Positions 1-64,000 of a DNA stretch of 64,000 bases are shown here, piece after piece (the stretch's first letter is position 1; every line of letters starts with the position of its first letter). The stretch covers positions 1,536,001 to 1,600,000 of the forward strand of contig OZ241456.1 in NCBI GenBank assembly GCA_965200875.1, in the 5' to 3' direction. The position numbers were made by a program, and so were the translations under genes. The notes beneath the pieces were generated by a model, which saw nothing but the letters and a program-made list of their open reading frames with translations, made no database searches and was not told the DNA's origin. Source of the DNA: Bdellovibrionales bacterium (GTDB lineage Bacteria; Bdellovibrionota; Bdellovibrionia; Bdellovibrionales; UBA1609).

Positions 1-129
1 TCATAGATTGCTTTTCCTCAGATTTAGGAATTCTGTGACGCGATTTTTTTCCGACTTCGACACAACCCGATGAGTAAAAAAAATATTTTGGTGTTTTTTT
101 TATCCTTCTCTGTTCTCTAAGAGAGACTT

Positions 130-219
130 ACTCGATACAGAAGGCTTTGGAAGATAGAAGAGGCTTTTCGTGTGTGCAAACACAACCTCAAGATGAGACC
201 CATTTACCATTGGAAAAAG
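130..219 (+). pseudogene. IS1634-like (IS4 superfamily) DDE transposase fragment
   Basis: Reads TRYRRLWKIEEAFRVCKHNLKMRPIYHWKK, matching the Y-x3-W-x-IE-x2-FR-x2-K-x2-L-x2-RP-x2-H catalytic-Glu region. In-frame stop at 118-120 and similarity is lost downstream. Confidence 0.7.
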
Positions 220-324
220 AATATATTTCGGGCTAGCGATTTAAGGGAACAAGATCAACATACAAGTCAACTTGTTACTACGGAAGTGTTAAAACCCTTT
301 GAGACTAAAAAAACTCTTATAAGA

Positions 325-537
325 TTAATCAAGATTCAATTTTTTTTTTACTTTTCTCATATCTTTAGACAAGAGCTTTATAGTCGCTACAATAAATTTT
401 TGCTGTAAGGTCACATTATCTAAATCTTTTTTCATAGCATCAAAGCGTTTAAAAATAAATGACAAAAAACCTAAAAGACAAACCACAACACTCGTAATCA
501 CCAAAATAACTTCAACAACATTAAATCCCATAAACAT
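325..537 (-). CDS. Small membrane protein (N-terminal TM helix plus coiled-coil tail)
   Basis: 70 aa, hydrophobic VVEVILVITSVVVCLLGFLSFIF, AGGA SD, 11 bp downstream of the 549-779 gene. Confidence 0.55.
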   Translation of the reverse strand: MFMGFNVVEVILVITSVVVCLLGFLSFIFKRFDAMKKDLDNVTLQQKFIVATIKLLSKDMRKVKKKLNLD

Positions 538-548
538 TTTTCCTAAAA

Positions 549-779
549 TTATGAATACTCAAAAGTATAAATAGAATATACTGGGCCAGGAGTCTTTTGC
601 CCGCTAGGGTTTCCATCAACCTGATGATTTTTTGTTTTATAAATATGTTCTAAAGCCAGAGCCTCTTCATAAACTAAGCCTGTCTCGATAATCCTAAAGT
701 TAAATATAACCCGACCCTCACGCTCCCATTCCTGTTTTCTCACATAAGGATTACGGGAAGTCATGCCAACATATTTCAT
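549..779 (-). CDS. Tiny GIY-YIG-like protein (possibly circularly permuted)
   Basis: ATG 779 with GAGGGG SD. Motifs YVGMT..NP..R, EALALE and C-terminal GPVYSIYTF. Upstream sigma70 promoter. Confidence 0.6.
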   Translation of the reverse strand: MKYVGMTSRNPYVRKQEWEREGRVIFNFRIIETGLVYEEALALEHIYKTKNHQVDGNPSGQKTPGPVYSIYTFEYS

Positions 780-825
780 AAACAACCCCTCATAAAGTCA
801 CTCATATTATACGATTGGAAAAACA

Positions 826-854
826 AGGCTACAACCCATAATAGGGCTTGTCAA
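826..854 (-). promoter_or_regulatory. Sigma70-type promoter for the 779/537 two-gene unit
   Basis: Minus strand TTGACA-17 bp-TAGCCT. Confidence 0.6.
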
Positions 855-1146
855 TTTTTTTACCGTGGTTTTATTAAAATTTTTAGCTTTCAGGAATATG
901 ATGATTAGAGAAAAGTCAGAGAAGGAGATATTTTTTAAGACATAAATAATGATGAAGCTCTCGAGAATCGACATAGGCTATAAAGCCGTCAATATAAATA
1001 ATAGTTTTCATAATTTTAAAACGCGAAAGCAGGCTTACGCCCGCTCGCACCCACCAATCGAAACGAGTGGAGATATCAATTTACTAATGTAAGTGTTTTT
1101 CAAAATAAGTCAAAGAACAAACAGCTTTTGAACAGGGTGTTCTTAT

Positions 1147-1203
1147 CCTCCAGTGCCTCCAAACCCCTACCTCCAGTGCCTCCAAACCCCTACCTCCAGT
1201 GCC
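1147..1203. repeat. 23-bp tandem repeat, ~2.5 copies
   Basis: CCTCCAGTGCCTCCAAACCCCTA at 1147-1169 and 1170-1192, partial third copy. Confidence 0.9.
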
Positions 1204-1238
1204 CCTAGTACCCTAATTCAATTCCCTCAGTATCCTGA

Positions 1239-1296
1239 AAAAATAGTATTTTTTAACTATTTTTAAATTGATTTTGGATAAAAAACGGCGTAAAAT
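1239..1296 (+). promoter_or_regulatory. Promoter (likely leaderless transcript) with upstream inverted repeat
   Basis: TTGATT(1268)-17 bp-TAAAAT(1291), ATG 6 nt after the -10, no SD. IR AAAAATAGT-N8-ACTATTTTT at 1239-1264. Confidence 0.55.
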
Positions 1297-1302
1297 GGCC
1301 AC

Positions 1303-4300
1303 ATGATATATAAAAAACGAATTATTAAATTACCAGAAAACAGCCATACTTTTCTGTTTGGTGTACGGGGAAGTGGAAAAACCGCACTTTTAAATAAGAG
1401 ATTCCCATCTCAACAGTCGCTACATATTGATCTATTGGATGAATCTCTTTATCAAAGCTACCTTTCCAATGTAGCGCAGTTTTATGAAACAATAAGTGCT
1501 TTTGAAAAAGGTGGTGTGATTATTGTGGATGAAATCCAAAAAATGCCTGAGCTTTTAAATGAGGTACATCGCCTTATTGAAGAATCTTCCAGAGGGGAAG
1601 CCCCTGCACGCCAGTTTATTTTAACAGGTTCTAGTGCACGAAAGCTCAAAGCACCAGGGGTAAACTTATTGGCAGGAAGGGCTGGTAAAACGGCACTTCA
1701 TCCTTTTGTTCCAGAAGAGTTGGGCGAAGACTTTAACTTAAACAGTGCTTTAAAATATGGTCTCTTACCTATTGTGTGGTCTCATCACGATAAAGAATTA
1801 AAATTAAAATCTTATGCTGAAGAATATTTGAAAGAGGAAATTCAGGCCACAGCTTTAGTGAAAAATTTACCAGGCTTTGCACGATTTTTAGAAGTGGCTG
1901 GCCTTTATCATGGCCAAGCTATAAATATGAGTGCTATTTCAAGGGAGTGTCAAACTCCTAAAAAAGCCGTACAAAACTATTTTTCCATATTGGAAGATAC
2001 CCTCTTGGGCTTTTTCCTGCCTGCTTACACTCCCCGGTTACAGCTGAGAGAGAGAAAACACAAAAAGTTTTATTTTATTGATCCAGGATTGGCCCGCACT
2101 GTAAGAAAAGACTTTGGACCTGTATCCCATGCAGAAAAAGGCTCCCTTTTTGAAGGGCTGATAGCTCAAATTTTACGAGCTTATAGGGATTATCATTCTC
2201 TCTTTGAAGAGATGTATTATTGGTCTCCGGTGGATTCCCAAAAAACAGAAGTGGATTTTCTGTTAAGAAAGAGGGAGGATTTAATAGCCATTGAAGTCAA
2301 AGCTCGTACCCAAGTTTCTTCTTCAGAATGCAAAGGTCTTAAAGCTATTCAAAAATTGCCGGCGGTTAAAAAAAGAATTTTGGTTTATATGGGAGACACC
2401 ATAAGAAGATCAGAAGATGGTATTGATATATGGCCATTTGATTTTTTTTGCCAAAATCTTCAGGAAGGAAATTTTAATGCGCCAGTTGTTTATACAAAAA
2501 AAAGTAAAAAAAAACCTGAGCTTGGTTTAGCTATACCTTCAAGTAATAACATTTTCACTCCACGAGAACTACAGATTCCCCCTCCAGCAGATGAAACAAA
2601 GTTTGAACAACTGTGCCTTGATTTATACAAACAAGAGTTTGGAGAACCCACTCAACTACATAGTAGCAAGGGCCAAAGCCAACAAGGAGTGGATATTTTC
2701 AGTCAATACGAAGAATCGGAGGGTAGTATAGGTATACAGTGCAAAAAAAGAGAGTACCCAACTGGGAAAATCACAGAACAAGAATTACAGGAAGAAGTGG
2801 AGAAAGCAAAAAGTTTCGAACCACCTTTGAAGAGATTTATTTTAGCCACAACTTGCAAAAGAGATGCCAATATTCAAAAGACTGCGCGTCTTCTTACAGA
2901 AAAGCATAGTAAAAACAATCTTTTTTCTGTGGAAATACACAGCTGGGATGAAATCAAAGAGCTTTTAAGTAAATACCCTAAAGTATATCAACAGTATTAT
3001 GGAACAACAACAGATAATATTGCTTTAAACAACCGGGAATATGCAAAAAAAACAACATCTACTCACTCTTTTAATTTAGACACAATAAAGGAGATAAAAA
3101 GCGAAAATCACCACGCAGAACTTAAAAGAATACAAAAATTACTTAATACAAACCCAAAGACAGCTCTTATTTCATTGGAGGATATTAAAACAAGAGAATG
3201 GGATAAATTAAACAATAAAGTAAAATACAAAGTTTTAATTTATATGGCTGACGCAAAAGCCAAAATGAAGGATAGAAACACAGCTTATGGTTTGATTATT
3301 CAGGCTTTGCAGTTCAATAAAGAGGATGAAGATGCCCGTATGAATTGTGCTTTTGCTTATTGGATGAAAAATAATATAGAAAAATCCAAAGAATATCTTA
3401 AAAAAACCAGAGAGCTCAACCCTCACAACATATCAGCCTGTAATTTGGAAATACAAATCCAATTTAAAGAAGGAAAAAGTATTAAAGAAATTGTGGCAAA
3501 ATTGCCTGAAGATATAAAAAATCAAGCGCAGATAGCTCAATTACTGGCTCATCTCAGTATAAATCAAAAAGATTATCAATCAGCAGAAAAATGGCTGAAG
3601 ATTTTTTATAATAACAGAGAGAAAAACGAAAGTGGGGGTTGGAAAGAAATAAAAGATGAGGCAATCTATGCAGATCTGTCTTTGAACTTGCTTTTGGCAA
3701 AGCCAAATGTTTTTTCAGGAAGACGAGTCCCGGAGAATTTAAAAGAAAAGCTTAATAATATTATAAAAAATTATAAAAAATTAATTACAGATAACCAGTT
3801 TAGCGAATTAAAAGAATTTAACCCAAATTGGTACTTACATTATGCCCTAGCCCTTGAATTAAGTGGAGATCTCGATAAAGCCATTCAGATTCTTCAAACA
3901 GGCATTGATGCCTTTCCAGAAGATGAATATCTAAAATTAGAGTTGAGTCGTCTATTTGAACAAACAGAAAATATAACAAAAAGTATTGAAATATTGGAAA
4001 AACAAATTGGGTTACATTCTTCATCTTCAACAAGTAATATCTCTGTTAAAACCGAAGATGCAAAGTTCGAGCAGTTACATTCTTTTCTTTCAAAAAAAAC
4101 TGATACAACCCAAGATAATATGTCGGAAAAACCTGTTACTTGGGCTTTAATATTAACTGACCTTTATTTTTACAATAATCAAAATGAAAAAGCCTTGGAA
4201 TTATTGAACCAAATAATAAAAAATCCTTCTATGGATCAAGAAGATAATTTGGAAGTGGAAAAATACCAAGTCTTTCAGTGGCTTCAGGCTGAAAACATAG

Positions 4301-6585
4301 AGGAGGCAGAAAAAACATTAAACTCTTTTTTTGAAAAAAACCAAGATGATGTATCCACTTTAATTTTAAAATCTAAATTGGCAAGGGCTAAAACAAAAGC
4401 CCTTGAAGGAAAAACAGAAGAATCCAAGGAGCAGGAAAATATAAGCATTCAATCTCTTAAAGAGGCTTATAAGGTGTTTCAAAATAAAAACTATAGTGAA
4501 GAAACAAACAGTCCTTATTTTGAAAACAGAGAGTGGTTAAGAGATATTCAGCAACTTGCTCAAGAGCTTGGTTTAGCTAAAATGTATAAAGAAGTTGAAC
4601 CTCTTTTGGAGAAAATCACAAATCAAAACCTCGATCACCCTGAGATTTTTAAATTGCTTCATGCTTACTTTGAAAATGGCAAAAACAGGAAGGCCATTAA
4701 ACTGGCAGAAGCTTTGCTTAAAAAATTCCCGGATAGAATAGAACCAGCCAATACCTTGTTTCTTATTTATGAAGACTTAGGGGATAGAGAAAAATCCATT
4801 CAATATTATGAAAATTTTATGCAACACAATCCTGATAACAGCCAGATGAAAATAGAACTGGCTTTGACTTATATAAGAAATGAACAATTAGATAAAGCTA
4901 AAGCTTTATTAAATTACACCTTTAACTTAAGTCAGTTATCTGTAAATGAGATATGCCGGCTCGCACTTGCTTATAACCACACTGACCATCTAAAAAAAGC
5001 TTTGGATATGTTATACCAAAGCCTTAAAAAGTATCCTTCCAATTATGACCTGCAACAATTTTATTCAGGTTTATTCTTTTTTAGAAAAGAAAAATTATTT
5101 TTAACTTCACCAAAAGAAGTCGAAGTGGATTGTTATGTAAAAATTCAAGAATTGAACACAAATGAAATAACAGAAATAATTATTGAAAAAACACCCGATG
5201 AAAAATCAGCAAATATATATACCCCTAATCACCCTTTTGTTCAAAAATTTTTGAGGAAGACCATCAACAGTGTAATTGATCATGCAAACAAACAATATAA
5301 AATTTTGAAAATAAAAAATAAATATATTCAAAAACTTCATGAAATCACTAATAATGCCGAAAAAAGATTCCCTGTAAAACCTTTTATCAAAACAGCTACA
5401 GTGCCAAAATTGGCTACAAAAGAAGATATAGCTCAAGCTCTTAAACAAGTGATTCCAGATACAAAGAAGCATAAAGAAAAAGCATTTCAGTATTATGCAG
5501 AGGGAAGAATGACTATTGGCTATCTGTCGAATATTATCGGCCTGCACCCTATTGAAACTATGGATTTTCTATGGCAATCTTTAGAGCACAAGTTTATATC
5601 TTCCCTTCCGGGTTTGGAAAATTATAAAACTTCACAGGAAATTCTTAATAAAAAAACAGATATTATTATAGATCTTACCTCTCTTTTTATACTGCATTCA
5701 ATAAAAATGGAAAAACATTTTGAAGATAGTCCTTTTAAACTTTATATATGTCCATCCACTATAGAGTCCGTAAAAGAACTAATACAAAAAATGCAACAAC
5801 ATTCTCAAGATGGATTACTTATGGGTGGTTTTGATACGCAGGGTAAATTGATCACTAACCATACTCCTCCAGAAATCATACAGAGAAATCTGAATTTTTT
5901 GGACAATATGCTAAAATGGGCTAAAGAGATTTGTGCCATTAAAACTGTACCAGTGGATTACATCCAGAGTCGCCAAGAAAAATCACATATTGAAAATATT
6001 ATCGGAAAAGAATTTTTAGACCCTTTACTATCATCTCATAATCAAAAAAACATCATTCTGTTATCTGAAGATGGAATGATAGACGCTTTATCCAAAAATG
6101 ACTTAAATATTTTCAGAGTGCGTTTATGGGATATAATACAGTTTTTTAAAAGTCAGTTAATTATAAATGATAGTCAAGCTTTGCAATTCAAAGCTAAACT
6201 GATTCAGCTAAATCAAACATATATTCCAGTGGATCATGAGCTATTGCTTGTTTTATTAAAACAAGCTGGCTATTCCCTTACTGACATTGGTTTTCAAAGA
6301 GGCTTATATTTTATGGGGCCTGTTTCCAATCTACCTGGAGTGATTGAGGTTTTATCCCAATTCCTTAAGGATTTGTTTCTAGAACCAGAACTTTTACTGT
6401 ATCATAAAGAGTTGATTACACAAGAAGTATTAAATAAAGCTTATATGGGAAGAAGAAATATCACACCTCTTGATATAGCCATAAAGCTTAAGCAATCGAC
6501 TCTGGCTAAAACCTTTTTACTGCCGTTTCAGCAAAAAGAGATAGAAAACAGTATTGATTATTGGCTAAAAAATAAAATATATTGA
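1303..6585 (+). CDS. Multidomain protein: AAA_14 ATPase + DUF4143 + restriction-endonuclease-like + TPRs + GreA/B-C-like + PIN-like
   Basis: Walker A GVRGSGKT, Walker B IIVDEIQ. DUF4143 KFYFIDPGL/LFEG/EVDF/IEVK. REase FEQLC..GVDIF..IQCK. Many TPR-like helices. GreAB-C-like TPNHPFVQKFL..YKILKI. PIN-like IIIDLTSL...LLSEDG. Confidence 0.8.
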   Translation: MIYKKRIIKLPENSHTFLFGVRGSGKTALLNKRFPSQQSLHIDLLDESLYQSYLSNVAQFYETISAFEKGGVIIVDEIQKMPELLNEVHRLIEESSRGEAPARQFILTGSSARKLKAPGVNLLAGRAGKTALHPFVPEELGEDFNLNSALKYGLLPIVWSHHDKELKLKSYAEEYLKEEIQATALVKNLPGFARFLEVAGLYHGQAINMSAISRECQTPKKAVQNYFSILEDTLLGFFLPAYTPRLQLRERKHKKFYFIDPGLARTVRKDFGPVSHAEKGSLFEGLIAQILRAYRDYHSLFEEMYYWSPVDSQKTEVDFLLRKREDLIAIEVKARTQVSSSECKGLKAIQKLPAVKKRILVYMGDTIRRSEDGIDIWPFDFFCQNLQEGNFNAPVVYTKKSKKKPELGLAIPSSNNIFTPRELQIPPPADETKFEQLCLDLYKQEFGEPTQLHSSKGQSQQGVDIFSQYEESEGSIGIQCKKREYPTGKITEQELQEEVEKAKSFEPPLKRFILATTCKRDANIQKTARLLTEKHSKNNLFSVEIHSWDEIKELLSKYPKVYQQYYGTTTDNIALNNREYAKKTTSTHSFNLDTIKEIKSENHHAELKRIQKLLNTNPKTALISLEDIKTREWDKLNNKVKYKVLIYMADAKAKMKDRNTAYGLIIQALQFNKEDEDARMNCAFAYWMKNNIEKSKEYLKKTRELNPHNISACNLEIQIQFKEGKSIKEIVAKLPEDIKNQAQIAQLLAHLSINQKDYQSAEKWLKIFYNNREKNESGGWKEIKDEAIYADLSLNLLLAKPNVFSGRRVPENLKEKLNNIIKNYKKLITDNQFSELKEFNPNWYLHYALALELSGDLDKAIQILQTGIDAFPEDEYLKLELSRLFEQTENITKSIEILEKQIGLHSSSSTSNISVKTEDAKFEQLHSFLSKKTDTTQDNMSEKPVTWALILTDLYFYNNQNEKALELLNQIIKNPSMDQEDNLEVEKYQVFQWLQAENIEEAEKTLNSFFEKNQDDVSTLILKSKLARAKTKALEGKTEESKEQENISIQSLKEAYKVFQNKNYSEETNSPYFENREWLRDIQQLAQELGLAKMYKEVEPLLEKITNQNLDHPEIFKLLHAYFENGKNRKAIKLAEALLKKFPDRIEPANTLFLIYEDLGDREKSIQYYENFMQHNPDNSQMKIELALTYIRNEQLDKAKALLNYTFNLSQLSVNEICRLALAYNHTDHLKKALDMLYQSLKKYPSNYDLQQFYSGLFFFRKEKLFLTSPKEVEVDCYVKIQELNTNEITEIIIEKTPDEKSANIYTPNHPFVQKFLRKTINSVIDHANKQYKILKIKNKYIQKLHEITNNAEKRFPVKPFIKTATVPKLATKEDIAQALKQVIPDTKKHKEKAFQYYAEGRMTIGYLSNIIGLHPIETMDFLWQSLEHKFISSLPGLENYKTSQEILNKKTDIIIDLTSLFILHSIKMEKHFEDSPFKLYICPSTIESVKELIQKMQQHSQDGLLMGGFDTQGKLITNHTPPEIIQRNLNFLDNMLKWAKEICAIKTVPVDYIQSRQEKSHIENIIGKEFLDPLLSSHNQKNIILLSEDGMIDALSKNDLNIFRVRLWDIIQFFKSQLIINDSQALQFKAKLIQLNQTYIPVDHELLLVLLKQAGYSLTDIGFQRGLYFMGPVSNLPGVIEVLSQFLKDLFLEPELLLYHKELITQEVLNKAYMGRRNITPLDIAIKLKQSTLAKTFLLPFQQKEIENSIDYWLKNKIY

Positions 6586-6639
6586 CTATGGCCTGCCTGA
6601 AACAACATGTTCTGATAGAAGACATAAGCGGGAGCTTTT

Positions 6640-6945
6640 TCATAAGCACTTTTTTAATGCCTGCTCCAACAATCTTTTCATTAAGTCTGGCAATTCATCT
6701 TTAACGGCTTGTTGACATTTTTCACGAAAATCAGGGGCAGTATTTTCATTCATACAATAAGAGCTTATTCTCGCTCCACTTGCTTGATCACCCCCTGTAC
6801 AAGGTAAACTGTTAAACTGTGATTCCATACAAGAACTAACCCGACTCATTTGTCGCTCACAACTTGGCACGCCATCACTACAACCTACAAAAAATAAAAA
6901 CAAACACACACAAAAACCTGTAAATAAAATATCGGTTGTTTTCAT
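6640..6945 (-). CDS. Cys-rich putative lipoprotein
   Basis: Signal peptide ending FFVG-C, multiple Cys, AGAGG SD. Confidence 0.6.
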   Translation of the reverse strand: MKTTDILFTGFCVCLFLFFVGCSDGVPSCERQMSRVSSCMESQFNSLPCTGGDQASGARISSYCMNENTAPDFREKCQQAVKDELPDLMKRLLEQALKKCL

Positions 6946-7029
6946 AAAACACCTCTGATTGGAAAATATAAACTTTAAAGGAAGAGATTACCATAAAAAT
7001 CTATAAAATCAATAAGCTTTTACGGATTA

Positions 7030-7338
7030 TTTTTTTTTCAAGGAGGCTAAGGATTTGACAACGCGTCCTATTTTGTATATTTTAAAACATATATGGCGAC
7101 TGGATGAATCAAAAAAGAAATTGAAAAAACCACAGTGAAAGAGGAGGGAAGAATTATGATGCCATTATTACAATGTTCATATGATGAGGCCATAGAAAAA
7201 GGCATGCAAAAAGGCATAGAAAAAGGACGAAAAGAGCTGATTGCAAAATTACTTAAAAGTGGTGTGGATTTGCAGGTTCTTTGCAAAGGCACAGGGCTTT
7301 CCGAAGAAGAAATTAAAAAACTTAAAAAGGGCGACTAA
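7030..7338 (+). pseudogene. Rpn/YhgA-like (PD-(D/E)XK) remnant; C-terminal ORF 7156-7338 intact
   Basis: Typical Rpn tail EKGMQKGIEKGRKELIAKLLKSG...TGLSEEEIKKL. Upstream frame-disrupted fragment DLTTRPILYILKHIWRLDE. GAGGAGG SD before ATG 7156. Confidence 0.65.
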
Positions 7339-7477
7339 GAATGCAGATAGTTTTGGAATGTCAAAACAAACAGTGGGTACAATAATTTCTGTAGATTCTG
7401 TGGTAGCAGGAAGACTCCTTGGAGTATGTAAAATCTGTACATAAAAAATACAAAAACCGGATCAAAGAGGTGATAAA

Positions 7478-8491
7478 ATGGCACAAGCAGATTTGTTGGT
7501 GGAGCTGATAAAAAGTGCCAGTGATGGTGATCAAATTTCTTTCCGTAAAATTTCTGAAGCTTTGATCCAAGAAGAAAGAAACAAAGGCCATAGAATACTG
7601 GCAGATCGTTTAATCAAAGCGTTGCGACCTAAAAGTTCCACTAGTTCCCATACTTTCAAAAAAAATGAACATAATAATAATATCCATAAAAAATTTATTT
7701 CTGAAATAACACCGGAAAGAAATTTACACAGCTTGATTTTAACACAAAAAACTCATGATCAACTCAAAGAAGTAATTGAAGAGCAACATAGATCAGAATT
7801 ATTGCATTCACACAATCTGTCTCCAAGAAATCGTTTGTTATTTGCAGGCCCTCCCGGCAACGGTAAAACTACTTTGGCAGAAGCTTTGGCTCATGAGTTA
7901 ATGTATCCTTTGTTTGTTGTCAGATATGAAAACCTAGTTGGTAGTTATTTAGGCGAAACTTCCGGCAGGTTGAAACATCTTATGGATTATGCCAAAACCC
8001 AAAGATGCGTTCTGTTTTTTGATGAGTTTGAAACTCTTGGAAAAGAACGCGGGGACACACATGAAACCGGAGAGATCAAGCGGGTTGTAAGCTCTTTGCT
8101 TTTGCAGATTGACAGCGTGCCTGATTATGTTGTTGTAGTGACGGCAAGCAATCATCCTGAATTGCTGGATAAGGCAGTATGGCGTCGTTTCCAAGTAAGA
8201 ATTAAATTACCCACCCCCACACAAAAACAGCTGTCCCAGCTTATTCAGTCTGTCAGTCAGCGTTGTAAAATAGATTTTGGATACACGCCGGATACTTTGG
8301 CAAAATCCCTAGTGGGAACTAGTTTTTCTGAAGCAGAAGAGTTTTGTTTGGATATTGTGCGTTTTGCTGTGCTGAAAAGACAAACAAAAAACTTGAAGAC
8401 AGTTACTAAAAACAAGCTGGAACAATGGCGTAGTCGATTGAATCCTCCAAAGAACGATCAAAATTGCAGTGGAAAAAGCCACAAACCATAG
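7478..8491 (+). CDS. AAA+ ATPase, IetA-like (usually paired with an S8 peptidase)
   Basis: GPPGNGKT, FFDEFE, SYLGET, DTHETGEIKRVVSSLL, LDKAVWRRF; N-terminal ADLL...EER.KGH.ILADRL; GAGGTG SD. Confidence 0.8.
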   Translation: MAQADLLVELIKSASDGDQISFRKISEALIQEERNKGHRILADRLIKALRPKSSTSSHTFKKNEHNNNIHKKFISEITPERNLHSLILTQKTHDQLKEVIEEQHRSELLHSHNLSPRNRLLFAGPPGNGKTTLAEALAHELMYPLFVVRYENLVGSYLGETSGRLKHLMDYAKTQRCVLFFDEFETLGKERGDTHETGEIKRVVSSLLLQIDSVPDYVVVVTASNHPELLDKAVWRRFQVRIKLPTPTQKQLSQLIQSVSQRCKIDFGYTPDTLAKSLVGTSFSEAEEFCLDIVRFAVLKRQTKNLKTVTKNKLEQWRSRLNPPKNDQNCSGKSHKP

Positions 8492-8558
8492 AGATCATGA
8501 ATTAACTGTTCTGATGATTTTAAATTTCCAAGTTTATTTGACATTCCACAGAGCCTTG

Positions 8559-9137
8559 TTAAAAAGATAGATCATTTAAAGTATCTTCAGCCTCATTTAT
8601 TAAGTCTGCATCTGAAAATTCTGTAATAATCTGGCGATAAAGACGAATAGAATCATCAATTTCCCCTCTTTGCTTATGGATGTTTCCCATAATTAACAGA
8701 GAATAACCCAACCATTTGGAGCGTGAGCGAGGAGCATATTCCCTCAGACGATCAATGACCCGCTCGCTACTATTGAACTCCCCTTCGTAAAAAAGCCCCT
8801 TGGCCAATAAATAAGAAGCTTCCTCCATGTAACCGGTATAAGGATATTGAGTTAGGAAAGTGGTTAAGGTTTTATTGGCCGATTTGTAATCTTGAATGAT
8901 ATGCCATCTTCTCGCTGATTCCATTATTTTTTTTGCGCGGGATTCAATTTCAGCAGTATATAAAGTATAGGAGGCAATTTCCCTTCTGTGCCAAAAAGAA
9001 CTTTTACGAGGAAAAAAACAAGCCGAAGAATCCTTAAACCAACCCGGAAAAGGCCCACAAAAAGATAAATAACCAACTAAAAAACAAGCCAGCACCAACA
9101 AGAAAAAAAGAAGTTTTTTTTTAAGTATTTTTTTCAT
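8559..9137 (-). CDS. Membrane-anchored TPR protein (CpoB/BamD-like TPRs)
   Basis: N-terminal TM, FLTQYP..EASYLLA and YRQIITEFS TPR patterns. Confidence 0.65.
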   Translation of the reverse strand: MKKILKKKLLFFLLVLACFLVGYLSFCGPFPGWFKDSSACFFPRKSSFWHRREIASYTLYTAEIESRAKKIMESARRWHIIQDYKSANKTLTTFLTQYPYTGYMEEASYLLAKGLFYEGEFNSSERVIDRLREYAPRSRSKWLGYSLLIMGNIHKQRGEIDDSIRLYRQIITEFSDADLINEAEDTLNDLSF

Positions 9138-9267
9138 TTTCAAGATTCAAAAAACCCTTTACACTTATCGGATCAATTAATAAAAAACCAAAGAAACATT
9201 TTTCCAAACTGCGAAAAAAGAAATTTACTAGAGAACACCCTCGCTAAAAAGCTAATGGTAAAAAACT

Positions 9268-9957
9268 CTAAGCGAAAATATAGAGCGCGAAGCACAGGAC
9301 TAAAGCCAACATCAAGGCATCAAAAGCATAACTTGTCACCCAGCTTTTGAATCGGACATATAATGCTTGTCTTATTGAAAGCTTAGGAAGAGAAATTTCA
9401 TCTTCAAAAAACCATGTTAAAGATTCCATTCGCTTAATCATCTCTCTTGCTTTTCTGTTATTCTGGTTGTCTTTGAGTGCCCGCCCGTAACAGGAAATTC
9501 CATAAACCAGCTCATTTTGTTTATGGCAAGACCTCAGAAAATTATCATGAATTTTGTCATCATGCCAATTTTGAACCACTTTTGCCCATTCACCTCTCAG
9601 CTGAAAAGAAGCTCCTGCTCCTTCAATCATCTTAATAAAAACCACTCCACAATAGGAGCATTCCTGATCATTTATAGGCACTTCCTCAGTACATCTAGGG
9701 CATATTTTGGTGGAAATACCCAACCCGGAAGGCGCGGGAGTGGAATTTTTACGCATATCTGCCGGTTTGCCCAAAAGAATATTCTCTGTGTCTTTGGTAT
9801 TGATCCAAAATATTTTCTGGCAGGAGGAACATTGAAAGTCAGGCTGTTCCTCTTCAAATTCATTTGTAAAAGCTTTAAAAACCCGCAAACAATAAGGACA
9901 CCTAATACGCAAAGAAGAAGGAGTTAGAGTTTTTTGCTCTTCATAAAATTGTTTCAT
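9268..9957 (-). CDS. Double zinc-ribbon protein with C-terminal TM
   Basis: CPYC/CSSC and CPRC/CSYC pairs, hydrophobic C-terminus. Confidence 0.7.
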   Translation of the reverse strand: MKQFYEEQKTLTPSSLRIRCPYCLRVFKAFTNEFEEEQPDFQCSSCQKIFWINTKDTENILLGKPADMRKNSTPAPSGLGISTKICPRCTEEVPINDQECSYCGVVFIKMIEGAGASFQLRGEWAKVVQNWHDDKIHDNFLRSCHKQNELVYGISCYGRALKDNQNNRKAREMIKRMESLTWFFEDEISLPKLSIRQALYVRFKSWVTSYAFDALMLALVLCFALYIFA

Positions 9958-10081
9958 AATGATACTATATACAAAAAACTGATAAAATGCGAGCTTTTTA
10001 TCTTGAGCCAGCGGAAAAATGTCAGAACTTTTGAGGCAAAATTATATTTAAAACCATTTTTTGCAGTCCCGAGTCCCGAAT

Positions 10082-11797
10082 ATGAACAAAATCAAAAAAA
10101 AACTCAAATTTTATTTTCTGCCCTTATTATCCAGTATTTTAATGGGTACAAGTTATATTCCTTTTCCCTCTTGGGCTTTGTTTTTTTGCTATGTGCCTCT
10201 CTGGACTTTTGCCCTGAAACAAAAGCAAATAAAACCCTTATTAATAGGTGCGTGGCTTTGTCAGTTTATAGCCACTTTAATTGGATTCAACTGGGTGGCC
10301 TATACTGTAAGAGAATTTGGATTTTTCCCCTGGCCTCTGGCGATACTGGGCCTTCTTATTTTCGCCAGTTTCGCCAATTTACATATTCCTATTTCTCTGT
10401 TTTTCTGGTTTATTTCCCGCAAAAGACTTTTACCCCTCTACTCAGAAAATTCAAATGAAAATTTGCCGGATGATAAAGACAACAATTATGGAGATTTATC
10501 AAATTCCAAAACTGCCCAGCTAAAACAAACAAAAAAAGCTATTTTTCCTTTTTTATTCACTTTTCTCACTCTCCCCTTGTATTCCACTTTGGTTATGAAA
10601 TATTATCCCATGATTTTTGATTGGCACTTTGGTTACACTTGGTTTTACATGCGATGGCCTGCCTTTCATACTGCGGAGATATGGGGTTTTCAATTTTTAC
10701 ATACTCTGACTTTGTTCTCCAATCTGCTATTTTTATATTTCTTTTTGTGTGTCAAGAAGGCTCTTAAAACCAAGGCAGTCATTCGAGCCTGTAAGCTTCC
10801 TGTATGGATATTACTGATTTGGCTTTCTTTCTTCGCAATGCTGAATCTCTATGGGTGGTATTTAAAAAACCGTTGGCCAAAGCCAGATCAAATAGCTTCT
10901 GTTCTCCTTGTACAACCCAACATAGAAAACTTAAGCTCGCTGAGTAAAAAATTTAAAGCAGATCCAAGATCTTTCATTCTTAAAACACTGATAAAAGAAA
11001 CACGAACCGGCATTGCTCCTCAAAGAAAAATTGATTTTATTCTTTGGCCTGAAGGAGCGTATCCGTATCCTATCAAGCATGACACAAAAACAGCGAAAAA
11101 CAATCCTGCTCAAAGAAAAGCCGGAAAGTGGCAAATACCCATTGTGCTGTCTGCAATAGGACAACATAAAAAAAAGATAACCAACTCTGTTTTTGTATTT
11201 AACCAAGACGGCAGAATGATTCAAGCTCCTTATGATAAAACCCTGCTATTGGCTTTTGGTGAATATATGCCCGGTGAAAAATGGCTACCCATTAATAAAT
11301 TATTTTCCTATTATGACCGCTCCTTTACAAGAGGAACCGGGGAAAATAAAGTTGTTTTTTTAAATGGCATAAACCTGGGTTTTCAAATTTGTTATGAAGG
11401 TCTTTTTGATTTTTTTACCAGAGACTTAGTCCTGAAAAAAACACAAATTATAGTAAATGTCACAAATGACTCTTGGTACGGAAGCTGGCAGGAACCTTAT
11501 CAGCATTTATATATGACCCTCGCAAGAGCCATAGAGGTCAGACGCCCTCTTATCAGAGGAACCAACACGGGACTATCCACAGTGATCTCCGCCAAAGGGG
11601 AAATCAGTCCCATATCCACCATTAATAAAAGCTCCAGTCGGATTTATTCAGTCCCCTACTATAGCCGGGAAAAACAAACTGCTTTCACAGCATGGGGGTA
11701 TTATATTGATCAATATTTTTTATGGATTTTATTTTTTATCCTGTTATCCTTTTATATTTTGGCACATAAAAATCACCAAAAAAAAATACCTGAATAA
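10082..11797 (+). CDS. lnt: Apolipoprotein N-acyltransferase
   Basis: Multi-TM N-half; nitrilase triad motifs WPEG, YDK..L..FGEY.P, ICYE; NDSWYG. Confidence 0.93.
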   Translation: MNKIKKKLKFYFLPLLSSILMGTSYIPFPSWALFFCYVPLWTFALKQKQIKPLLIGAWLCQFIATLIGFNWVAYTVREFGFFPWPLAILGLLIFASFANLHIPISLFFWFISRKRLLPLYSENSNENLPDDKDNNYGDLSNSKTAQLKQTKKAIFPFLFTFLTLPLYSTLVMKYYPMIFDWHFGYTWFYMRWPAFHTAEIWGFQFLHTLTLFSNLLFLYFFLCVKKALKTKAVIRACKLPVWILLIWLSFFAMLNLYGWYLKNRWPKPDQIASVLLVQPNIENLSSLSKKFKADPRSFILKTLIKETRTGIAPQRKIDFILWPEGAYPYPIKHDTKTAKNNPAQRKAGKWQIPIVLSAIGQHKKKITNSVFVFNQDGRMIQAPYDKTLLLAFGEYMPGEKWLPINKLFSYYDRSFTRGTGENKVVFLNGINLGFQICYEGLFDFFTRDLVLKKTQIIVNVTNDSWYGSWQEPYQHLYMTLARAIEVRRPLIRGTNTGLSTVISAKGEISPISTINKSSSRIYSVPYYSREKQTAFTAWGYYIDQYFLWILFFILLSFYILAHKNHQKKIPE

Positions 11798-11817
11798 AAT
11801 CAGGAGGAGTCATCACT

Positions 11818-13185
11818 TTGAAACACAAAACCATAAAAAACGAACAAAATACCATCTTAAAAATGGGGACGGAGTTATTTAGTTCTCTTAAAAATCCACG
11901 AAAAAATCCACTGAACAAAAAATGGTGGTATGAAAATATTATGCAATGGACTCTCGTCAATTCCAATTTGAAAACAGCCCTTTTTCGCTTTGTGGATGTT
12001 TTTCCCTCTCTCAAAAAAAAAGCAGACATTCCTCTTTTCTTTAAAGAATACCTGAAAGCAAACAACATGCTGTCTCCTTTTTTAAGGATAGGAATCAATC
12101 TTCTACCACCTTCTTTTTTAAGCGCGCTTATTTCGAAACACACAAAGGAAATAGCCCATCTGTTTATAGCTGGAGAAGCCCCCTCAGATATTCTCCCTGT
12201 TTTGAAACAAATCAGAAAAAACAACAACGCTTTTACTATAGATCTCTTGGGGGAGGCCACTTTGTCTGAAAAGGAAGCTCAGATATATCAAAACCGCTAC
12301 ATAGCCATTATGGAACAAATGTATAAGCACAAATGGAATCACAATCCCTTGACAGACGAAGCAGAAAATGGAGAAAACCTCCCTCGCGCCAATCTTTCCC
12401 TTAAAATCACTTCATTGGAATCTCAAATTCTTACAGTCTCTTGGGAGGAAAGCAAAAAAAGACTAAAAAACAAACTTAGAGTTTTATTTCAAAAAGCCAT
12501 GGAGACAAACACTTTTATCAATATAGATATGGAACAATATCAATATAAAGTTCTTACTTTGGAAATTTTTAAAGAGCTTGTTTCAGAACCAGCGTTTAAA
12601 TCTTATCCTCATTTTGGCATTGTGATTCAAGCCTATTTAAAATCTGCTATGGATGATCTGCGCGATCTTTCCCAATTCCTTCGGAAATCAAATCACTCCA
12701 GCCCTATACATATTCGTCTGGTTAAAGGAGCCTACTGGGATTATGAGTTAATCCATAGCAGACAGAATAACTGGCCCTGTCCCGTTTATCTAAACAAGTG
12801 GGAGTCCGATATTAATTTTGAAAACTGCACAACATTTATACTTCAAAATTACCCGAGTTTGAAGCTCGCGGTGGGGTCTCACAATATCCGGTCTATAACT
12901 CACGCCTTAAACTTATCTCAACAAATGAATATTCCAAAAAAAGCGTTGGAAATTCAAACTCTTTACGGAATGGCATCTGCTATCAATACCTGTTTAAGCC
13001 AAAATGGTTGGAGAGTACGACAATATTGCCCTATAGGTGCTCCCATTCCCGGTATGGCTTATTTAGTGCGAAGGCTTTTGGAAAACACTGCCAATGAATC
13101 TTTTATTCAATCCTGGAAAAATACAAAAAATAATATTCCAGAACTGCTGAAATCACCCGCTCCACATAAGAAACATATATTGTAA
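11818..13185 (+). CDS. Proline dehydrogenase (N-terminal half of a PutA)
   Basis: LFRFVDVFP, DLLGE, DMEQ, QAYL, RLVKGAYWD, YLVRRLLEN; AGGAGGAG SD before TTG. Confidence 0.9.
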   Translation: MKHKTIKNEQNTILKMGTELFSSLKNPRKNPLNKKWWYENIMQWTLVNSNLKTALFRFVDVFPSLKKKADIPLFFKEYLKANNMLSPFLRIGINLLPPSFLSALISKHTKEIAHLFIAGEAPSDILPVLKQIRKNNNAFTIDLLGEATLSEKEAQIYQNRYIAIMEQMYKHKWNHNPLTDEAENGENLPRANLSLKITSLESQILTVSWEESKKRLKNKLRVLFQKAMETNTFINIDMEQYQYKVLTLEIFKELVSEPAFKSYPHFGIVIQAYLKSAMDDLRDLSQFLRKSNHSSPIHIRLVKGAYWDYELIHSRQNNWPCPVYLNKWESDINFENCTTFILQNYPSLKLAVGSHNIRSITHALNLSQQMNIPKKALEIQTLYGMASAINTCLSQNGWRVRQYCPIGAPIPGMAYLVRRLLENTANESFIQSWKNTKNNIPELLKSPAPHKKHIL

Positions 13186-13213
13186 AAGACTTTAACGAAT
13201 GATTGTTTAAAGA

Positions 13214-14239
13214 TTAAAAGTGCTTTGTGGGAGCTTGTTTCCATAAGTCCTCAAGGCGATAATACTCTCTTGTGTAATCATAAAAAATATGCACAGCCAA
13301 AGTGCCATAGTCCAACACAATCCACTCTCCTCTTTCCTGTCCTTCCATCTGCTGAACACCAAAAGAAAAATGTTTTTTCACCTCCTTTTGCAAATAAGAG
13401 GCCATTACTTTTGTATGTCGTGTATTCAGGCCCGAAGCCACCACTGTAAAGTCAAAAGGAAGTAGAGAAAAATCACTTAAATCAAAAGTTTTCACTCTTC
13501 GGGCTTTTTTACCCAACAAAACTTCAACACAAAATTGCACTAAATGAGATCCAGTCTTTGTATCTTTCTTCAAAGACTGTGTTTGATAAGGTACTTCTTT
13601 TCCAATCCATTGCTCCACCACTGCCGGAACCAGATGTCCAACCGACAAATTTTGAGCGGAAAGTTTACGAATTTGAGAAGAGGAAATATCCATATTCTTT
13701 AAAGAAAGGTAATGGATATTTTTTCCAGTGATAAGTTTTATTGTAGAAGAAGACGAGAACCCTCCCAACGAACAAACATACTCCTCCAAAAAAGAAGGAA
13801 TGGAAGAACTCCACTTATATCCTTTTCTGCTACAAATCACCAAATGCGTTTTTTGCAAAATGGTTTTAAAATTTTTCCATTTGTCAAACTTTACCCATTG
13901 ATCCATCCCCATGATTAAAAAAATCTCTTTAAACTCAGGAAGAGCCTTTATCAAAGCCTCTATTGTATCAACAGAGTAACTCACTCCCCCTCTTTTTATT
14001 TCCCAATCATCCACTTCCACAAAAGAATAATTTTTAAACACCTGACGAACTAAAGTTAATCGTTTTTGAGGAGACACTGCCCGAATAGGAGGAGCCAGAG
14101 GAACTCTCCCAGCCGGCACCACTTTTATCAAATCAAATTCAAATTGTTCCTGAACCTGAATCAACAAATTCAAGTGCCCCAAATGTAAAGGATTGAAGGA
14201 AGCTCCAAAAATTCCCATTTTACAGACTTTATTGTTCAT
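13214..14239 (-). CDS. nadD: Nicotinate-nucleotide adenylyltransferase fused to ribosome silencing factor RsfS
   Basis: GASFNPLHLGH and ISSSQIR (NadD); C-terminal EG...WIVLDYG.LAVHIF...REYYRLEDLW (RsfS). Confidence 0.9.
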   Translation of the reverse strand: MNNKVCKMGIFGASFNPLHLGHLNLLIQVQEQFEFDLIKVVPAGRVPLAPPIRAVSPQKRLTLVRQVFKNYSFVEVDDWEIKRGGVSYSVDTIEALIKALPEFKEIFLIMGMDQWVKFDKWKNFKTILQKTHLVICSRKGYKWSSSIPSFLEEYVCSLGGFSSSSTIKLITGKNIHYLSLKNMDISSSQIRKLSAQNLSVGHLVPAVVEQWIGKEVPYQTQSLKKDTKTGSHLVQFCVEVLLGKKARRVKTFDLSDFSLLPFDFTVVASGLNTRHTKVMASYLQKEVKKHFSFGVQQMEGQERGEWIVLDYGTLAVHIFYDYTREYYRLEDLWKQAPTKHF

Positions 14240-15287
14240 TTTCTCCTAAAAGCACATCCATCCTTTTTTTCAAAATTTCATTCCTGAAGTTTTTAAGATG
14301 ATTGGAATTATTTACAGAAAAAAAGTAAAAAATTTTCAAAAGCTCCTTATGAAAAGGCTCCACTTTTTCCAGAGAAGAAGAATTTTTTTCCCCGGACAAA
14401 AGTAAAATAGAGGGTTTTTGGGTTAAACAACTTTTATGTTTTTGATCATAAAATAAAAGCTCTTCTCTTAATTTTTGATAGGAGGTAAAAGGATTTACAT
14501 CCGTTAGAGACAAGACAAAAACAATTATTTTAGTCTTCTCCGCCTGTTTTAAAAACTTTCTGGTGGAGGGGCTTAACCCCGGCAAATCCACAAAAACGGC
14601 TGGCGCAAAATAACCAATATGTTGATCCAATGCGTGGGAGCTTTTGGTTGTGCTTTCCTTCTCCTGCCCATTCAAGTTAACGGAAAACATTCGAGGATAA
14701 GATGAGGGATAAAGTTTTTCCTTTAGACCTCCCATCTTCAGCAAAAGAGAGGTCTTTCCAGAGCCTCTAAAACCAATGAGACACACATCACTCAGCCATT
14801 TTAATTCCAGAGTTATTTTCTTTTGCAAAGCTGGCTCACCGGGCTGAGCAGATTGAGGGGCCTGCCTCCTTGAGGACTTGAAAAAACAATTTCCTCTACC
14901 CCCTTTTCCTCCCTTTAAAACACACCATTTTTTATCTGTCAGCTCTTTTAGAAACTGTCCCTTGGAATCATAACAAAATGTTCCCTTAGGCACATAAACC
15001 GTCAGGTCTTTTCCTCGCGCTCCTCTTTTCTTGTTTCCCTCTCCTTTTTTTCCATCTTCTGCTTTATAAAAAGACCGGACTGTTAAATGAGAAAAATCCT
15101 TTAGCGAGCTTTCAGGAGATAAAAACAAATCTCCTCCCCTTCCTCCATCCCCTCCATCGGGGCCGGCTCTAGGGGATCTGCGAGTTCTTTGAAAATGTAC
15201 AGATCCTCTGCCTCCACATCCAGATGAGATTTTAATTTGAATATGATCTGTAAAACCCGAATTTTTATAAGATTCAAGAGAGGGCAT
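14229..15287 (-). CDS. obgE: Obg/CgtA family protein with degenerate G-domain
   Basis: Gly-rich Obg fold ([20 protein letters not shown]); follows rplU-rpmA; G motifs divergent. Confidence 0.85.
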
Positions 15288-15531
15288 ACACACTGACTTT
15301 TTGTTTCTTCTTGCCTAAACCTTCAAACTGCACATGACCTTTAATGCGGGAATAAATGGTAAAATCCCGACCCATACCTGTTCCCGCGCCCGGATAAAAA
15401 CAAGTACCCCTTTGCCGAACAAGGATAGTCCCCGGAAGAACAGTCTGCCCGGAAAACCGCTTGACACCCAACCTTTTACTTTGAGAGTCCCGACCGTTTC
15501 TCGTACTGCCAGACGCTTTTTTGGAAGCCAT
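15274..15531 (-). CDS. rpmA: 50S ribosomal protein L27
   Basis: [31 protein letters not shown]. Confidence 0.97.
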
Positions 15532-15534
15532 ATT

Positions 15535-15954
15535 TTATTTCTCCTGATGATTTTCTGTTATCTTTTTTTGCACCGGCTTTGATGAGGCGGTTTTTAAAGT
15601 TTCCTTCTTCCGTACCGGTGATTTTATATTTTCTCCCTGAGGAGTTAAAAAAGACTCTATGTAAATTTCTGTAAATGCCTGACGATGCCCCTGAGTTTTA
15701 CGGTAACCTTTTCGCCTGTTTTTCTTAAAAACTAAAACTTTTTTGCTTTTTCCGTGCCGAACCACCCGACCTCTGATTTCCGCTTTTTCCACATAAGGAG
15801 AACCTGTTACAAAAGAACCGTTTTCATGCCGAAAGGCCAACACCTGCTTTGACTTCCATTCCATACCTGATTCCAATTTTACCTGTTCTATTTTGATAAA
15901 CTGACCCGGCCAGGTACGATATTGATGCGAACCATTTTGTATTATTGCATACAT
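15535..15954 (-). CDS. rplU: 50S ribosomal protein L21 with basic C-terminal extension
   Basis: MYAIIQNGSHQY, RRKGYRKTQGHRQ.FT. Confidence 0.95.
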   Translation of the reverse strand: MYAIIQNGSHQYRTWPGQFIKIEQVKLESGMEWKSKQVLAFRHENGSFVTGSPYVEKAEIRGRVVRHGKSKKVLVFKKNRRKGYRKTQGHRQAFTEIYIESFLTPQGENIKSPVRKKETLKTASSKPVQKKITENHQEK

Positions 15955-16189
15955 AAAAAACACCTTAATTCAAAATTCAGAGAAAAGTGTATCTGAGTTT
16001 TCTTAAAACTTAACTCTCGAATGATTTTTTTTTAAAGAAACTTCTCTTTGGTAGAGATAATAAATTCAGCAGATGTTTGTCAATAAATTTATCATTCATC
16101 AGTTTAAAAGCTTCGAACAATGTTTAAGCCCAGATGAACCCCACATAAAAAAATGCCTCAAAAACCCACAAAAAAACAACCCCCAGTGC

Positions 16190-17569
16190 TTATTTTTCTA
16201 TCCAACCTCTTCCATCACAATGAAAACAAGGCTCACACATTGTTTCCAACAAGGAAGAGTGAACTCTTTTTCGAGTAAGTTGTGCTATAGCCAACTCCGA
16301 CATATTAACAAGATCAGTGGGAACACGGTCTTTTTTAAGCTCCTGAGACAAAACCTCCATGACTTTTTGCCGGGAAGACTCTGTTTCCATATCAATAAAA
16401 TCAATAATAATGATTCCTCCACAGTTCCTGAGGCGAAGTTGAAGAGCTATTTCCCTAGCTGCCTCTTGGTTAATTTTTAAAATATTTTCCTCCGGCATTT
16501 TTCTGCCCATGAAACTTCCTGTATTCACATCCACAACAACCGCTGCTTCCGTTTCCTCAATAACAATACCCCCTCCTGACCTAAGCTTTATTTTTTTATG
16601 TAACAATCGCCTCACTGCCGACTCTAAATCATATTTATCAAACAAAGAGGTTTTTTTATTATTATAAAAAGAGATTTTATTCCTGTATTGTGGCATTGTT
16701 TCACTGGTAAAATCCTTCAGATCCAAAAACATTTGTTTCTCATCCACCAACACTTTGTCCACTTCCTCTGTTAAAAAATCCCTTAATATTTTACAGGAAA
16801 AAGACATATCAGACCAAATAAGCCCAGGGGACTTCCGCGCTTTATATCTTCTCTGAATACCTTTCCAGGTTCTTTGCAAGTTGTCCCAATCCCTTTTCAG
16901 CTCCTCTTCACTGACTTCCGCCGCTTTCGTGCGGATAATAAGAGAGGCATTCTTATTCCATCGCTCCACCCACTGAACAAGCTTTTCCTTCATATTTTCA
17001 TCTTCAATTTTTCTGGAAACTGCAATATGAAAAGGAGAGTTTGGAAGATAAACTAGATAAAACCCTGGCAGGCTGATTTTATCGCTTACACGAAGGTTTT
17101 TGCCTTTTAGAGAATCTTTGATCACCTGAACCATAATATGCTGACCGGTTCTTAATTGCTTTAAAATGCTGGTTTGAACGCCTTTTGTATTTCTCCCACG
17201 AACCACATGCTCCGTTGAACTCTCTGAAAAGCTCTCTGAAAAAGTCGCTCTTTGGAGTTCAGATTCCCAAAAATCAGAATTATCCGCATTTTTAGCCCTA
17301 TTTTGAGCATATTGACTTTCCTCGGATGGATTTTTATAAATTTTCCGGCCTGTATGAAAAAAAGCGGACTTGTTAGAACCAACATTTACAAAGCAAGCGT
17401 CTAAACTGGGTTGTTTTTTAACCACTTGAGCTTTAAACACAGCACCCACTTGGAAAGGTTTGGAACGATTTTCTAGGTGAAAATCAGAAAAAACACCTTC
17501 CCTTAGCTGAGCAATACGAATACGAGATCTTTGCACATTAATTAAAATAAGATTTTTCCCAGAACTCAT
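16190..17569 (-). CDS. Ribonuclease E/G family
   Basis: S1-like region, VDVNTG, QLRLRNCGGIIIIDFIDM, TRKR, Zn-link CFHCDG. Confidence 0.9.
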   Translation of the reverse strand: MSSGKNLILINVQRSRIRIAQLREGVFSDFHLENRSKPFQVGAVFKAQVVKKQPSLDACFVNVGSNKSAFFHTGRKIYKNPSEESQYAQNRAKNADNSDFWESELQRATFSESFSESSTEHVVRGRNTKGVQTSILKQLRTGQHIMVQVIKDSLKGKNLRVSDKISLPGFYLVYLPNSPFHIAVSRKIEDENMKEKLVQWVERWNKNASLIIRTKAAEVSEEELKRDWDNLQRTWKGIQRRYKARKSPGLIWSDMSFSCKILRDFLTEEVDKVLVDEKQMFLDLKDFTSETMPQYRNKISFYNNKKTSLFDKYDLESAVRRLLHKKIKLRSGGGIVIEETEAAVVVDVNTGSFMGRKMPEENILKINQEAAREIALQLRLRNCGGIIIIDFIDMETESSRQKVMEVLSQELKKDRVPTDLVNMSELAIAQLTRKRVHSSLLETMCEPCFHCDGRGWIEK

Positions 17570-17720
17570 TTCCTCTCTTCCATTTTTTACCCGGATGGCT
17601 TTTATTTGTAAGAAATCTCACATTCGCCATTTCTTTGCCAGAAAAAACAGCATTAAAAAATATAAAAATCTTTTGGTTTTTTCACAAATTTCCAAGTATT
17701 ATACATCGGAAGGAGTTTTT

Positions 17721-19352
17721 TTGAAAAATAAAATAAATAATGCGTCCTCGCAACCTTTTGAAAAAAAATCAAAGCCTCAGGAAAAAGCCCAAAACTCTTT
17801 TTCTCCAATCCATCAAAAGTTAATGGAATTAAGAGAAAAAAACAAACAAGCGATAACCGGAGAAGGGGAGGAAAAAATACAGAAACAAAAAGCTGGGGGG
17901 AGATTAACAGCCAGAGAGCGGATTAATCTTTTACTTGACCCGGGAAGCTTCAAAGAACTGGATCGTTTTGTTCTCCATCGTTGCACTTATTTTGATATGG
18001 AAAAAAAATCTGTTCCCGGTGACGGAGTACTTACAGGATACGGAAGAATTAATGGAAAAAAAGTTTTTGTTTACAGCCAGGATTTTACCGTTTTTGGGGG
18101 AAGCATGTCCCGCACGCAAGCGGATAAAATTTTAAAAGTAATGGATTTAGCCCTCAAAACCGGAGCACCACTTATCGGTCTCAAGGACTCTGGAGGGGCG
18201 CGGATTCAGGAAGGAGTGCTGGCTTTAGGGGGTTATGGAGACATTATGTTTAAAAATGTACGCCTATCCGGTGTGATTCCTCAAATAAGTGCTATTATGG
18301 GACCTTGCGCAGGAGGAGCTGTCTATTCTCCGGCTTTATCTGATTTTATTTTTATGGTGGAAAATTCCAGTTATATGTTTCTAACCGGACCGGATGTGAT
18401 TAAAGCCGTTACCCATGAAGAGATCAGCAAAGAAGATCTAGGAGGCTCAAAAACCCACACTGAAAAATCAGGCATAGCTCATTTTTCCTGCCAAAATGAT
18501 AAACAATGTTTAATGATGATCAGAACTCTTTTAAATTTCCTTCCCGGAAATAATTTGGACGACCCCCCTCGCCAAGATTCAAAAGACCCAGTGGAAAGAC
18601 GCTCGGAAGTGTTAAATCAGCTCATTCCCGATCAAGCCAAAAAACCCTATAATATGAAAGTATTGATCAAGGAAATCGTGGATGACTCCTTTTTCTTGGA
18701 ATTAAAGGAAAATTACGCGACAAATATTATTACCGGTTTTGCCCGTTTAAATGGTTACAGTGTAGGTATTGTGGCTAATCAACCACAAGTGCTGGCGGGC
18801 TGTATCAACATTTCTGCCAGCCAAAAAGCCGCCCGGTTTATTCGTTTTTGTGATTGTTTCAATATCCCCATCATAAGTTTTGTGGATGTGCCAGGTTTTT
18901 TACCCGGCACCGATCAGGAACACGGAGCTGTAATTGCTCACGGAGCCAAATTGCTTTATGCTTATGCTGAAGCACGTGTTCCAAAAATCACTCTTATTAC
19001 ACGAAAAGCTTACGGAGGGGCTTATATTGTTATGGGATCCAAACACTTGGGCGGTGATATTAATTTTGCTTATCCAGGTTCGGAAATTGCTGTCATGGGT
19101 GCAGAAGGGGCCGTTAATGTTATCTTTCGAAAACAAATAAAGTCTGCAAAAGATCCAGCACTTAAAAGAGAAAAACTTACAAAAGAATACGAAACTATTT
19201 TCAACAATCCCTACAGAGCGGCAGAGTTAGCTTATATTGATGCCATTATTGAACCTTCTCATACAAGAGAGCACATAGCGGGAGCCTTGGAGCTTTTACA
19301 AAATAAAAGGGAAAAAATCCCTGAGAAAAAACATGGTAACATTCCCTTATAA
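17721..19352 (+). CDS. Acyl-CoA (propionyl-CoA-type) carboxylase carboxyltransferase subunit
   Basis: LTARERI..LLD.GSF.E, DSGGARIQEG, GPCAGG, DVPGFLPG, KKHGNIPL. TTG start with AGGAG SD; start uncertain. Confidence 0.92.
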   Translation: MKNKINNASSQPFEKKSKPQEKAQNSFSPIHQKLMELREKNKQAITGEGEEKIQKQKAGGRLTARERINLLLDPGSFKELDRFVLHRCTYFDMEKKSVPGDGVLTGYGRINGKKVFVYSQDFTVFGGSMSRTQADKILKVMDLALKTGAPLIGLKDSGGARIQEGVLALGGYGDIMFKNVRLSGVIPQISAIMGPCAGGAVYSPALSDFIFMVENSSYMFLTGPDVIKAVTHEEISKEDLGGSKTHTEKSGIAHFSCQNDKQCLMMIRTLLNFLPGNNLDDPPRQDSKDPVERRSEVLNQLIPDQAKKPYNMKVLIKEIVDDSFFLELKENYATNIITGFARLNGYSVGIVANQPQVLAGCINISASQKAARFIRFCDCFNIPIISFVDVPGFLPGTDQEHGAVIAHGAKLLYAYAEARVPKITLITRKAYGGAYIVMGSKHLGGDINFAYPGSEIAVMGAEGAVNVIFRKQIKSAKDPALKREKLTKEYETIFNNPYRAAELAYIDAIIEPSHTREHIAGALELLQNKREKIPEKKHGNIPL

Positions 19353-19394
19353 TTTTCAGCTGATTTAAAGTAAAAAGGAGTATTTTTCGTTAAA

Positions 19395-20888
19395 ATGTTT
19401 AAAAAAATATTGATTGCCAATCGGGGAGAAATTGCTGTTCGGGTGATCCGCGCCTGTTCGGAACTGGGAATCAAAACCGTGGCTGTATATTCAGAAGCAG
19501 ACAGAAATAGCCTGCATGTTATGCTGGCCAGCGAAGCCTATCCTATAGGGCCGGCAGAAAGTGCTCTTTCCTACCTCAATATTGATAAAATCATTCAGAC
19601 AGCCTTAAAAGCCAAAGCTGAGGCCCTTCACCCAGGCTATGGTTTTTTAAGCGAAAGTCCCGATTTTGCCAGAGCTTCAGAAAAAGCAGGTATTCATTTT
19701 ATTGGACCTAAAGCAGAAGTGATCCAAAAAATGGGAGATAAAATCCAGGCCAGAAAACTCATGAAATCTTTTGGAGTTCCTATCCCACCAGGAGCGGATC
19801 ATCCCTTAAAAAATGCAGAAGAGGCCAAAGCCATAGCAGAAAAAATAGGTTATCCCGTTATGCTCAAAGCCAGTGCCGGAGGAGGAGGTAAAGGTATCCG
19901 AAGTGTTTATAGCGCAAAAGAAATGTCAAAAGCCTTTAAAGCCTGCCAGCTTGAGGCAAAAAATTTCTTTAAAGATGAAAATGTTTTTATCGAAAAACTC
20001 ATACAAAACCCCAAACACATAGAAGTTCAGGTACTGGCCGATACTCATGGAAACACCTTGCACCTTTTTGAAAGGGAATGTTCTGTCCAACGGAGACACC
20101 AAAAACTCATTGAAGAATCTCCCAGTCCCAATTTGCCAAGAGAAATCAGAAAAAAAATATGTGAATTGACAGTAACTGCCACAAAAAAAATAGGTTATAC
20201 CAATGCTGGCACTTTTGAATTTATTTACGACAGCGAAGAGCAAAAGTTTTACTTCTTGGAAATGAACACTCGACTTCAGGTGGAGCATCCCGTAACAGAG
20301 CTTATCACAGGAGTGGATATCGTGAAGGAGCAAATTTTCATTACCGCAGGCCATGAACTGAAAATAAAACAAAAAGACATTCAGCAAAAAGGCCATGCTA
20401 TTGAACTCAGAATCTGCGCGGAGGATCCTAAAACTTTTCTTCCAAGCCCCGGAAGAATCCGGCGGTGTCGCATCCCTCAAGGGCCTTTCGTACGGGTGGA
20501 TGGCTACTGCTACATGGGATATAAAGTTCCCATTCACTATGATCCCATGCTGGCTAAATTGATATGCTGGGGAAAAGACCGTGAAGATTGCATCAATAAA
20601 CTCCAAAGAGCCTTGGCAGAAATTTCTCTCACAGGTATTAAAACCAATGTGGATCTGCATAAAAATATTTTACTGCACAAACATTTTTTAGATGGCACTT
20701 ACACCAATAACTTTATAGCTGAAGAAATCACCGGAAAAAATCGAAAAGAATTTTCCAGTTTTGTGGATGAAAGAGTTTTTCTTATCGCCTCTGCGATCAC
20801 CGCCTACAGACAAAACAAAAACAAACCAATGATAAATGGTAAAAGTCGGTGGAAAGATAAAGCGCGCCGGGAAAGTTTGAGGTCCTGA
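19395..20888 (+). CDS. accC: Biotin carboxylase
   Basis: KKILIANRGEIA, HPGYGFLSE, ERECSVQRRHQK, EMNTRLQVEHPVTE. Confidence 0.95.
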   Translation: MFKKILIANRGEIAVRVIRACSELGIKTVAVYSEADRNSLHVMLASEAYPIGPAESALSYLNIDKIIQTALKAKAEALHPGYGFLSESPDFARASEKAGIHFIGPKAEVIQKMGDKIQARKLMKSFGVPIPPGADHPLKNAEEAKAIAEKIGYPVMLKASAGGGGKGIRSVYSAKEMSKAFKACQLEAKNFFKDENVFIEKLIQNPKHIEVQVLADTHGNTLHLFERECSVQRRHQKLIEESPSPNLPREIRKKICELTVTATKKIGYTNAGTFEFIYDSEEQKFYFLEMNTRLQVEHPVTELITGVDIVKEQIFITAGHELKIKQKDIQQKGHAIELRICAEDPKTFLPSPGRIRRCRIPQGPFVRVDGYCYMGYKVPIHYDPMLAKLICWGKDREDCINKLQRALAEISLTGIKTNVDLHKNILLHKHFLDGTYTNNFIAEEITGKNRKEFSSFVDERVFLIASAITAYRQNKNKPMINGKSRWKDKARRESLRS

Positions 20889-21427
20889 TGCTTTTTATCA
20901 CCCGGATGGATAACAAACAATATGAAATTGAAGTACAGGAAAATGCCACAGAGTGGCAGGTCTGTTTAACCGAAACAAAAACAGAGAAAAAAGAAATACA
21001 CCGTTTATCCAAAAAGGACTATCAACGAGTGGGAGAGGTGATCAGTTTTATTTTTAATCATCGATCCTATCTGATTGATATAGTTACTGAAGGGGATGAT
21101 TACACAGTTTTCACAAAAGGTTCTCATAAAACCATTCAACTTCTCACAGAAGAAAGAATGCTATACAATGAACTGGCTTTTTCGAACCCGGAAAAAAATG
21201 AAACTCTTATTAAATCAGGAATACCTGGAAAAGTGGTGGAAATACCGGTAAAAACAGGAGATGAAGTCAAAGAAGGGGACTTGCTTTTGGTGATTGAAGC
21301 CATGAAAATGGAAAATGAAATTCGGGCAAGTGGACAGGGAAGAGTTAAAAAAATTTATGTGAAAAGCCGGCAAAATGTGGAAACAGGTGCTCGTCTTCTT
21401 TCCCTTGAAAAAACTAAAGAAGTGTGA
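20888..21427 (+). CDS. Biotin carboxyl carrier protein
   Basis: EAMKMENE biotinylation motif; overlaps accC stop (TGATG). Confidence 0.92.
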   Translation: MLFITRMDNKQYEIEVQENATEWQVCLTETKTEKKEIHRLSKKDYQRVGEVISFIFNHRSYLIDIVTEGDDYTVFTKGSHKTIQLLTEERMLYNELAFSNPEKNETLIKSGIPGKVVEIPVKTGDEVKEGDLLLVIEAMKMENEIRASGQGRVKKIYVKSRQNVETGARLLSLEKTKEV

Positions 21428-21475
21428 ATTTTAGGTGACCGGTATTATATCCGAAGTTTTTTTAATCCCTATTCT

Positions 21476-23068
21476 TCAATCTTCAAAAAGATGAGGGGAA
21501 AAACCTCTGCGCACAGTGTTTTCCGTGATCACTCTTGGGTTCATAAATTGAGTGAGGTAATCCGGTCCGCCAGCTTTGTGGCCCAATCCAGACATTTTAA
21601 ATCCACCAAAGGGGTGTCGTTTTACAATAGCTCCCGTGCAATTTCTGTTGATGTACAGGTTACCCACCTGAAATCTCTTTTTAATTTTTTCAATCCGCTC
21701 GGGACTGCGTGAATAAAAAGCACCAGTAAGAGCAAATTCTGTGTTATTAGCTGTATCAATAGCCTCATCCAAATCTGTAAAAGGAATCAGAACAAGAACA
21801 GGTCCAAATATTTCCTCCTTTAGCAAAGGAGAGTTAGCAGGCACATTGTTAAATATAACCGGACTGATGAAATGTCCCTCTCCGGGAAGAGATTTTTCTT
21901 TTGAAACAACAGAGGCGGTTTTTTTACCATCTTTAATATAGCGGGTGATTTTTTGAAAGGCTTTAATATCCACCACAGGGCCTATACGATTTTCCGGTTT
22001 TTCCGCCGGACCTATCATCATACTTTCCAAAGCGTCAGCCAATCTTTCTGTAAAGGATTTTTCAATGGTTTTTGCCAAAAGCACCCGACTGCAAGCAGAA
22101 CACTTTTGCCCCTGAAAACCAAAAGCGGACTCCAACACTCCAGAAACAGCCATATCTAAATCAGCACTTTCATCCACAATGATAGCGTTTTTCCCACCCA
22201 TTTCTACAACACATTTCTTGAGTTTGTTTCGTCTGCTGGAAACCTGGTTGGCTTTTTCCAAAATGGCACACCCCACTTCTTTGGATCCGGTGAAAGCAAT
22301 CATTTCCGTTTCTTCCTGCTTTACTAGGTAAGCTCCTGTTTCCTCTCCTGTTCCTGGCAAAAACTGTGCAACCCCTAAAGGCAATCCGCATTCCATTAAA
22401 AGCTTTATTAACTCGTATGCGACAGCAGAACTTTGCTCCGCAGGTTTTATGAGGGTTGTGTTTCCTGTTACAAGACTGGCCACTACCATACCGGTTAAAA
22501 TCGCCAAGGGGAAATTCCAAGGAGCGATAACTAAAGAAAGTCCTCGTGCTTGATAGGAATAAAAACTTTCTTCTCCCAGTATGGAATCAGTGAGCTGTGG
22601 TTTTTCCCGTTTAAGCATTTCTTCCGCATAGTATCGGCAAAAATCAATGGCTTCACAAACATCGGCATCCGCGGATGGCCAGTTTTTTCCTACTTCCAAA
22701 GTTTGTAAAGCAGACAGGCTATAGCGGTGATCTTCCATTTTGTCAGCCAGAGAAGTGAGGAGATGGCATCTTTTTTCAACAGGCGTTTGGTTCCAGAGAG
22801 GAAATTGTTTTAGCGCGCCGGCAATAGCTTGATCACAGGCTGTTTTGTCCGCTTGGGATACAACAGCCACTGTCTTTGAAGGATAAGAAGGATTTTCTCT
22901 TTTAAAAGTTTTGGAGCTTGTAATTTGTTTATTATCAATAACAAGTGGCACACTCAAAGGCAATTTGGTTTGCCATTTCTCAATGGCTTTTTGAAACTTC
23001 CAGCGGTTATCAGAAATGGAAAAATCCAAAGGAGCAGTGTTTTTAAAGGATGGCTTAAAAGGTTTCAT
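21476..23068 (-). CDS. Glutamate-5-semialdehyde / P5C dehydrogenase (C-terminal half of a PutA)
   Basis: EAIDFCRYY, PWNFPLAI, FTGS, EMGGKN, GQKCSA, EEIFGP; PutA-type tail ENTVRRGF. Confidence 0.93.
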   Translation of the reverse strand: MKPFKPSFKNTAPLDFSISDNRWKFQKAIEKWQTKLPLSVPLVIDNKQITSSKTFKRENPSYPSKTVAVVSQADKTACDQAIAGALKQFPLWNQTPVEKRCHLLTSLADKMEDHRYSLSALQTLEVGKNWPSADADVCEAIDFCRYYAEEMLKREKPQLTDSILGEESFYSYQARGLSLVIAPWNFPLAILTGMVVASLVTGNTTLIKPAEQSSAVAYELIKLLMECGLPLGVAQFLPGTGEETGAYLVKQEETEMIAFTGSKEVGCAILEKANQVSSRRNKLKKCVVEMGGKNAIIVDESADLDMAVSGVLESAFGFQGQKCSACSRVLLAKTIEKSFTERLADALESMMIGPAEKPENRIGPVVDIKAFQKITRYIKDGKKTASVVSKEKSLPGEGHFISPVIFNNVPANSPLLKEEIFGPVLVLIPFTDLDEAIDTANNTEFALTGAFYSRSPERIEKIKKRFQVGNLYINRNCTGAIVKRHPFGGFKMSGLGHKAGGPDYLTQFMNPRVITENTVRRGFSPHLFED

Positions 23069-23254
23069 TATAATCAGTGACTATTCAGTCGAGCGGGAAA
23101 AAGTTTTTAAAACATTGTTATTATTTGATTTTTTTATAAAAGATTCAAAAAATAATGGCAAGGAAAACTATTAAAAACCTTTTTTTCATAAAATACTTGC
23201 CAAAATATATTTTAAGGTTATTATGGATGCCACTGGAAAAAGGAGTATTGAAAT

Positions 23255-23506
23255 ATGGTGGTTATTCGCCTTTCTCGTTATGGCATGAAACACAAGCCGA
23301 GGTATCGCGTGACAGTTGCAGATTCTCGCCGTAGTGCTACAGGGCGTTTTATTGAAATAATAGGCCAATACAATGTTTTTGAGAAAGATAAAAAAAAAGC
23401 TTTGCAAGTGGATATTGAAAAATATAAAAAATGGGTGGCAAAGGGTGCTCAACCCAGCAAAACATTGCGTTCTTTGGTAAAAAAAGTGTATGAATACGAA
23501 AACTGA
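23255..23506 (+). CDS. rpsP: 30S ribosomal protein S16
   Basis: MVVIRLSR.G.K..P.YR..VADSR, GAQPS; AGGAG SD. Confidence 0.97.
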   Translation: MVVIRLSRYGMKHKPRYRVTVADSRRSATGRFIEIIGQYNVFEKDKKKALQVDIEKYKKWVAKGAQPSKTLRSLVKKVYEYEN

Positions 23507-23535
23507 TAATTAACTATATAATGTGAGGTGTGAAT

Positions 23536-23787
23536 ATGGAAACAACAATTGTTGAGATTATTGAAATGCTGATTAAAGCTTTGGTGGATGAACCGGATCA
23601 GGTTCGAGTAACAGAAAGTAAAGGTGAAAAAACCACTGTTTTCGAAGCCAGCGTATCCAAAAAAGATATGGGTAAAGTGATTGGCCGAAATGGCAGAACT
23701 ATTGAGTCCTTAAGAACTATTGTGGGTGCTTGTGGGGCTAAAAGAAAACAAAGATGTATTTTTCAGATCATTGATGAAGAAAACTAA
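23536..23787 (+). CDS. khpA: KH-domain RNA-binding protein
   Basis: LVDEPD, DMGKVIGRNGRT; located between rpsP and rimM. Confidence 0.9.
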   Translation: METTIVEIIEMLIKALVDEPDQVRVTESKGEKTTVFEASVSKKDMGKVIGRNGRTIESLRTIVGACGAKRKQRCIFQIIDEEN

Positions 23788-23850
23788 AAATGAGAGTCCC
23801 TCCAAGCGGTTACTGTTCCCGCTCCTGCCTTCGTGAGGACAGGTTGAAGG

Positions 23851-24456
23851 ATGTATTATCCAGCATTTTTCTTACCAGAGGAGTATAATTCCATTGTCAA
23901 TAAAAGTGAATCTGACTTTCTGGAAGTGGGTAAAGTCACCCACGCACACGGGATAAAAGGAGAAGTTTTTATCTCTCTTTTTTCTGGTTTTCCTTTAAAT
24001 TCATCTGTAAATATAGTGGACCAAGTGGTGCAGTTCAGGAGAAGCACTGAACTATGTCTTGAAACAACAGTGCAGGAGGCGCGTTCGCATAAGAAAGGGA
24101 TAATAGCTCGTTTAAAAGGCGTGGAGGAAAGACAGAAAGCAGAGACTTTAAAAGGAGCTTGTTTTTTTGTGCCAAAGAAGATTTTTTCCTCTTTAAGTGG
24201 AGAAAATATATATCTTTGCGAAATATTAAACTTTGAGGTTTATGATAAAAAGCATGGCACTTTAGGAAAAATATCCTCTTTTTCTGATAATGGAGCACAG
24301 GATTTATTGATCGTGCAGAGTAAAAAAGGAAATCTTCAACAGGTTTCCCGGTTGGTGGAAATTCCCTTCATTAAAGAATTTATTGTTGATATTGATTTTG
24401 AATCAAAGAGGATATGTGTAGATCTGCATGAAAACTGGCCAGGGCTGGAATATTAA
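23851..24456 (+). CDS. rimM: Ribosome maturation factor RimM (start uncertain)
   Basis: VGKV..AHGIKGEV, GAQDLL, IPF. Confidence 0.92.
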   Translation: MYYPAFFLPEEYNSIVNKSESDFLEVGKVTHAHGIKGEVFISLFSGFPLNSSVNIVDQVVQFRRSTELCLETTVQEARSHKKGIIARLKGVEERQKAETLKGACFFVPKKIFSSLSGENIYLCEILNFEVYDKKHGTLGKISSFSDNGAQDLLIVQSKKGNLQQVSRLVEIPFIKEFIVDIDFESKRICVDLHENWPGLEY

Positions 24457-24475
24457 AAAAACAGGTATAAATTTG

Positions 24476-25231
24476 ATGCAAAAAGATCAGAGTTTTTTAC
24501 TGTGTGCCAACTGGAAAATGAATAAAGATCCGGATTCAGTACGACAGTATATTCGTCAAATAAGAAAAATGGTGTCTGTACAAGAGCAAAAAAACTTTGT
24601 TTTTTTTGCTCCTGCTTTTACTCTTTCTGTTTTGGCGGAAGAATTGGCAGATTCCGCTTTTGGATATGGAGCGCAAAATTGTCACTTTGAAGATAAAGGA
24701 GCTTTTACAGGAGAAAACTCTCCCTTGGTTTTAGCACAAATGGGGGCGACCCATTGTCTTGTGGGCCATAGTGAAAGAAGACAATTTTTTTTTGAAAGTG
24801 AAAAGGTTATTCATAAAAAAGTATCAGCCATTTTGAAAAATTCCCTTCAACCAGTAATCTGTGTCGGAGAAACAGCAGAAGAACGTAAAAACGGAAAATC
24901 ATTTAATGTGATTGAAAGGCAATTATCTGATATTTTAAAGAATGTGAAGTTTTCAAATTATATCTTTATCGCTTATGAACCAGTTTGGGCTATTGGAAGC
25001 GGGAAATCAGCGCGGACTGAACAAATTGCTGATATGCAAACACATATTCGAAAGCTTTGTGATTCATCAGGGCAAAAAACAAGATTTTTATATGGAGGCA
25101 GTGTCAATCAGGAGAATATGAAAGAACTTTTACAAATACCCGGATTGGATGGCTTTTTAGTAGGAGGTGCTTCTTTAGATCCAAAAACTTTTTTTAACTT
25201 ATCACTGTTTAAGGTTAAAAATGGAATTTAA
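24476..25231 (+). CDS. tpiA: Triosephosphate isomerase
   Basis: NWKMN, GAFTGE, GHSERR, AYEPVWAIG, YGGSV, LVGGASL. Confidence 0.96.
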   Translation: MQKDQSFLLCANWKMNKDPDSVRQYIRQIRKMVSVQEQKNFVFFAPAFTLSVLAEELADSAFGYGAQNCHFEDKGAFTGENSPLVLAQMGATHCLVGHSERRQFFFESEKVIHKKVSAILKNSLQPVICVGETAEERKNGKSFNVIERQLSDILKNVKFSNYIFIAYEPVWAIGSGKSARTEQIADMQTHIRKLCDSSGQKTRFLYGGSVNQENMKELLQIPGLDGFLVGGASLDPKTFFNLSLFKVKNGI

Positions 25232-27134
25232 TAATATTCTTCCCCAAAAAACACTTTTTATCGTATTTACCATCATCATTTGTTATTTTCTGTTTATCAC
25301 TTGCGTGGGGCTTTATTTTTCCCGCTTCAGCTCCAATATCAATGATTTTTTCTTCAGTGGTCAAAGATTTTCTTGGTGGCTTCCCGCATTCAGTATGGTA
25401 GCCACGGGAATCGGCTCTTACAGTTATTTAAAGTACTCCCAGCAGGGTTTTAATACCGGTATGAGTAGCACAATGGTGTACATGAATGAGTGGATAGCAC
25501 TACCCATATTTGTTTTTGCTTGGCTTCCGGTGTTATATTACAATCGCATTAAATCTGTCCCGGAATATTTTGAAAAAAGATTCAACCGCACAGCCCGGTA
25601 TGTGGCAGTGGTCCTAATTTTATCCTATATTTTTTACTATATTGGTTACAATCTTTATACGATCGGCCTAGCTTTACATGGCTTGTTTGGTTTTCCTCCC
25701 ATTTACACAGTTCCCTTGGTTACTTTTATTCTGGGTTTTTATGTCACCTTTGGAGGGCAAACAGCAGTTATTTTGACAGATTTGTTTCAAGGTTTGATGC
25801 TTTACCTGACAGGGTTTTTGGTGATGGGTTTTGGCATTTATGCTCTAGGGGGTATAGGAGAGTTTTGGACTCACCTACCTTTAAGTCACCGCCTTCCTTT
25901 TGCCTCCATGAATGCAAATCCTCATTTTAATTCTGTGGGAGTATTTTGGGGAGACGCTTTAGTGGGAAGTGCAGCTTTTTTATTTATGCACCAAGGAATA
26001 TTAATGCGATTTCTGGCCACCAGAAGTATCAAACAGGCCCGCATGACTGCCTTGTTTAATATTCTTGTCTGTTTACCTCTTTCTGCTATTACCGTGGGAG
26101 GGGCTGGCTGGATTGCCAAAGCCATTATTACAAAGCAGGAAAAAATTGGTTCTGCTTTGCCAGGCCATGAAGTTTTAAATGTCAACGAAACTTATAATAT
26201 TTTTATCAATGTGGCTTTTGAAGTTTTAAAACAATATGAAATACTTTTGGGTTTGGTAATAGCGGCTTTACTCGCGGCTCTTATGTCTACAGTAGATACC
26301 CTTATCAACGCATCTGCAGCTATAGGAGTATATGATATTTACAAGCCCTTGGTGCGTCCCAAGGAAAGTGAAAAACACTACCTTAAAGTGGCACGTCTAG
26401 CTTCAATTTTTGTAATTGGTATCAGTTTACTGCTGGTGATTTGGTTTTTTCGCCAAGAGGGAACTTTAATGTCCATTCACTACAAAGGAATTATGACTAT
26501 TATCCCGCCCGTGGTAACTACAATTTTTATAGCTTTGTTTTGGCCCCGCTTTAATGCTTTTTCAGCTATTTTAGCAATGCTTGTCGGTGGAACAGCCACA
26601 GTTTTGACAGGAATATTCCCGGAACCCGTTATACACTTAAGAGAGTTTTTTCTGGGTGCCAAATCAGGGGACCCTATTTATTTCCGTGCGGTTTTTGGAG
26701 TGATTTTAACAACTGTTATTGGTGTGATCACTTGTTTGCTCAGCTCTTCATCCAATGACACCAAAAGCTTAAACCGAATAAGCGGTTTAACAGCGAATAC
26801 ACTGGACAAAGCTATGTATTTTTTTAAAGGAGGAAAACCCAACTTAAAACAAGGCAAAAAAGCAAAAAAACTTACACTGTCTTCGAACATCCAGCTGAAT
26901 AAGGGAGAAATTCTTATTTCCAAAAAGGTCTCTGATATTTTAAAGGCTGACTTAGGAGATAGAATATATGTGTCTGATAATCGTTGGTGGTTGGGTGGCA
27001 TCCGATCCGGACATTTTGTTTTAAAGGGCTTGCATAGCAATAAAAATGAGGACTTGGTTTTTATTTCTGAGGAAAGTGTGAAGAGGGCTTATATGATCCC
27101 TGAGAAAAAAGTATTCCTAGAAAAAATTATCTGA
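25221..27134 (+). CDS. Sodium:solute symporter with C-terminal soluble extension
   Basis: Multi-TM; EYFEKRF, GGQTAVILTDLFQ, AALMSTVD. Confidence 0.9.
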   Translation: MEFNNILPQKTLFIVFTIIICYFLFITCVGLYFSRFSSNINDFFFSGQRFSWWLPAFSMVATGIGSYSYLKYSQQGFNTGMSSTMVYMNEWIALPIFVFAWLPVLYYNRIKSVPEYFEKRFNRTARYVAVVLILSYIFYYIGYNLYTIGLALHGLFGFPPIYTVPLVTFILGFYVTFGGQTAVILTDLFQGLMLYLTGFLVMGFGIYALGGIGEFWTHLPLSHRLPFASMNANPHFNSVGVFWGDALVGSAAFLFMHQGILMRFLATRSIKQARMTALFNILVCLPLSAITVGGAGWIAKAIITKQEKIGSALPGHEVLNVNETYNIFINVAFEVLKQYEILLGLVIAALLAALMSTVDTLINASAAIGVYDIYKPLVRPKESEKHYLKVARLASIFVIGISLLLVIWFFRQEGTLMSIHYKGIMTIIPPVVTTIFIALFWPRFNAFSAILAMLVGGTATVLTGIFPEPVIHLREFFLGAKSGDPIYFRAVFGVILTTVIGVITCLLSSSSNDTKSLNRISGLTANTLDKAMYFFKGGKPNLKQGKKAKKLTLSSNIQLNKGEILISKKVSDILKADLGDRIYVSDNRWWLGGIRSGHFVLKGLHSNKNEDLVFISEESVKRAYMIPEKKVFLEKII

Positions 27135-27170
27135 AACACATCTCTCCCTTGAAATCCACTTGGCAAATTT

Positions 27171-28064
27171 TTATTTTTTGCCTTTATTTTTACCTTTATA
27201 ATATTTGGCGTTTATCTGCTGAGCCAAATCCGGCAAATCCATAAAATGATCTCCTTTTCTTACATTGAAAGGCCGATCTTCTCCATCACATAATAAAACT
27301 TCTTTGATATATTTCTTAAAAGCATAAACAGGACCATAAATTTTATTGGAAAGATATATGGTAAAGCCCAACACAATAAGCAAAAAACACATAGACAAAA
27401 TAAAAAATAATAATAAAAATATTGTTATGATATTACTTTGCAAGACAGGCGAAATTTCCACAAAACGATTGATAACTATTTTAATAAAAGAAACGGAAAA
27501 TATACAATATGCGAACGCAAACAGAAAATAAGGAAACAACACTTGATAACAAAATGTATATTGTTCCTTTTCTATGAACATTTTTCGTCTGAGGTTATGT
27601 TTTTGAATAATCAGGGAACGATCTTTCACAGCAAAGAACAGGGTCATTATAACACCAACAAATATTAATACATCCGACAAATTAAAATATATCTTAAAAA
27701 AAGTCATCCAATCCAACACACCCCCTCGAAACATAATATCCAAACTTTCTCCCATCATCCCGGCAACAAAAAGTGTCACACCTATCCTCAAACCCATCAA
27801 CCTTTGAACCAATATCAAGTTCAAAACAAAAAGTAATAATAGAAAAAATACAGAAAAGCCAAAAGGAGAAATGGCTGATATATACCCCAAGATATTTAAT
27901 TGATCCATTAATACAAATGGAGTTTCCTGCACGGTAAAACCAAGAGGCCCTATTTTAACAGGATTATTTTTCAAGGCCACTTCTGCAAGCTCTTTGAGAA
28001 CCTGATCGAACACGACAGCCAAAACGAGTATACCGGCAATAATAATCCAATCTTTTTTCTTCAC
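27171..28064 (-). CDS. Signal peptidase II-like domain fused to a 2-TM/HAMP-like module
   Basis: DQVLK, G.VLDW, FNLSD (LspA-like); C-terminal SNKIYGPVY..R.GD.F..L. Confidence 0.65.
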   Translation of the reverse strand: MKKKDWIIIAGILVLAVVFDQVLKELAEVALKNNPVKIGPLGFTVQETPFVLMDQLNILGYISAISPFGFSVFFLLLLFVLNLILVQRLMGLRIGVTLFVAGMMGESLDIMFRGGVLDWMTFFKIYFNLSDVLIFVGVIMTLFFAVKDRSLIIQKHNLRRKMFIEKEQYTFCYQVLFPYFLFAFAYCIFSVSFIKIVINRFVEISPVLQSNIITIFLLLFFILSMCFLLIVLGFTIYLSNKIYGPVYAFKKYIKEVLLCDGEDRPFNVRKGDHFMDLPDLAQQINAKYYKGKNKGKK

Positions 28065-28077
28065 TATACCAGCTCTT

Positions 28078-29721
28078 TCATTGATTTAAGTTTAACGGTA
28101 TTTCCTTTTCCACTTTCATTAAAAATCGAAAATCACCATTATCACTTAAATAGTAGTTTAAAATATCTTTCTTTACAACTGTTATCTGATCTTCATGCCA
28201 TAAGGGAATAAAAGCCAAATCATCATGGATGATTTTTTGCACCTGACTGTAAATGGCCTGTCTTTTTTCCCGATTCATCTCGGTTATTCCCTGATCTAGG
28301 AGCTTATCGAGAAGTTTATTTTCATAAAACCCTCTGTTTCTTCCCTTTGGAGGATGTTCTCTTGAATGAAAGGCTACACGATAAATATCCGGATCTGTCG
28401 CTCCCACCCATTTCAGCAAAGCGAATTGAAATCTGCCCGCGTTTAAATCTCCGTAAAAAGTACCCCATTCAAAACTCTCTATTTTCACTTTAAAACCCGC
28501 TTTTCTTAATTGCAAAGACAATATCCGTCCATGATCCACTGCTGATCGGGCACTGGAGGTTTTAAACGAAAAAGTTTTCTGACGACAGGAAAGAGGCAGG
28601 CGATGAAAAATATCTCTCGCTTTTTCAAGATTATAAGCGGAATTTTTAATATAAGGATTTAAAAAATAGTTATGAGGACCCAATATTGTGGTGGCTGGAT
28701 GGGCAAAAGTTCTTAATTTATGCTGTATAATTTTTAAACGATCTATGGAAGCTACTATAGCTTGACGTGTTTCCTTTTTTCTTAAACATTCATCCTGAAA
28801 ATTAATCAGTAAATAGGTCATGGAAAGACCGGGACGACGAAAAATCTGAAATTGATCTTTTTTCTTTTCAAAATAGCTTATTTTCTGAAAACTTATTTCT
28901 GATTGAGCAATATCAATTTCTCCATTTAACATTTTCTGGAAACGGGTAAAATCATCCCGTATAATTTTAAAAATAACCCGGTTTATTTTTGGAGCTGGCC
29001 TTGCAGAAGGACGCGCTTTCAAAACCAGATGACTGGAACTGTTGCTTTCCAGCTGAAAAGGACCTGTGCCAAAAGGTGCTTTTTGAAAGCCTGAATCATC
29101 TGATAATATCTCCTGTTTGGGAAGAATTTTCAAAACAGGCAAATCTGAACTCAGAAATTTGGCGGATTCTTTCTTTAACTTAACTTTTAGTATGAACTGT
29201 CTCTTTTTCTCCTCCACATTTACAGACTCAATAATTTGAAATGCGGAGGAAAACGGACTTTTTTCTGAACGATATTCCTCAAAACTAAAGAGTAAATCTT
29301 CTTTAGTAATCTTTCTTTCATTGGAGAATTTTAAATCCTTATCTATATGAAAACTGTAAATTTTATCTTTATAACTCCAACTCTGAGCGGCAGACGGCAG
29401 TGTTTTTAAATGCGGGCCACGGTATACAAGGGAGTGAAACAGCAGATCCCCTATTCGCATACCATTAGCATCCGTGGCCTTACGGGGATCCAAAGAGCGC
29501 GGTTCAGAACCCAGAGCCAACACTATATTTTGGCTGACCTTTTCTTGAGCGTTAGATGATCCATCTTCCTTGATGGAATGAAGTGGCTTTGCGCCAGATT
29601 GCGCCATGTTAAATTGTTTTGAAGAGGATTTTCCGAAATAAAAAAAAGCCAAACCAATGAAAGTCAATACTCCCAAAGCACTTGATATAAAAACCAGGCG
29701 GTTTTTTCGCCAATTATTCAT
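28078..29721 (-). CDS. ABC transporter substrate-binding protein, family 5 (peptide/nickel)
   Basis: PRSLDP, PFGTGPF, GEID, RQAI, R.AIY..VQ..I..D..FIPL. Confidence 0.88.
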   Translation of the reverse strand: MNNWRKNRLVFISSALGVLTFIGLAFFYFGKSSSKQFNMAQSGAKPLHSIKEDGSSNAQEKVSQNIVLALGSEPRSLDPRKATDANGMRIGDLLFHSLVYRGPHLKTLPSAAQSWSYKDKIYSFHIDKDLKFSNERKITKEDLLFSFEEYRSEKSPFSSAFQIIESVNVEEKKRQFILKVKLKKESAKFLSSDLPVLKILPKQEILSDDSGFQKAPFGTGPFQLESNSSSHLVLKARPSARPAPKINRVIFKIIRDDFTRFQKMLNGEIDIAQSEISFQKISYFEKKKDQFQIFRRPGLSMTYLLINFQDECLRKKETRQAIVASIDRLKIIQHKLRTFAHPATTILGPHNYFLNPYIKNSAYNLEKARDIFHRLPLSCRQKTFSFKTSSARSAVDHGRILSLQLRKAGFKVKIESFEWGTFYGDLNAGRFQFALLKWVGATDPDIYRVAFHSREHPPKGRNRGFYENKLLDKLLDQGITEMNREKRQAIYSQVQKIIHDDLAFIPLWHEDQITVVKKDILNYYLSDNGDFRFLMKVEKEIPLNLNQ

Positions 29722-29799
29722 TTTACATAACCTTTTTTATCCACAGATGATACGATACACTATATCAAAAAATTTTACTTTCTCCAGAGGCTTATTCGT

Positions 29800-31239
29800 A
29801 TGCGTTTTGAAAAACCGGCACTTAATTTTTCCGGCCTAAAAGTTCCACTGATTGTATTTACTCTTTGTGGAAACAGTTTACCTTCACACTCCTCTCAAAC
29901 TTTCAAAACTTTAAAAGAATTTGAAAAACATCTGCAAAAAAACTCAATACCTCTACAGGAAATGGGTGTGATTGTGGCAGATGCAAATAAACCTCTTTAT
30001 CAACTAAATGCAAATCAAAGTTTTATCCCAGCCTCTCTGATAAAGCTTTTTACCGCTTCCGCTTTGCTGGATTTATTATCCCCCTCTTTGCAATTCACTA
30101 CGCGCTTCCTAACAAAACACAAAATCAAAGGGTCTGTTTTAAAAGGCGATCTTTATCTGAAAGGTGGAGGAGATCCAGCTTTTGTCTCGGAAAGTCTATG
30201 GAACTTGGTGAATAACCTGAAACGCACTGGACTAAAAAAAATTGAAGGCGACTTAATTGTGGATGAAAGCCTTTTTGATGGAAAAATTAAAGGAGAGCGT
30301 CTCCCTCAACCCTCCCATTCCAGCTATGACGCTCCCGTAGGAGCTTTATCCTTTAACTGGAACACAGCTAATATATATTTACGCCCTGGAAAAAAAAGGG
30401 GAGACCCTTTAGCAGTAATTGTTGACCCTTCTCCCTTATATTTTGCCAATATTGAAAATCATACAAAAACAGCAAAAAAACAAAGTGTTTTCATTCAAAG
30501 ATACACAAAGAACTCACGGGAATCCCTGAAAATATCTGGTTCTCTTCCTCTTTTAAGTCCCGAAATTCTTATTTATAGAAATATTTTATACCCTGCAATA
30601 TGGACGGGGTGGAATACTTTGAGTTTTCTTAAACAAAGAGGAATCTATATCACAGGGCGTATAAAAAAGGGGAAAACACCTCATAAAGCGTCTGTTCTGG
30701 CGGAATGGAAAAGCAGACCCCTGACAGAACATATTAAGCTAATGATGAAATACTCAAATAACTTTATGGTGGAAATGCTGGTTAAAAATATGGTCGTGGA
30801 ATTGATGGGAAAAACAGGCAATTTAAAAGATGGACTGCAAATAATAAAAGAACATATTAAAAACCTGGGCATAAATCCTCAAGAATACAGCATGATACAA
30901 GCCTCAGGTCTCAGCAGAAAGAATAAACTCACACCATACCATTTGTTAAAAGTCCTGAAATACTGGCTAAATCATCCTCTACAACCGGAATTTGAGTCAG
31001 CTTTGCCAATAGCTGGTGAAGATGGCACTTTAGAAAAATATTTTAAAAAATCCAACTTAAAGGGGCATATTCATGCCAAAACAGGCAGTATCCGGGGAGT
31101 AACAGGGCTGGCCGGATATTTAACGACAAAAAAAGGAGAGAAAAAAATATTTGTTTTTCTCTTTAATGGTCCTGCCTCTTCTCAGAAAAAAGCAGAAGCA
31201 TTGTTTCGAAAATGGGCGTATATCATATCGAACCTTTAA
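29800..31239 (+). CDS. dacB: D-Ala-D-Ala carboxypeptidase/endopeptidase PBP4
   Basis: PASLIK (SxxK), GGGDP, SNN, AKTGS. Confidence 0.92.
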   Translation: MRFEKPALNFSGLKVPLIVFTLCGNSLPSHSSQTFKTLKEFEKHLQKNSIPLQEMGVIVADANKPLYQLNANQSFIPASLIKLFTASALLDLLSPSLQFTTRFLTKHKIKGSVLKGDLYLKGGGDPAFVSESLWNLVNNLKRTGLKKIEGDLIVDESLFDGKIKGERLPQPSHSSYDAPVGALSFNWNTANIYLRPGKKRGDPLAVIVDPSPLYFANIENHTKTAKKQSVFIQRYTKNSRESLKISGSLPLLSPEILIYRNILYPAIWTGWNTLSFLKQRGIYITGRIKKGKTPHKASVLAEWKSRPLTEHIKLMMKYSNNFMVEMLVKNMVVELMGKTGNLKDGLQIIKEHIKNLGINPQEYSMIQASGLSRKNKLTPYHLLKVLKYWLNHPLQPEFESALPIAGEDGTLEKYFKKSNLKGHIHAKTGSIRGVTGLAGYLTTKKGEKKIFVFLFNGPASSQKKAEALFRKWAYIISNL

Positions 31240-31355
31240 TCGGCAATGAAATTGCATATTATTTTCTCCTGAACTGATATTTTTTAATATTTATGCAATA
31301 TTGCTCCGCAGTATCAATACCCTTTATTCCCTATAAAGTTTTATAAGAAATCATC

Positions 31356-32087
31356 ATGTATCGTCTTTCGATTTTTACTTTAATGACTTTTCTGATGGCT
31401 TGCGGGCCTTCAATACCGGATGATTTTTTTAATTCTGGTCCAAGTCCTTATGGAAAATATTCAAAAGCCGGGGTGGAGTACTTTCAAGAAATTGGATTTT
31501 GTTTTGAGTTTGAGGAATGTAAAGACCCTAGTGTAAAAAAATGGACTTCCAAGGTTACGGTTAAAATATCCGGCAATTACACAGAATCAGATGAAATAGA
31601 GTTGGATAACATTATAGAAGAGCTGTCCGAGCTGACCGGGTTATCCATCACAAAGGTAACAGGTAACGCGGACATAAATATTTATTTTACAACACAAAAT
31701 AAATTTAAAAAATACATTCCCCAATACAACGAAAATAATCCGCAAGATGGTTTGTTTTCCGTTAACTACGACAAAAATTATGTATTTTATACAGCCACTA
31801 TTTGTATTGAAGATCGTTTTTCAGAACAAAAAAAGCACCATTTACTCAGAGAGGAATTGACTCAGAGCTTTGGATTGGCTCAAGATTCTTACAAATATCC
31901 AAACAGTATTTTTCAGCAAGACCCTCAATACAGACCCACAGAATATGCGGAAATTGATAAAGAAGTTATTCAAATTCTATACAGTAAAAAAGTAAAACCC
32001 GGAATGTCCCCGCAAGATGTGACTAATGTATTAACCATTCAACCCACTCAACCTGATCAACAAGTAGCCAGTGCCAACAATCAGTAG
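31356..32087 (+). CDS. DUF2927-like lipoprotein
   Basis: Lipobox LMAC; HLLREELTQSFGL..DS..Y..SIF. Confidence 0.7.
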   Translation: MYRLSIFTLMTFLMACGPSIPDDFFNSGPSPYGKYSKAGVEYFQEIGFCFEFEECKDPSVKKWTSKVTVKISGNYTESDEIELDNIIEELSELTGLSITKVTGNADINIYFTTQNKFKKYIPQYNENNPQDGLFSVNYDKNYVFYTATICIEDRFSEQKKHHLLREELTQSFGLAQDSYKYPNSIFQQDPQYRPTEYAEIDKEVIQILYSKKVKPGMSPQDVTNVLTIQPTQPDQQVASANNQ

Positions 32088-32131
32088 TCCGTGAAGAAGT
32101 CTCTATATGTGACATGCTTACTTACTCATAC
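32084..32131 (+). repeat. Partial MITE copy F
   Basis: GTAGTCCGTGAAGAAGT (15/17 to the TIR), followed by sequence resembling 35755-35798. Confidence 0.55.
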
Positions 32132-35100
32132 AGAAGCTGTTTGCTCTATTGACTTCATGTTCAAGGAAATAACTTTTGAAATTCCTTTTTCCTCCATTGT
32201 CACTCCATACAGATGACTGCATTCTTTCATAGTGTGTTTGTTGTGAGTAATAAGAATAATCTGGCTGACCTTAGCCATTTCCGCCAACAAAGAATTAAAA
32301 CGAACAATATTTATATCATCCAGTGGCGCGTCCACCTCATCTAAAATACAAAACGGAGGAGGTTTGACAAGAAAAATGGAAAAAATTACAGCCACCGCCG
32401 TCATAGCTTTTTCCCCTCCGGAAAGAAGGTTCATATTCTGAACTTTTTTTCCAGGAGGCTGAACGATAATGTCCATGCCTTTTTCTGGATCTTTTGTCAA
32501 AACCAACTCTGCCCGACCTCCCTCAAAAAGAGCGGGCCACACCTTGGAAAAACAAGAATTTACTTCGTCAAAAACCTCTTTAAATTTTCTGGAGCAAAAA
32601 CTGTCAATTCTGTTTATCACCTGAGAAAGCTTCTCTTTTGAAATACATAAATCCTCATACTGTGTTCGATAAAACTGATTTTCCTGTAAAAGCTCTTCAT
32701 ATTCTTTTAACGCCAAAAGATTCACTTCTCCCATACGGGAAAGTTTACTGTTTAATTTTTGAAGCTCCTGCTCCTTGGCCTCCCGGTCAAATTCTGCTGA
32801 CACAAGTTTTAAAGTCTTCAAATCCATCTGATATTTTTCCGCGATTCTTTCCGCCAGTGTGGATGTTTTTAGCGAAAGGCTTTCAGATTGCAGTTTCAAA
32901 TTACTTATGGCAGATTCCTGTTTTGTAAAAGTTTCCTGCAACTGAATAACAAAGGATTGATCAGCGTTTATTTGCTCTCTTAATGTCTCCTGCTCTTTCA
33001 TTAGGGATTTTGTGTCTTCTTCCCTCTGTTCCATTTCCTGTTGAAAGACTTGTTTTTTCCTCTCTTTTTCTGTTAACTGATTTTCATATTTTTGAATCAA
33101 TGTTTTTTTCTCTAGGGAATGGGAAAGTGCCTGTTTTTCATCCTGCTCCCCTCTCTCATACGACTGCCTGAGAAGAATATTCTTTTCTTTCATTGTGGCC
33201 AGAGCTGTTTCACATTCCGCCAATTCTTTCCACTGCTGATCTTTTCGCTTAAGCCATGTTTGTATCTCCCGATCTTCTTTTTCACACTCCTTTGAAATCC
33301 TCTCCAGATCTCCTTGCAAAACCGAAACTTCAAGAGAAGATTGCTCCTCGAGAATAGCACTTCTTTTTTTTTGTAACTCCTGCACTTGTTTTTGACACTC
33401 CAATATTTCTCTTTGAATATCAGTTATTTCTGAAATCAAACGATCCTGATCCCTGTTAACACTTTCCAGATCTTTATTAATTTCCAAAATACTGATTTGA
33501 AAATCTCCACCCTCTTTACTTAACTCCGACAACCTGTTTGAGCTTTTATGAAACAAAGTTTTTGTTTTTTGCAACTGAGCAAAAAGCGCGCCGATTTGCT
33601 GTTTCTTGCGCTCAACCTGAATCGGCAAATCTTTCATAGCTCGTTGATAAGAGAGAATGTTCATTTCCTCTTGCGCCTGAGGAAAGTCCCCGCCAATCAG
33701 ATCCCCTTCCTGTGTCAGTACTTCTCCCGCCAAAGTGATAAAACACCAAGAAGGATATTTCCTCTTTAGACGAAGAGCTGTTTGTATATCTTCCACTACC
33801 ACCGTGTTGGAAAAAAGCACTTTGATTAACTCCGTATTTCCCTCTGCCTGCTCTTTTAAGAAAAATTTAAAACCGGATTCTTTTCGCAATGTCTCACTTG
33901 AGGCTTGAATTTTTTCCGAATCAATACAAGATGAAAAACCAATAAATCTGCAAATACCTTGTTTTTTCTGACTTAAAAACTCCAAAGCTGAAAATACAGA
34001 TGTTTCCTCCTCACAGCAGAAAACAGATTTTAATCTCATGTCCATATAAGAGGAAACAGCTTTTTCCAACACCGGCGACGGAAGACGAATAGAGCTGGCA
34101 GTGTTTTTAAAATTATTTTTCCACTCTGAAGATTGCAGGAGAAATTGCATACCTTTTTCCCGCGCGCTTTGGTGGCTAGCCCATTTCTTAAGACTGTTCC
34201 ACTCAGAATACAAAGCTTCCGCTGACATCCGCGCTTTTCCAAGGTTCTCTTCCTGAGACTGAATATCCGCTTTTAAAAAGTCCACTCTCTTTTGTAATTC
34301 CTGAACAGAATTCGTCACATTAAAACTCATCTGATTTTTTTGCTCCAAAGCTTCTTCGAGACGCAGTTTTTGGGATTTCAACTTTTGGGCCATCTGATTT
34401 TTTTGCTCCAACAGTTTTTTTCCATCCTCTGCCCTGCGATTTACGGCTTTGATTTTTTCAGTAATAGATTGAGCACGCTCCTTAGACAAAGCTTCCTCAT
34501 GCCGGCAATTCATCATATCTGTTTTTAAAATTTGTTTTTTTTCAGACAATGAAGAAACATTTTTATAAACTCTGTTATATTCTTTTTTGAACCATTCCCA
34601 TTTTTCATATAGATCTTTTTGTTTTTTCTCCAGCTGAATGATTTGATTCTGACTCTCTTTCATTTGGTGTAAAGTTTCCTGACGATTTTCCTGATAAGAG
34701 CGCGCCGATTGAGGATATAAGTTTTGTTTGTTTACTTGAATAAACGCTTTCAACCCGGCAATCTCTTTTTCCAAAGAGACAAATTGAGTTTTTATGGAAT
34801 TTGTTGAAAGGGACAATGTATCCAGTTGTTTTTTATTTTTCTGATATATCTTTTCCCGTTCCTGCGTGCGAGCGCGAATTTTCTCCTGCTGTTCCTTGCA
34901 ATCTGCATTTTTTCGTTGCTCCTCCTGAAGACGCGCATGTAAGGATTTCCTTTCTTTCTGAATCTGCTCCCGTTCCCACACATTGATTTCAATATCTTTA
35001 TCCTGAATCTGTTTTTTAATATCTCTGAATTGCTCGGCGTTTTCAGACTGTTTCCTGAGTTTTGCAAGCTGAGTGCTTTGCTGAGACAAAATATCTTTTA

Positions 35101-35683
35101 GACGATTCAAATGGATTTCTGTCAAATCCAGTTTTCGTTCTGCTTCTTTTTTTCGGGAACGAAACTTGGACACTCCTGCGGCAGATTCAATCAATGTTCT
35201 TTTTTGCTCCGGTTTAGAGGAAATAAAACTTTCCACCGATCCCTGTTCAATAAAACTAAACCCGTGAACACCAGCACCTGTATCCATGAATATCTCCTGC
35301 ACATCCTTTAGCCGGCTGGACCGGGAATTAATAAAATATTCTGACTTGCCATCTCTATCTAATCTGCGGGTCAGCATAATTTCCGAACCATAAGAAACCT
35401 TTGATTGCGTGCGTTCCGCTTTGGAAAGTTCCATAATAAGAGAAACTTCCGCTATTCCACTTGGTGGATATTTTCCCGCGCCGGCAAAAATCAGATCTTC
35501 CATAGAAGAACCACGCAGATGCTTAGGGGCTGTTTCCCCCATCACCCATAAAAAAGCATCTACAACATTGGACTTCCCACAACCATTAGGTCCTACAATA
35601 CAGCTGACTCCTTCAGGAAAACGAATAGTCGTGCGATTTCCAAAAGATTTAAAACCTTTCATTTGTATCTGTTTGATTCTCAT
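32126..35683 (-). CDS. smc: Chromosome segregation protein SMC
   Basis: GFKSF, GPNGCGKSN, long coiled coils, hinge G-x6-G-x3-GG, LSGGEK, LDEVDAPLD. Confidence 0.95.
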   Translation of the reverse strand: MRIKQIQMKGFKSFGNRTTIRFPEGVSCIVGPNGCGKSNVVDAFLWVMGETAPKHLRGSSMEDLIFAGAGKYPPSGIAEVSLIMELSKAERTQSKVSYGSEIMLTRRLDRDGKSEYFINSRSSRLKDVQEIFMDTGAGVHGFSFIEQGSVESFISSKPEQKRTLIESAAGVSKFRSRKKEAERKLDLTEIHLNRLKDILSQQSTQLAKLRKQSENAEQFRDIKKQIQDKDIEINVWEREQIQKERKSLHARLQEEQRKNADCKEQQEKIRARTQEREKIYQKNKKQLDTLSLSTNSIKTQFVSLEKEIAGLKAFIQVNKQNLYPQSARSYQENRQETLHQMKESQNQIIQLEKKQKDLYEKWEWFKKEYNRVYKNVSSLSEKKQILKTDMMNCRHEEALSKERAQSITEKIKAVNRRAEDGKKLLEQKNQMAQKLKSQKLRLEEALEQKNQMSFNVTNSVQELQKRVDFLKADIQSQEENLGKARMSAEALYSEWNSLKKWASHQSAREKGMQFLLQSSEWKNNFKNTASSIRLPSPVLEKAVSSYMDMRLKSVFCCEEETSVFSALEFLSQKKQGICRFIGFSSCIDSEKIQASSETLRKESGFKFFLKEQAEGNTELIKVLFSNTVVVEDIQTALRLKRKYPSWCFITLAGEVLTQEGDLIGGDFPQAQEEMNILSYQRAMKDLPIQVERKKQQIGALFAQLQKTKTLFHKSSNRLSELSKEGGDFQISILEINKDLESVNRDQDRLISEITDIQREILECQKQVQELQKKRSAILEEQSSLEVSVLQGDLERISKECEKEDREIQTWLKRKDQQWKELAECETALATMKEKNILLRQSYERGEQDEKQALSHSLEKKTLIQKYENQLTEKERKKQVFQQEMEQREEDTKSLMKEQETLREQINADQSFVIQLQETFTKQESAISNLKLQSESLSLKTSTLAERIAEKYQMDLKTLKLVSAEFDREAKEQELQKLNSKLSRMGEVNLLALKEYEELLQENQFYRTQYEDLCISKEKLSQVINRIDSFCSRKFKEVFDEVNSCFSKVWPALFEGGRAELVLTKDPEKGMDIIVQPPGKKVQNMNLLSGGEKAMTAVAVIFSIFLVKPPPFCILDEVDAPLDDINIVRFNSLLAEMAKVSQIILITHNKHTMKECSHLYGVTMEEKGISKVISLNMKSIEQTASV

Positions 35684-35751
35684 TTCCTTATACTCCAATT
35701 TGCCTTTCACACAGTTTGTCTTCCGGTCTCCAACCAACACAGGGACTATTA

Positions 35752-35872
35752 ATCGTCTGTGAAAAAGGTTTTTTATATGTACAGCTTATTGCTCATACCT
35801 CACCGCTCGGTCTCAAACATGCGTTTTGCCACACACGCGTCTTTCAGTCGCGGTGGGTATGAGCAATAAGCT
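35752..35872 (+). repeat. MITE-like end G followed by a long inverted repeat
   Basis: ATCGTCTGTGAAAAAGG, then AGCTTATTGCTCATACC...GGTATGAGCAATAAGCT (17-bp perfect stem plus 6 bp after a bulge). Confidence 0.7.
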
Positions 35873-36000
35873 TTTTACCTCTTTCATTTTACAAGAAAAC
35901 AAAAAGTTCGTTATAAAACCTTGCAATTATTTCCCCTGAAAATTATAAAAAAATCAAATAATAGTAATAGGTTAAAAGCTTTATCACAGGCTTCTATATA

Positions 36001-36107
36001 GTGGTCCGTGAAAAACCCTTTTCATACAACTGAAAAGCCAAGTTGTTGGCTTTCAGTCCCTTGCAGGTGGGAATCAAGTCAAAATAACATACTTTTTCAC
36101 GGAGTAC
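36001..36107 (+). mobile_element. MITE-like element, copy A (107 bp)
   Basis: TIRs GTGGTCCGTGAAAAA / TTTTTCACGGAGTAC, internal AAAGCCAA-GTTG-TTGGCTTT hairpin, flanks TATATA / TACTTA. Confidence 0.75.
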
Positions 36108-36200
36108 TACTTAGATTGACTGGATTATAATAAAGTTTTTTGACACAGTGCAAATAAAACATAGTGGAAATAAAGCACCAAAAACAAAAAAGGAATAATG

Positions 36201-36289
36201 CGGAGGGGGAGGGATTCGAACCCTCGGTACGGGTTTCCCCGTACGGCCGTTTAGCAAACGGCTGGTTTCAGCCACTCACCCACCCCTCC
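36201..36289 (-). tRNA. tRNA-Ser(GCT)
   Basis: Acceptor GGAGGGG/CCCCTCC, anticodon arm GCCGT-TTGCTAA-ACGGC, long variable arm, GGTTCGAATCC. CCA not encoded. Confidence 0.95.
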
Positions 36290-36392
36290 CGACTATAATT
36301 TCATTGATCAGGCAACAACTTATATTTACACTAATTTCCTGTAAAATTCTTAATAAAGAATTTTACACTAAATTCCTGTAAAATGTCTATAT

Positions 36393-36466
36393 GCGCCCGT
36401 AGCTCAGCTGGATAGAGTACCTGACTACGGATCAGGGGGTCGGAGGTTCGAATCCTTCCGGGCGTG
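36393..36466 (+). tRNA. tRNA-Arg(ACG)
   Basis: GCGCCCG acceptor, CCTGA-CTACGGA-TCAGG, GGTTCGAATCC. CCA not encoded. Substrate class of TadA, which is also in this window. Confidence 0.96.
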
Positions 36467-36480
36467 CATTTTTACTAGAT

Positions 36481-37182
36481 TTATTCCCATTGGATTTTCA
36501 CTTCTTCAAAATCATCTTCTTTTTTCTGCTTTTCCGGTTCTACAGGTTCTATAGGTTCTAAAATAACCTGCATATCTCCTGTAAAATGCACATTATAACC
36601 TTGCTCTCTGGCAGTTCTCACAAAATCAGCAATAAACTCATTTTTCTCCTGTTCATTTCTTTTCTCCAAGTGCTCTTTCAACCAGTCTTTATGCGCTATT
36701 TGCCGACGAATAATCTCTTCCGGATCTTTATAAATATCGTTTTCAAAAGGCTTTTCATCTAAATCCTGGAAAACAGATTTTATAGAGGGATCATTAGAAA
36801 AACGCACACCCATATCCAAAGAAGAAACATCAGGTTCAATAGAATCTATGCTTTCCACCGGTTTTTTAAATTTTTCAGAAATAGTGTCATGAGATTGAAT
36901 ATCCTGCAGAAGTTTGAGACTTGCTTTTTTCTGTTCAATTTTTTCATCTATGGTAAGAGCTTTACCGGGTTGATCCAAAACAGGGGTAAACGGAGAAGGT
37001 ACTTTTTTATTTTGAAAAAAATACACACCAGCTGTAATTATACCCACCAAAAATAAAAAAGAGAAAAAATCAAAATCGTTTTTCTTCCTTTTTTTTGTTT
37101 TCGAAACGATTTGTTTTTTTTCTTTCCGGCGGGAATGATTATATTGTGAACGATGTCTGCTTTTTCTGCGACGAGTAGCCAT
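36481..37182 (-). CDS. Hypothetical single-pass membrane protein
   Basis: 233-aa ORF with basic N-terminus, one TM and an acidic C-domain. Confidence 0.7.
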   Translation of the reverse strand: MATRRRKSRHRSQYNHSRRKEKKQIVSKTKKRKKNDFDFFSFLFLVGIITAGVYFFQNKKVPSPFTPVLDQPGKALTIDEKIEQKKASLKLLQDIQSHDTISEKFKKPVESIDSIEPDVSSLDMGVRFSNDPSIKSVFQDLDEKPFENDIYKDPEEIIRRQIAHKDWLKEHLEKRNEQEKNEFIADFVRTAREQGYNVHFTGDMQVILEPIEPVEPEKQKKEDDFEEVKIQWE

Positions 37183-37448
37183 AACAAAACACTTATCGGT
37201 TATAAATTACTTTTTATTAAACAGAAAAATAGAATTGTTCATCCACAAGCTATGGTCTTTTAACCCCTTTGAAAAGGTTTTTTTCAGTAATACATAAGGA
37301 AAAACTTAAAAATCCGGTAAAAATTTGTATATTTATTGGAAAACTGGTATAAATTCTTAGTCTTTCAGGGATGGGTTAAAGAACGCAATCAAAAATATTA
37401 TATTACTTCAAAACCTGAGAATTTCCACTCTCACAGAATGGAGGTATA

Positions 37449-39143
37449 GTGAAACACAGAAATTTTTTTTTAAAAGACCGATTTATTTCCAACCGTATGG
37501 GTGTAATCATCTGTATTTTTACAGTTTTTTTGTTTCCAGCTTGGGCAAAACCAGTTCAAACTCAAAAAATAATTGTATCTGGTCCTTCTAGTCATCTCAT
37601 GGAAACGGTTAAAGATATTTATCGTCAAGGAGGCAATATCTTTGACGCGGCTATTGCCGGTGCTTTTACTCTCAGTGTGACACATCCGTATTTTGTATCT
37701 TTAGGTTGTGGAGGTTTTGCCTTGTTAAAAAGCAAAGCGGGAGGCCAGATTCAGGTTTTGGATTTTCGGGAAACAGCACCTGTCGCAATATCAGAAGACT
37801 TTTATGTCAAAAACAAGCTTTCCTCCACGAAGACAGGATCCGCCGTGGGTGTCCCCGGTTTTGTTGCGGGCCAATGGGCCATTCATCAAAAATATGGTTC
37901 TCTTCCCTGGGCTGAACTCATTAAACCGGCCATTAAACTGGCTGATAAAGGTTTTATGGTTTCAGGACAGTGGATGAATAAAACAAAAGGCAAAAGAAAA
38001 AAATTTAATCTTTCCGGACAAAGAATTTTTTTTCACTCTGACGGCACACCTTATTTGCCGGGAAAGTTTGTTCAGCAAAAAAAACTTTTGAAAGCTTTAA
38101 GGCTCATTGAAAGAAAAAATAAAACCTTGTTTTATGACGGATTGATTGGAAAAGATATTGTAAAAACAGTATCAGAAAACAAAGGAGTGCTAAGTCTTGA
38201 GGATTTAAAAAATTATCAGGTACGTTGGCTAAAACCACTCTCTTTTTCTTTTGGTCAATACACAGTATACAGTATGCCTCTTCCCAGCTCAGGGGGAATC
38301 ATACTAGCTCGCGCAGCTCAGATCATACAGCATAAAAAAATACATGGGTTTTCTTTGTACAGTGTGAGCGAATGGCATTTGTTGGGGGAAACGCTGGCTT
38401 TTTCTTTTCGCCCGCGTAGTCAGATGGGGGATTTAAGCCAGCCAGCTCCTTATTTAAAACACTGGCTTTCCCGCAAAAAACTACAGGATCTCAGCACTCA
38501 AATATCTTTAAAAAAGGTGAAAAAACTTCCGATTTTAAAAGATACTTTATTTCGTGAATCAAAAGACACCACTCATTTTTCCATAATGAACAATCAAGGG
38601 GAAGCGGTGTCCATGACTTTGACTTTAAACGGCAACTTTGGTTCTTTCCTTGTTACAGACAAATATGGCATTGTTTTGAACAATCAAATGGATGATTTTA
38701 ATACCCGTCCGGGCAAGCCCAATCAATTTGGTTTAATACAAGGAAGAAACAACAAAGTGAAAACAGGGGGATATCGTCCTTTAAGTTCTATGAGTCCCAC
38801 TATTGTGGAAAAAAACGGAAAAACAGTGATGGTCTTAGGGGCAGCAGGCGGGCCTATGATTATCAGTTCGGTGTTACAAACTTTATACCGCCATTTGATG
38901 AATGGTTTAAATCTGGACTCTGCTGTTCAATCTCCTCGCGTACATCATCAGTTTTTACCACGGGTTTTGTTTGTGGAAAAAAATCGCTTTTCCCCTGTGG
39001 TTTTAAGTTTATTGAGAAAGCGAGGGCATTATATCAAAACCCGGGATTCCATTGCCAAGGTGTATGCGGTTTCTAGGAGAAAAGATGGACTTCTGGAAGG
39101 AGCTTTTGATGCCCGTGGTGAAGGCGCGACAGGCGGTTTATAG
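37449..39143 (+). CDS. ggt: Gamma-glutamyltransferase
   Basis: DFRETAP, VGVPG, TTHFS, LNNQMDDF, PLSSMSP, GAAGG; GGAGG SD. Confidence 0.95.
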   Translation: MKHRNFFLKDRFISNRMGVIICIFTVFLFPAWAKPVQTQKIIVSGPSSHLMETVKDIYRQGGNIFDAAIAGAFTLSVTHPYFVSLGCGGFALLKSKAGGQIQVLDFRETAPVAISEDFYVKNKLSSTKTGSAVGVPGFVAGQWAIHQKYGSLPWAELIKPAIKLADKGFMVSGQWMNKTKGKRKKFNLSGQRIFFHSDGTPYLPGKFVQQKKLLKALRLIERKNKTLFYDGLIGKDIVKTVSENKGVLSLEDLKNYQVRWLKPLSFSFGQYTVYSMPLPSSGGIILARAAQIIQHKKIHGFSLYSVSEWHLLGETLAFSFRPRSQMGDLSQPAPYLKHWLSRKKLQDLSTQISLKKVKKLPILKDTLFRESKDTTHFSIMNNQGEAVSMTLTLNGNFGSFLVTDKYGIVLNNQMDDFNTRPGKPNQFGLIQGRNNKVKTGGYRPLSSMSPTIVEKNGKTVMVLGAAGGPMIISSVLQTLYRHLMNGLNLDSAVQSPRVHHQFLPRVLFVEKNRFSPVVLSLLRKRGHYIKTRDSIAKVYAVSRRKDGLLEGAFDARGEGATGGL

Positions 39144-39159
39144 CTCTTTTTTATATAAC

Positions 39160-39849
39160 TTAAAGTGCCATATCTTTGCTGAGTGGAATTTGCGTTTTTT
39201 CTGAGCAATGTTTCAGATAATTCTCCAATACGGGCGGAAAAGACAAGTCTTTTACTATAGTCAAGCTTCTCAAAAAAGCAAACAAATGAAAATCGTTAAA
39301 ACTGATTTGTTCCCCTAGATACCATTGATTTTCCCTATTTCCCGTCTGTTGTGAATGAGAAGGTTTTTTTTGTAAAAGCTTATCTTTTATTTTTAATAAA
39401 GTCTCTCCAATTTCTTTTTTAAATGGTTCTGTGTTTTCCAAAGCTTTGGCAAAAGACCCAATCATTTTCTCTTTTTTGGTTTGGAAATATTTACGAGCGG
39501 AAGGAGTCTTAAACTCTTCCATTGCTGAACTCACCCATCGGGGCATGACGAGGCTACAATAAGCTTTTCGCGCTTGTTCAAAGATCTCAAACAAAGAAGG
39601 ATCCTCTTTTTTTGAGATAACCACTGGTGGATATTTTTCATCAATAAATTGCACAATATCCATACTCTCTGGCATAAATTTCCCTGGTGTATATTCCAAA
39701 ATGGGAACCATTTTTTGTCCGATCATGCTCACAGGTGTTTTTTCGTCGTCATTTAATAAAGTAACCTGTTCAACAGATATGTTTTTAAGCCCGAAGATCA
39801 TACGAGCTTTTACACAATAAGGGCAATGATCATAGATAAACAATTTCAT
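39160..39849 (-). CDS. grxB: Glutaredoxin 2
   Basis: MKLFIYDHCPYCVKARMIFGLKN, GQKMVPIL, MPESMDIV. Confidence 0.93.
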   Translation of the reverse strand: MKLFIYDHCPYCVKARMIFGLKNISVEQVTLLNDDEKTPVSMIGQKMVPILEYTPGKFMPESMDIVQFIDEKYPPVVISKKEDPSLFEIFEQARKAYCSLVMPRWVSSAMEEFKTPSARKYFQTKKEKMIGSFAKALENTEPFKKEIGETLLKIKDKLLQKKPSHSQQTGNRENQWYLGEQISFNDFHLFAFLRSLTIVKDLSFPPVLENYLKHCSEKTQIPLSKDMAL

Positions 39850-39872
39850 TATTTAGTCCTCCGGTGGGTGGT

Positions 39873-40946
39873 TTAAGAAACTTTTACACTAGAAAAACCT
39901 TTATGGGAAAGGATTTTTTGCAGTAAACTGGATGGATTTTGTTTTTTAAGTTCTTTTGTTTTTACCCATAATAAGTTTTTTTGTTGAAATTTGCCAGCCC
40001 TTGAAAGTTGTTTCAGAGTGAAGGACTTGGAGAGAGAAACATAAATGGTATAGTGAGTAATGGAGTGGATAAAATCATATTGGGCGGGGGCTTTGTTTTT
40101 TTTTAAAGCTCTTCCCGGAAAAGCCGGATAATTTTTTAAAACCGGAAGCGGATGGTTTTGCGCAAGAGCTATTTGATTTTTTTTAGTCAAAATAACCGGC
40201 TGATAAAACAATATTTCTTTTTTATTTTGTTTTTTAGCTATGGGAATGATGTCTGTTTGCTCCTGCCTAAAAGCCTTACAATTTTTTTTAAGAGGACAGA
40301 TGAGACAAAGTGGGTTTCTGGCTTTACAGACAATAGCCCCTAATTCCATTAACGCCTGATTGACAACAGAAGAAGGATATTTTTCCATCCATCTATCCAC
40401 TTCGTTTTGCAAAACTTTTTTGCCGGCTGTATTCCACCAGATTTTTTTAAAACCCAAAAAGCGAGTTATCACCCGAATGACATTGGCATCCAGCACTCCT
40501 GTTTTTTCATTAAAAGCCAGAGAGCTTACAGCTCTTGAGGTGTAAGGGCCAAAACCCGGAAATTTTAACAATTCTTTATAAGTTTTTGGGAAATATTTTT
40601 TTTCGTGGATAAGGCGAACAGACTTATGCAGATTTTTAATTCGAGAATAATAACCCAGTCCAGACCAATAAGGAAGCACTTCTTCCAAAGAAGCTTTTGC
40701 CAATACTTTCAAAGTGTTAAATTTTTTAATAAATTTTTCATAATAGGGGATGACTGTGTTTACAGTGGTCTGTTGCAACATAAACTCTGAAACCAATATG
40801 GTATAGGCTCCTTTTTTATTTCTCCAAGGAAGTGGTCTTTTGTGTTTTTCATACCACTTGATGAGTTCCCGTAAATTCGGTGCGGGGCCTGCTCCATCTG
40901 TCTTTTTGACTTTTTTCAAATCCCTTCCCCTCTCTTTTATCAGCAC
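39873..40946 (-). CDS. mutY: A/G-specific adenine glycosylase (start uncertain)
   Basis: RPLPWR, VSEFMLQQT, WSGLGYYSR, HhH PGFGPYT, C-x6-C-x2-C-x5-C. Confidence 0.92.
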   Translation of the reverse strand: MLIKERGRDLKKVKKTDGAGPAPNLRELIKWYEKHKRPLPWRNKKGAYTILVSEFMLQQTTVNTVIPYYEKFIKKFNTLKVLAKASLEEVLPYWSGLGYYSRIKNLHKSVRLIHEKKYFPKTYKELLKFPGFGPYTSRAVSSLAFNEKTGVLDANVIRVITRFLGFKKIWWNTAGKKVLQNEVDRWMEKYPSSVVNQALMELGAIVCKARNPLCLICPLKKNCKAFRQEQTDIIPIAKKQNKKEILFYQPVILTKKNQIALAQNHPLPVLKNYPAFPGRALKKNKAPAQYDFIHSITHYTIYVSLSKSFTLKQLSRAGKFQQKNLLWVKTKELKKQNPSSLLQKILSHKGFSSVKVS

Positions 40947-40961
40947 TGATCCAGTGCCGGA

Positions 40962-43900
40962 CTATTTACTGTTTAAAATGTCTAGTAAAACTTTTTCCAT
41001 TTTCAAAAATCCGGATTTGTTTTTTATAGTGCCCTGAGCGAAGCGGGGCTTCCCTCCTCCTTTGCCATTTAAACGAGGTGCAAGGATGTTTTTTAAAAGA
41101 TCTCCGGCAGAGATATGTTGTCGTAATTCCTTGGACACAGTAACCACAATAGGATGCCCTTCTGCTTTTTCTCCAAGTGCTATTACCAAAGCCGGCCCGG
41201 AAAGTTTGGATTTTAACTGATCCGCTTTTTCCGCGAGAATTTTTCTGTCCTCTATGGGAAAGGTTGTCATCAATAGCTCGCCTTTTATGTTCTGGCCTTT
41301 AAAAACTTTCGCATTTTTCAGAACCTTTTCCGGGTTAAAGGAAGAAGAAAGGCTTTCAATTTGTGTTTTAAGCCGATCTATTTCCTCCTCTTTTTTTTTG
41401 GCAACTGAAATAAAAGGGTTTTCTTTTTCGCTAAGAGTTTCCAAAGCACTTTGTTCTTCCTTGTTTTTTTCTGCACCAGCTTTCAGTTTGGGAAGAGGAA
41501 GTTTTAAGTATTTTCTAAGCTCTTCGTTTTGCCTAGCCAGAAAAACACTCCCCGAAATGGAATTATGTTTATAATTTTTTCCTTTAGAGCTTTTAGAGGA
41601 ATCTTGCCCACTTTTTTTGGAACTGACTTTGGAAAAAAAGGATTGCTTAAGCTCTTTTTTTAATTTTTTGATTTCCGATTCTTTTTCCTCAAACCAATGA
41701 ATGAAGGGATTTTGAGATTTTGCAGATTCTGTTAAAGGGAGGTTTAAATATTCTCCAAGCTCTGTGTTTTGTTTTGCCAAAAGCTTAAACCACTTCTTTA
41801 AAACCTCGCTAGTCAGGGCTTGGATCCGGCGCACTCCTGACTGAACACCGGTTTCAGAAATAATTTTAAAATCACCAATTTCGGAGGTGTTTTTAACATG
41901 AATACCACCACAAAGCTCAAAGCTTTCTCCCATTCGGATGGTGCGCGCCTCTTTCGCGTAATTTTCCCCTGCAAGAGAAATCGCACCTTGGCTTATAGCC
42001 TGTTCATAGGAACAAACTTTATCCGTCACAGCCTCGCCGGCCTGAATATAACTTTTTACTTTGTTTTCTATTTCCTTTAGCTCTTCATGGCTTAAAGGTT
42101 TTGGGTGGCTGAAATCAAATCTTAATTTTCCAGGCTCCACCAAGGATCCCATCTGCCGAATGGAGTTTCCAAGTATGACTCTTAAGGATTGGTTTAAAAG
42201 GTGAGTGGCGGAATGACTTTTAGCAATAAGCCTTCGGTGATCCGTATCCACTTTCATTTTACAAAGTTGACCAAGCTCCAACTTTCCTTTTAGCACTTTT
42301 ACGGCGTGAAAAATCAAACTTCCCATTTTTTGAGCATCCAATACCTTGGCTACTCCCTCCTGCTTTTTTCCATTTTCATCGGTGTAATTCCACTCAAAAA
42401 AACCTTTATCTCCAAGGGGCCCTCCCCCTTCCGGGTAAAAACAGGTCTTATCTGTTGTCAGCCAGTTAAGCTCTCCAACATCAAGCTGAGAGAGAAAAAT
42501 TAACTCCAATTTTTCCGGATCATCAGACATTGTATCAGCCAGCGAAAACTCCTTGATTTGCGGAAGAAGCAAAACTTTTCCATCTTCTTCACTTTTTTCA
42601 TAGCCTGTAAACTCTGTGCTTTTTTTTTCAAAACATTGCAAAATATCACTTTCATGAATTTTTAAACAATTCCATTGTTCCAATAATGCAAACCTGGCTT
42701 TTGTTTCATCAGAAACAACTTTGTGAGTGGTAGTTTTTTTTAAGCGAGCAATATCTTTTAAACGGTGTCTCTGTTTTTTGGAAACTGTGGAAAATCTGTT
42801 TTTTAAGTCTTCCAGATTCAAGGGATTTACAGCAAATCCTTTTTCCCGGGCAATGAGACAGGTGAGATCCGGTGGGAAGCCATAAGTGTTGTAAAGATCC
42901 CACACCATATCCTCAGGAATTTTTTTATCAGAAAGCATCTTTATTTTTTTCAAAAAAACATTTTGTCCATCCTGCAAACTTTGATGAAATAAATTATTTT
43001 CAGCTTTTATAATAGACATAATAAAGTCCTCTTCTTTTTTTAAGCTCGGGTAAATGGGACTCATTTTGTCAATTACCGCCTGCGCACCAGCAGATAAAAG
43101 TTCTTTTTCTGAATGCAACTTATGGCTGTAAAAAAGAGCTCTTCTTAAAACACGTCTTAAAACATAATTTTCTCCCTCGCTTCCTGGTAAAACTCCATCC
43201 CCTATCAGGAAAGAAACGGCTCTGCTGTGGTCCGCTATTACCCGAAAGGCCACTTGCCTCTCTGCTTGTGTCCCCTGTTCCTCTTCTCCGGTAAAGTCAT
43301 ACTTAAGCCCCGATGTTTTTTCCAAAGCCATTATGATGTTTTTAAAAAGATCTGTGTGGTAATTGCTTTTTTGACCTTGTAAAACCGCGGAAAGTCTTTC
43401 CAAACCCATACCGGTATCCACACAAGGTGTGGGAAGCTTTTCCCGGATTTTCTTATTTCCTTTAAAAAACTCGTTAAACTCCATAAAAACTAGGTTCCAA
43501 ATTTCTGTCATATCTTCAGGGTTTGGTTCTTTTTTTGGTCCTTCATAATAATAAATTTCCGAGCAGGGACCTGAAGGACCTGTATCCCCCATGCGCCAGA
43601 AATTATCTTTTTCCCCTAAAAGAAATAATTTCTCTGTGGAAAAACCCTGATCTTTTTTCCATATTTCAAAGCTTTCCCGGTCTTCCTGAAAAACACTTGC
43701 CCAAAGCCGGTCTCTGGAAAGCCCAAGCTCTTCTGTGAGAAAGTAAAGGGCGTGGTCTATCGCCTTTTTTTTAAAATAAGAACCAAAGGAAAAGTTTCCC
43801 ATCATTTCAAAAAAAGTATGATGAAAAGGAGAGTAACCAACCTCTTCCAGATCATTGTGTTTTCCTCCGGCACGCATACATTTTTGGATACTGCATATCT

Positions 43901-44075
43901 GAGGGTGAGGGGGTTTTTTAAGGCTTAAAAAAAAATCTTTAAACGGGTTCATCCCTGCGTTGGTGAATAACAGGGAGGAATTTCCCTCAGGGATAAGAGT
44001 GGAGCTTTTAACCCAGAGGTGATCCTGATCCGTGAAATAGTTTTTAAACTTTTCTCTTAAGATCTGGCTTTTCAT
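40962..44075 (-). CDS. alaS: Alanine--tRNA ligase (elongated)
   Basis: LLFTNAGM, HHTFFEM.GNFSFG, DTGMGLER, HSATHLL, ELCGG.H, GKGGG. Confidence 0.97.
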   Translation of the reverse strand: MKSQILREKFKNYFTDQDHLWVKSSTLIPEGNSSLLFTNAGMNPFKDFFLSLKKPPHPQICSIQKCMRAGGKHNDLEEVGYSPFHHTFFEMMGNFSFGSYFKKKAIDHALYFLTEELGLSRDRLWASVFQEDRESFEIWKKDQGFSTEKLFLLGEKDNFWRMGDTGPSGPCSEIYYYEGPKKEPNPEDMTEIWNLVFMEFNEFFKGNKKIREKLPTPCVDTGMGLERLSAVLQGQKSNYHTDLFKNIIMALEKTSGLKYDFTGEEEQGTQAERQVAFRVIADHSRAVSFLIGDGVLPGSEGENYVLRRVLRRALFYSHKLHSEKELLSAGAQAVIDKMSPIYPSLKKEEDFIMSIIKAENNLFHQSLQDGQNVFLKKIKMLSDKKIPEDMVWDLYNTYGFPPDLTCLIAREKGFAVNPLNLEDLKNRFSTVSKKQRHRLKDIARLKKTTTHKVVSDETKARFALLEQWNCLKIHESDILQCFEKKSTEFTGYEKSEEDGKVLLLPQIKEFSLADTMSDDPEKLELIFLSQLDVGELNWLTTDKTCFYPEGGGPLGDKGFFEWNYTDENGKKQEGVAKVLDAQKMGSLIFHAVKVLKGKLELGQLCKMKVDTDHRRLIAKSHSATHLLNQSLRVILGNSIRQMGSLVEPGKLRFDFSHPKPLSHEELKEIENKVKSYIQAGEAVTDKVCSYEQAISQGAISLAGENYAKEARTIRMGESFELCGGIHVKNTSEIGDFKIISETGVQSGVRRIQALTSEVLKKWFKLLAKQNTELGEYLNLPLTESAKSQNPFIHWFEEKESEIKKLKKELKQSFFSKVSSKKSGQDSSKSSKGKNYKHNSISGSVFLARQNEELRKYLKLPLPKLKAGAEKNKEEQSALETLSEKENPFISVAKKKEEEIDRLKTQIESLSSSFNPEKVLKNAKVFKGQNIKGELLMTTFPIEDRKILAEKADQLKSKLSGPALVIALGEKAEGHPIVVTVSKELRQHISAGDLLKNILAPRLNGKGGGKPRFAQGTIKNKSGFLKMEKVLLDILNSK

Positions 44076-44080
44076 GTTTT

Positions 44081-44533
44081 TCAGGGCCTTTCCTTTTCGG
44101 AAAAATGTTCATGTATCACTTTTTTTGCTGTAGCCCCTTCAAAGCCTCTATAGATCAGGAAATGATACATTTTTTTTATGGTATCTTGTGAGGGGTCTTC
44201 CGCAGGGTTCAGTTTTTTGGCGAGCCACCAGCGACACTTTTCTTCTTCTAAATCCTCTTGTTTTGAAATCAGCGGAAGCTTTTTCTTTTTCAAAGCCGAT
44301 TGAATAAAAAGCCAGCCCTTCTTTTTTTTATGCAGTTGCCCAGCTAAACGGCCAGCCAGCTCTTCCGGATTTATGAGCCATTTTTTTTCCCTAGCAAGTT
44401 TAAGGGCTTTTTCCACCGATACCTCATCAAATTTTTTCAATTTTAACTTCAATTCATATTCTGAGTGGGCACGATAACTCAGATAGGTTTTGATTTTTTC
44501 CAATAAAATTTTTTCCGATGTTTTGTTTTCCAT
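44081..44533 (-). CDS. recX: Regulatory protein RecX
   Basis: YLSYR.HS.YEL..KL, FL.YRGF; directly upstream of alaS. Confidence 0.8.
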   Translation of the reverse strand: MENKTSEKILLEKIKTYLSYRAHSEYELKLKLKKFDEVSVEKALKLAREKKWLINPEELAGRLAGQLHKKKKGWLFIQSALKKKKLPLISKQEDLEEEKCRWWLAKKLNPAEDPSQDTIKKMYHFLIYRGFEGATAKKVIHEHFSEKERP

Positions 44534-44587
44534 TATTATTTTCGCTTGTCTTGACTCTACTATGCTTGCTTCTATTCCAGATGGTTT

Positions 44588-45742
44588 TTATTTTTTTAAT
44601 TTTAAGAACGGTTTTGTAGAACTTTCGGCGTTTTCAGTAAATCTATCATAATCTTTTTCCAAAGAGATACCCGCTGTAGCCATTTTTATTTTTTCCGAGG
44701 AAGAGGAAAAACGATGGCCTGCTCTTTCGGTAATTAAACCATCTTTTAACATTTTGATTAAATGCTGGTCAAATGTCTGCATACCCCAGTGACTTTGACT
44801 TTGCTCCATAATTGTTCTTATTTTCCCTGCCGAAGCATTTTGTTCGATTTCTTTTTGTACTCTAAGGTTATTGATTAATATCTCAACAGCGGGGATATAT
44901 CCTGATTTGTCCTTTTTGGGAATCAATCTTTGGGAAAACACCGCTTTTAATGTGGAACTTAACATTAATTTTATGCTGGTTTGTTCTTGAGCAGAAAACA
45001 CACTTAAAATTCGAGGTACCACTTCCGCAGCTTCCGAAGTGTGAATAGTGGAAAATACTAAGTGTCCTGTTTCCGCCGCATTCAAAGCCGTGGAAATGGT
45101 ATCCTTGGCTCGAAGTTCAGAAAATAAAATAATATCAGGATCTTGTCTTAAAGCAGCTTTTAAAGCCAAATTGGGATCATAACAATCCACTCCCATTTCT
45201 CTTTGAGTGATAAGACTGTGATAGTCCTGAATAAGAAATTCAATCGGGTCTTCAATAGTAATAATATGCTTATTTTTGGTTCTGTTGATATGATTGATAA
45301 TAACTGCCAGAGTTGTTGATTTTCCAACCCCGGTGGCACCGGCAATCAGGATTAAACCTCTTTCTGTCTTGCTTGAGATGTTTAATATTTCTTTTGGAAG
45401 ATTCAGTTCTTCAAGAGAAGGGATTTGATGAGGGATATGCCGTATAACTACTCTAAGGCTCCCTCTCTGAAAAAAAATGTTAAAACGGAATCTCCCTACC
45501 CCCTTTAAACCGTAACCTATATCCACAGAACCATTAGTTCTTAATTTTTCCTGATGTGTGTCATTCAAGATCGGCAAAATAAGTTGTTCTATGCCTTGGT
45601 AACTGACTGTGGAAAACTCGGAGCTTAAAGTGGATAATTTGCGCTCTTTTCTCATAATGGGAGGAGCTCCCACTTTTAAATGCAAGTCGCTGGCTTTTCT
45701 TTTGGTAAGCTCTACAAGTAACTGATTGATGTTTAATTCCAT
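44588..45742 (-). CDS. pilT: PilT/PilU family type IV pilus ATPase
   Basis: ASDLHL, GATGVGKST, TIEDPIE, ALRQDPD, AETGHLV..TIH, GMQTFDQ. Confidence 0.9.
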   Translation of the reverse strand: MELNINQLLVELTKRKASDLHLKVGAPPIMRKERKLSTLSSEFSTVSYQGIEQLILPILNDTHQEKLRTNGSVDIGYGLKGVGRFRFNIFFQRGSLRVVIRHIPHQIPSLEELNLPKEILNISSKTERGLILIAGATGVGKSTTLAVIINHINRTKNKHIITIEDPIEFLIQDYHSLITQREMGVDCYDPNLALKAALRQDPDIILFSELRAKDTISTALNAAETGHLVFSTIHTSEAAEVVPRILSVFSAQEQTSIKLMLSSTLKAVFSQRLIPKKDKSGYIPAVEILINNLRVQKEIEQNASAGKIRTIMEQSQSHWGMQTFDQHLIKMLKDGLITERAGHRFSSSSEKIKMATAGISLEKDYDRFTENAESSTKPFLKLKK

Positions 45743-45783
45743 TTTTCTCTCTTTGTTTTTTCTTTTTCACACCCGTCTAGTTA

Positions 45784-45890
45784 GTCCGCCGTGAAAAACC
45801 CATAGTGCTTTAATTATCACACTCTTTTTTCAGGTACTTTCCCAAGGAAAACGGGAATCCAGGAAAATCACATACTTTTTCACGGACCAC
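45784..45890 (+). mobile_element. MITE-like element, copy B (107 bp)
   Basis: GTCCGCCGTGAAAAA...TTTTTCACGGACCAC flanked by direct TAGTTA on both sides. Confidence 0.8.
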
Positions 45891-45910
45891 TAGTTAGTGA
45901 ATCGGTGTAT

Positions 45911-45941
45911 TTGACTTATAAGTTTAAGATATCTTAAACTT
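45911..45941 (+). promoter_or_regulatory. Candidate promoter with a perfect 22-bp palindrome
   Basis: TTGACT-18 bp-TAAACT overlapped by AAGTTTAAGATATCTTAAACTT (45920-45941). Confidence 0.5.
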
Positions 45942-46101
45942 CCTGATTTGATTGCTAAGATTGTTCGGGGTTTCATCCTTCAGGGTTTGGTTGAAAAGCT
46001 AGGGGAGGCTGAAAAATACCATAGAACCAAGACTTTTTGTTGTGATATATTTGTCAGTTTACGAGTAGTTTTATAGAATTTCAGGAGGTTTTTGTAAAGA
46101 A

Positions 46102-46632
46102 ATGTCTTCCCAGTCAGAGTCTTCTTTTGAGGAATTGAGACAAAGAGCCTCTAATATACATTCTGTTCTCATGGATCGAAAACAAACCCTAGCTTTAGCT
46201 GAAAGCTTAACAGGGGGTCTGCTTTCTTATGTTTTGACAATAAAACCAAATGCCAGCCGGTTTTTTTTAGGTTCTATAGTTAGTTATTCTTATTTTGCCA
46301 AAACAAAGTTCCTAAATTTGCCCGAGGAATTATTGACCCAAAAGGGAGCTGTAAATGAATCTGCTTGCCAGCTGATGACACAAAGTGTTAAGAAAAACTG
46401 GAAAAGTGACTGGGCTTTGGCTGTCACAGGAGTGGCTGGTCCGGGAAAAATGGAGCATGATCCGGCTATAGGAGTGGGTTTTGTGGGGGTTTTAGGGCCT
46501 GACTTTGCAAAAGTGAAACAGTTTTTGCTCAAAAAAGAGACAGAGGAAAAAAAACGTCAGGACATACAGCATCAATCTGCTATTTTTGCATTGGATTTTT
46601 TGCAATCTTGTATAAAAATGGGCAAACAATAA
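46102..46632 (+). CDS. cinA: CinA C-terminal domain / NMN deamidase PncC
   Basis: AESLTGG, AS.FF.G.IV.YS..AK, TGVAGP; upstream of recA. Confidence 0.88.
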   Translation: MSSQSESSFEELRQRASNIHSVLMDRKQTLALAESLTGGLLSYVLTIKPNASRFFLGSIVSYSYFAKTKFLNLPEELLTQKGAVNESACQLMTQSVKKNWKSDWALAVTGVAGPGKMEHDPAIGVGFVGVLGPDFAKVKQFLLKKETEEKKRQDIQHQSAIFALDFLQSCIKMGKQ

Positions 46633-46663
46633 ATAGAGCAACAAAAAATAGGAGGAAAAAGTT

Positions 46664-47758
46664 ATGAATGAAAAACAAAAAGCACTGGACTTGGCTATTA
46701 CAGCCATTGAGAAACAATTTGGAAAAGGTTCCATTATGAAGTTGGGTGGAGGCCAGTCCATTTACGATAATGTGCCGGTTTATAGCACCGGATCGCTGGG
46801 CTTGGATATTGCTCTGGGTATTGGAGGACTTCCAAGAGGAAGAGTGGTGGAAATTTTTGGGCCGGAAAGCTCCGGGAAAACCACTTTGGCACTCACTACT
46901 GCCGCTCAGGCACAAAAAGCCGGTGGCACAGTGGCTTTTGTGGATGCTGAACACGCCTTGGATACCAATTACGCGGGAAAGCTTGGAGTGAATGTGCCAG
47001 ATATGTTGATCTCTCAACCCGATGCGGGAGAGCAGGCCCTAGAAATAACGGAAACCCTAGTTCGCTCAGGAGCGATTGATGTTTTGATTGTGGATTCGGT
47101 TGCGGCTCTTACTCCCAAAGCGGAGATAGAGGGAGATATGGGGGATTCCCACATGGGCCTTCAGGCGCGCCTTATGTCTCAAGCTCTTCGAAAACTCACC
47201 GCGGCTATTAACCGAAGCGGAACTTTGGTGATTTTCATCAATCAAATCAGAATGAAAATAGGTGTGATGTTTGGAAATCCTGAAACCACCACTGGAGGAA
47301 ATGCCCTAAAATTTTACTCTTCGGTTCGTTTGGATGTGAGAAGAGTGGCGGCTTTGAAAAAAGGGGATCAGGTGATAGGAAACAAAACCGTAGTGAAAGT
47401 GGTGAAAAACAAAATGGCACCTCCTTTTCAACGCGCGGAATTTGACTTAATGTACGGAACAGGAATTTCCCAATCTGCTGAGTTGCTGGACTTGGCCTGC
47501 AAGAAGGAGATCGTGCAGAAGTCAGGAGCTTGGTATAGCTTTGAAGGAAATAAAATTGGACAGGGAAGAGATATGGCCAGGATCTTCCTAGATGAAAATC
47601 TCCCAACCAGAAATAAAATCCAACAGGCGGTTTTCAAGGCTTACAGTGTAAAAATAAATACCTCTCAAAGTGAGCCTTCCAAAGGAAACACACAGGGTAA
47701 AGGATCTATGTCGGCAGGTACAGGTAGAAAATCACCAAATGGGAAAACTCCTGCTTAG
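46664..47758 (+). CDS. recA: Recombinase A
   Basis: [38 protein letters not shown]. Confidence 0.99.
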
Positions 47759-47831
47759 TAGCCTGTGAAAAAGGTGTTTTATACAACTAAAAGCCAAGTT
47801 GTTGGCTTTTAGTCCCGTGAAAACGGAAATC
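47758..47831 (+). repeat. Partial MITE copy E between convergent recA and tadA (possible bidirectional terminator)
   Basis: GTAGCCTGTGAAAAA, 12-bp stem ACTAAAAGCCAA-GTTG-TTGGCTTTTAGT, then CCCGTGAAAACGG. Confidence 0.75.
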
Positions 47832-48354
47832 TTTTTTTTCGAAAAAAGCTCTTTAAAAGCTTTGAGCTTTCTTTGGCTAAAATTCCCTGATGAATCTCCA
47901 CACGATGGTTGAGCCTTGAGTCCTCGGTGATTTGATACAGGGAATGAACAGCTCCAGCTTTGGAATCTTTACAGGCATATACCAGTCGTTTCAGACGGGT
48001 GGCCACAATGGCACCGGCACACATGGGGCAAGGTTCTAAAGTGACATAAAGAGTGCAATCATTCAGTCGCCAAGTGTTTAGTTTAAGGGAAGCTTGTTCT
48101 ATCGCGAAAATCTCTGCGTGAGCAGTGGCTTTTTGAGATAATTCTTTTTGATTAAAAGCCTCAGCAATTATCTCATTTTCCCGAACAATCAAAGCCCCTA
48201 CTGGCACTTCTCCTATTGTTCCTGCTTTTTCTGCAAGCTTAAAGGCTTTTTTCATAAAAAACAGATCTTCACATTTATCTTTCAAAATAAAACAGCTCCT
48301 AAGTTTTGTTTTAAGACTCTCTGACTTATGGGTGCAAAATAAAGCTGTTCCCAA
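47809..48354 (-). CDS. tadA: tRNA adenosine(34) deaminase (true start probably ~48285)
   Basis: EVPVGA, AHAE, TLEPCPMC, FF. Confidence 0.92.
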   Translation of the reverse strand: MGTALFCTHKSESLKTKLRSCFILKDKCEDLFFMKKAFKLAEKAGTIGEVPVGALIVRENEIIAEAFNQKELSQKATAHAEIFAIEQASLKLNTWRLNDCTLYVTLEPCPMCAGAIVATRLKRLVYACKDSKAGAVHSLYQITEDSRLNHRVEIHQGILAKESSKLLKSFFRKKRFPFSRD

Positions 48355-48534
48355 CTTAATGACAGATATAAGACTTTAGTATCCATAAATACCTTGGAAA
48401 ATATCAGAAATCTTTGACTTTTTAAAGCTTTTTTGGCAATTTTCCTACTTGTTTATTTCTTTAGCGTTGGAAAAGAGTAGAGAAGCTACACCTTTTATTG
48501 AAGAAGCAAAAACTTTAAGGGTGAAAGAAACAAG

Positions 48535-50031
48535 ATGAAAAAAAATATTGATATTCCAAAAAATAATGTTACGCGAGTGCGCTTTGCTCCAAGCCCCACC
48601 GGCTGGTTGCATCTGGGAGGTGCACGCACAGCTTTGATAAACTATCTTTTTGCAAAAAATCAAAAAGGCACTTTTGTTTTACGGGTAGAGGATACAGATC
48701 TGGAAAGAGGAAAAGACACTTTCCTGAGGCAACAATTAAATAATTTAAAGTGGCTGGGTTTGGATTGGGATGAAGGCCCTCACCAGGAAACTTTGAAAGA
48801 CCAAGGAGCTTATGGACCTTATCGTCAGAGCCAAAGACTGCCTCTTTATCAGAAATACTCCAGGGAACTGGTGCAATCCGGTAAAGCGTATTATTGTTTT
48901 TTAACAGACAAAGAGGTTCAGAAAATCAAACAATCTGCTCTGAAAAAAAATGAGCCTGCCCGGGTAAAAAGTCCCTATAGGGATAACAGTTTGGAACAAG
49001 CAAAAGAGAGGATTGCAAAAGGAGAATCAGCGGTTATTCGGTTTAAAGTTTCTGAAGTGAAGAAAACTTATGTGCTGACTGATATTGTGAGAGGAGAAGT
49101 GTCTTTTCCTTCGGATATGGTAGGAGATTTTGTGCTGATGAGATCTTCCGGTTTGCCGGTGTATAACTTCGCCTGTGCAGTGGATGACTATTCCATGAAA
49201 ATATCACATATCTTTCGTTCGGAAGAGCATTTGGCCAATACCCTTCGGCAATTAATGATTTTTGAGGCTTTCGACTGGCAGGTTCCGCTCTATGGGCATT
49301 TGTCTTTGATTTTGGGAGAAGATCGTAAAAAGCTCAGCAAACGTCATGGTGCTGTAAGCCTTGAAGAATATAAAAAAGGAGGATACTTAACTTCCGCTCT
49401 TTGTAACTTTCTGGTTCTTATGGGCTGGAATCCCAAGACAGAACAGGAAATTTTTTCTCTTCCTGAATTAATAAAATGTTTTTCTTTAAAAGGTTTAAAT
49501 TCCTCTCCAGGAGCTTTTGATGTCAAAAAACTGGATTGGATCAACAATCAACACCTGAAAAACAAAACGGATGAACAATTATGGGAAAAATTACAACCTT
49601 TTTTTACAGAGGAAAACTTACAGTTTCCTGCGTCTTCTGAGTGGAGAAAAAAAGCGATTCAATCTTTAAGAGATTCTTTTACTTCATTGCCAGAGGCCGT
49701 GGAAATTTTTCGATTTTTGTCAAAAAGTCATTTTAAAGTGGATGAAAGAGCAAAAGAGGTTTTGTGTTGGCCTTCCACTTCTTTGGTGTTAAAAGAGTGG
49801 CAATCTTTTTTGGAGTCCTTTACTGATAAGGAAATAAGTCGAGAGACTTTTTCTGAAATTTGTAAAAATATTCAAAAGAAAACTCAGGTAAAAGGAAAGT
49901 TTTTATTTATGCCAATCAGGACAGCGGTTTTAGGCAAACCTCAGGGAGTGGAGTTAAAAACCATTATCCCCTTAATTAGCTGTGACATTTTGCTTAAGAG
50001 GGTTATTGCGTTGAGAGAAAGTCAGATCTAA
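48535..50031 (+). CDS. gltX: Glutamate--tRNA ligase
   Basis: RFAPSPTG.LHLGG, RVEDTD, KLSKRHG. Confidence 0.96.
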   Translation: MKKNIDIPKNNVTRVRFAPSPTGWLHLGGARTALINYLFAKNQKGTFVLRVEDTDLERGKDTFLRQQLNNLKWLGLDWDEGPHQETLKDQGAYGPYRQSQRLPLYQKYSRELVQSGKAYYCFLTDKEVQKIKQSALKKNEPARVKSPYRDNSLEQAKERIAKGESAVIRFKVSEVKKTYVLTDIVRGEVSFPSDMVGDFVLMRSSGLPVYNFACAVDDYSMKISHIFRSEEHLANTLRQLMIFEAFDWQVPLYGHLSLILGEDRKKLSKRHGAVSLEEYKKGGYLTSALCNFLVLMGWNPKTEQEIFSLPELIKCFSLKGLNSSPGAFDVKKLDWINNQHLKNKTDEQLWEKLQPFFTEENLQFPASSEWRKKAIQSLRDSFTSLPEAVEIFRFLSKSHFKVDERAKEVLCWPSTSLVLKEWQSFLESFTDKEISRETFSEICKNIQKKTQVKGKFLFMPIRTAVLGKPQGVELKTIIPLISCDILLKRVIALRESQI

Positions 50032-50085
50032 CTTTTGTATTTTTGCATTTCATTATGGAGTAAAACTTGGATTAAAGAGGTGCTT

Positions 50086-51045
50086 ATGAAATCTTTTTTG
50101 CCTTTATTAACAGATGTGTTACAGGTCACCCATTCTGGGGCTTTAGCCTGCTTTGATCACATTGGTTCTGGAAACCGTAACTTGGCTGACAAAGTTGCTG
50201 TAAACGCCATGAGACAGGCTTTTCAAAATGTTCCCATTAAAGGAAAAGTGGTGATTGGAGAAGGAGAAAGAGATTCAGCACCTATGCTTTATATTGGAGA
50301 AAAGGTTGGTATGTGGGAAACACATCAAAGAGAGTGGGATATTGCTGTAGATCCCCTAGAGGGCACTAATCTTTGCGCCAAGGCCATTGGAGGAGCTATA
50401 TCTGTTTTGGCACTTTCTGAAAAAGGCAGTTTGTTTAACGCACCTGATGTGTATATGGAAAAAATAGCTTGCGGACCATCCGCCAAAGGAGCTATTTCTT
50501 TGAATCAAAGTGTGGAAGACAATTTGAAATCCGTCAGCAAGGCTTTGGATAAAAATATTTCCAATGTGACTGTGGCTGTTCTGGATCGCCCTCGTCACAA
50601 AAAATTAATTCAATCCATTTACGCTTTAGGTGCACGAGTACATTTAATAGAAGATGGAGATTTGTCGGCTTCCATTTTAACAGCTTGGAAAGAGCAAAGA
50701 GATGATGTATCAGTGGACTTAATAATGGGAACAGGTGGCTCTCCTGAGGGAGTTCTTTCGGCCAGTGCTCTTAAGTGTTTGGGTGGAGATTTTCAGGGTC
50801 GACTGGTTTTTCAAAATAAAGAGGAGAAAAAACGAGCAATGGAAATGGGTGTCACAAAACCTGATAAAATATATAAAATGGATGAACTTGTAAAAACTCA
50901 TGTTGTATTTTGTGCTACAGGGGTGACCAATGGCCCTTTATTAAAAGGGGTGACAAAAAAACAAGGAAGAATGGAAACAGAAAGTCTTTACATGAGTTCT
51001 TCCACAAAAGAATGTGTTAAAATTCGTGTCTCCAAACAAATATAA
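50086..51045 (+). CDS. glpX: Class II fructose-1,6-bisphosphatase
   Basis: GEGERD.APML.IGE, DIAVDPLEGT, LDRPRH, GG.PEGV, ATGVT.G; GAGGTG SD. Confidence 0.94.
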   Translation: MKSFLPLLTDVLQVTHSGALACFDHIGSGNRNLADKVAVNAMRQAFQNVPIKGKVVIGEGERDSAPMLYIGEKVGMWETHQREWDIAVDPLEGTNLCAKAIGGAISVLALSEKGSLFNAPDVYMEKIACGPSAKGAISLNQSVEDNLKSVSKALDKNISNVTVAVLDRPRHKKLIQSIYALGARVHLIEDGDLSASILTAWKEQRDDVSVDLIMGTGGSPEGVLSASALKCLGGDFQGRLVFQNKEEKKRAMEMGVTKPDKIYKMDELVKTHVVFCATGVTNGPLLKGVTKKQGRMETESLYMSSSTKECVKIRVSKQI

Positions 51046-51057
51046 AGGAAGCAAAAA

Positions 51058-51387
51058 ATGAAAACAGTACATTGTTATCATTGTGGCAAGCAAGTGAAAC
51101 TGGAATATAAAATCAGTTTTCGGGAAGAGTGTTTGCACTGCAAAGCAGACTTGCATATTTGTCGTAACTGCCGATTTTACGATAAGTTGGCTTATAATGA
51201 ATGTAAAGAATCTTCTGCCGAAAAAATCCAGGATAAAGAAAAAAACAATTACTGTGAATATTTTGATCCCTCTTCAGAAAATCAGGGAAAACCTCAGCTT
51301 TTGGAAAGAGAAAAACTGTTACAATCAGCGGAAGCCTTGTTTAAAAAAGACTTTCAATCAGGCGATACGAAAAATGACAAACTTTAA
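51058..51387 (+). CDS. Small Cys-rich zinc-binding hypothetical protein
   Basis: CYHC, CLHC, HICRNCRFY, NYCEYF. Confidence 0.75.
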   Translation: MKTVHCYHCGKQVKLEYKISFREECLHCKADLHICRNCRFYDKLAYNECKESSAEKIQDKEKNNYCEYFDPSSENQGKPQLLEREKLLQSAEALFKKDFQSGDTKNDKL

Positions 51388-54300
51388 AAACATAAAAGCT
51401 GAGAAAAGGGATGAACTTTCCCTCCACCAGCATATTGAACCACCTACTCCCTCTCTGAAAAATCAAAAGAACAGAAACTCTGAGTTTTCCCGCCGACATA
51501 TTGGCCCAACAAAAAAAGATATTTCAGAAATGTTAAAAACCCTTAACTGCAAAACACTGGATGAACTGATTGAAAAGTCCGCTCCTTCTGAAATTCTTAC
51601 CCAAAAAGAGTTACATCTTCCAGAACCTCTCAGTGAAGAGGAATGTCTGAAAGAACTGAAAAATCGCGCACTGAAAAACAAAGTTTTTAAAAACTATATT
51701 GGCATGGGTTATTATGAAACCAACCTGCCCAAAGTGATCCAAAGAAATATTTTGGAAAACCCCGTATGGCTCACCTCCTACACCCCTTATCAATCAGAAA
51801 TATCTCAAGGGCGTCTTCAAGCCCTTTTGAACTTTCAAACCATGATTTTGGAACTGACAGAAATGGACACAGCCAATAGTTCTTTATTGGATGAAGGCAC
51901 TTCTGCCGCGGAAGCTATAAGCATAGCCGTCAATAACCGGCAAGACCACAAAGTAAATGACATATTTATCGATGAATATATTTTTCCTCAAACAAAAGAA
52001 GTGATTACAACCAGAGCCAAATCCATTGGATTGAATGTTATCGTGGGAAAAGCGACCCATATTAATTTTAACCAACAAAAATTTATTTGTACTGTTATTC
52101 AATATCCTGACTCCAGAGGAGAAGTGTATGATTGGGAATCTTTTTGCAAAAAAGCCAAAAAGCAGGATATCATTTCCATATTTGTTGCTGACCCGCTCAG
52201 TTTATGCCTGCTAAAAACTCCAGGATCTATGGGGGCAGACATCGTAGCTGGCTCCTGCCAAAGAATGGGGATTCCTCTTTTCTTTGGTGGCCCTCATGCT
52301 GGTTACATTGCTGTAAAAGAAAAATATACCCGCTCTCTTCCGGGTCGGATTGTGGGGGTTTCTAAAGATCGTCACGGGAAAAAAGCACTCCGGCTGGCTC
52401 TTCAAACAAGAGAGCAACATATCCGCCGGGAAAAAGCCACCAGCAACATTTGTACAGCACAAGCTCTTTTAGCCGTTTTATCCGGCATGTATGCTCTCTA
52501 CCACGGACCAAACGGTTTAAGACAAATAGCCTCGCGTATTCACCTGTTGGCACTCAGTCTCAATGCTTCTTTAAGAAAAATAAATGTCACGCCAAAAAAC
52601 AAGGGAAATATTTTTGATACTGTACAAATAGAATTGCCGACAAATAAAGCAAACGCTCTTTATGAAAAGTTTATTCAAAATAAAATCAATATCGCAAAAA
52701 TTCCACTTTGTGAGGCAAAGAAAAACACAGGCGAAAACATTGACAATACCGCGAGCAACAAAACACCAAACTCTGTAAAAGACAGTACTCACATAAACGG
52801 CAACACCTTACTTTCTTTTTCCATCAACGAAACCACTACAGAAGAAGACATAAAAGAAATTCTATTTTTAATAAAAGAGGGTCTGGAGGAAACAACAGAA
52901 AATGCTATGAAAAATATATTTCAAAATATTTCCTGCACCTACTTACCAGAAAAACTTATAAGAAAAACACCTTGTCTTAAACACCCCATGTTTCAAACTT
53001 ATCATTCTGAAATCCAAATGCTTCGTTACATTCATCATCTGCAAGAGGGAGATCTATCGCTTACCCATTCTATGATCCCTCTTGGTTCCTGCACCATGAA
53101 ACTAAACGGAACCACAGAGCTTATGCCAGTAAGCTGGCCTGAGTTTTCATGTATTCATCCTTTTGCTCCCCCGTCTCAAACAAAAGCTTACACGCAAGTT
53201 ATAAAAGAGCTGGAGCAATATTTATGTGAGATCACAGGCTTTAGTGCTGTGTCCTTTCAGCCCAACGCCGGTTCTCAAGGGGAATATGCTGGGCTTCTTA
53301 TTATCCGCCGTTACCATGAACAACAAAAAAACAAAGAGAGAAACATTTGCCTTATCCCCTCCTCTGCCCACGGAACCAACCCAGCCTCCGCCATTATGGC
53401 AGGCTTAAAACCAATCACTGTAAATTGCGACAAAAAAGGCAATATTTCCAGAGAGGATTTACAAGAAAAAATCCACAAACACAAAAAAGAATTGGCAGTT
53501 TTTATGTTGACCTTTCCATCCACTTTCGGGGTGTTTGAAGAGCGTGTTCCTGAAATTTGTGAATGGGTGCACTCAGCTGGGGGATTGGTTTACCTAGATG
53601 GTGCAAATATGAACGCCTTAATAGGAATCAGTCGCCCGGCGGAATGGGGTGCGGATGTTTGTCATCTCAACTTACACAAAACTTTTTGCATCCCTCACGG
53701 AGGAGGTGGGCCTGGAGTGGGTCCTGTTGCTGTGACAAACACTTTAAAAAAGTTTCTGCCAAGTCATCCAGTCATTCCTGAGTGTGGACCAGAGGAAGGC
53801 ATAACTGCTGTCAGCTCCGCTCCTTATGGAAGTGCCGGCATTTTGATGATTCCCTGGGCTTATATTCGCCTTATGGGAGCAAAAGGTCTTAAAACTGCCA
53901 CAAAAACAGCAGTTCTAAACGCTAACTATATAGCTCAAAAACTCAAGGCACACTATAAAATTCTTTACACAGGAAAAAACAACAAAGTAGCGCATGAATG
54001 TATTGTGGATTTTAGAAAATTCAAAAACACCGCAGAGATCACCGTGGATGATGTGGCAAAAAGGCTCACTGACTATGGCTTTCACGCACCAACCATGAAC
54101 TGGCCTGTACCTGGAACTCTTATGATTGAACCTACCGAAAGCGAAGATAAACAGGAGCTGAATCGCTTTTGTTCTGCACTTATTGAAATACGAAAAGAAA
54201 TTCAAGAGATTGAAGAGAAAAAAGCAAGCCTGAAAAACAATGTTCTGAAAAATGCTCCTCACACTTTGGAAGACGCCTTACAGGAAAACTGGAGCTTTCC

Positions 54301-54430
54301 CTATTCAAAAGAACAGGCTTTTTACCCTCTCCCTTGGGTCAGGGAACATAAGTTTTGGCCAAAAACCTCCCGCGTGGAAAATGCTTACGGCGATATTAAT
54401 CTTTTTTGCTCCTGCCCGCCGCTTGTTTAA
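51374..54430 (+). CDS. gcvP: Glycine dehydrogenase (decarboxylating), P protein
   Basis: FSRRHIGP, YTPYQ.EISQG, ATSNICTAQ, MIPLGSCTMKLN, HLNLHKTF. Confidence 0.97.
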   Translation: MTNFKNIKAEKRDELSLHQHIEPPTPSLKNQKNRNSEFSRRHIGPTKKDISEMLKTLNCKTLDELIEKSAPSEILTQKELHLPEPLSEEECLKELKNRALKNKVFKNYIGMGYYETNLPKVIQRNILENPVWLTSYTPYQSEISQGRLQALLNFQTMILELTEMDTANSSLLDEGTSAAEAISIAVNNRQDHKVNDIFIDEYIFPQTKEVITTRAKSIGLNVIVGKATHINFNQQKFICTVIQYPDSRGEVYDWESFCKKAKKQDIISIFVADPLSLCLLKTPGSMGADIVAGSCQRMGIPLFFGGPHAGYIAVKEKYTRSLPGRIVGVSKDRHGKKALRLALQTREQHIRREKATSNICTAQALLAVLSGMYALYHGPNGLRQIASRIHLLALSLNASLRKINVTPKNKGNIFDTVQIELPTNKANALYEKFIQNKINIAKIPLCEAKKNTGENIDNTASNKTPNSVKDSTHINGNTLLSFSINETTTEEDIKEILFLIKEGLEETTENAMKNIFQNISCTYLPEKLIRKTPCLKHPMFQTYHSEIQMLRYIHHLQEGDLSLTHSMIPLGSCTMKLNGTTELMPVSWPEFSCIHPFAPPSQTKAYTQVIKELEQYLCEITGFSAVSFQPNAGSQGEYAGLLIIRRYHEQQKNKERNICLIPSSAHGTNPASAIMAGLKPITVNCDKKGNISREDLQEKIHKHKKELAVFMLTFPSTFGVFEERVPEICEWVHSAGGLVYLDGANMNALIGISRPAEWGADVCHLNLHKTFCIPHGGGGPGVGPVAVTNTLKKFLPSHPVIPECGPEEGITAVSSAPYGSAGILMIPWAYIRLMGAKGLKTATKTAVLNANYIAQKLKAHYKILYTGKNNKVAHECIVDFRKFKNTAEITVDDVAKRLTDYGFHAPTMNWPVPGTLMIEPTESEDKQELNRFCSALIEIRKEIQEIEEKKASLKNNVLKNAPHTLEDALQENWSFPYSKEQAFYPLPWVREHKFWPKTSRVENAYGDINLFCSCPPLV

Positions 54431-54445
54431 CTGATACATAACACT

Positions 54446-57226
54446 CTAAGCTGATTTTTTGACTTTTAAAAGCTTGTTTATAATTTCATGAACTTCTTGG
54501 CCTGTTTCATCCTGAGAAACAAAAAAACGCCAAATTCCATTTTCTTTATCTTGGTTAACAGCTTTTATCCAAAGGTCCATGTAATCCCATTTGGATTCAT
54601 CCTTTGAGTTTTTCTTTCCTTTGACCTCCAGAACCATAAAGCTTTTATCCGAAAGCCTGATGATAAAATCAGGGGTATAGTTGTGTAAAACTCCATTATG
54701 AATATAATTTATTTCAAAACCCAAGTGATCATTTTTCACCCATGCTTCAACATGGGGGTTTTCGTCCAAGGCTTTTGCGTGGGCAAGCTCCCAAGTGCTA
54801 TCCACAACAGTGCGATTGATATGTGTCTTCTTGAAAATTCCTGTTCTTTTTCCAGTGCGCCAATTTAAAGACTCTTTTGTTGAGCGGTATTTTGGATTTC
54901 TGTAAATGACAAAAAACTCTTTTTGATTTTGATGAGTAATGGCAGAAAGAACTTTTCTTACAATTTGCTCCATACCCATCATAACAGCAATTTTTCTTTT
55001 TGTTTTGTCTGCTTGAAAAGATTTTGGTTCTATTTGAAACTTATCAGAGTTTAAAAAGTCTTCTATAATTTTAAGCAACTGCGAAAGCGCAAAGTCCCGG
55101 TTCACTTTCTTTTTCCATTCCAAGTTTATCTGATCATAAATATTGAGGGCAGTGGTGAAAAAAAGTGTCTGTATGCGAGTGTCCTGTTCTTTAAGAAGTT
55201 TCTCCATATCTATTGGTTTGATTTTTTCATAATCCGGTTCGCCATTTATTTCCGGAGCCATATCAACAAGCTTTCTGATTTCACTGATTTTTAAAGGCTT
55301 CACTTTAGTGAAATCAACTTTTAAAACAGGATTCAGCTCAAGATCAATCCTCTCCACATCTGGATAGGTGATTTTATATTTTTCTTTTTCAGGATCTGGA
55401 AAAATCGGCCACTTAGGCGAAACAGGCCGGGGATTACCTCCCTCTGCTTCTTCCTGAGGGATAAAAGAAAAAGGAATACCAAAAATATTCACATACTCCG
55501 GATCAAAAAATCCTTTATCGTTTAACTCATAAGAGGTTCGTCTTAAACCTCTCCCTACAATTTGTTCACATAAAAGCTGACTGGAAAAAGCTCTCAAACC
55601 CATAATATGGGTTACAGTTTGGCAATTCCAACCCTCAGTGAGCATAGCGACAGAAATAATATGTCTCAGCTGTTCCCCAGGTTTACCGATTTGTCCGGCG
55701 GTGTTCACCTTATCCCTTAACTCGGTCTCTTCTGCAAGCTTTGCTTTGTTCTGGCCTTTTCTGTTAGGAAAATCTAAATCCGAATAAATAAGGGCAGTTT
55801 TGTCCTCTTTGCAAAGTTCAGGAATGGTCATTCTTTTTTTATCAAACATATACTTGATTCTATCCGCTGTTTCTTTTCTGTTTGTTACAGAGATCATAAC
55901 CGGCGGAACTTGCATTTTGTTTGTCTGCCAATGTTTTAGGGTTTTGCTATAGTCATGGCCTAAAAGTAAATAACCATTTCTTACCAACGAGGGAAGCATC
56001 TCCTCTGGTTTGGCTTTTCTGTTTAAATTGTCTTTCACATTTTCATTATCGTAAATGTGATACAGTTTTGATTTTAAATTTTTTGGATCTACTGGGCCAT
56101 CATCCCTTACGACAAAGCGCGGAGTTTTTGTCAAGCCGGATTCCACGGCAGACATTAAACCAAAGTCACTTACAATCCAATCAAACAAATCCTCTTTGTA
56201 AGAGGTCACGGCTTTTGTACCAGAGGGAGCAAAGGGGGTTGCTGAAAAGTCGAAACAACTTAAAATCCCCTTATGTTTATGGATCCTGTCCAACCCTTTG
56301 ATCCAACAAGTGGCCCTTTCTTTTTCTTTTGGATCAACCCCTGTCTGTTTTTCCTCACTTCTATGTCTCCAAGCATGATGAGCTTCATCGTTGATAACCA
56401 AAATTTTTCCGCCGGCTTTGGCTATATCTCCAAGAACATCCCTGAGATAGGCTTTCCCACTTTTAACACCTCTTTTATCGACGCTTTTTCTTTTTTGTAA
56501 GCTCTCCTCTGTATCCCACATAAGGGTATGCCAATTTTCGATATGAACCTTCCCCTGTCTCAGAAAGGGTAGCAAGTCATAAGGAACAATTTTTTTCTCT
56601 TCATAGTAATTTTCCGGTTTGTTAAAATCCAGCACAGAAAGACGGCTTTTGACTGTCAAGTTAGGGGCCACAATAAACACATATTTTGAAAACCTTGGAT
56701 CCTGTGGATAAGCTCTCTTGTTTAAAATTTGCCAAGCGATGGTCATGGCCATAACATAAGTTTTTCCTGTGCCAGTGGCCATTTTTACGCAAAGTCTTTC
56801 AAACTCTCCACCATCCTTTGGAATTTCAATCCCCACCTTCTCTTCAGCATGAGCTTCTTTTAACCAGATAAGAGTCTCCACAGCTTCTTTTTGGCAAAAG
56901 AAAAACTCATAACCCCGCCCGTTAGCTCCTTTTTTATTCCAAAACTCCAACAGTCTTTTGGTAATGCTTGTGACTCCAGAGTATCCGGCTTCTCTCCATT
57001 TTTTCACCCTTGGGCGAATTTTATTCACTAAAGGCAGAGCAATAAAATCCCCTACTGACTGATATTTTTTGTCGGATGAAGCAATCACATAGCCCGCAGG
57101 TCGCCTGCCCTCTTTTATAAAATGCTTACCCCTTGTTCGCTCAAAATCCCAATGTTGTTTTGGCTCTTCAAACGGAGAGTTGATAATCAGCTGATCAATT
57201 TTTTCTTTAAACTCTGGTCTACTCAT
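54446..57226 (-). CDS. res: Type III restriction endonuclease (Res)
   Basis: MATGTGKT, DEAHH, SATP, EGW, Q.VGRGLR, C-terminal YTPDF..LEVKG. Confidence 0.9.
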   Translation of the reverse strand: MSRPEFKEKIDQLIINSPFEEPKQHWDFERTRGKHFIKEGRRPAGYVIASSDKKYQSVGDFIALPLVNKIRPRVKKWREAGYSGVTSITKRLLEFWNKKGANGRGYEFFFCQKEAVETLIWLKEAHAEEKVGIEIPKDGGEFERLCVKMATGTGKTYVMAMTIAWQILNKRAYPQDPRFSKYVFIVAPNLTVKSRLSVLDFNKPENYYEEKKIVPYDLLPFLRQGKVHIENWHTLMWDTEESLQKRKSVDKRGVKSGKAYLRDVLGDIAKAGGKILVINDEAHHAWRHRSEEKQTGVDPKEKERATCWIKGLDRIHKHKGILSCFDFSATPFAPSGTKAVTSYKEDLFDWIVSDFGLMSAVESGLTKTPRFVVRDDGPVDPKNLKSKLYHIYDNENVKDNLNRKAKPEEMLPSLVRNGYLLLGHDYSKTLKHWQTNKMQVPPVMISVTNRKETADRIKYMFDKKRMTIPELCKEDKTALIYSDLDFPNRKGQNKAKLAEETELRDKVNTAGQIGKPGEQLRHIISVAMLTEGWNCQTVTHIMGLRAFSSQLLCEQIVGRGLRRTSYELNDKGFFDPEYVNIFGIPFSFIPQEEAEGGNPRPVSPKWPIFPDPEKEKYKITYPDVERIDLELNPVLKVDFTKVKPLKISEIRKLVDMAPEINGEPDYEKIKPIDMEKLLKEQDTRIQTLFFTTALNIYDQINLEWKKKVNRDFALSQLLKIIEDFLNSDKFQIEPKSFQADKTKRKIAVMMGMEQIVRKVLSAITHQNQKEFFVIYRNPKYRSTKESLNWRTGKRTGIFKKTHINRTVVDSTWELAHAKALDENPHVEAWVKNDHLGFEINYIHNGVLHNYTPDFIIRLSDKSFMVLEVKGKKNSKDESKWDYMDLWIKAVNQDKENGIWRFFVSQDETGQEVHEIINKLLKVKKSA

Positions 57227-57236
57227 TTTTTGTCCC

Positions 57237-57665
57237 TTATACCGAAGACTTTTTTAAAGAGGTTTTTGTTTGCTCTTTGCTCCAATAATCCATACTGCAA
57301 ACTTTTTGCACACAACCTGCAAACTGAAGAACACCCTCATAAATTTTATCAATCGGTGTATCCAAATAAAGATTTCCATCGTCTTCTTGAATACCATTGT
57401 TTAGCAATATACTGTTAAAGACTTTTTGCTTTGAAGAAGTATTGATCTCATAATTATAGGATAGACGCTGAAGAGCCATACCAAAATCACATATCCGAAC
57501 ATAATTTGCTCCTTTAGGACTTTCTTGAAAATAAATATCCACCATATCCCCATCCTCATGCAGAATAGGAGCTGTTAGTTGGTACTTGCCTGGCCTTCTC
57601 TCATAAACATGGAAGCTTGATCTTGTTTTGTTTAAAAGTTTAAGTATTTTTTCAGTATTCATCAT
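57237..57665 (-). CDS. DUF1828-like protein, probably C-terminally truncated
   Basis: APILHEDGDMVDIYF...RICDFG.AL.RLSY. Confidence 0.6.
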   Translation of the reverse strand: MMNTEKILKLLNKTRSSFHVYERRPGKYQLTAPILHEDGDMVDIYFQESPKGANYVRICDFGMALQRLSYNYEINTSSKQKVFNSILLNNGIQEDDGNLYLDTPIDKIYEGVLQFAGCVQKVCSMDYWSKEQTKTSLKKSSV

Positions 57666-57729
57666 TTAAAAAAACCTCATTTGTTCCAGTTCAGGAAAAT
57701 AATCTTGCCAGTTTAACAACACTTTTGCA

Positions 57730-60393
57730 TTAAGAAACATTACTCTGTTTCTTAGACCCTTTAATTTTTTGGTTTGGAAAGTCCAAAATTTTTAAGGATT
57801 CGATACCTCGGTCATCAATAATTTTAACAGCGATTTTTTTATTTTTACCTTTTTTGAAAGGGAGGGAGACTGTCCCTCTGTATTTTTCTATAAGGCTTTG
57901 GTCTATTTCTGATTTCAAGCTTTTAGCGAGCTTTGCAAAGCCACCTTTTTTGCTCTCCATAGGGAAAAACACCTGCCTTGGAAATAAAGCCTCTCCGTCA
58001 TAATCCGTATCCAAAACCCACATCGCGATTTTGTTTTTCCCACCGGATTCAATTTGATTGGTAGCGGGATTATAGTAATCAAAGCCCTGCACTTCCACAA
58101 TATACTCATCTTTTTTAGAGTTGTTTTTTACTTCCACATCGGGAGAACCTACAAGCCAAAAACTTTCTTTGGATGATGATTTTTTCTTCAAATCAGAAGT
58201 TTGCAAATCCATATTCATTTCAATTTTAATAGCTTTTGTTCTGCCTGATTTATAGCCATCGATAAGACGACTTGCCTCCGGATCAAAACGAAAAGAGGCA
58301 AAAACAAGAATATCCGGTTTTTCTTTTTTTACTTCCATTTCCTTTAAAGCTTGTTCCACCTGTCTTTTATCCATAGGAGCATGTTCCGGGCCAAAGGAGA
58401 TCACAACCGATCTTGGGTTTTTAGTCATCCCTTCTGCATGCAAAAACTTAAATCCGGGAAGCCTTTCCAATTGAGAGAAATCCATATCTGTTGCAATCCC
58501 ATTTTTACATTTAATACCGGATCTTCTCACTTCATCCAGCCATTCATATTTAAAACTGATTTTTTTGCTTTGCCCCAAGCTTTGAACTGTTGGAGAGGGG
58601 ACAGCCTCCACTGTAAAAGGGCCTGTCACACGGGCTTTTGTCTTGTCCTTCAAGGGCTTATCATACAAAACTTCCTCTTTAGCTGGTTCATTATTGGCAA
58701 TAGAGCCTAAGGTGATATGAGGGACTGTTTTATATTGAAATCCTGAGCTTACTCCTTCGGTTTTATTTTTTAGTTTATAGTAGTCAAAGTGAGCTGTCAT
58801 TAGCCTTTGCTTGGCAAGAGTTATGGCCACACGGGAGGTATCACAAGTGATCCACCGCCGGCCCCATTTTTCTGCCACATAAGCTGTCGTACCGCTCCCG
58901 CAAGTGGGATCTAAAACCAAGTCCCCCGGGTCTGTCGTCATAAGAAGGCAACGCTCAATAACTCTTGTAGATGTTTGTACAATATAGCTTTTATCTAATT
59001 CTGTAAAAGTATCAATCCAATTGTTATTAATAGCTTGAACAGGCAAATCATCAAAATATTGAATATAATTTAACCAATTTTTTGTTCCATATAATCTTTT
59101 TTCTTTAGCTAATTTTTTCATTCCGTTAAAGTTGGTTTTCCATGAATATCCTTTAGAGGATGAATAATTTTTTCCTTTATATTTAAAATCGAAAGTGCAG
59201 CTTGGAGTGTATCCAGAAGAAAAGAGATTTGAAAGACGAAAGAGTTTAGCATTACTTGGAACTAAGGATAGGTCTTTTTTTTCATCTTTAGTTAGACTCC
59301 TTCTCTCTCCATGTGGAAACTCTACTTTTGTAAATGGTGTATCTTTTCCTTTATTTTTTTCAGTAAATAGCCTTTGAAATTTAATATTTTCAATATTTTT
59401 TGTGTACCATATTATGTAATCCGATATTTCTGGAATCAATTTTATTCCAAGAGGACTATTTGTTCTAAATGATATTTGTCGAACAAAATTCTCTCTTCCA
59501 AAAATCTCATCCATAAGGTTTCGGACCAGATGGACATTTTCATCAGAGATTTGCACAAAGCAGGAACCACTTTCAGTTAAAAGTTCTCTTGTGAACAAAA
59601 GTCTATCCCTTAAATAGGACAAATAGGAATGGATGCCAAGCTCCCAAGTATCTCTAAAAGCCTTAAGCATTTCAGGTTCCGCTGTCAGATCCTCATCCTT
59701 TTTGTCTTTGACATCCCTTTTATTGGTAAAGGGCTGAAAGTTAGAACCATATTTAATCCCGTAAGGGGGATCAATATAGACACATTGGATTTGCCCTCCC
59801 ATGCCTTCTTTTTCAAGTAAAGAGTTCATCACCAGAAGGGAGTCACCGGCAATTAGACGGTTTTTCCAAAGCTTTTCATGCCGATAAAAGTCGATGGCGG
59901 AAGAGTCAGGCAGTTTCCCCTCTTTTTTAAAAAGAGATAGCTGCTCATAGTTAGCCGTGTTGGTTTTTCTCACTTGCTCTATCACAGCCCTTGGGTCAAT
60001 TCTTTCATGAGTGTGGAGTGAAATGGTGGGAACCTCAAAAGAGGCTCGCTCCTTCTTACCTGCCCAGTTTAGGTAAGGCTCAGATAAGTTTTTCAGTTTA
60101 GTAAGTGCCTCTTTGGCCTTTGTATAGGCTGTTTTATAGGATTCTTCAGAGGCTTCTTTATCGGCTGATTCAGGAGATCCTGAAAGACCATTTTCGATAA
60201 TTTTTTCGATCTTTTCTCTTTTGGAATCAAAGCACAATTCAGGGGAAATATGAGGATCAAAAGCATATTCTTTTTTCTCCTCCTTAAGTGGTTCTGTTTT
60301 ACTATTAACCAAGCCAACAGAAGGATTGTTTTTCCGCTTTTTCTTCTTATGCTTAAACTGTGTAATATCCAATTTTCGAGCTGGTTTTCCCAT
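57730..60393 (-). CDS. mod: Type III R-M adenine methyltransferase (Mod)
   Basis: NRLIAGDSL, IDPPYG, variable TRD, DPTCGSGTT, VKIIDDRG; upstream of res. Confidence 0.92.
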   Translation of the reverse strand: MGKPARKLDITQFKHKKKKRKNNPSVGLVNSKTEPLKEEKKEYAFDPHISPELCFDSKREKIEKIIENGLSGSPESADKEASEESYKTAYTKAKEALTKLKNLSEPYLNWAGKKERASFEVPTISLHTHERIDPRAVIEQVRKTNTANYEQLSLFKKEGKLPDSSAIDFYRHEKLWKNRLIAGDSLLVMNSLLEKEGMGGQIQCVYIDPPYGIKYGSNFQPFTNKRDVKDKKDEDLTAEPEMLKAFRDTWELGIHSYLSYLRDRLLFTRELLTESGSCFVQISDENVHLVRNLMDEIFGRENFVRQISFRTNSPLGIKLIPEISDYIIWYTKNIENIKFQRLFTEKNKGKDTPFTKVEFPHGERRSLTKDEKKDLSLVPSNAKLFRLSNLFSSGYTPSCTFDFKYKGKNYSSSKGYSWKTNFNGMKKLAKEKRLYGTKNWLNYIQYFDDLPVQAINNNWIDTFTELDKSYIVQTSTRVIERCLLMTTDPGDLVLDPTCGSGTTAYVAEKWGRRWITCDTSRVAITLAKQRLMTAHFDYYKLKNKTEGVSSGFQYKTVPHITLGSIANNEPAKEEVLYDKPLKDKTKARVTGPFTVEAVPSPTVQSLGQSKKISFKYEWLDEVRRSGIKCKNGIATDMDFSQLERLPGFKFLHAEGMTKNPRSVVISFGPEHAPMDKRQVEQALKEMEVKKEKPDILVFASFRFDPEASRLIDGYKSGRTKAIKIEMNMDLQTSDLKKKSSSKESFWLVGSPDVEVKNNSKKDEYIVEVQGFDYYNPATNQIESGGKNKIAMWVLDTDYDGEALFPRQVFFPMESKKGGFAKLAKSLKSEIDQSLIEKYRGTVSLPFKKGKNKKIAVKIIDDRGIESLKILDFPNQKIKGSKKQSNVS

Positions 60394-60441
60394 AACTTCC
60401 CCTTCCTTAGGACTTCATATTTAGCCAACACATTACTTTAT

Positions 60442-60577
60442 GTCTGCCGTGAAAAATCTCCAATGTTTTAATTATCAACACTTTTTTTCATGTACTTTCC
60501 CAAGGAAACTGAAAGCCAAGTTGTTGGCTTTCAGTCCCGTGAAAACGGGAATCCAGGAAAATCACATACTTTTTCAC
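60442..60577 (+). mobile_element. MITE-like element, copy C (right end eroded)
   Basis: Near-identical to copy D, including the 36-bp hairpin module. Confidence 0.75.
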
Positions 60578-60688
60578 TTGCGACTTTCTTATTCAAAACC
60601 CACAAATTAGCGTTTCGGAAAAGACAAAACAGGTCTTAAGAAAAACAAAAAAACCGGACTTTTGGTTCAGAAAAAACCTGAATAAATA

Positions 60689-60831
60689 GTCCGCCGTGAA
60701 AAACCCATAGTGCTTTAATTATCACACTCTTTTTTCAGGTACTTTCCCAAGGAAACTGAAAGCCAAGTTGTTGGCTTTCAGTCCCGTGAAAACGGGAATC
60801 CAGGAAAATCACATACTTTTTCACGGACCAA
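60689..60831 (+). mobile_element. MITE-like element, copy D (143 bp)
   Basis: Copy B plus a 36-bp insert; flanked by direct TAAATA on both sides. Confidence 0.8.
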
Positions 60832-61015
60832 TAAATAATAAAGCATTATATTCGTGAAAATTCGGATTTCGAATTTTTACTCCTTCAAAACCATTTAAAT
60901 AGCCAATTTTAAATGATCCCAATTTTGCTTATGAAAGAAATAAAACAATCAATAATTTTTAAAAGGGAGTATATTATGCAAAAAACAAAGAAAAAAATAG
61001 AACAAGCGATATATT

Positions 61016-63430
61016 TTATTGCCAATTATACGACAGATGACCACTTTTTGTTTGTATCCTGTCATTTGATGCATCTTTTGCAGATAATTTTTCTCCTGTT
61101 TTTGAGCAAATAAAATATTTTTCAAAATTTTCTATATCGTGAAAACAGGCTTTCATATCAGCAAGATTTTCGTTATATAAATTATCATGGGAAGCTTCAT
61201 TTCCAAAAAATTGTGTACTTCTTAGATTTTCAATAGCTTGAATGACATTGGAGTCCATCTTTTTCTTTTTTACTCTTGCTAACAAAGAGCTTAACAACTC
61301 TTCTAAAGTTCTTTTTTCATTAGTTGCACCTGACTTAAATTTCATTTCGGCCCCTAGATTTTCACAAATTTGTTTTAAAAGGTTTTCTACATATTTGCGC
61401 AGTTTATTTCCAAGAACATCTACATTTGATTCTTCAATCTGTTTTCTAATACTCTCTTTTAAATGTAATATTGGTTCATCCATGAAAGAACCAATATCAT
61501 TATTCCACTTTATTTGCTTAATTAACCAACTTTTTGGCTTAACCAGAGAGGATAAATATTTAAACCACTCGTCTTCATGGGTTAAAACAAGAATTTGCCA
61601 CTCAGAAAACTTGTTTACAAGAAGTTGACCGAATTGTTGCCTGTGATTTTTATCAAAACTGGATATAATATCATCAAGTATAAAAAAATTATTTTTCTTG
61701 TTAAAAATTTTTACAGAAGACAGAAACAAACATAATCCCAGACAATTTATATAAGATTCACTCATAAGCATTTTTGGACTCTCCAAAGCAGTATTCCTAA
61801 AGTTTAAATGATATGATATTCCCACAAAGTCATCTTCATTATCCAATATAGGTTTTAATTTTATATCTTTGATATTGTCTGTAGGATTCATAAAAACGAA
61901 TAACTGATTCATTTCAGTAGAAGTAGAGTCTAAAAACAACTCCATTTCATTTTTTTGGCAATCTGAAAAAGACTTATATATTTCACTTACAGTTTTTATC
62001 TGAGAGCGAATTACTGTTTCCTCATTTTTTAACTTCTGAATATCCTGAAAACACGCTTTTGCCAAGTTGATTTTTTTTGCCATGTCAATTTTGGAAATAC
62101 CTGATTCCTTTATAGAGTTTTTAAATAAATCAAGCGGACTTTTTATTTTATCAAAAGAAAAATCTTTTGCCTTACAAATATATTCATCATAGTAATCTAT
62201 CCTGTCAAAATTCAGCTCTCTTGAAAAAACTTTATACAACTCTCTGAAGCTTTTTAGTGAGTGTTCCAAGTACTCTTTGGTGCTACTAAAATCAGAAGTA
62301 CCCATACAACTTAATTCTCCAACTCTTTTTAGCATTTCACCTGTTTCTCTGATACCTTCTTCTATGTTGTTCTTATTTTGTTTTAAAACTTCTATTTCAT
62401 CCTCTAAAGTTTGTAATACATCCAATCTTTCTTTTATCGAATTTAAAAGCTCTTCTGCTGGTATATCCTGCAAACATAAAGGACATTTGTCCTTTTCATC
62501 TAGGATTTTTGTTTTAATAATATGCTCTGCATTTTTAAGAAGAGGTTTTATTTTAATGCCTTTTAGTTTTTGTTTATCTTCAAAAATTTTCTTAAAGGAG
62601 TTTTGGAAAATACTTAAGTGTTCAAGGAGCTGATTAAAGACAGACTCTTTTGCTTTAATGTTTGATAGCTCTTTTGTTATATCAGTTTTTAGCTGTAATT
62701 TTGGATCAGGTTTTTCTTTTGCAAGTTCTTTTTCCAATTTTTTAAAAGATTCCCAGGAATTGATATCAAATCCAAGATTTAATTCTTTAATCATAGAGTG
62801 AATTGTTGAAAAAAATTGCTCCTCTGTATTTATGTTTGTATTTATAACTTTCAGTAAGTCTGCTTGTTTGGATGATATTTGACTGTCAAAGCTTTTTGTT
62901 TTGAGAGTTCTCTTTAAAGAATTTACTGATTTTTTTAACACTTCTTTTGTTTTCTTCACTTCTGAGTAACCAATTAAGTTGGATATATCTGATAGCCTTT
63001 CTGATTTTGTGGAAATAATAAATTTTGTCAACTCATCACTACGAATCATTAAGTTTTCCATCTGAGATTGATTCAAATAGTTTTTAAAAGAATCTTTATT
63101 GTTGGAATGTCTGGACACAAAGCGATTGTTTTTTGTTTCCAATGTTTTTTTTGAATTTAAGGGGGAGTTAGAAAACTCCACTTCCACCTGACAAATATCT
63201 TGGTTATTTAGCTCTTTATTGCGGATGCCGGCATTTTTAGGTATTTCTTCTCCTTTTAAGTGTGATATTTTATCATACAAAAACCATTCAATACTGTCAG
63301 TTATAGTGCTTTTTCCTGTTCCATTATCTCCATATAACAAAAAGGATTGCTTTTTAAGAGAGATATCTAAATCTTTTTTTACCCCTCTAAAACCTTTTAT
63401 TGTTATTTTTTGTATTTCATTTCTCTGCAT
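61016..63430 (-). CDS. SMC/Rad50-like ABC ATPase with zinc hook (RloC/AAA_13-like), possible C-terminal HEPN-like domain
   Basis: GFRG, GDNGTGKS, coiled coil with CPLC, MSES signature, LDDIISSFD, LTH; tail GNKLRKYVE...GNEASHD. Confidence 0.8.
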   Translation of the reverse strand: MQRNEIQKITIKGFRGVKKDLDISLKKQSFLLYGDNGTGKSTITDSIEWFLYDKISHLKGEEIPKNAGIRNKELNNQDICQVEVEFSNSPLNSKKTLETKNNRFVSRHSNNKDSFKNYLNQSQMENLMIRSDELTKFIISTKSERLSDISNLIGYSEVKKTKEVLKKSVNSLKRTLKTKSFDSQISSKQADLLKVINTNINTEEQFFSTIHSMIKELNLGFDINSWESFKKLEKELAKEKPDPKLQLKTDITKELSNIKAKESVFNQLLEHLSIFQNSFKKIFEDKQKLKGIKIKPLLKNAEHIIKTKILDEKDKCPLCLQDIPAEELLNSIKERLDVLQTLEDEIEVLKQNKNNIEEGIRETGEMLKRVGELSCMGTSDFSSTKEYLEHSLKSFRELYKVFSRELNFDRIDYYDEYICKAKDFSFDKIKSPLDLFKNSIKESGISKIDMAKKINLAKACFQDIQKLKNEETVIRSQIKTVSEIYKSFSDCQKNEMELFLDSTSTEMNQLFVFMNPTDNIKDIKLKPILDNEDDFVGISYHLNFRNTALESPKMLMSESYINCLGLCLFLSSVKIFNKKNNFFILDDIISSFDKNHRQQFGQLLVNKFSEWQILVLTHEDEWFKYLSSLVKPKSWLIKQIKWNNDIGSFMDEPILHLKESIRKQIEESNVDVLGNKLRKYVENLLKQICENLGAEMKFKSGATNEKRTLEELLSSLLARVKKKKMDSNVIQAIENLRSTQFFGNEASHDNLYNENLADMKACFHDIENFEKYFICSKTGEKLSAKDASNDRIQTKSGHLSYNWQ

Positions 63431-63623
63431 TGTTTTTACTCCGTATTTCATCAAGAGCATTGGAAATATTTGTGGATGACAAATTACCCTTATTATGAAG
63501 ACTTATTATAATATCAATAATTTCCGGGCAGGAGTATTGGTCTTTATCTTCATTTAATTTCTTAAAAAAAGATTTAATCAGCTCTGCCCCAGTTTTTGGT
63601 TTTTTATTGTTTTCTTCACTCAT
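63417..63623 (-). CDS. Small helical hypothetical protein (68 aa)
   Basis: ATG overlaps the upstream stop (ATGAGTGA); its own 3' end overlaps the ATPase start. Confidence 0.7.
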   Translation of the reverse strand: MSEENNKKPKTGAELIKSFFKKLNEDKDQYSCPEIIDIIISLHNKGNLSSTNISNALDEIRSKNNAEK

Positions 63624-63999
63624 AAAAGCTCCAATCAATATCGAAGTGATTTTCCGGCACATCAGATAAATCCGGAAAACCAGATTTGTTGTTGCAAATA
63701 GGGTAACAGCCGTATTTTTTTAAAAAATCCAAAATAAAAAAACTTTCCAAATCTTCAACAGACTTTTTCCAGATAGAACTTAAAGAGCTGAAGTTTAAAT
63801 ATGTAAAATACACTTTTGATTTTTTTTGATAATTAAACAAACCTTTGTTATTTGAAGCTCCTGTTAGATGATCTTTAAACCTAGATTTTATACTGTTTGT
63901 TTTTTTTTCGCTCATGCCAATATAGATCAACCTTGAGCTTTTGAAAGGATAAGGTATTTTGTAGTCTTTACTTTTTAGAAAATAAAGCCCGATGGCTTT
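63616..63999 (-). CDS. GIY-YIG nuclease-like protein (5' end outside window)
   Basis: Frame open to the window edge: GLYF...LIYIGMS, SRFKDH, DLES, PICNN. Confidence 0.75.
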   Translation of the reverse strand, partial: KAIGLYFLKSKDYKIPYPFKSSRLIYIGMSEKKTNSIKSRFKDHLTGASNNKGLFNYQKKSKVYFTYLNFSSLSSIWKKSVEDLESFFILDFLKKYGCYPICNNKSGFPDLSDVPENHFDIDWSFYE

Positions 64000-64000
64000 A

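Follow-up and report, generated by a model that had tools for sequence, protein, structure and literature searches.

The reading frame at positions 1303-6585 (+ strand) of the window, by which we mean the whole stretch of 64,000 nucleotides analysed, runs without an internal stop, as the sequence-only reading had stated, and encodes a single protein of 1760 amino acids (P0001). In this full fusion an AAA_14–DUF4143 ATPase-nuclease is followed by an Mrr-type REase, a TPR array, a GreA/B C-terminal domain (GreA/B-C) and a PIN domain. The protein is a variant of the TPR-GreA/B-C-PIN (TGP) kind which is tied, in one lineage, to a module of the PDC-S01 type; the combination is recurrent and was not found in print as such. 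The domain anatomy, the intact motifs, the linkage of the two parts and the changes of state between split and fused forms are direct observations. Features of the region are listed below.

1268-1296, + strand: sigma-70-like promoter, TTGATT-17-TAAAAT, with the -10 box 6 nt before the ATG
1303-6585, + strand: full fusion ORF P0001 (translation; 9 further full-length fusions)
1345-1719, + strand: AAA_14 ATPase domain (Pfam), Walker A G20-K26-T27, Walker B D76-E77
1834-2472, + strand: DUF4143 (Pfam), PD-(D/E)xK nuclease E284, D318, E331, K333
2473-2562, + strand: variable linker, 30% mean pairwise identity (10 fusions)
2563-3003, + strand: Mrr-like REase (Mrr_cat, 26.4 bits), E435, D464, Q479, K481
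3088-5088, + strand: TPR array (Pfam), 32-51% mean identity among fusions
5098-5322, + strand: GreA/B C-terminal domain (1grj, Z 11.4, rmsd 1.6 A, 71 aa)
5422-5571, + strand: small helical domain before PIN (model; UPF0175 below cut-off)
5665-6093, + strand: PIN RNase domain (PF20698, fold match), D1457, E1488, D1573, D1590
6220-6576, + strand: C-terminal helical bundle, no family match (AlphaFold2 model)

The head had been read as a complete AAA_14 and DUF4143 protein, and both Pfam families are found above their cut-offs (AAA_14 at residues 15-139, 64.6 bits against 27; DUF4143 at residues 178-334, 103.3 bits against 28.1), while residues 1-390 match the PDC-S01 models of PADLOC (E 2e-47). 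The best Pfam match of the ATPase part is AAA_14; nSTAND6 matches it at E 0.19. Past the linker, the proposed REase-like segment is recovered when residues ~431-519 are searched in isolation (Mrr_cat, 26.4 bits against a cut-off of 21). TPR_19, TPR_14, TPR_16, TPR_2 and TPR_6 lie above cut-off in the middle of the protein, and PF20698 (PIN-TPR-GreABC) matches residues 1455-1597 with 61.9 bits against 27.8. GreA/B-C gave no Pfam detection in the query and its assignment comes from a structure model. In an AlphaFold2 model of residues 1266-1760, built on a 100-sequence alignment (pLDDT 94.6), model residues 1-75 (residues 1266-1340 of the protein) match the C-domain of E. coli GreA (1grj; Z 11.4, rmsd 1.6 A, 71 residues) and PIN domains are matched as well, the best being 2mdt (Z 9.3, rmsd 3.0, 117 aa). 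The earlier TPR, GreA/B-C and PIN calls are upheld by these Pfam and fold matches. A Foldseek search with the C-terminal model gave no match at E<=0.001, with GreA top-ranked, and the UPF0175 match in the small helical domain is weak (E 0.001, 19.2 bits against a cut-off of 27.9). A single-sequence AlphaFold2 prediction of residues 1200-1760 reached a pLDDT of 37 and was set aside. PDB sequence searches found no solved relative for the ATPase module or the C-terminal part and only generic TPRs for the middle, and hhalign found no homology between the two halves.

The catalytic residues are strongly conserved. The Walker A and B residues of AAA_14, residues E284, D318, E331 and K333 of DUF4143, residues E435, D464, Q479 and K481 of the REase and residues D1457, E1589 and D1590 of the PIN domain are invariant in all 10 full fusions. 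K26, D76 and E77 are invariant, and T27 nearly so, in 29 members of the ATPase subfamily, and D464, Q479 and K481 are kept in 57 of the 57 aligned homologs having the column. In the PIN domain, 59 of 62 homologs keep D1457, 57 keep D1573 and 57 have an acidic residue at position 1488; D1457 and D1590 are near-invariant in the 100-sequence family alignment. DUF4143 is listed as a PD-(D/E)xK family of unknown function in the accessible text of PMC3424549. Mean pairwise identity among the 10 fusions forms a gradient, with 70% in the ATPase, 69% in DUF4143, 65% in the REase, 32-51% in the TPR blocks, 47% in the PIN domain and 30% in the linker. The TPR array is the fastest-changing folded part and is a mosaic between relatives. 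In split relatives, the place of the linker is taken by the C-terminal tail, the stop and the intergenic gap.

A protein search (8000 scored candidates) returned 63 homologs besides the query: 9 full-length fusions (44–65% identity), 1 partial fusion, 3 fusions from which the REase and the first block of TPRs are missing, and 50 proteins that have no ATPase part. Named matches of the close group are proteins of Bdellovibrionales MAGs. The 50 of 63 homologs that have no ATPase part, and the split state of most relatives at this point, would agree with a misjoined assembly or a lost stop codon in this genome alone. However, the 9 further full-length fusions come from other assemblies, and contigs of two runs cross the ATPase/REase join, which are the spanning sequence and the full-length homologs that the sequence-only reading had named as checks. 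In the comparison of the junction, made with contigs from 4 of the 7 runs listed, a Logan contig of run X1, which may come from the source sample itself, shows 0 differences over 1575-3663, and a contig of run X4, from another sample and study (labelled as sponge metagenome), spans 2412-3043, where it has 51 other letters and 9 gap letters. An artefact of this kind is refuted by the other fusions and the junction-spanning contigs, and we regard it as extremely improbable. None of the listed runs holding the sequence is an RNA run.

TGP conflict systems were defined by Kaur, Iyer, Burroughs and Aravind in 2021 (PMC8195603). In its accessible text, REase is among 13 N-terminal effectors, and the TGP protein is predicted to dock on RNA polymerase, with PIN cleaving the transcript and a suicidal effector as back-up. 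The same text states, as a tendency outside the domain definition, that these systems are mostly stand-alone with few conserved neighbours. Residues 421-1760 of the query have the domain order of the REase-headed TGP proteins (Kaur 2021; PF20698), and P0042, which is 44% identical over 76% of the query, is GDA46_00495, given as REase+TPR+GreAB-C+PIN in the part of their Figure 2 source data that could be searched. The earlier placing of the TPR-GreAB-C-PIN part in a computationally predicted conflict family is confirmed by this entry. Compared with the REase-headed TGP proteins, the query adds a 420-aa ATPase-nuclease head, a module which relatives encode in a conserved gene of its own upstream. 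The stand-alone tendency does not hold in the query clade, and because the ATPase module lies upstream in 15/16 of its TGP genes we file the clade as a variant and not as a typical TGP member.

In the searchable Figure 2 source data of PMC8195603, GDA46_00495 is listed without its upstream gene, and DUF4143 or AAA_14 gives 0 matches, a count to be read knowing that line breaks of the PDF can hide terms. The nearest oddities there are an SFI-Helicase+REase+TGP protein (MXX90812.1) and VTU02511.1, a protein of 2231 aa known by its automatic 'atpase aaa' defline alone. No description of an ATPase–TGP fusion or pairing was found in the literature searched, most subscription papers lying outside its reach; the accessible parts of 10.64898/2026.10.19.760177 and PMC13092281 contain nothing on this fusion, and the openly readable part of that literature yielded no experimental tests of PDC-S01 or TGP. 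The architecture, of which the sequence-only reading knew no description, was not found in the source data and literature searched, as far as these are accessible.

PDC-S01 is a PADLOC candidate (COG1373; Payne et al. 10.1101/2024.01.29.577857), characterized in the available text of PMC12988326 and PMC13356809 as a very common ATPase + PD-(D/E)xK candidate. The former reports it as ranking fourth in frequency among the defence candidates of prokaryotes and as unvalidated, validation being pending for most PDCs. It is described as one gene of about 400 aa, in agreement with the earlier statement that AAA_14-DUF4143 proteins normally stand alone at that size. An AAA_14 ATPase joined to a DUF4143 PD-(D/E)xK nuclease is common to both, but here it forms the first 390 residues of a 1760-aa chain or is tied to a TGP gene. 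The head is a PDC-S01-like module, not a PDC-S01 gene. Other apparent long DUF4143 proteins, P0066 and P0065, are single clusters, one with an nSTAND3 NTPase and one joined to RTX repeats.

Avs proteins of the STAND kind are NLR-like one-chain proteins with an NTPase, a TPR sensor and an Mrr-like nuclease, in the order effector - NTPase - TPR. The query likewise joins an NTPase, TPRs and an Mrr-like nuclease in one chain and may work like one, and its REase segment weakly matches the N-terminus of the PADLOC Avs2 model (E 2.5e-5). However, the order in the query is ATPase - nuclease - nuclease - TPR, with the ATPase not between effector and TPRs; in addition, the best family match of the ATPase is AAA_14, and GreA/B-C and PIN are extra.

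Within the family, 15 of 109 genomes have the PIN region, all of them belonging to three genera, and PF20698 is found above cut-off in 15 of the 301 genomes of the order, in the same three genera. These genomes hold 17 TGP genes, of which 16 were counted after one at a contig edge was dropped. The ATPase module is directly upstream in 15 of the 16: ten have a separate co-oriented AAA_14/DUF4143 gene (gap of 3-197 bp), four are full fusions and one is a REase-less fusion. The sole TGP gene of the clade without the module (1/16) is that of L026, at 9772-11876, which is divergent from an AbiEi/AbiEii pair. Since the loci descend from one event, 15/16 does not amount to 15 independent observations. 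The flanks of 15 cassette spans have only 9 short shared matches, which we take to be transposase, Rpn and RM pieces. Because the flanks are mostly unrelated, the cassette must have moved between sites as an intact unit.

Linkage in the reverse direction argues against a strict dependence of ATPase and TGP. Of the 35 best ATPase matches (at least 56% identity), 16 have a TGP gene, or what remains of one, linked to them. The other 19 lack such a link, 1 of them ending at a contig edge. Solo ATPase copies nest among operon copies in the ATPase tree, which fits repeated loss of the TGP gene. The query's own genome holds a second, broken cassette (L001:5570-11489; G000:C1 about 493.6-499.5 kb), in which an intact, 67%-identical ATPase gene is followed after 87 bp by a truncated REase start of 102 aa. 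A 1365-aa SIR2_2 protein stands where the rest of the TGP protein would be expected, and a similar SIR2 gene is convergent to the fused gene of L022. In L023:6041-18457, two divergent cassettes lie 3 kb apart, one split and one a REase-less fusion.

Outside the clade, the C-terminal profile matches 1903 representatives, and 143 of the best 150 are new; none of these 143 carries the ATPase module or exceeds 1508 aa. At six plasmid loci with distant TGP-like genes (6 of 52 records, one locus cut at the record start) no AAA_14/DUF4143 gene was found in the stretch retrieved. In three of these six, on Alphaproteobacterial plasmids (L114:2636-7978, L115:3080-7948 and L117:2639-7984), a gene with a helix-turn-helix (HTH) lies upstream of the TGP gene, in two of them with an Abi_2-like gene next. 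A profile search for longer TGP proteins of 2353-5000 aa gave generic TPR proteins only, a locus search with a single protein gave 1 spurious metagenome locus and 1 known relative in genomes, and the one record from a phage collection is a Salmonella contig.

The fused state changes 7 times on the ATPase tree (42 rows; at least 4 changes forced), 7 times on the REase+TPR tree (60 rows, with 10 full and 1 partial fusions; at least 5 forced) and 8 times on the PIN tree (62 rows). A single clade of fused forms is rejected on the REase+TPR tree (AU test, p 9.8e-7). Read as quick LG+G4 trees with long outgroup branches, on which recombination can also scatter the fused label, these trees show several fusion or fission events in the cassette. 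A sign of recombination is seen in the distal TPRs of the query, which are 64% identical to the unfused P0012 and 46% to the closest fusion, P0002. Four REase-less in-frame fusions with differing joins keep ATPase-DUF4143 and the distal TPR-GreAB-PIN part; these are ascertained, as only in-frame deletions yield the long ORFs that searches return.

Split ATPases of a large subclade carry a tail of ~50 aa, the distal half of which resembles the REase start and might be a decayed copy of it, a likeness that is suggestive only. Locus by locus it is not significant except in L032 (4/500 shuffles). With a tail weight matrix, the REase start is in the top 10 of ~4000 diagonals for 10 of 11 genes and in the same register in 5, the genes not being independent. 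Should the tail be such a copy, a short duplication would have divided a fused ancestor, and deletion would have joined the parts again.

The promoter in front of the query has its -10 box 6 nt before the ATG, from which a leaderless transcript can be inferred. In 22 of the 33 homologous upstream regions a -35 box is found 34-37 nt ahead of the aligned start, and the same promoter stands in front of solo ATPase genes; by eye, the arrangement was not seen at the other six paralogs of the genome. Near the -35 box and across codons 3-6, A-rich boxes recur with a period of ~31 bp, the autocorrelation at lag 31 being 0.426 against 0.324 in shuffled sequence (22 regions). Compared with codons 3-6, the other invariant Arg codons are likewise all CGN. 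Several relatives have a tandem duplicate of the promoter region (window 1240-1320 in the query). At 1147-1204 there is a 23-bp tandem repeat of ~2.5 copies, where a related contig of run X3 is 46 bases shorter.

The near-constant pairing together with repeated fusion hints that ATPase and TGP work together, and the asymmetry of the linkage favours such coupling (TGP without ATPase in 1/16, ATPase without TGP in 19/35). The main rival, to our mind a real though lesser possibility, is that the TGP gene lies behind the ATPase gene solely for its promoter, the parts being independent and the fusions neutral products of deletion. It explains part of the pattern without functional coupling. The ATPase gene is preceded by a conserved promoter, and an operon that lost its first gene would have its second silenced, which by itself would create the asymmetry. 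The linkers have diverged without constraint, either part is found in the absence of the other, and an operon tail that is perhaps a decayed REase-start copy (again suggestive only) would make re-fusion by deletion easy. However, the ATPase is intact in 15 of the 16 cassettes, though internal decay would spare the promoter. Long proteins with the ATPase module are otherwise rare, 13 of the 16 found among 6237 candidates of 684-2000 aa being of the query family, a count which the search tool itself marks as weak evidence.

The promoter boxes raise another explanation, which we think unlikely, namely that the ATPase module is mainly a transcriptional autoregulator of the cassette. The DUF4143 region has a putative helix-turn-helix (residues ~200-245, from our reading of the sequence), which would bind the phased boxes over the promoter and repress a toxic TGP until a phage signal changes the nucleotide state. 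The ~31-bp recurrence of the A-rich boxes is in its favour, and it would account for the rarity of TGP genes lacking the ATPase. However, the boxes, mostly A/T runs, might instead reflect DNA bending or an UP element, the score for an inverted-repeat operator around the -35 box is weak, and no profile confirms the HTH of the ATPase module. A pure repressor would not be expected to be fused to a 1370-aa protein or to keep its nuclease site intact, and solo ATPase genes share the same promoter.

The immediate surroundings of the gene had been described as IS, Rpn and IetA-like remnants. A transposase fragment (121-219) and a fragment of the Rpn C-terminus (7114-7335) agree with this description, but the IetA-like gene (7478-8491) matches positions 1-325 of the 330 in the PADLOC profile and is hence a full-length orphan, not a remnant. 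No IetS lies beside it, S8 peptidase matches being found elsewhere in the genome. Upstream of the window, a defence island (L002:391-13935) contains a ThsB-type TIR gene and what we read from the ORFs as type I RM-like genes with two specificity subunits. Several small genes without assignment are also located there. We count this defence-island setting in favour of an anti-phage role.

The reading we put forward, with confidence that is evenly balanced, is a clade-specific two-part anti-phage cassette in which the ATPase-nuclease heads the TGP protein, as a candidate function suggested by comparison of sequences. In this scenario an ancestor of three small-genome Bdellovibrionales genera would have placed a REase-TPR-GreA/B-C-PIN gene behind a PDC-S01-type gene, and the pair would then have moved as a unit, toggling between split and fused states. 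Following Kaur 2021 and general enzymology, the fast-evolving TPRs would recognise a phage protein. By extension from Kaur 2021, GreA/B-C would dock on RNA polymerase, PIN would cut RNA and the N-terminal DNases would serve as an abortive back-up. The ATPase-nuclease, in the N-terminal effector position of TGP, might act as a second DNase, gated by ATP, which keeps the response in check or releases it; it could replace the REase, as in the REase-less fusions. The NTPase switch and the TPR sensor of the sequence-only reading belong with these predictions. Points that weigh against the cassette are the TGP proteins found elsewhere without the ATPase, the common occurrence of the ATPase subfamily alone, and L026. 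A bolder version, which we consider rather doubtful, would make PDC-S01 a modular ATP-gated controller of an RNA-polymerase-docking TGP, in an NLR-like chain of reversed order (NTPase, two DNases, TPR sensor, RNase) which toggles between split and fused through a decayed junction duplication and has three working architectures.

The C-terminal three quarters of the protein belong to the published TGP family; new is the ATPase module tied to TGP, upstream or fused, in one small-genome Bdellovibrionales lineage. The forms that occur naturally (split, fused, fused without the REase, and solo) are ready-made constructs with which to ask what each of them does and whether the ATPase gates the nucleases. 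If the coupling is real, it would be the first pathway for PDC-S01; if there is no coupling, the family would plainly illustrate how the parts of a mobile cassette can fuse neutrally again and again.

Follow-up and report, generated by a model that had tools for sequence, protein, structure and literature searches.

Genome G000 is the small genome of a bacterium related to Bdellovibrio and associated with sponges. In it, type A PutA is split into two stand-alone genes, a PRODH half and a P5CDH (GSAL dehydrogenase) half, which are the sole copies in the genome and lie on opposite strands of the analyzed window, a stretch of 64,000 nucleotides (Table 1). The split is real, fixed and old, and sister species share it. 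A fused PutA probably broke once at its linker, both resulting genes have been under selection and probably still work, and gene shuffling parted them. Type A PutA forms a domain-swapped dimer that channels its substrate through a sealed tunnel. PutA is a standard model of such channelling and of the Rosetta Stone idea, in which fused enzymes point to interacting unfused ones. Gene fission is a known process, so the surprise is limited.

Table 1. Features of the window that bear on the split putA (positions of the window).
Feature	Position	Strand	Remarks
lnt	10061..11797	+	immediately upstream of PRODH in the two split genomes
PRODH half of type A PutA, stand-alone	11818..13185	+	455 aa from TTG, ends ELLKSPAPHKKHIL
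Inverted match, arm 1	13156..13165	+	coding sequence (PAP); not kept in G009
Conserved housekeeping block between the halves	13214..21427		nadD-rsfS fusion, obgE, rpmA, rplU, RNase G (-); carboxyl transferase, biotin carboxylase, biotin carrier (+); rpmA and rplU named from sequence, without family scan
P5CDH (GSAL dehydrogenase) half, stand-alone	21476..23068	-	530 aa, starts MKPFKPSFKNTAPLDF, ends ENTVRRGFSPHLFED
Dispersed intergenic repeat copy, ~130 bp	23080..23195		between divergent P5CDH and rpsP; 73 nhmmer hits in genome
Inverted match, arm 2	23088..23097	+	left edge of dispersed repeat; absent upstream of G009 P5CDH

Both open reading frames lie where the initial annotation placed them, and its description of them as free of lesions holds, as neither contains an internal stop. 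The PRODH half (alternative start ATG 11863; 440 aa, P0003) consists of the arm and alpha domain, an FAD barrel that includes helix alpha5a as well as helix alpha8 with its Y-x-x-R-R motif, and a short linker stub. A profile search finds PutA_N (residues 12-96) and Pro_dh; PF18083 (PutA_N, the N-terminal arm/alpha domain) scores 70.9 bits against a cut-off of 25. By our own mapping, helix alpha5a is present as KGAYWDYELIHSRQNNWP, aligned to 5UR2, 4NM9 and the fused relatives. This helix, which follows beta5, is described as PutA-specific (PMC5293562). The catalytic residues Y415, R418 and R419 of the Y-x-x-R-R motif and the gate residue E146 are invariant.

The P5CDH half has a new Met start inside the old linker, MKP(F/L)(K/N)P(S/P)FKN, common to G000 and to the second split genome, G009, and ends in the PutA-type C-terminal tail ENTVRRGF. 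Its catalytic residues N185, E289 and C323, mapped from BjPutA Asn658/Glu758/Cys792 as given in PMC12041015, are invariant. The top PDB match of each half is the PutA 5UR2, the halves together spanning its residues 6-449 (PRODH) and 459-981 (P5CDH), with no RHH and no extra C-terminal domain. PutA chains outscore monofunctional P5CDHs in the PDB search with the P5CDH half. We take 5UR2 (984 aa) to be the PutA of Bdellovibrio bacteriovorus.

The halves thus resemble type A (class 1A) PutAs such as 5UR2 and 4NM9, the Geobacter sulfurreducens enzyme (PMC6017737), which are their best matches and have the same domains from end to end, including alpha5a and the oligomerization tail. Unlike these, they are two polypeptides from unlinked, opposite-strand genes with no covalent linker: in place of one polypeptide of ~1000 aa there are two ORFs with contig-bridged junctions. 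In having one gene per step they resemble the monofunctional PRODH and P5CDH pairs of Thermus thermophilus and Mycobacterium tuberculosis; the unfused partners of the latter, PruB/PruA, are reported to channel (PMC10537722). However, the monofunctional PRODHs of Thermus and Mycobacterium are ~310-330 aa long, match weakly (E 1e-14) and lack alpha5a, whereas the PRODH described here has 455 aa with PutA_N and scores only 89 bits against the cut-off of 500 of NF045947, the Thermus-type family. Monofunctional P5CDHs align only to about residue 517 and lack the RRGF tail, and the P5CDH half falls below their cut-offs (TIGR01237, 598.7 vs 659.65; PRK03137, 593.7 vs 648).

Among 15 genomes of the genus, PutA is fused in 11, split in two (G000 and G009) and without a match in two. 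In G009 the halves are also on opposite strands. Both halves nest inside the fused genus members in both trees. The PRODHs of G000, P0004, G009 and P0005 form one clade (support 100/100 and 100/99 in two trees), and the matching P5CDH clade (97/99; one earlier P5CDH tree was a quick version only) has the same inner topology. The initial annotation's view that the halves are of PutA type, and not imports from unrelated monofunctional lineages, is borne out by this nesting and by the match to 5UR2. AU tests (p 0.40 for P5CDH and 0.43 for PRODH, the latter with P0008 left out), on trees that omit G017, G020 and G031, neither demonstrate nor reject one shared origin for every stand-alone half of the genus. 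No close relative was found among the 80 loci kept from a metagenome scan.

In the order, 133 of the 150 matches listed, by hand count, have open frames of at least 900 aa (there are 187 further matches). Of the shorter frames, three were checked, 12 others lying outside the check: two run to contig ends (G368, G175), and the third has its stop inside P5CDH, not in the linker (G225). A scan of 151 loci for the fusion state gave 116 fused, 15 cut by locus ends, 8 stopped early and 12 dropped for strand. Another lineage (L101) contains an adjacent, overlapping split pair. From RRLLEN to DF, the linker spans 46-191 aa in 10 fused members of the genus, compared with 47-56 aa in 17 other genomes of the order.

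These observations suggest the following course of events. A fused type A PutA would have broken a single time, at the linker between its domains, in an ancestor that G000 and G009 share with their close relatives. PRODH would thereby have gained a new stop, and P5CDH a new Met start. The break may have taken the form of a stop and a restart in a lengthened, unconstrained linker, followed by separation. Subsequent shuffling of gene order would have left the halves 9.9 kb apart in G000 and 177 kb apart in G009. Both genes, which have stayed under purifying selection, would carry the flux from proline through P5C/GSAL to glutamate, PRODH performing the FAD- and quinone-linked step and P5CDH, predicted to be most likely a domain-swapped dimer, the NAD+ step. 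The initial annotation had proposed a natural fission of fused type A PutA at its linker, and the trees and the contigs over the junctions support this over a misassembly.

It had also pointed to an apparent 9.9-kb inversion bounded by a 9/10 inverted match. The match is exactly where it was placed, and a crossover there gives no in-frame fusion. A 9/10 inverted 10-mer of whatever composition occurs in 107 of 295 random pairs of 100-nt segments of the window. It is possible, though on balance doubtful, that the flip is real but later, an inversion in the G000 lineage at the 10-nt match having parted an adjacent split pair. The halves lie on opposite strands with only 8.3 kb between them in a genome whose order has been shuffled a few genes at a time, and a 9/10 match with at least seven G+C occurs in just 10 of 1494 random pairs (a criterion set after seeing the match). 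Furthermore, the PRODH frame read across the match would stop at TGA 23076-23074, 5 nt before the P5CDH ATG, and similarity to G009 fades at arm 1. However, fused relatives lose similarity at arm 1 too, because the linker starts there, and the HKK that precedes the stop is found past arm 1 in G000 and G009 alike (the DNA alignment is poor there). Arm 2 belongs to the 73-copy repeat. The block from nadD to the biotin carrier, which in relatives sits far from putA or on another contig, would need to have moved in first, and neither junction predicted for the pre-inversion order is present in relatives: putA is beside BCCP in none of the 12 other genus genomes that have it, and nadD-rsfS is beside rpsP in 0 of 14, some pairs being on different contigs. 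The longest contig of P0004 and of P0124, 13,543 nt in each, would fit either layout.

That the inversion itself broke the fused gene, as the initial annotation had it, is very unlikely. The orientation fits one inversion in G000, and the G009 halves are likewise on opposite strands, but the 3' neighbours of P5CDH in fused G007 and G012 are kept beside the split gene of G009 (in G000 they are at C1:974-977 kb). The retention of these ancestral neighbours, together with the absence of the predicted adjacencies from relatives, argues that the inversion was not the cause; the flip yields no in-frame gene, and PutA would have had to split twice independently and acquire an identical new start each time. 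In fused G002, G004 and G006, two genes separate lnt from putA.

It is similarly improbable that a shrinking symbiont genome is in the course of losing the halves and that they are remnants in decay. No Pro_dh family match is found in G010 (94% complete) and G011 (93% complete), so some members of the genus can do without the proline pathway, and G012 has an N-terminal frame break. However, in the split genes open frames have survived ~25% amino-acid divergence, the catalytic residues are invariant, and dN/dS between G000 and G009 (PRODH 0.13-0.16; P5CDH 0.09-0.11) is like that of six neighbouring genes (0.09-0.32), with dS near saturation. Among the strain variants listed inside PRODH and, for X3/X4, inside P5CDH, 12 of 14 are synonymous (there are 113 further entries).

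The remaining explanation, a misassembly or a switchable inversion, to which the dispersed repeat at one junction and the metagenomic origin of the assembly might point, is hardly credible, as a separate set of contigs matches both junctions and other assemblies and species carry the same split. Contigs of run X1, which may be the source sample, tile 8017-19040, 19016-20897, 20870-22655 and 22626-23766 with 0 differences, and a contig of X3, from another study, bridges 22482-23199 across the P5CDH start. The nine loose letters of X3 at 13165 are an apparent one-codon length variant, not a flipped junction. A contiguous putA, which the initial annotation had named as contrary evidence, is not seen: in the contigs of four of four runs, none of the joints listed leads to a fused or to a flipped form. 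Because contigs drop rare variants, this single orientation is no proof against a rare switch; an invertible segment is further disfavored by the absence of the arms from G009 and the lack of an in-frame state.

Preserved and altered sites in the split halves bear on their possible cooperation. Helices alpha5a and alpha8, the 770s helix, the C-terminal tail and also the flap are kept, and P5CDH differs at 3-5 of 209 genus-invariant sites (2-18 in fused members). In the split clade, 6-8 of 21 genus-invariant arm/alpha sites are changed vs 2-3 of 116 barrel sites, a post hoc comparison of four related sequences; fused members have 0-3 of 21-24 arm/alpha sites changed (G012, 0/6). At P5CDH residue 309, on a helix bordering the tunnel, 10 of 10 fused genus members have Ala, whereas seven of seven stand-alone proteins have Glu or Ser; Glu occurs there in 4 of 235 fused PutAs and also in the monofunctional 1UZB and 3QAN. 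Both sets of changes would fit the loss of an interface.

The likeliest arrangement, put forward tentatively, would be a transient, non-covalent docking of the halves on the kept tunnel surfaces, with leaky channelling. Free diffusion between them is almost as probable, and a stable PutA-like heterotetramer would be unlikely. The separate transcription units work against a 1:1 stoichiometry of the halves. Two other reasons for a free P5CDH or a split were considered and rejected. A proline-P5C cycle would need proC, which was not found in G000 and G009 (the matches, in 7 of 15 genomes of the genus, all fail to exceed the cut-off), and ornithine aminotransferase, which could feed a free P5CDH, has an over-cut-off match in 0 of 15.

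Stand-alone PutA_N + Pro_dh proteins also occur in Planctomycetaceae (Thalassoglobus polymorphus QDT33224.1, T. neptunius TWT56789.1, Planctomicrobium sp. SH668 WP_437185810.1), for which no paper was found. These PRODHs, of 460-474 aa and known from protein sequences, end 39-47 residues past RRLLEN, compared with 38-44 in G000 and G009. Thirteen planctomycete stand-alone clusters group together, with an SH-aLRT of 97, among the fused PutAs of planctomycetes, a separate origin in another phylum. Unlike the split clade described here, they have 0-1 of 39 arm/alpha sites changed, and relaxation of the arm/alpha region as a general sign of fission is thus not repeated in them. As the PRODHs of these cultured bacteria end at the same linker, fission there recurs. 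It is conceivable, although rather unlikely as a whole, that fission recurs at the PutA linker (in the sponge-associated genus one or more times, perhaps up to three, and separately in Planctomycetaceae) and that the freed halves, from unlinked genes, reassemble non-covalently into a PutA-like channelling complex. If so, proline catabolism would have a third architecture, with a tunnel that does not need gene fusion.

A literature search, with the main PutA structure papers and reviews outside its scope, found no report of a split PutA. To our knowledge, the unfused comparators to date (Thermus, Mycobacterium) are distant families without the PutA tunnel elements. Here a single genus contains the fused form and the split form, with 61-77% identity between them, which allows one to ask directly what the covalent link contributes, and the split is a natural test of whether an internal substrate tunnel needs such a link. 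Candidate sites for surface change after loss of the link are arm/alpha residues 31, 33, 39, 41, 108 and 109 and P5CDH residue 309. The cultured Planctomycetaceae are apparently a second, tractable case.

The dispersed repeat was considered as a cause of the fission and rejected, being absent at the PRODH end and upstream of the G009 P5CDH. It has no Rfam match, and its fold has a z of -1.67. A putative sigma70-like site at 23148-23120 (-), a consensus match of 9/12 only, points at P5CDH.

The type A PutA encoded in the window is genuinely split at the linker between its two enzymes, and the fission is fixed and under selection. The closest match of the PRODH half is the type A PutA structure 5UR2 at residues 6-449 (E 1e-129), and that of the P5CDH half is 5UR2 at residues 459-981 (E 3e-167). 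Jointly, the halves thus span the fused enzyme except for about 10 linker residues. As both halves also nest within fused relatives, the natural fission at the linker proposed in the initial annotation is borne out. In the 1.87-Mb source genome (G000), no PRODH beyond this one and no other close P5CDH were found.

Features of the window and of related loci
Feature	Location	Strand	Observation
PRODH half	11818-13185	+	PutA_N + Pro_dh, 455 aa (ORF, domain search)
P5CDH half	21476-23068	-	Aldedh, 530 aa (ORF, domain search)
Housekeeping block, nadD-rsfS to biotin carrier (BCCP)	between PRODH and P5CDH		domain search
nadD + rsfS	13214-14239	-	single 341-aa ORF; one open frame in 15/15 genus genomes
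Dispersed repeat, ~130 bp	23080-23195; ~35860-36045		AT-rich, intergenic; 73 hits genome-wide; no Rfam match; also multicopy in G009
ATPase fusion	1303-6585	+	1760 aa; AAA_14/DUF4143 ATPase (PADLOC PDC-S01 match) joined to TPR repeats and PIN domain, TPR-GreAB-C-PIN type
IetA-like ATPase	7478-8491	+	PADLOC E 5e-145
Type III restriction-modification-like pair	54446-60393	-	ResIII + N6/N4 methylase domains
PRODH ending at linker	L101:244-2257		overlapping stop/start pair
PRODH ending at linker	L160:1742-4766		frame change within linker
PRODH ending at linker	L075:3531-7249		900-nt gap
PRODH ending at linker	L119:4213-5536		stop; no partner in view
Fused putA, G002	L048:10314-13844		long repeat-rich linker
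Fused putA, G008	L046:9947-13099		long repeat-rich linker
putA, G012	L035:12656-15740		frame broken after ~80 codons; sequencing error or damaged gene

A partner protease is expected directly after an IetA-like ATPase; no large ORF lies immediately downstream of the one in the window.

The split layout is not an artefact. Five overlapping contigs of sequencing run X1, possibly the source sample, tile positions 8017-27393 with zero differences, and a contig of run X3, from a separate study, spans 22482-23199 with 4 differences. Among the contigs of the four runs, none is listed as having a fused or a flipped joint. A stand-alone P5CDH that is 99% identical (P0123) comes from a different assembly. 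The runs containing this stretch include sponge metagenomes. Reduced-genome Bdellovibrionota are described among sponge symbionts (PMC9944714), and by analogy G000 may share this lifestyle.

Between G000 and its split sister species G009, dN/dS is 0.13-0.16 for PRODH and 0.09-0.11 for P5CDH, with dS near saturation. Both values lie inside the range of six neighbouring genes (0.09-0.32) and resemble those of fused pairs. Twelve of the 14 strain variants examined are synonymous, and the catalytic residues of both halves are invariant. These sequence comparisons indicate that both halves are still under selection.

A fused putA frame of 977-1181 aa occurs in 11 of the 15 genus genomes (counting G012, with its N-terminal break), and the split state in two, G000 and G009; G010 and G011 have no PRODH match. 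A Pro_dh family match is absent from G010, G011 and G016, which are reduced genomes, 93-94% complete. Across the order, 337 of 384 genomes have a match, and frames of at least 900 aa account for 133 of the 150 matches listed (hand count). In G009 the halves lie far apart, at 1.253 Mb (-) for PRODH and 1.075 Mb (+) for P5CDH. The protein search adds the stand-alone pair P0004/P0124 (86/87% identical) and the G009-like pair P0005/P0125. In the trees of each half, for which the initial annotation had called, G000, G009 and the relatives with these two pairs form a single clade within fused relatives, with the same inner shape and supports of 100/100 (PRODH) and 97/99 (P5CDH). Other stand-alone halves (P0006/P0007 with P0126; P0009/P0245; P0128/P0129; and P0008, possibly truncated by a contig end) fall outside this clade, in a region of the tree without resolved branching. 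The AU topology test tolerates a single origin of all stand-alone halves (p 0.40 and 0.43), so that one to about three fissions took place within the genus.

The initial annotation attributed the split to a 9.9-kb inversion, and the 9/10 inverted match that it placed at the breakpoints is indeed there. In G009, P5CDH is followed by two genes that also follow putA in the fused genomes G007 and G012; in G000 these two genes lie at C1:974-977 kb. The common ancestor therefore had the split but not the gene arrangement of G000. A reasonable, if somewhat doubtful, alternative is a flip at a later time that moved apart two halves already split. In its favour, few random sequence pairs (10 of 1494) have a G+C-rich inverted match of this sort, and PRODH read through it would stop 5 nt ahead of the P5CDH start. 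However, arm 1 is coding sequence that is not conserved in G009, and arm 2 forms the edge of the dispersed repeat, which has 73 copies. Moreover, synteny with relatives lacks the predicted adjacencies: putA adjoins BCCP in 0/12 other genomes having putA, and nadD-rsfS adjoins rpsP in 0/14. That the flip itself caused the fission is highly improbable, given the split ancestor and these missing adjacencies. Gene order in G000 and G009 is common only in few-gene blocks, and the ~130-bp repeat is possibly a driver or a scar of this shuffling.

Ten fused members of the genus have linkers spanning 46-191 aa; in 17 genomes from elsewhere in the order, the span is 47-56 aa. Some of the genus linkers carry repeats, and the P0127 linker contains internal Met residues. 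A long unconstrained linker would be an easy site for a stop followed by a restart; an overlapping split pair of this type is found in another lineage (L101). L160, L075 and L119 likewise come from other lineages in which PRODH terminates at the linker. In the fused PutAs of G002 and G008, the P5CDH match consists of two separate segments, suggesting that another insertion lies near residue 278.

In type A PutA, as described in PMC5786444, the two sites are ~42 Å apart, and the tunnel between them is bordered by α5a and the 770s helix and covered by the partner protomer's oligomerization domain. The split halves retain all of these elements. Within the split clade, P5CDH is changed at 3-5 of 209 genus-invariant sites. 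In two patterns noticed post hoc among related sequences, the clade is changed at 6-8 of 21 invariant arm/α sites versus 2-3 of 116 barrel sites, and P5CDH position 309, on the 770s helix, is Ala in 10/10 fused and Glu/Ser in 7/7 stand-alone proteins (Glu in the monofunctional 1UZB and 3QAN, Asp in fused 5UR2). Our best guess is that the halves would be two active enzymes that dock transiently and channel leakily, for which mycobacterial PruB/PruA offers a reported precedent of unfused channelling (PMC10537722). Free diffusion between the halves is nearly as likely. Searches of the two split genomes for proC found none, which would leave no obvious rival consumer for any P5C that is released.

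Judged by sequence, the split enzyme belongs neither to PutA nor to the monofunctional pairs, although it would work in the manner of one or the other. No description of a split PutA was found in the literature searched, the main PutA papers lying outside its scope. The fission is not unique to this lineage. Stand-alone PRODHs of the PutA type also occur in Planctomycetaceae, cultured Thalassoglobus and Planctomicrobium among them, and are known here from proteins only (P0051, P0057, P0058, P0247, P0248 and kin). Those of cultured members are PutA_N + Pro_dh proteins of 469-474 aa that end at the same linker site, and some are encoded on complete or multi-megabase contigs. In a quick tree that included 40 of the fused hits, 13 stand-alone PRODH clusters form one clade among the fused planctomycete PutAs. 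Six fused sequences nest among the stand-alone ones, and might thus represent re-fusion of PutA.
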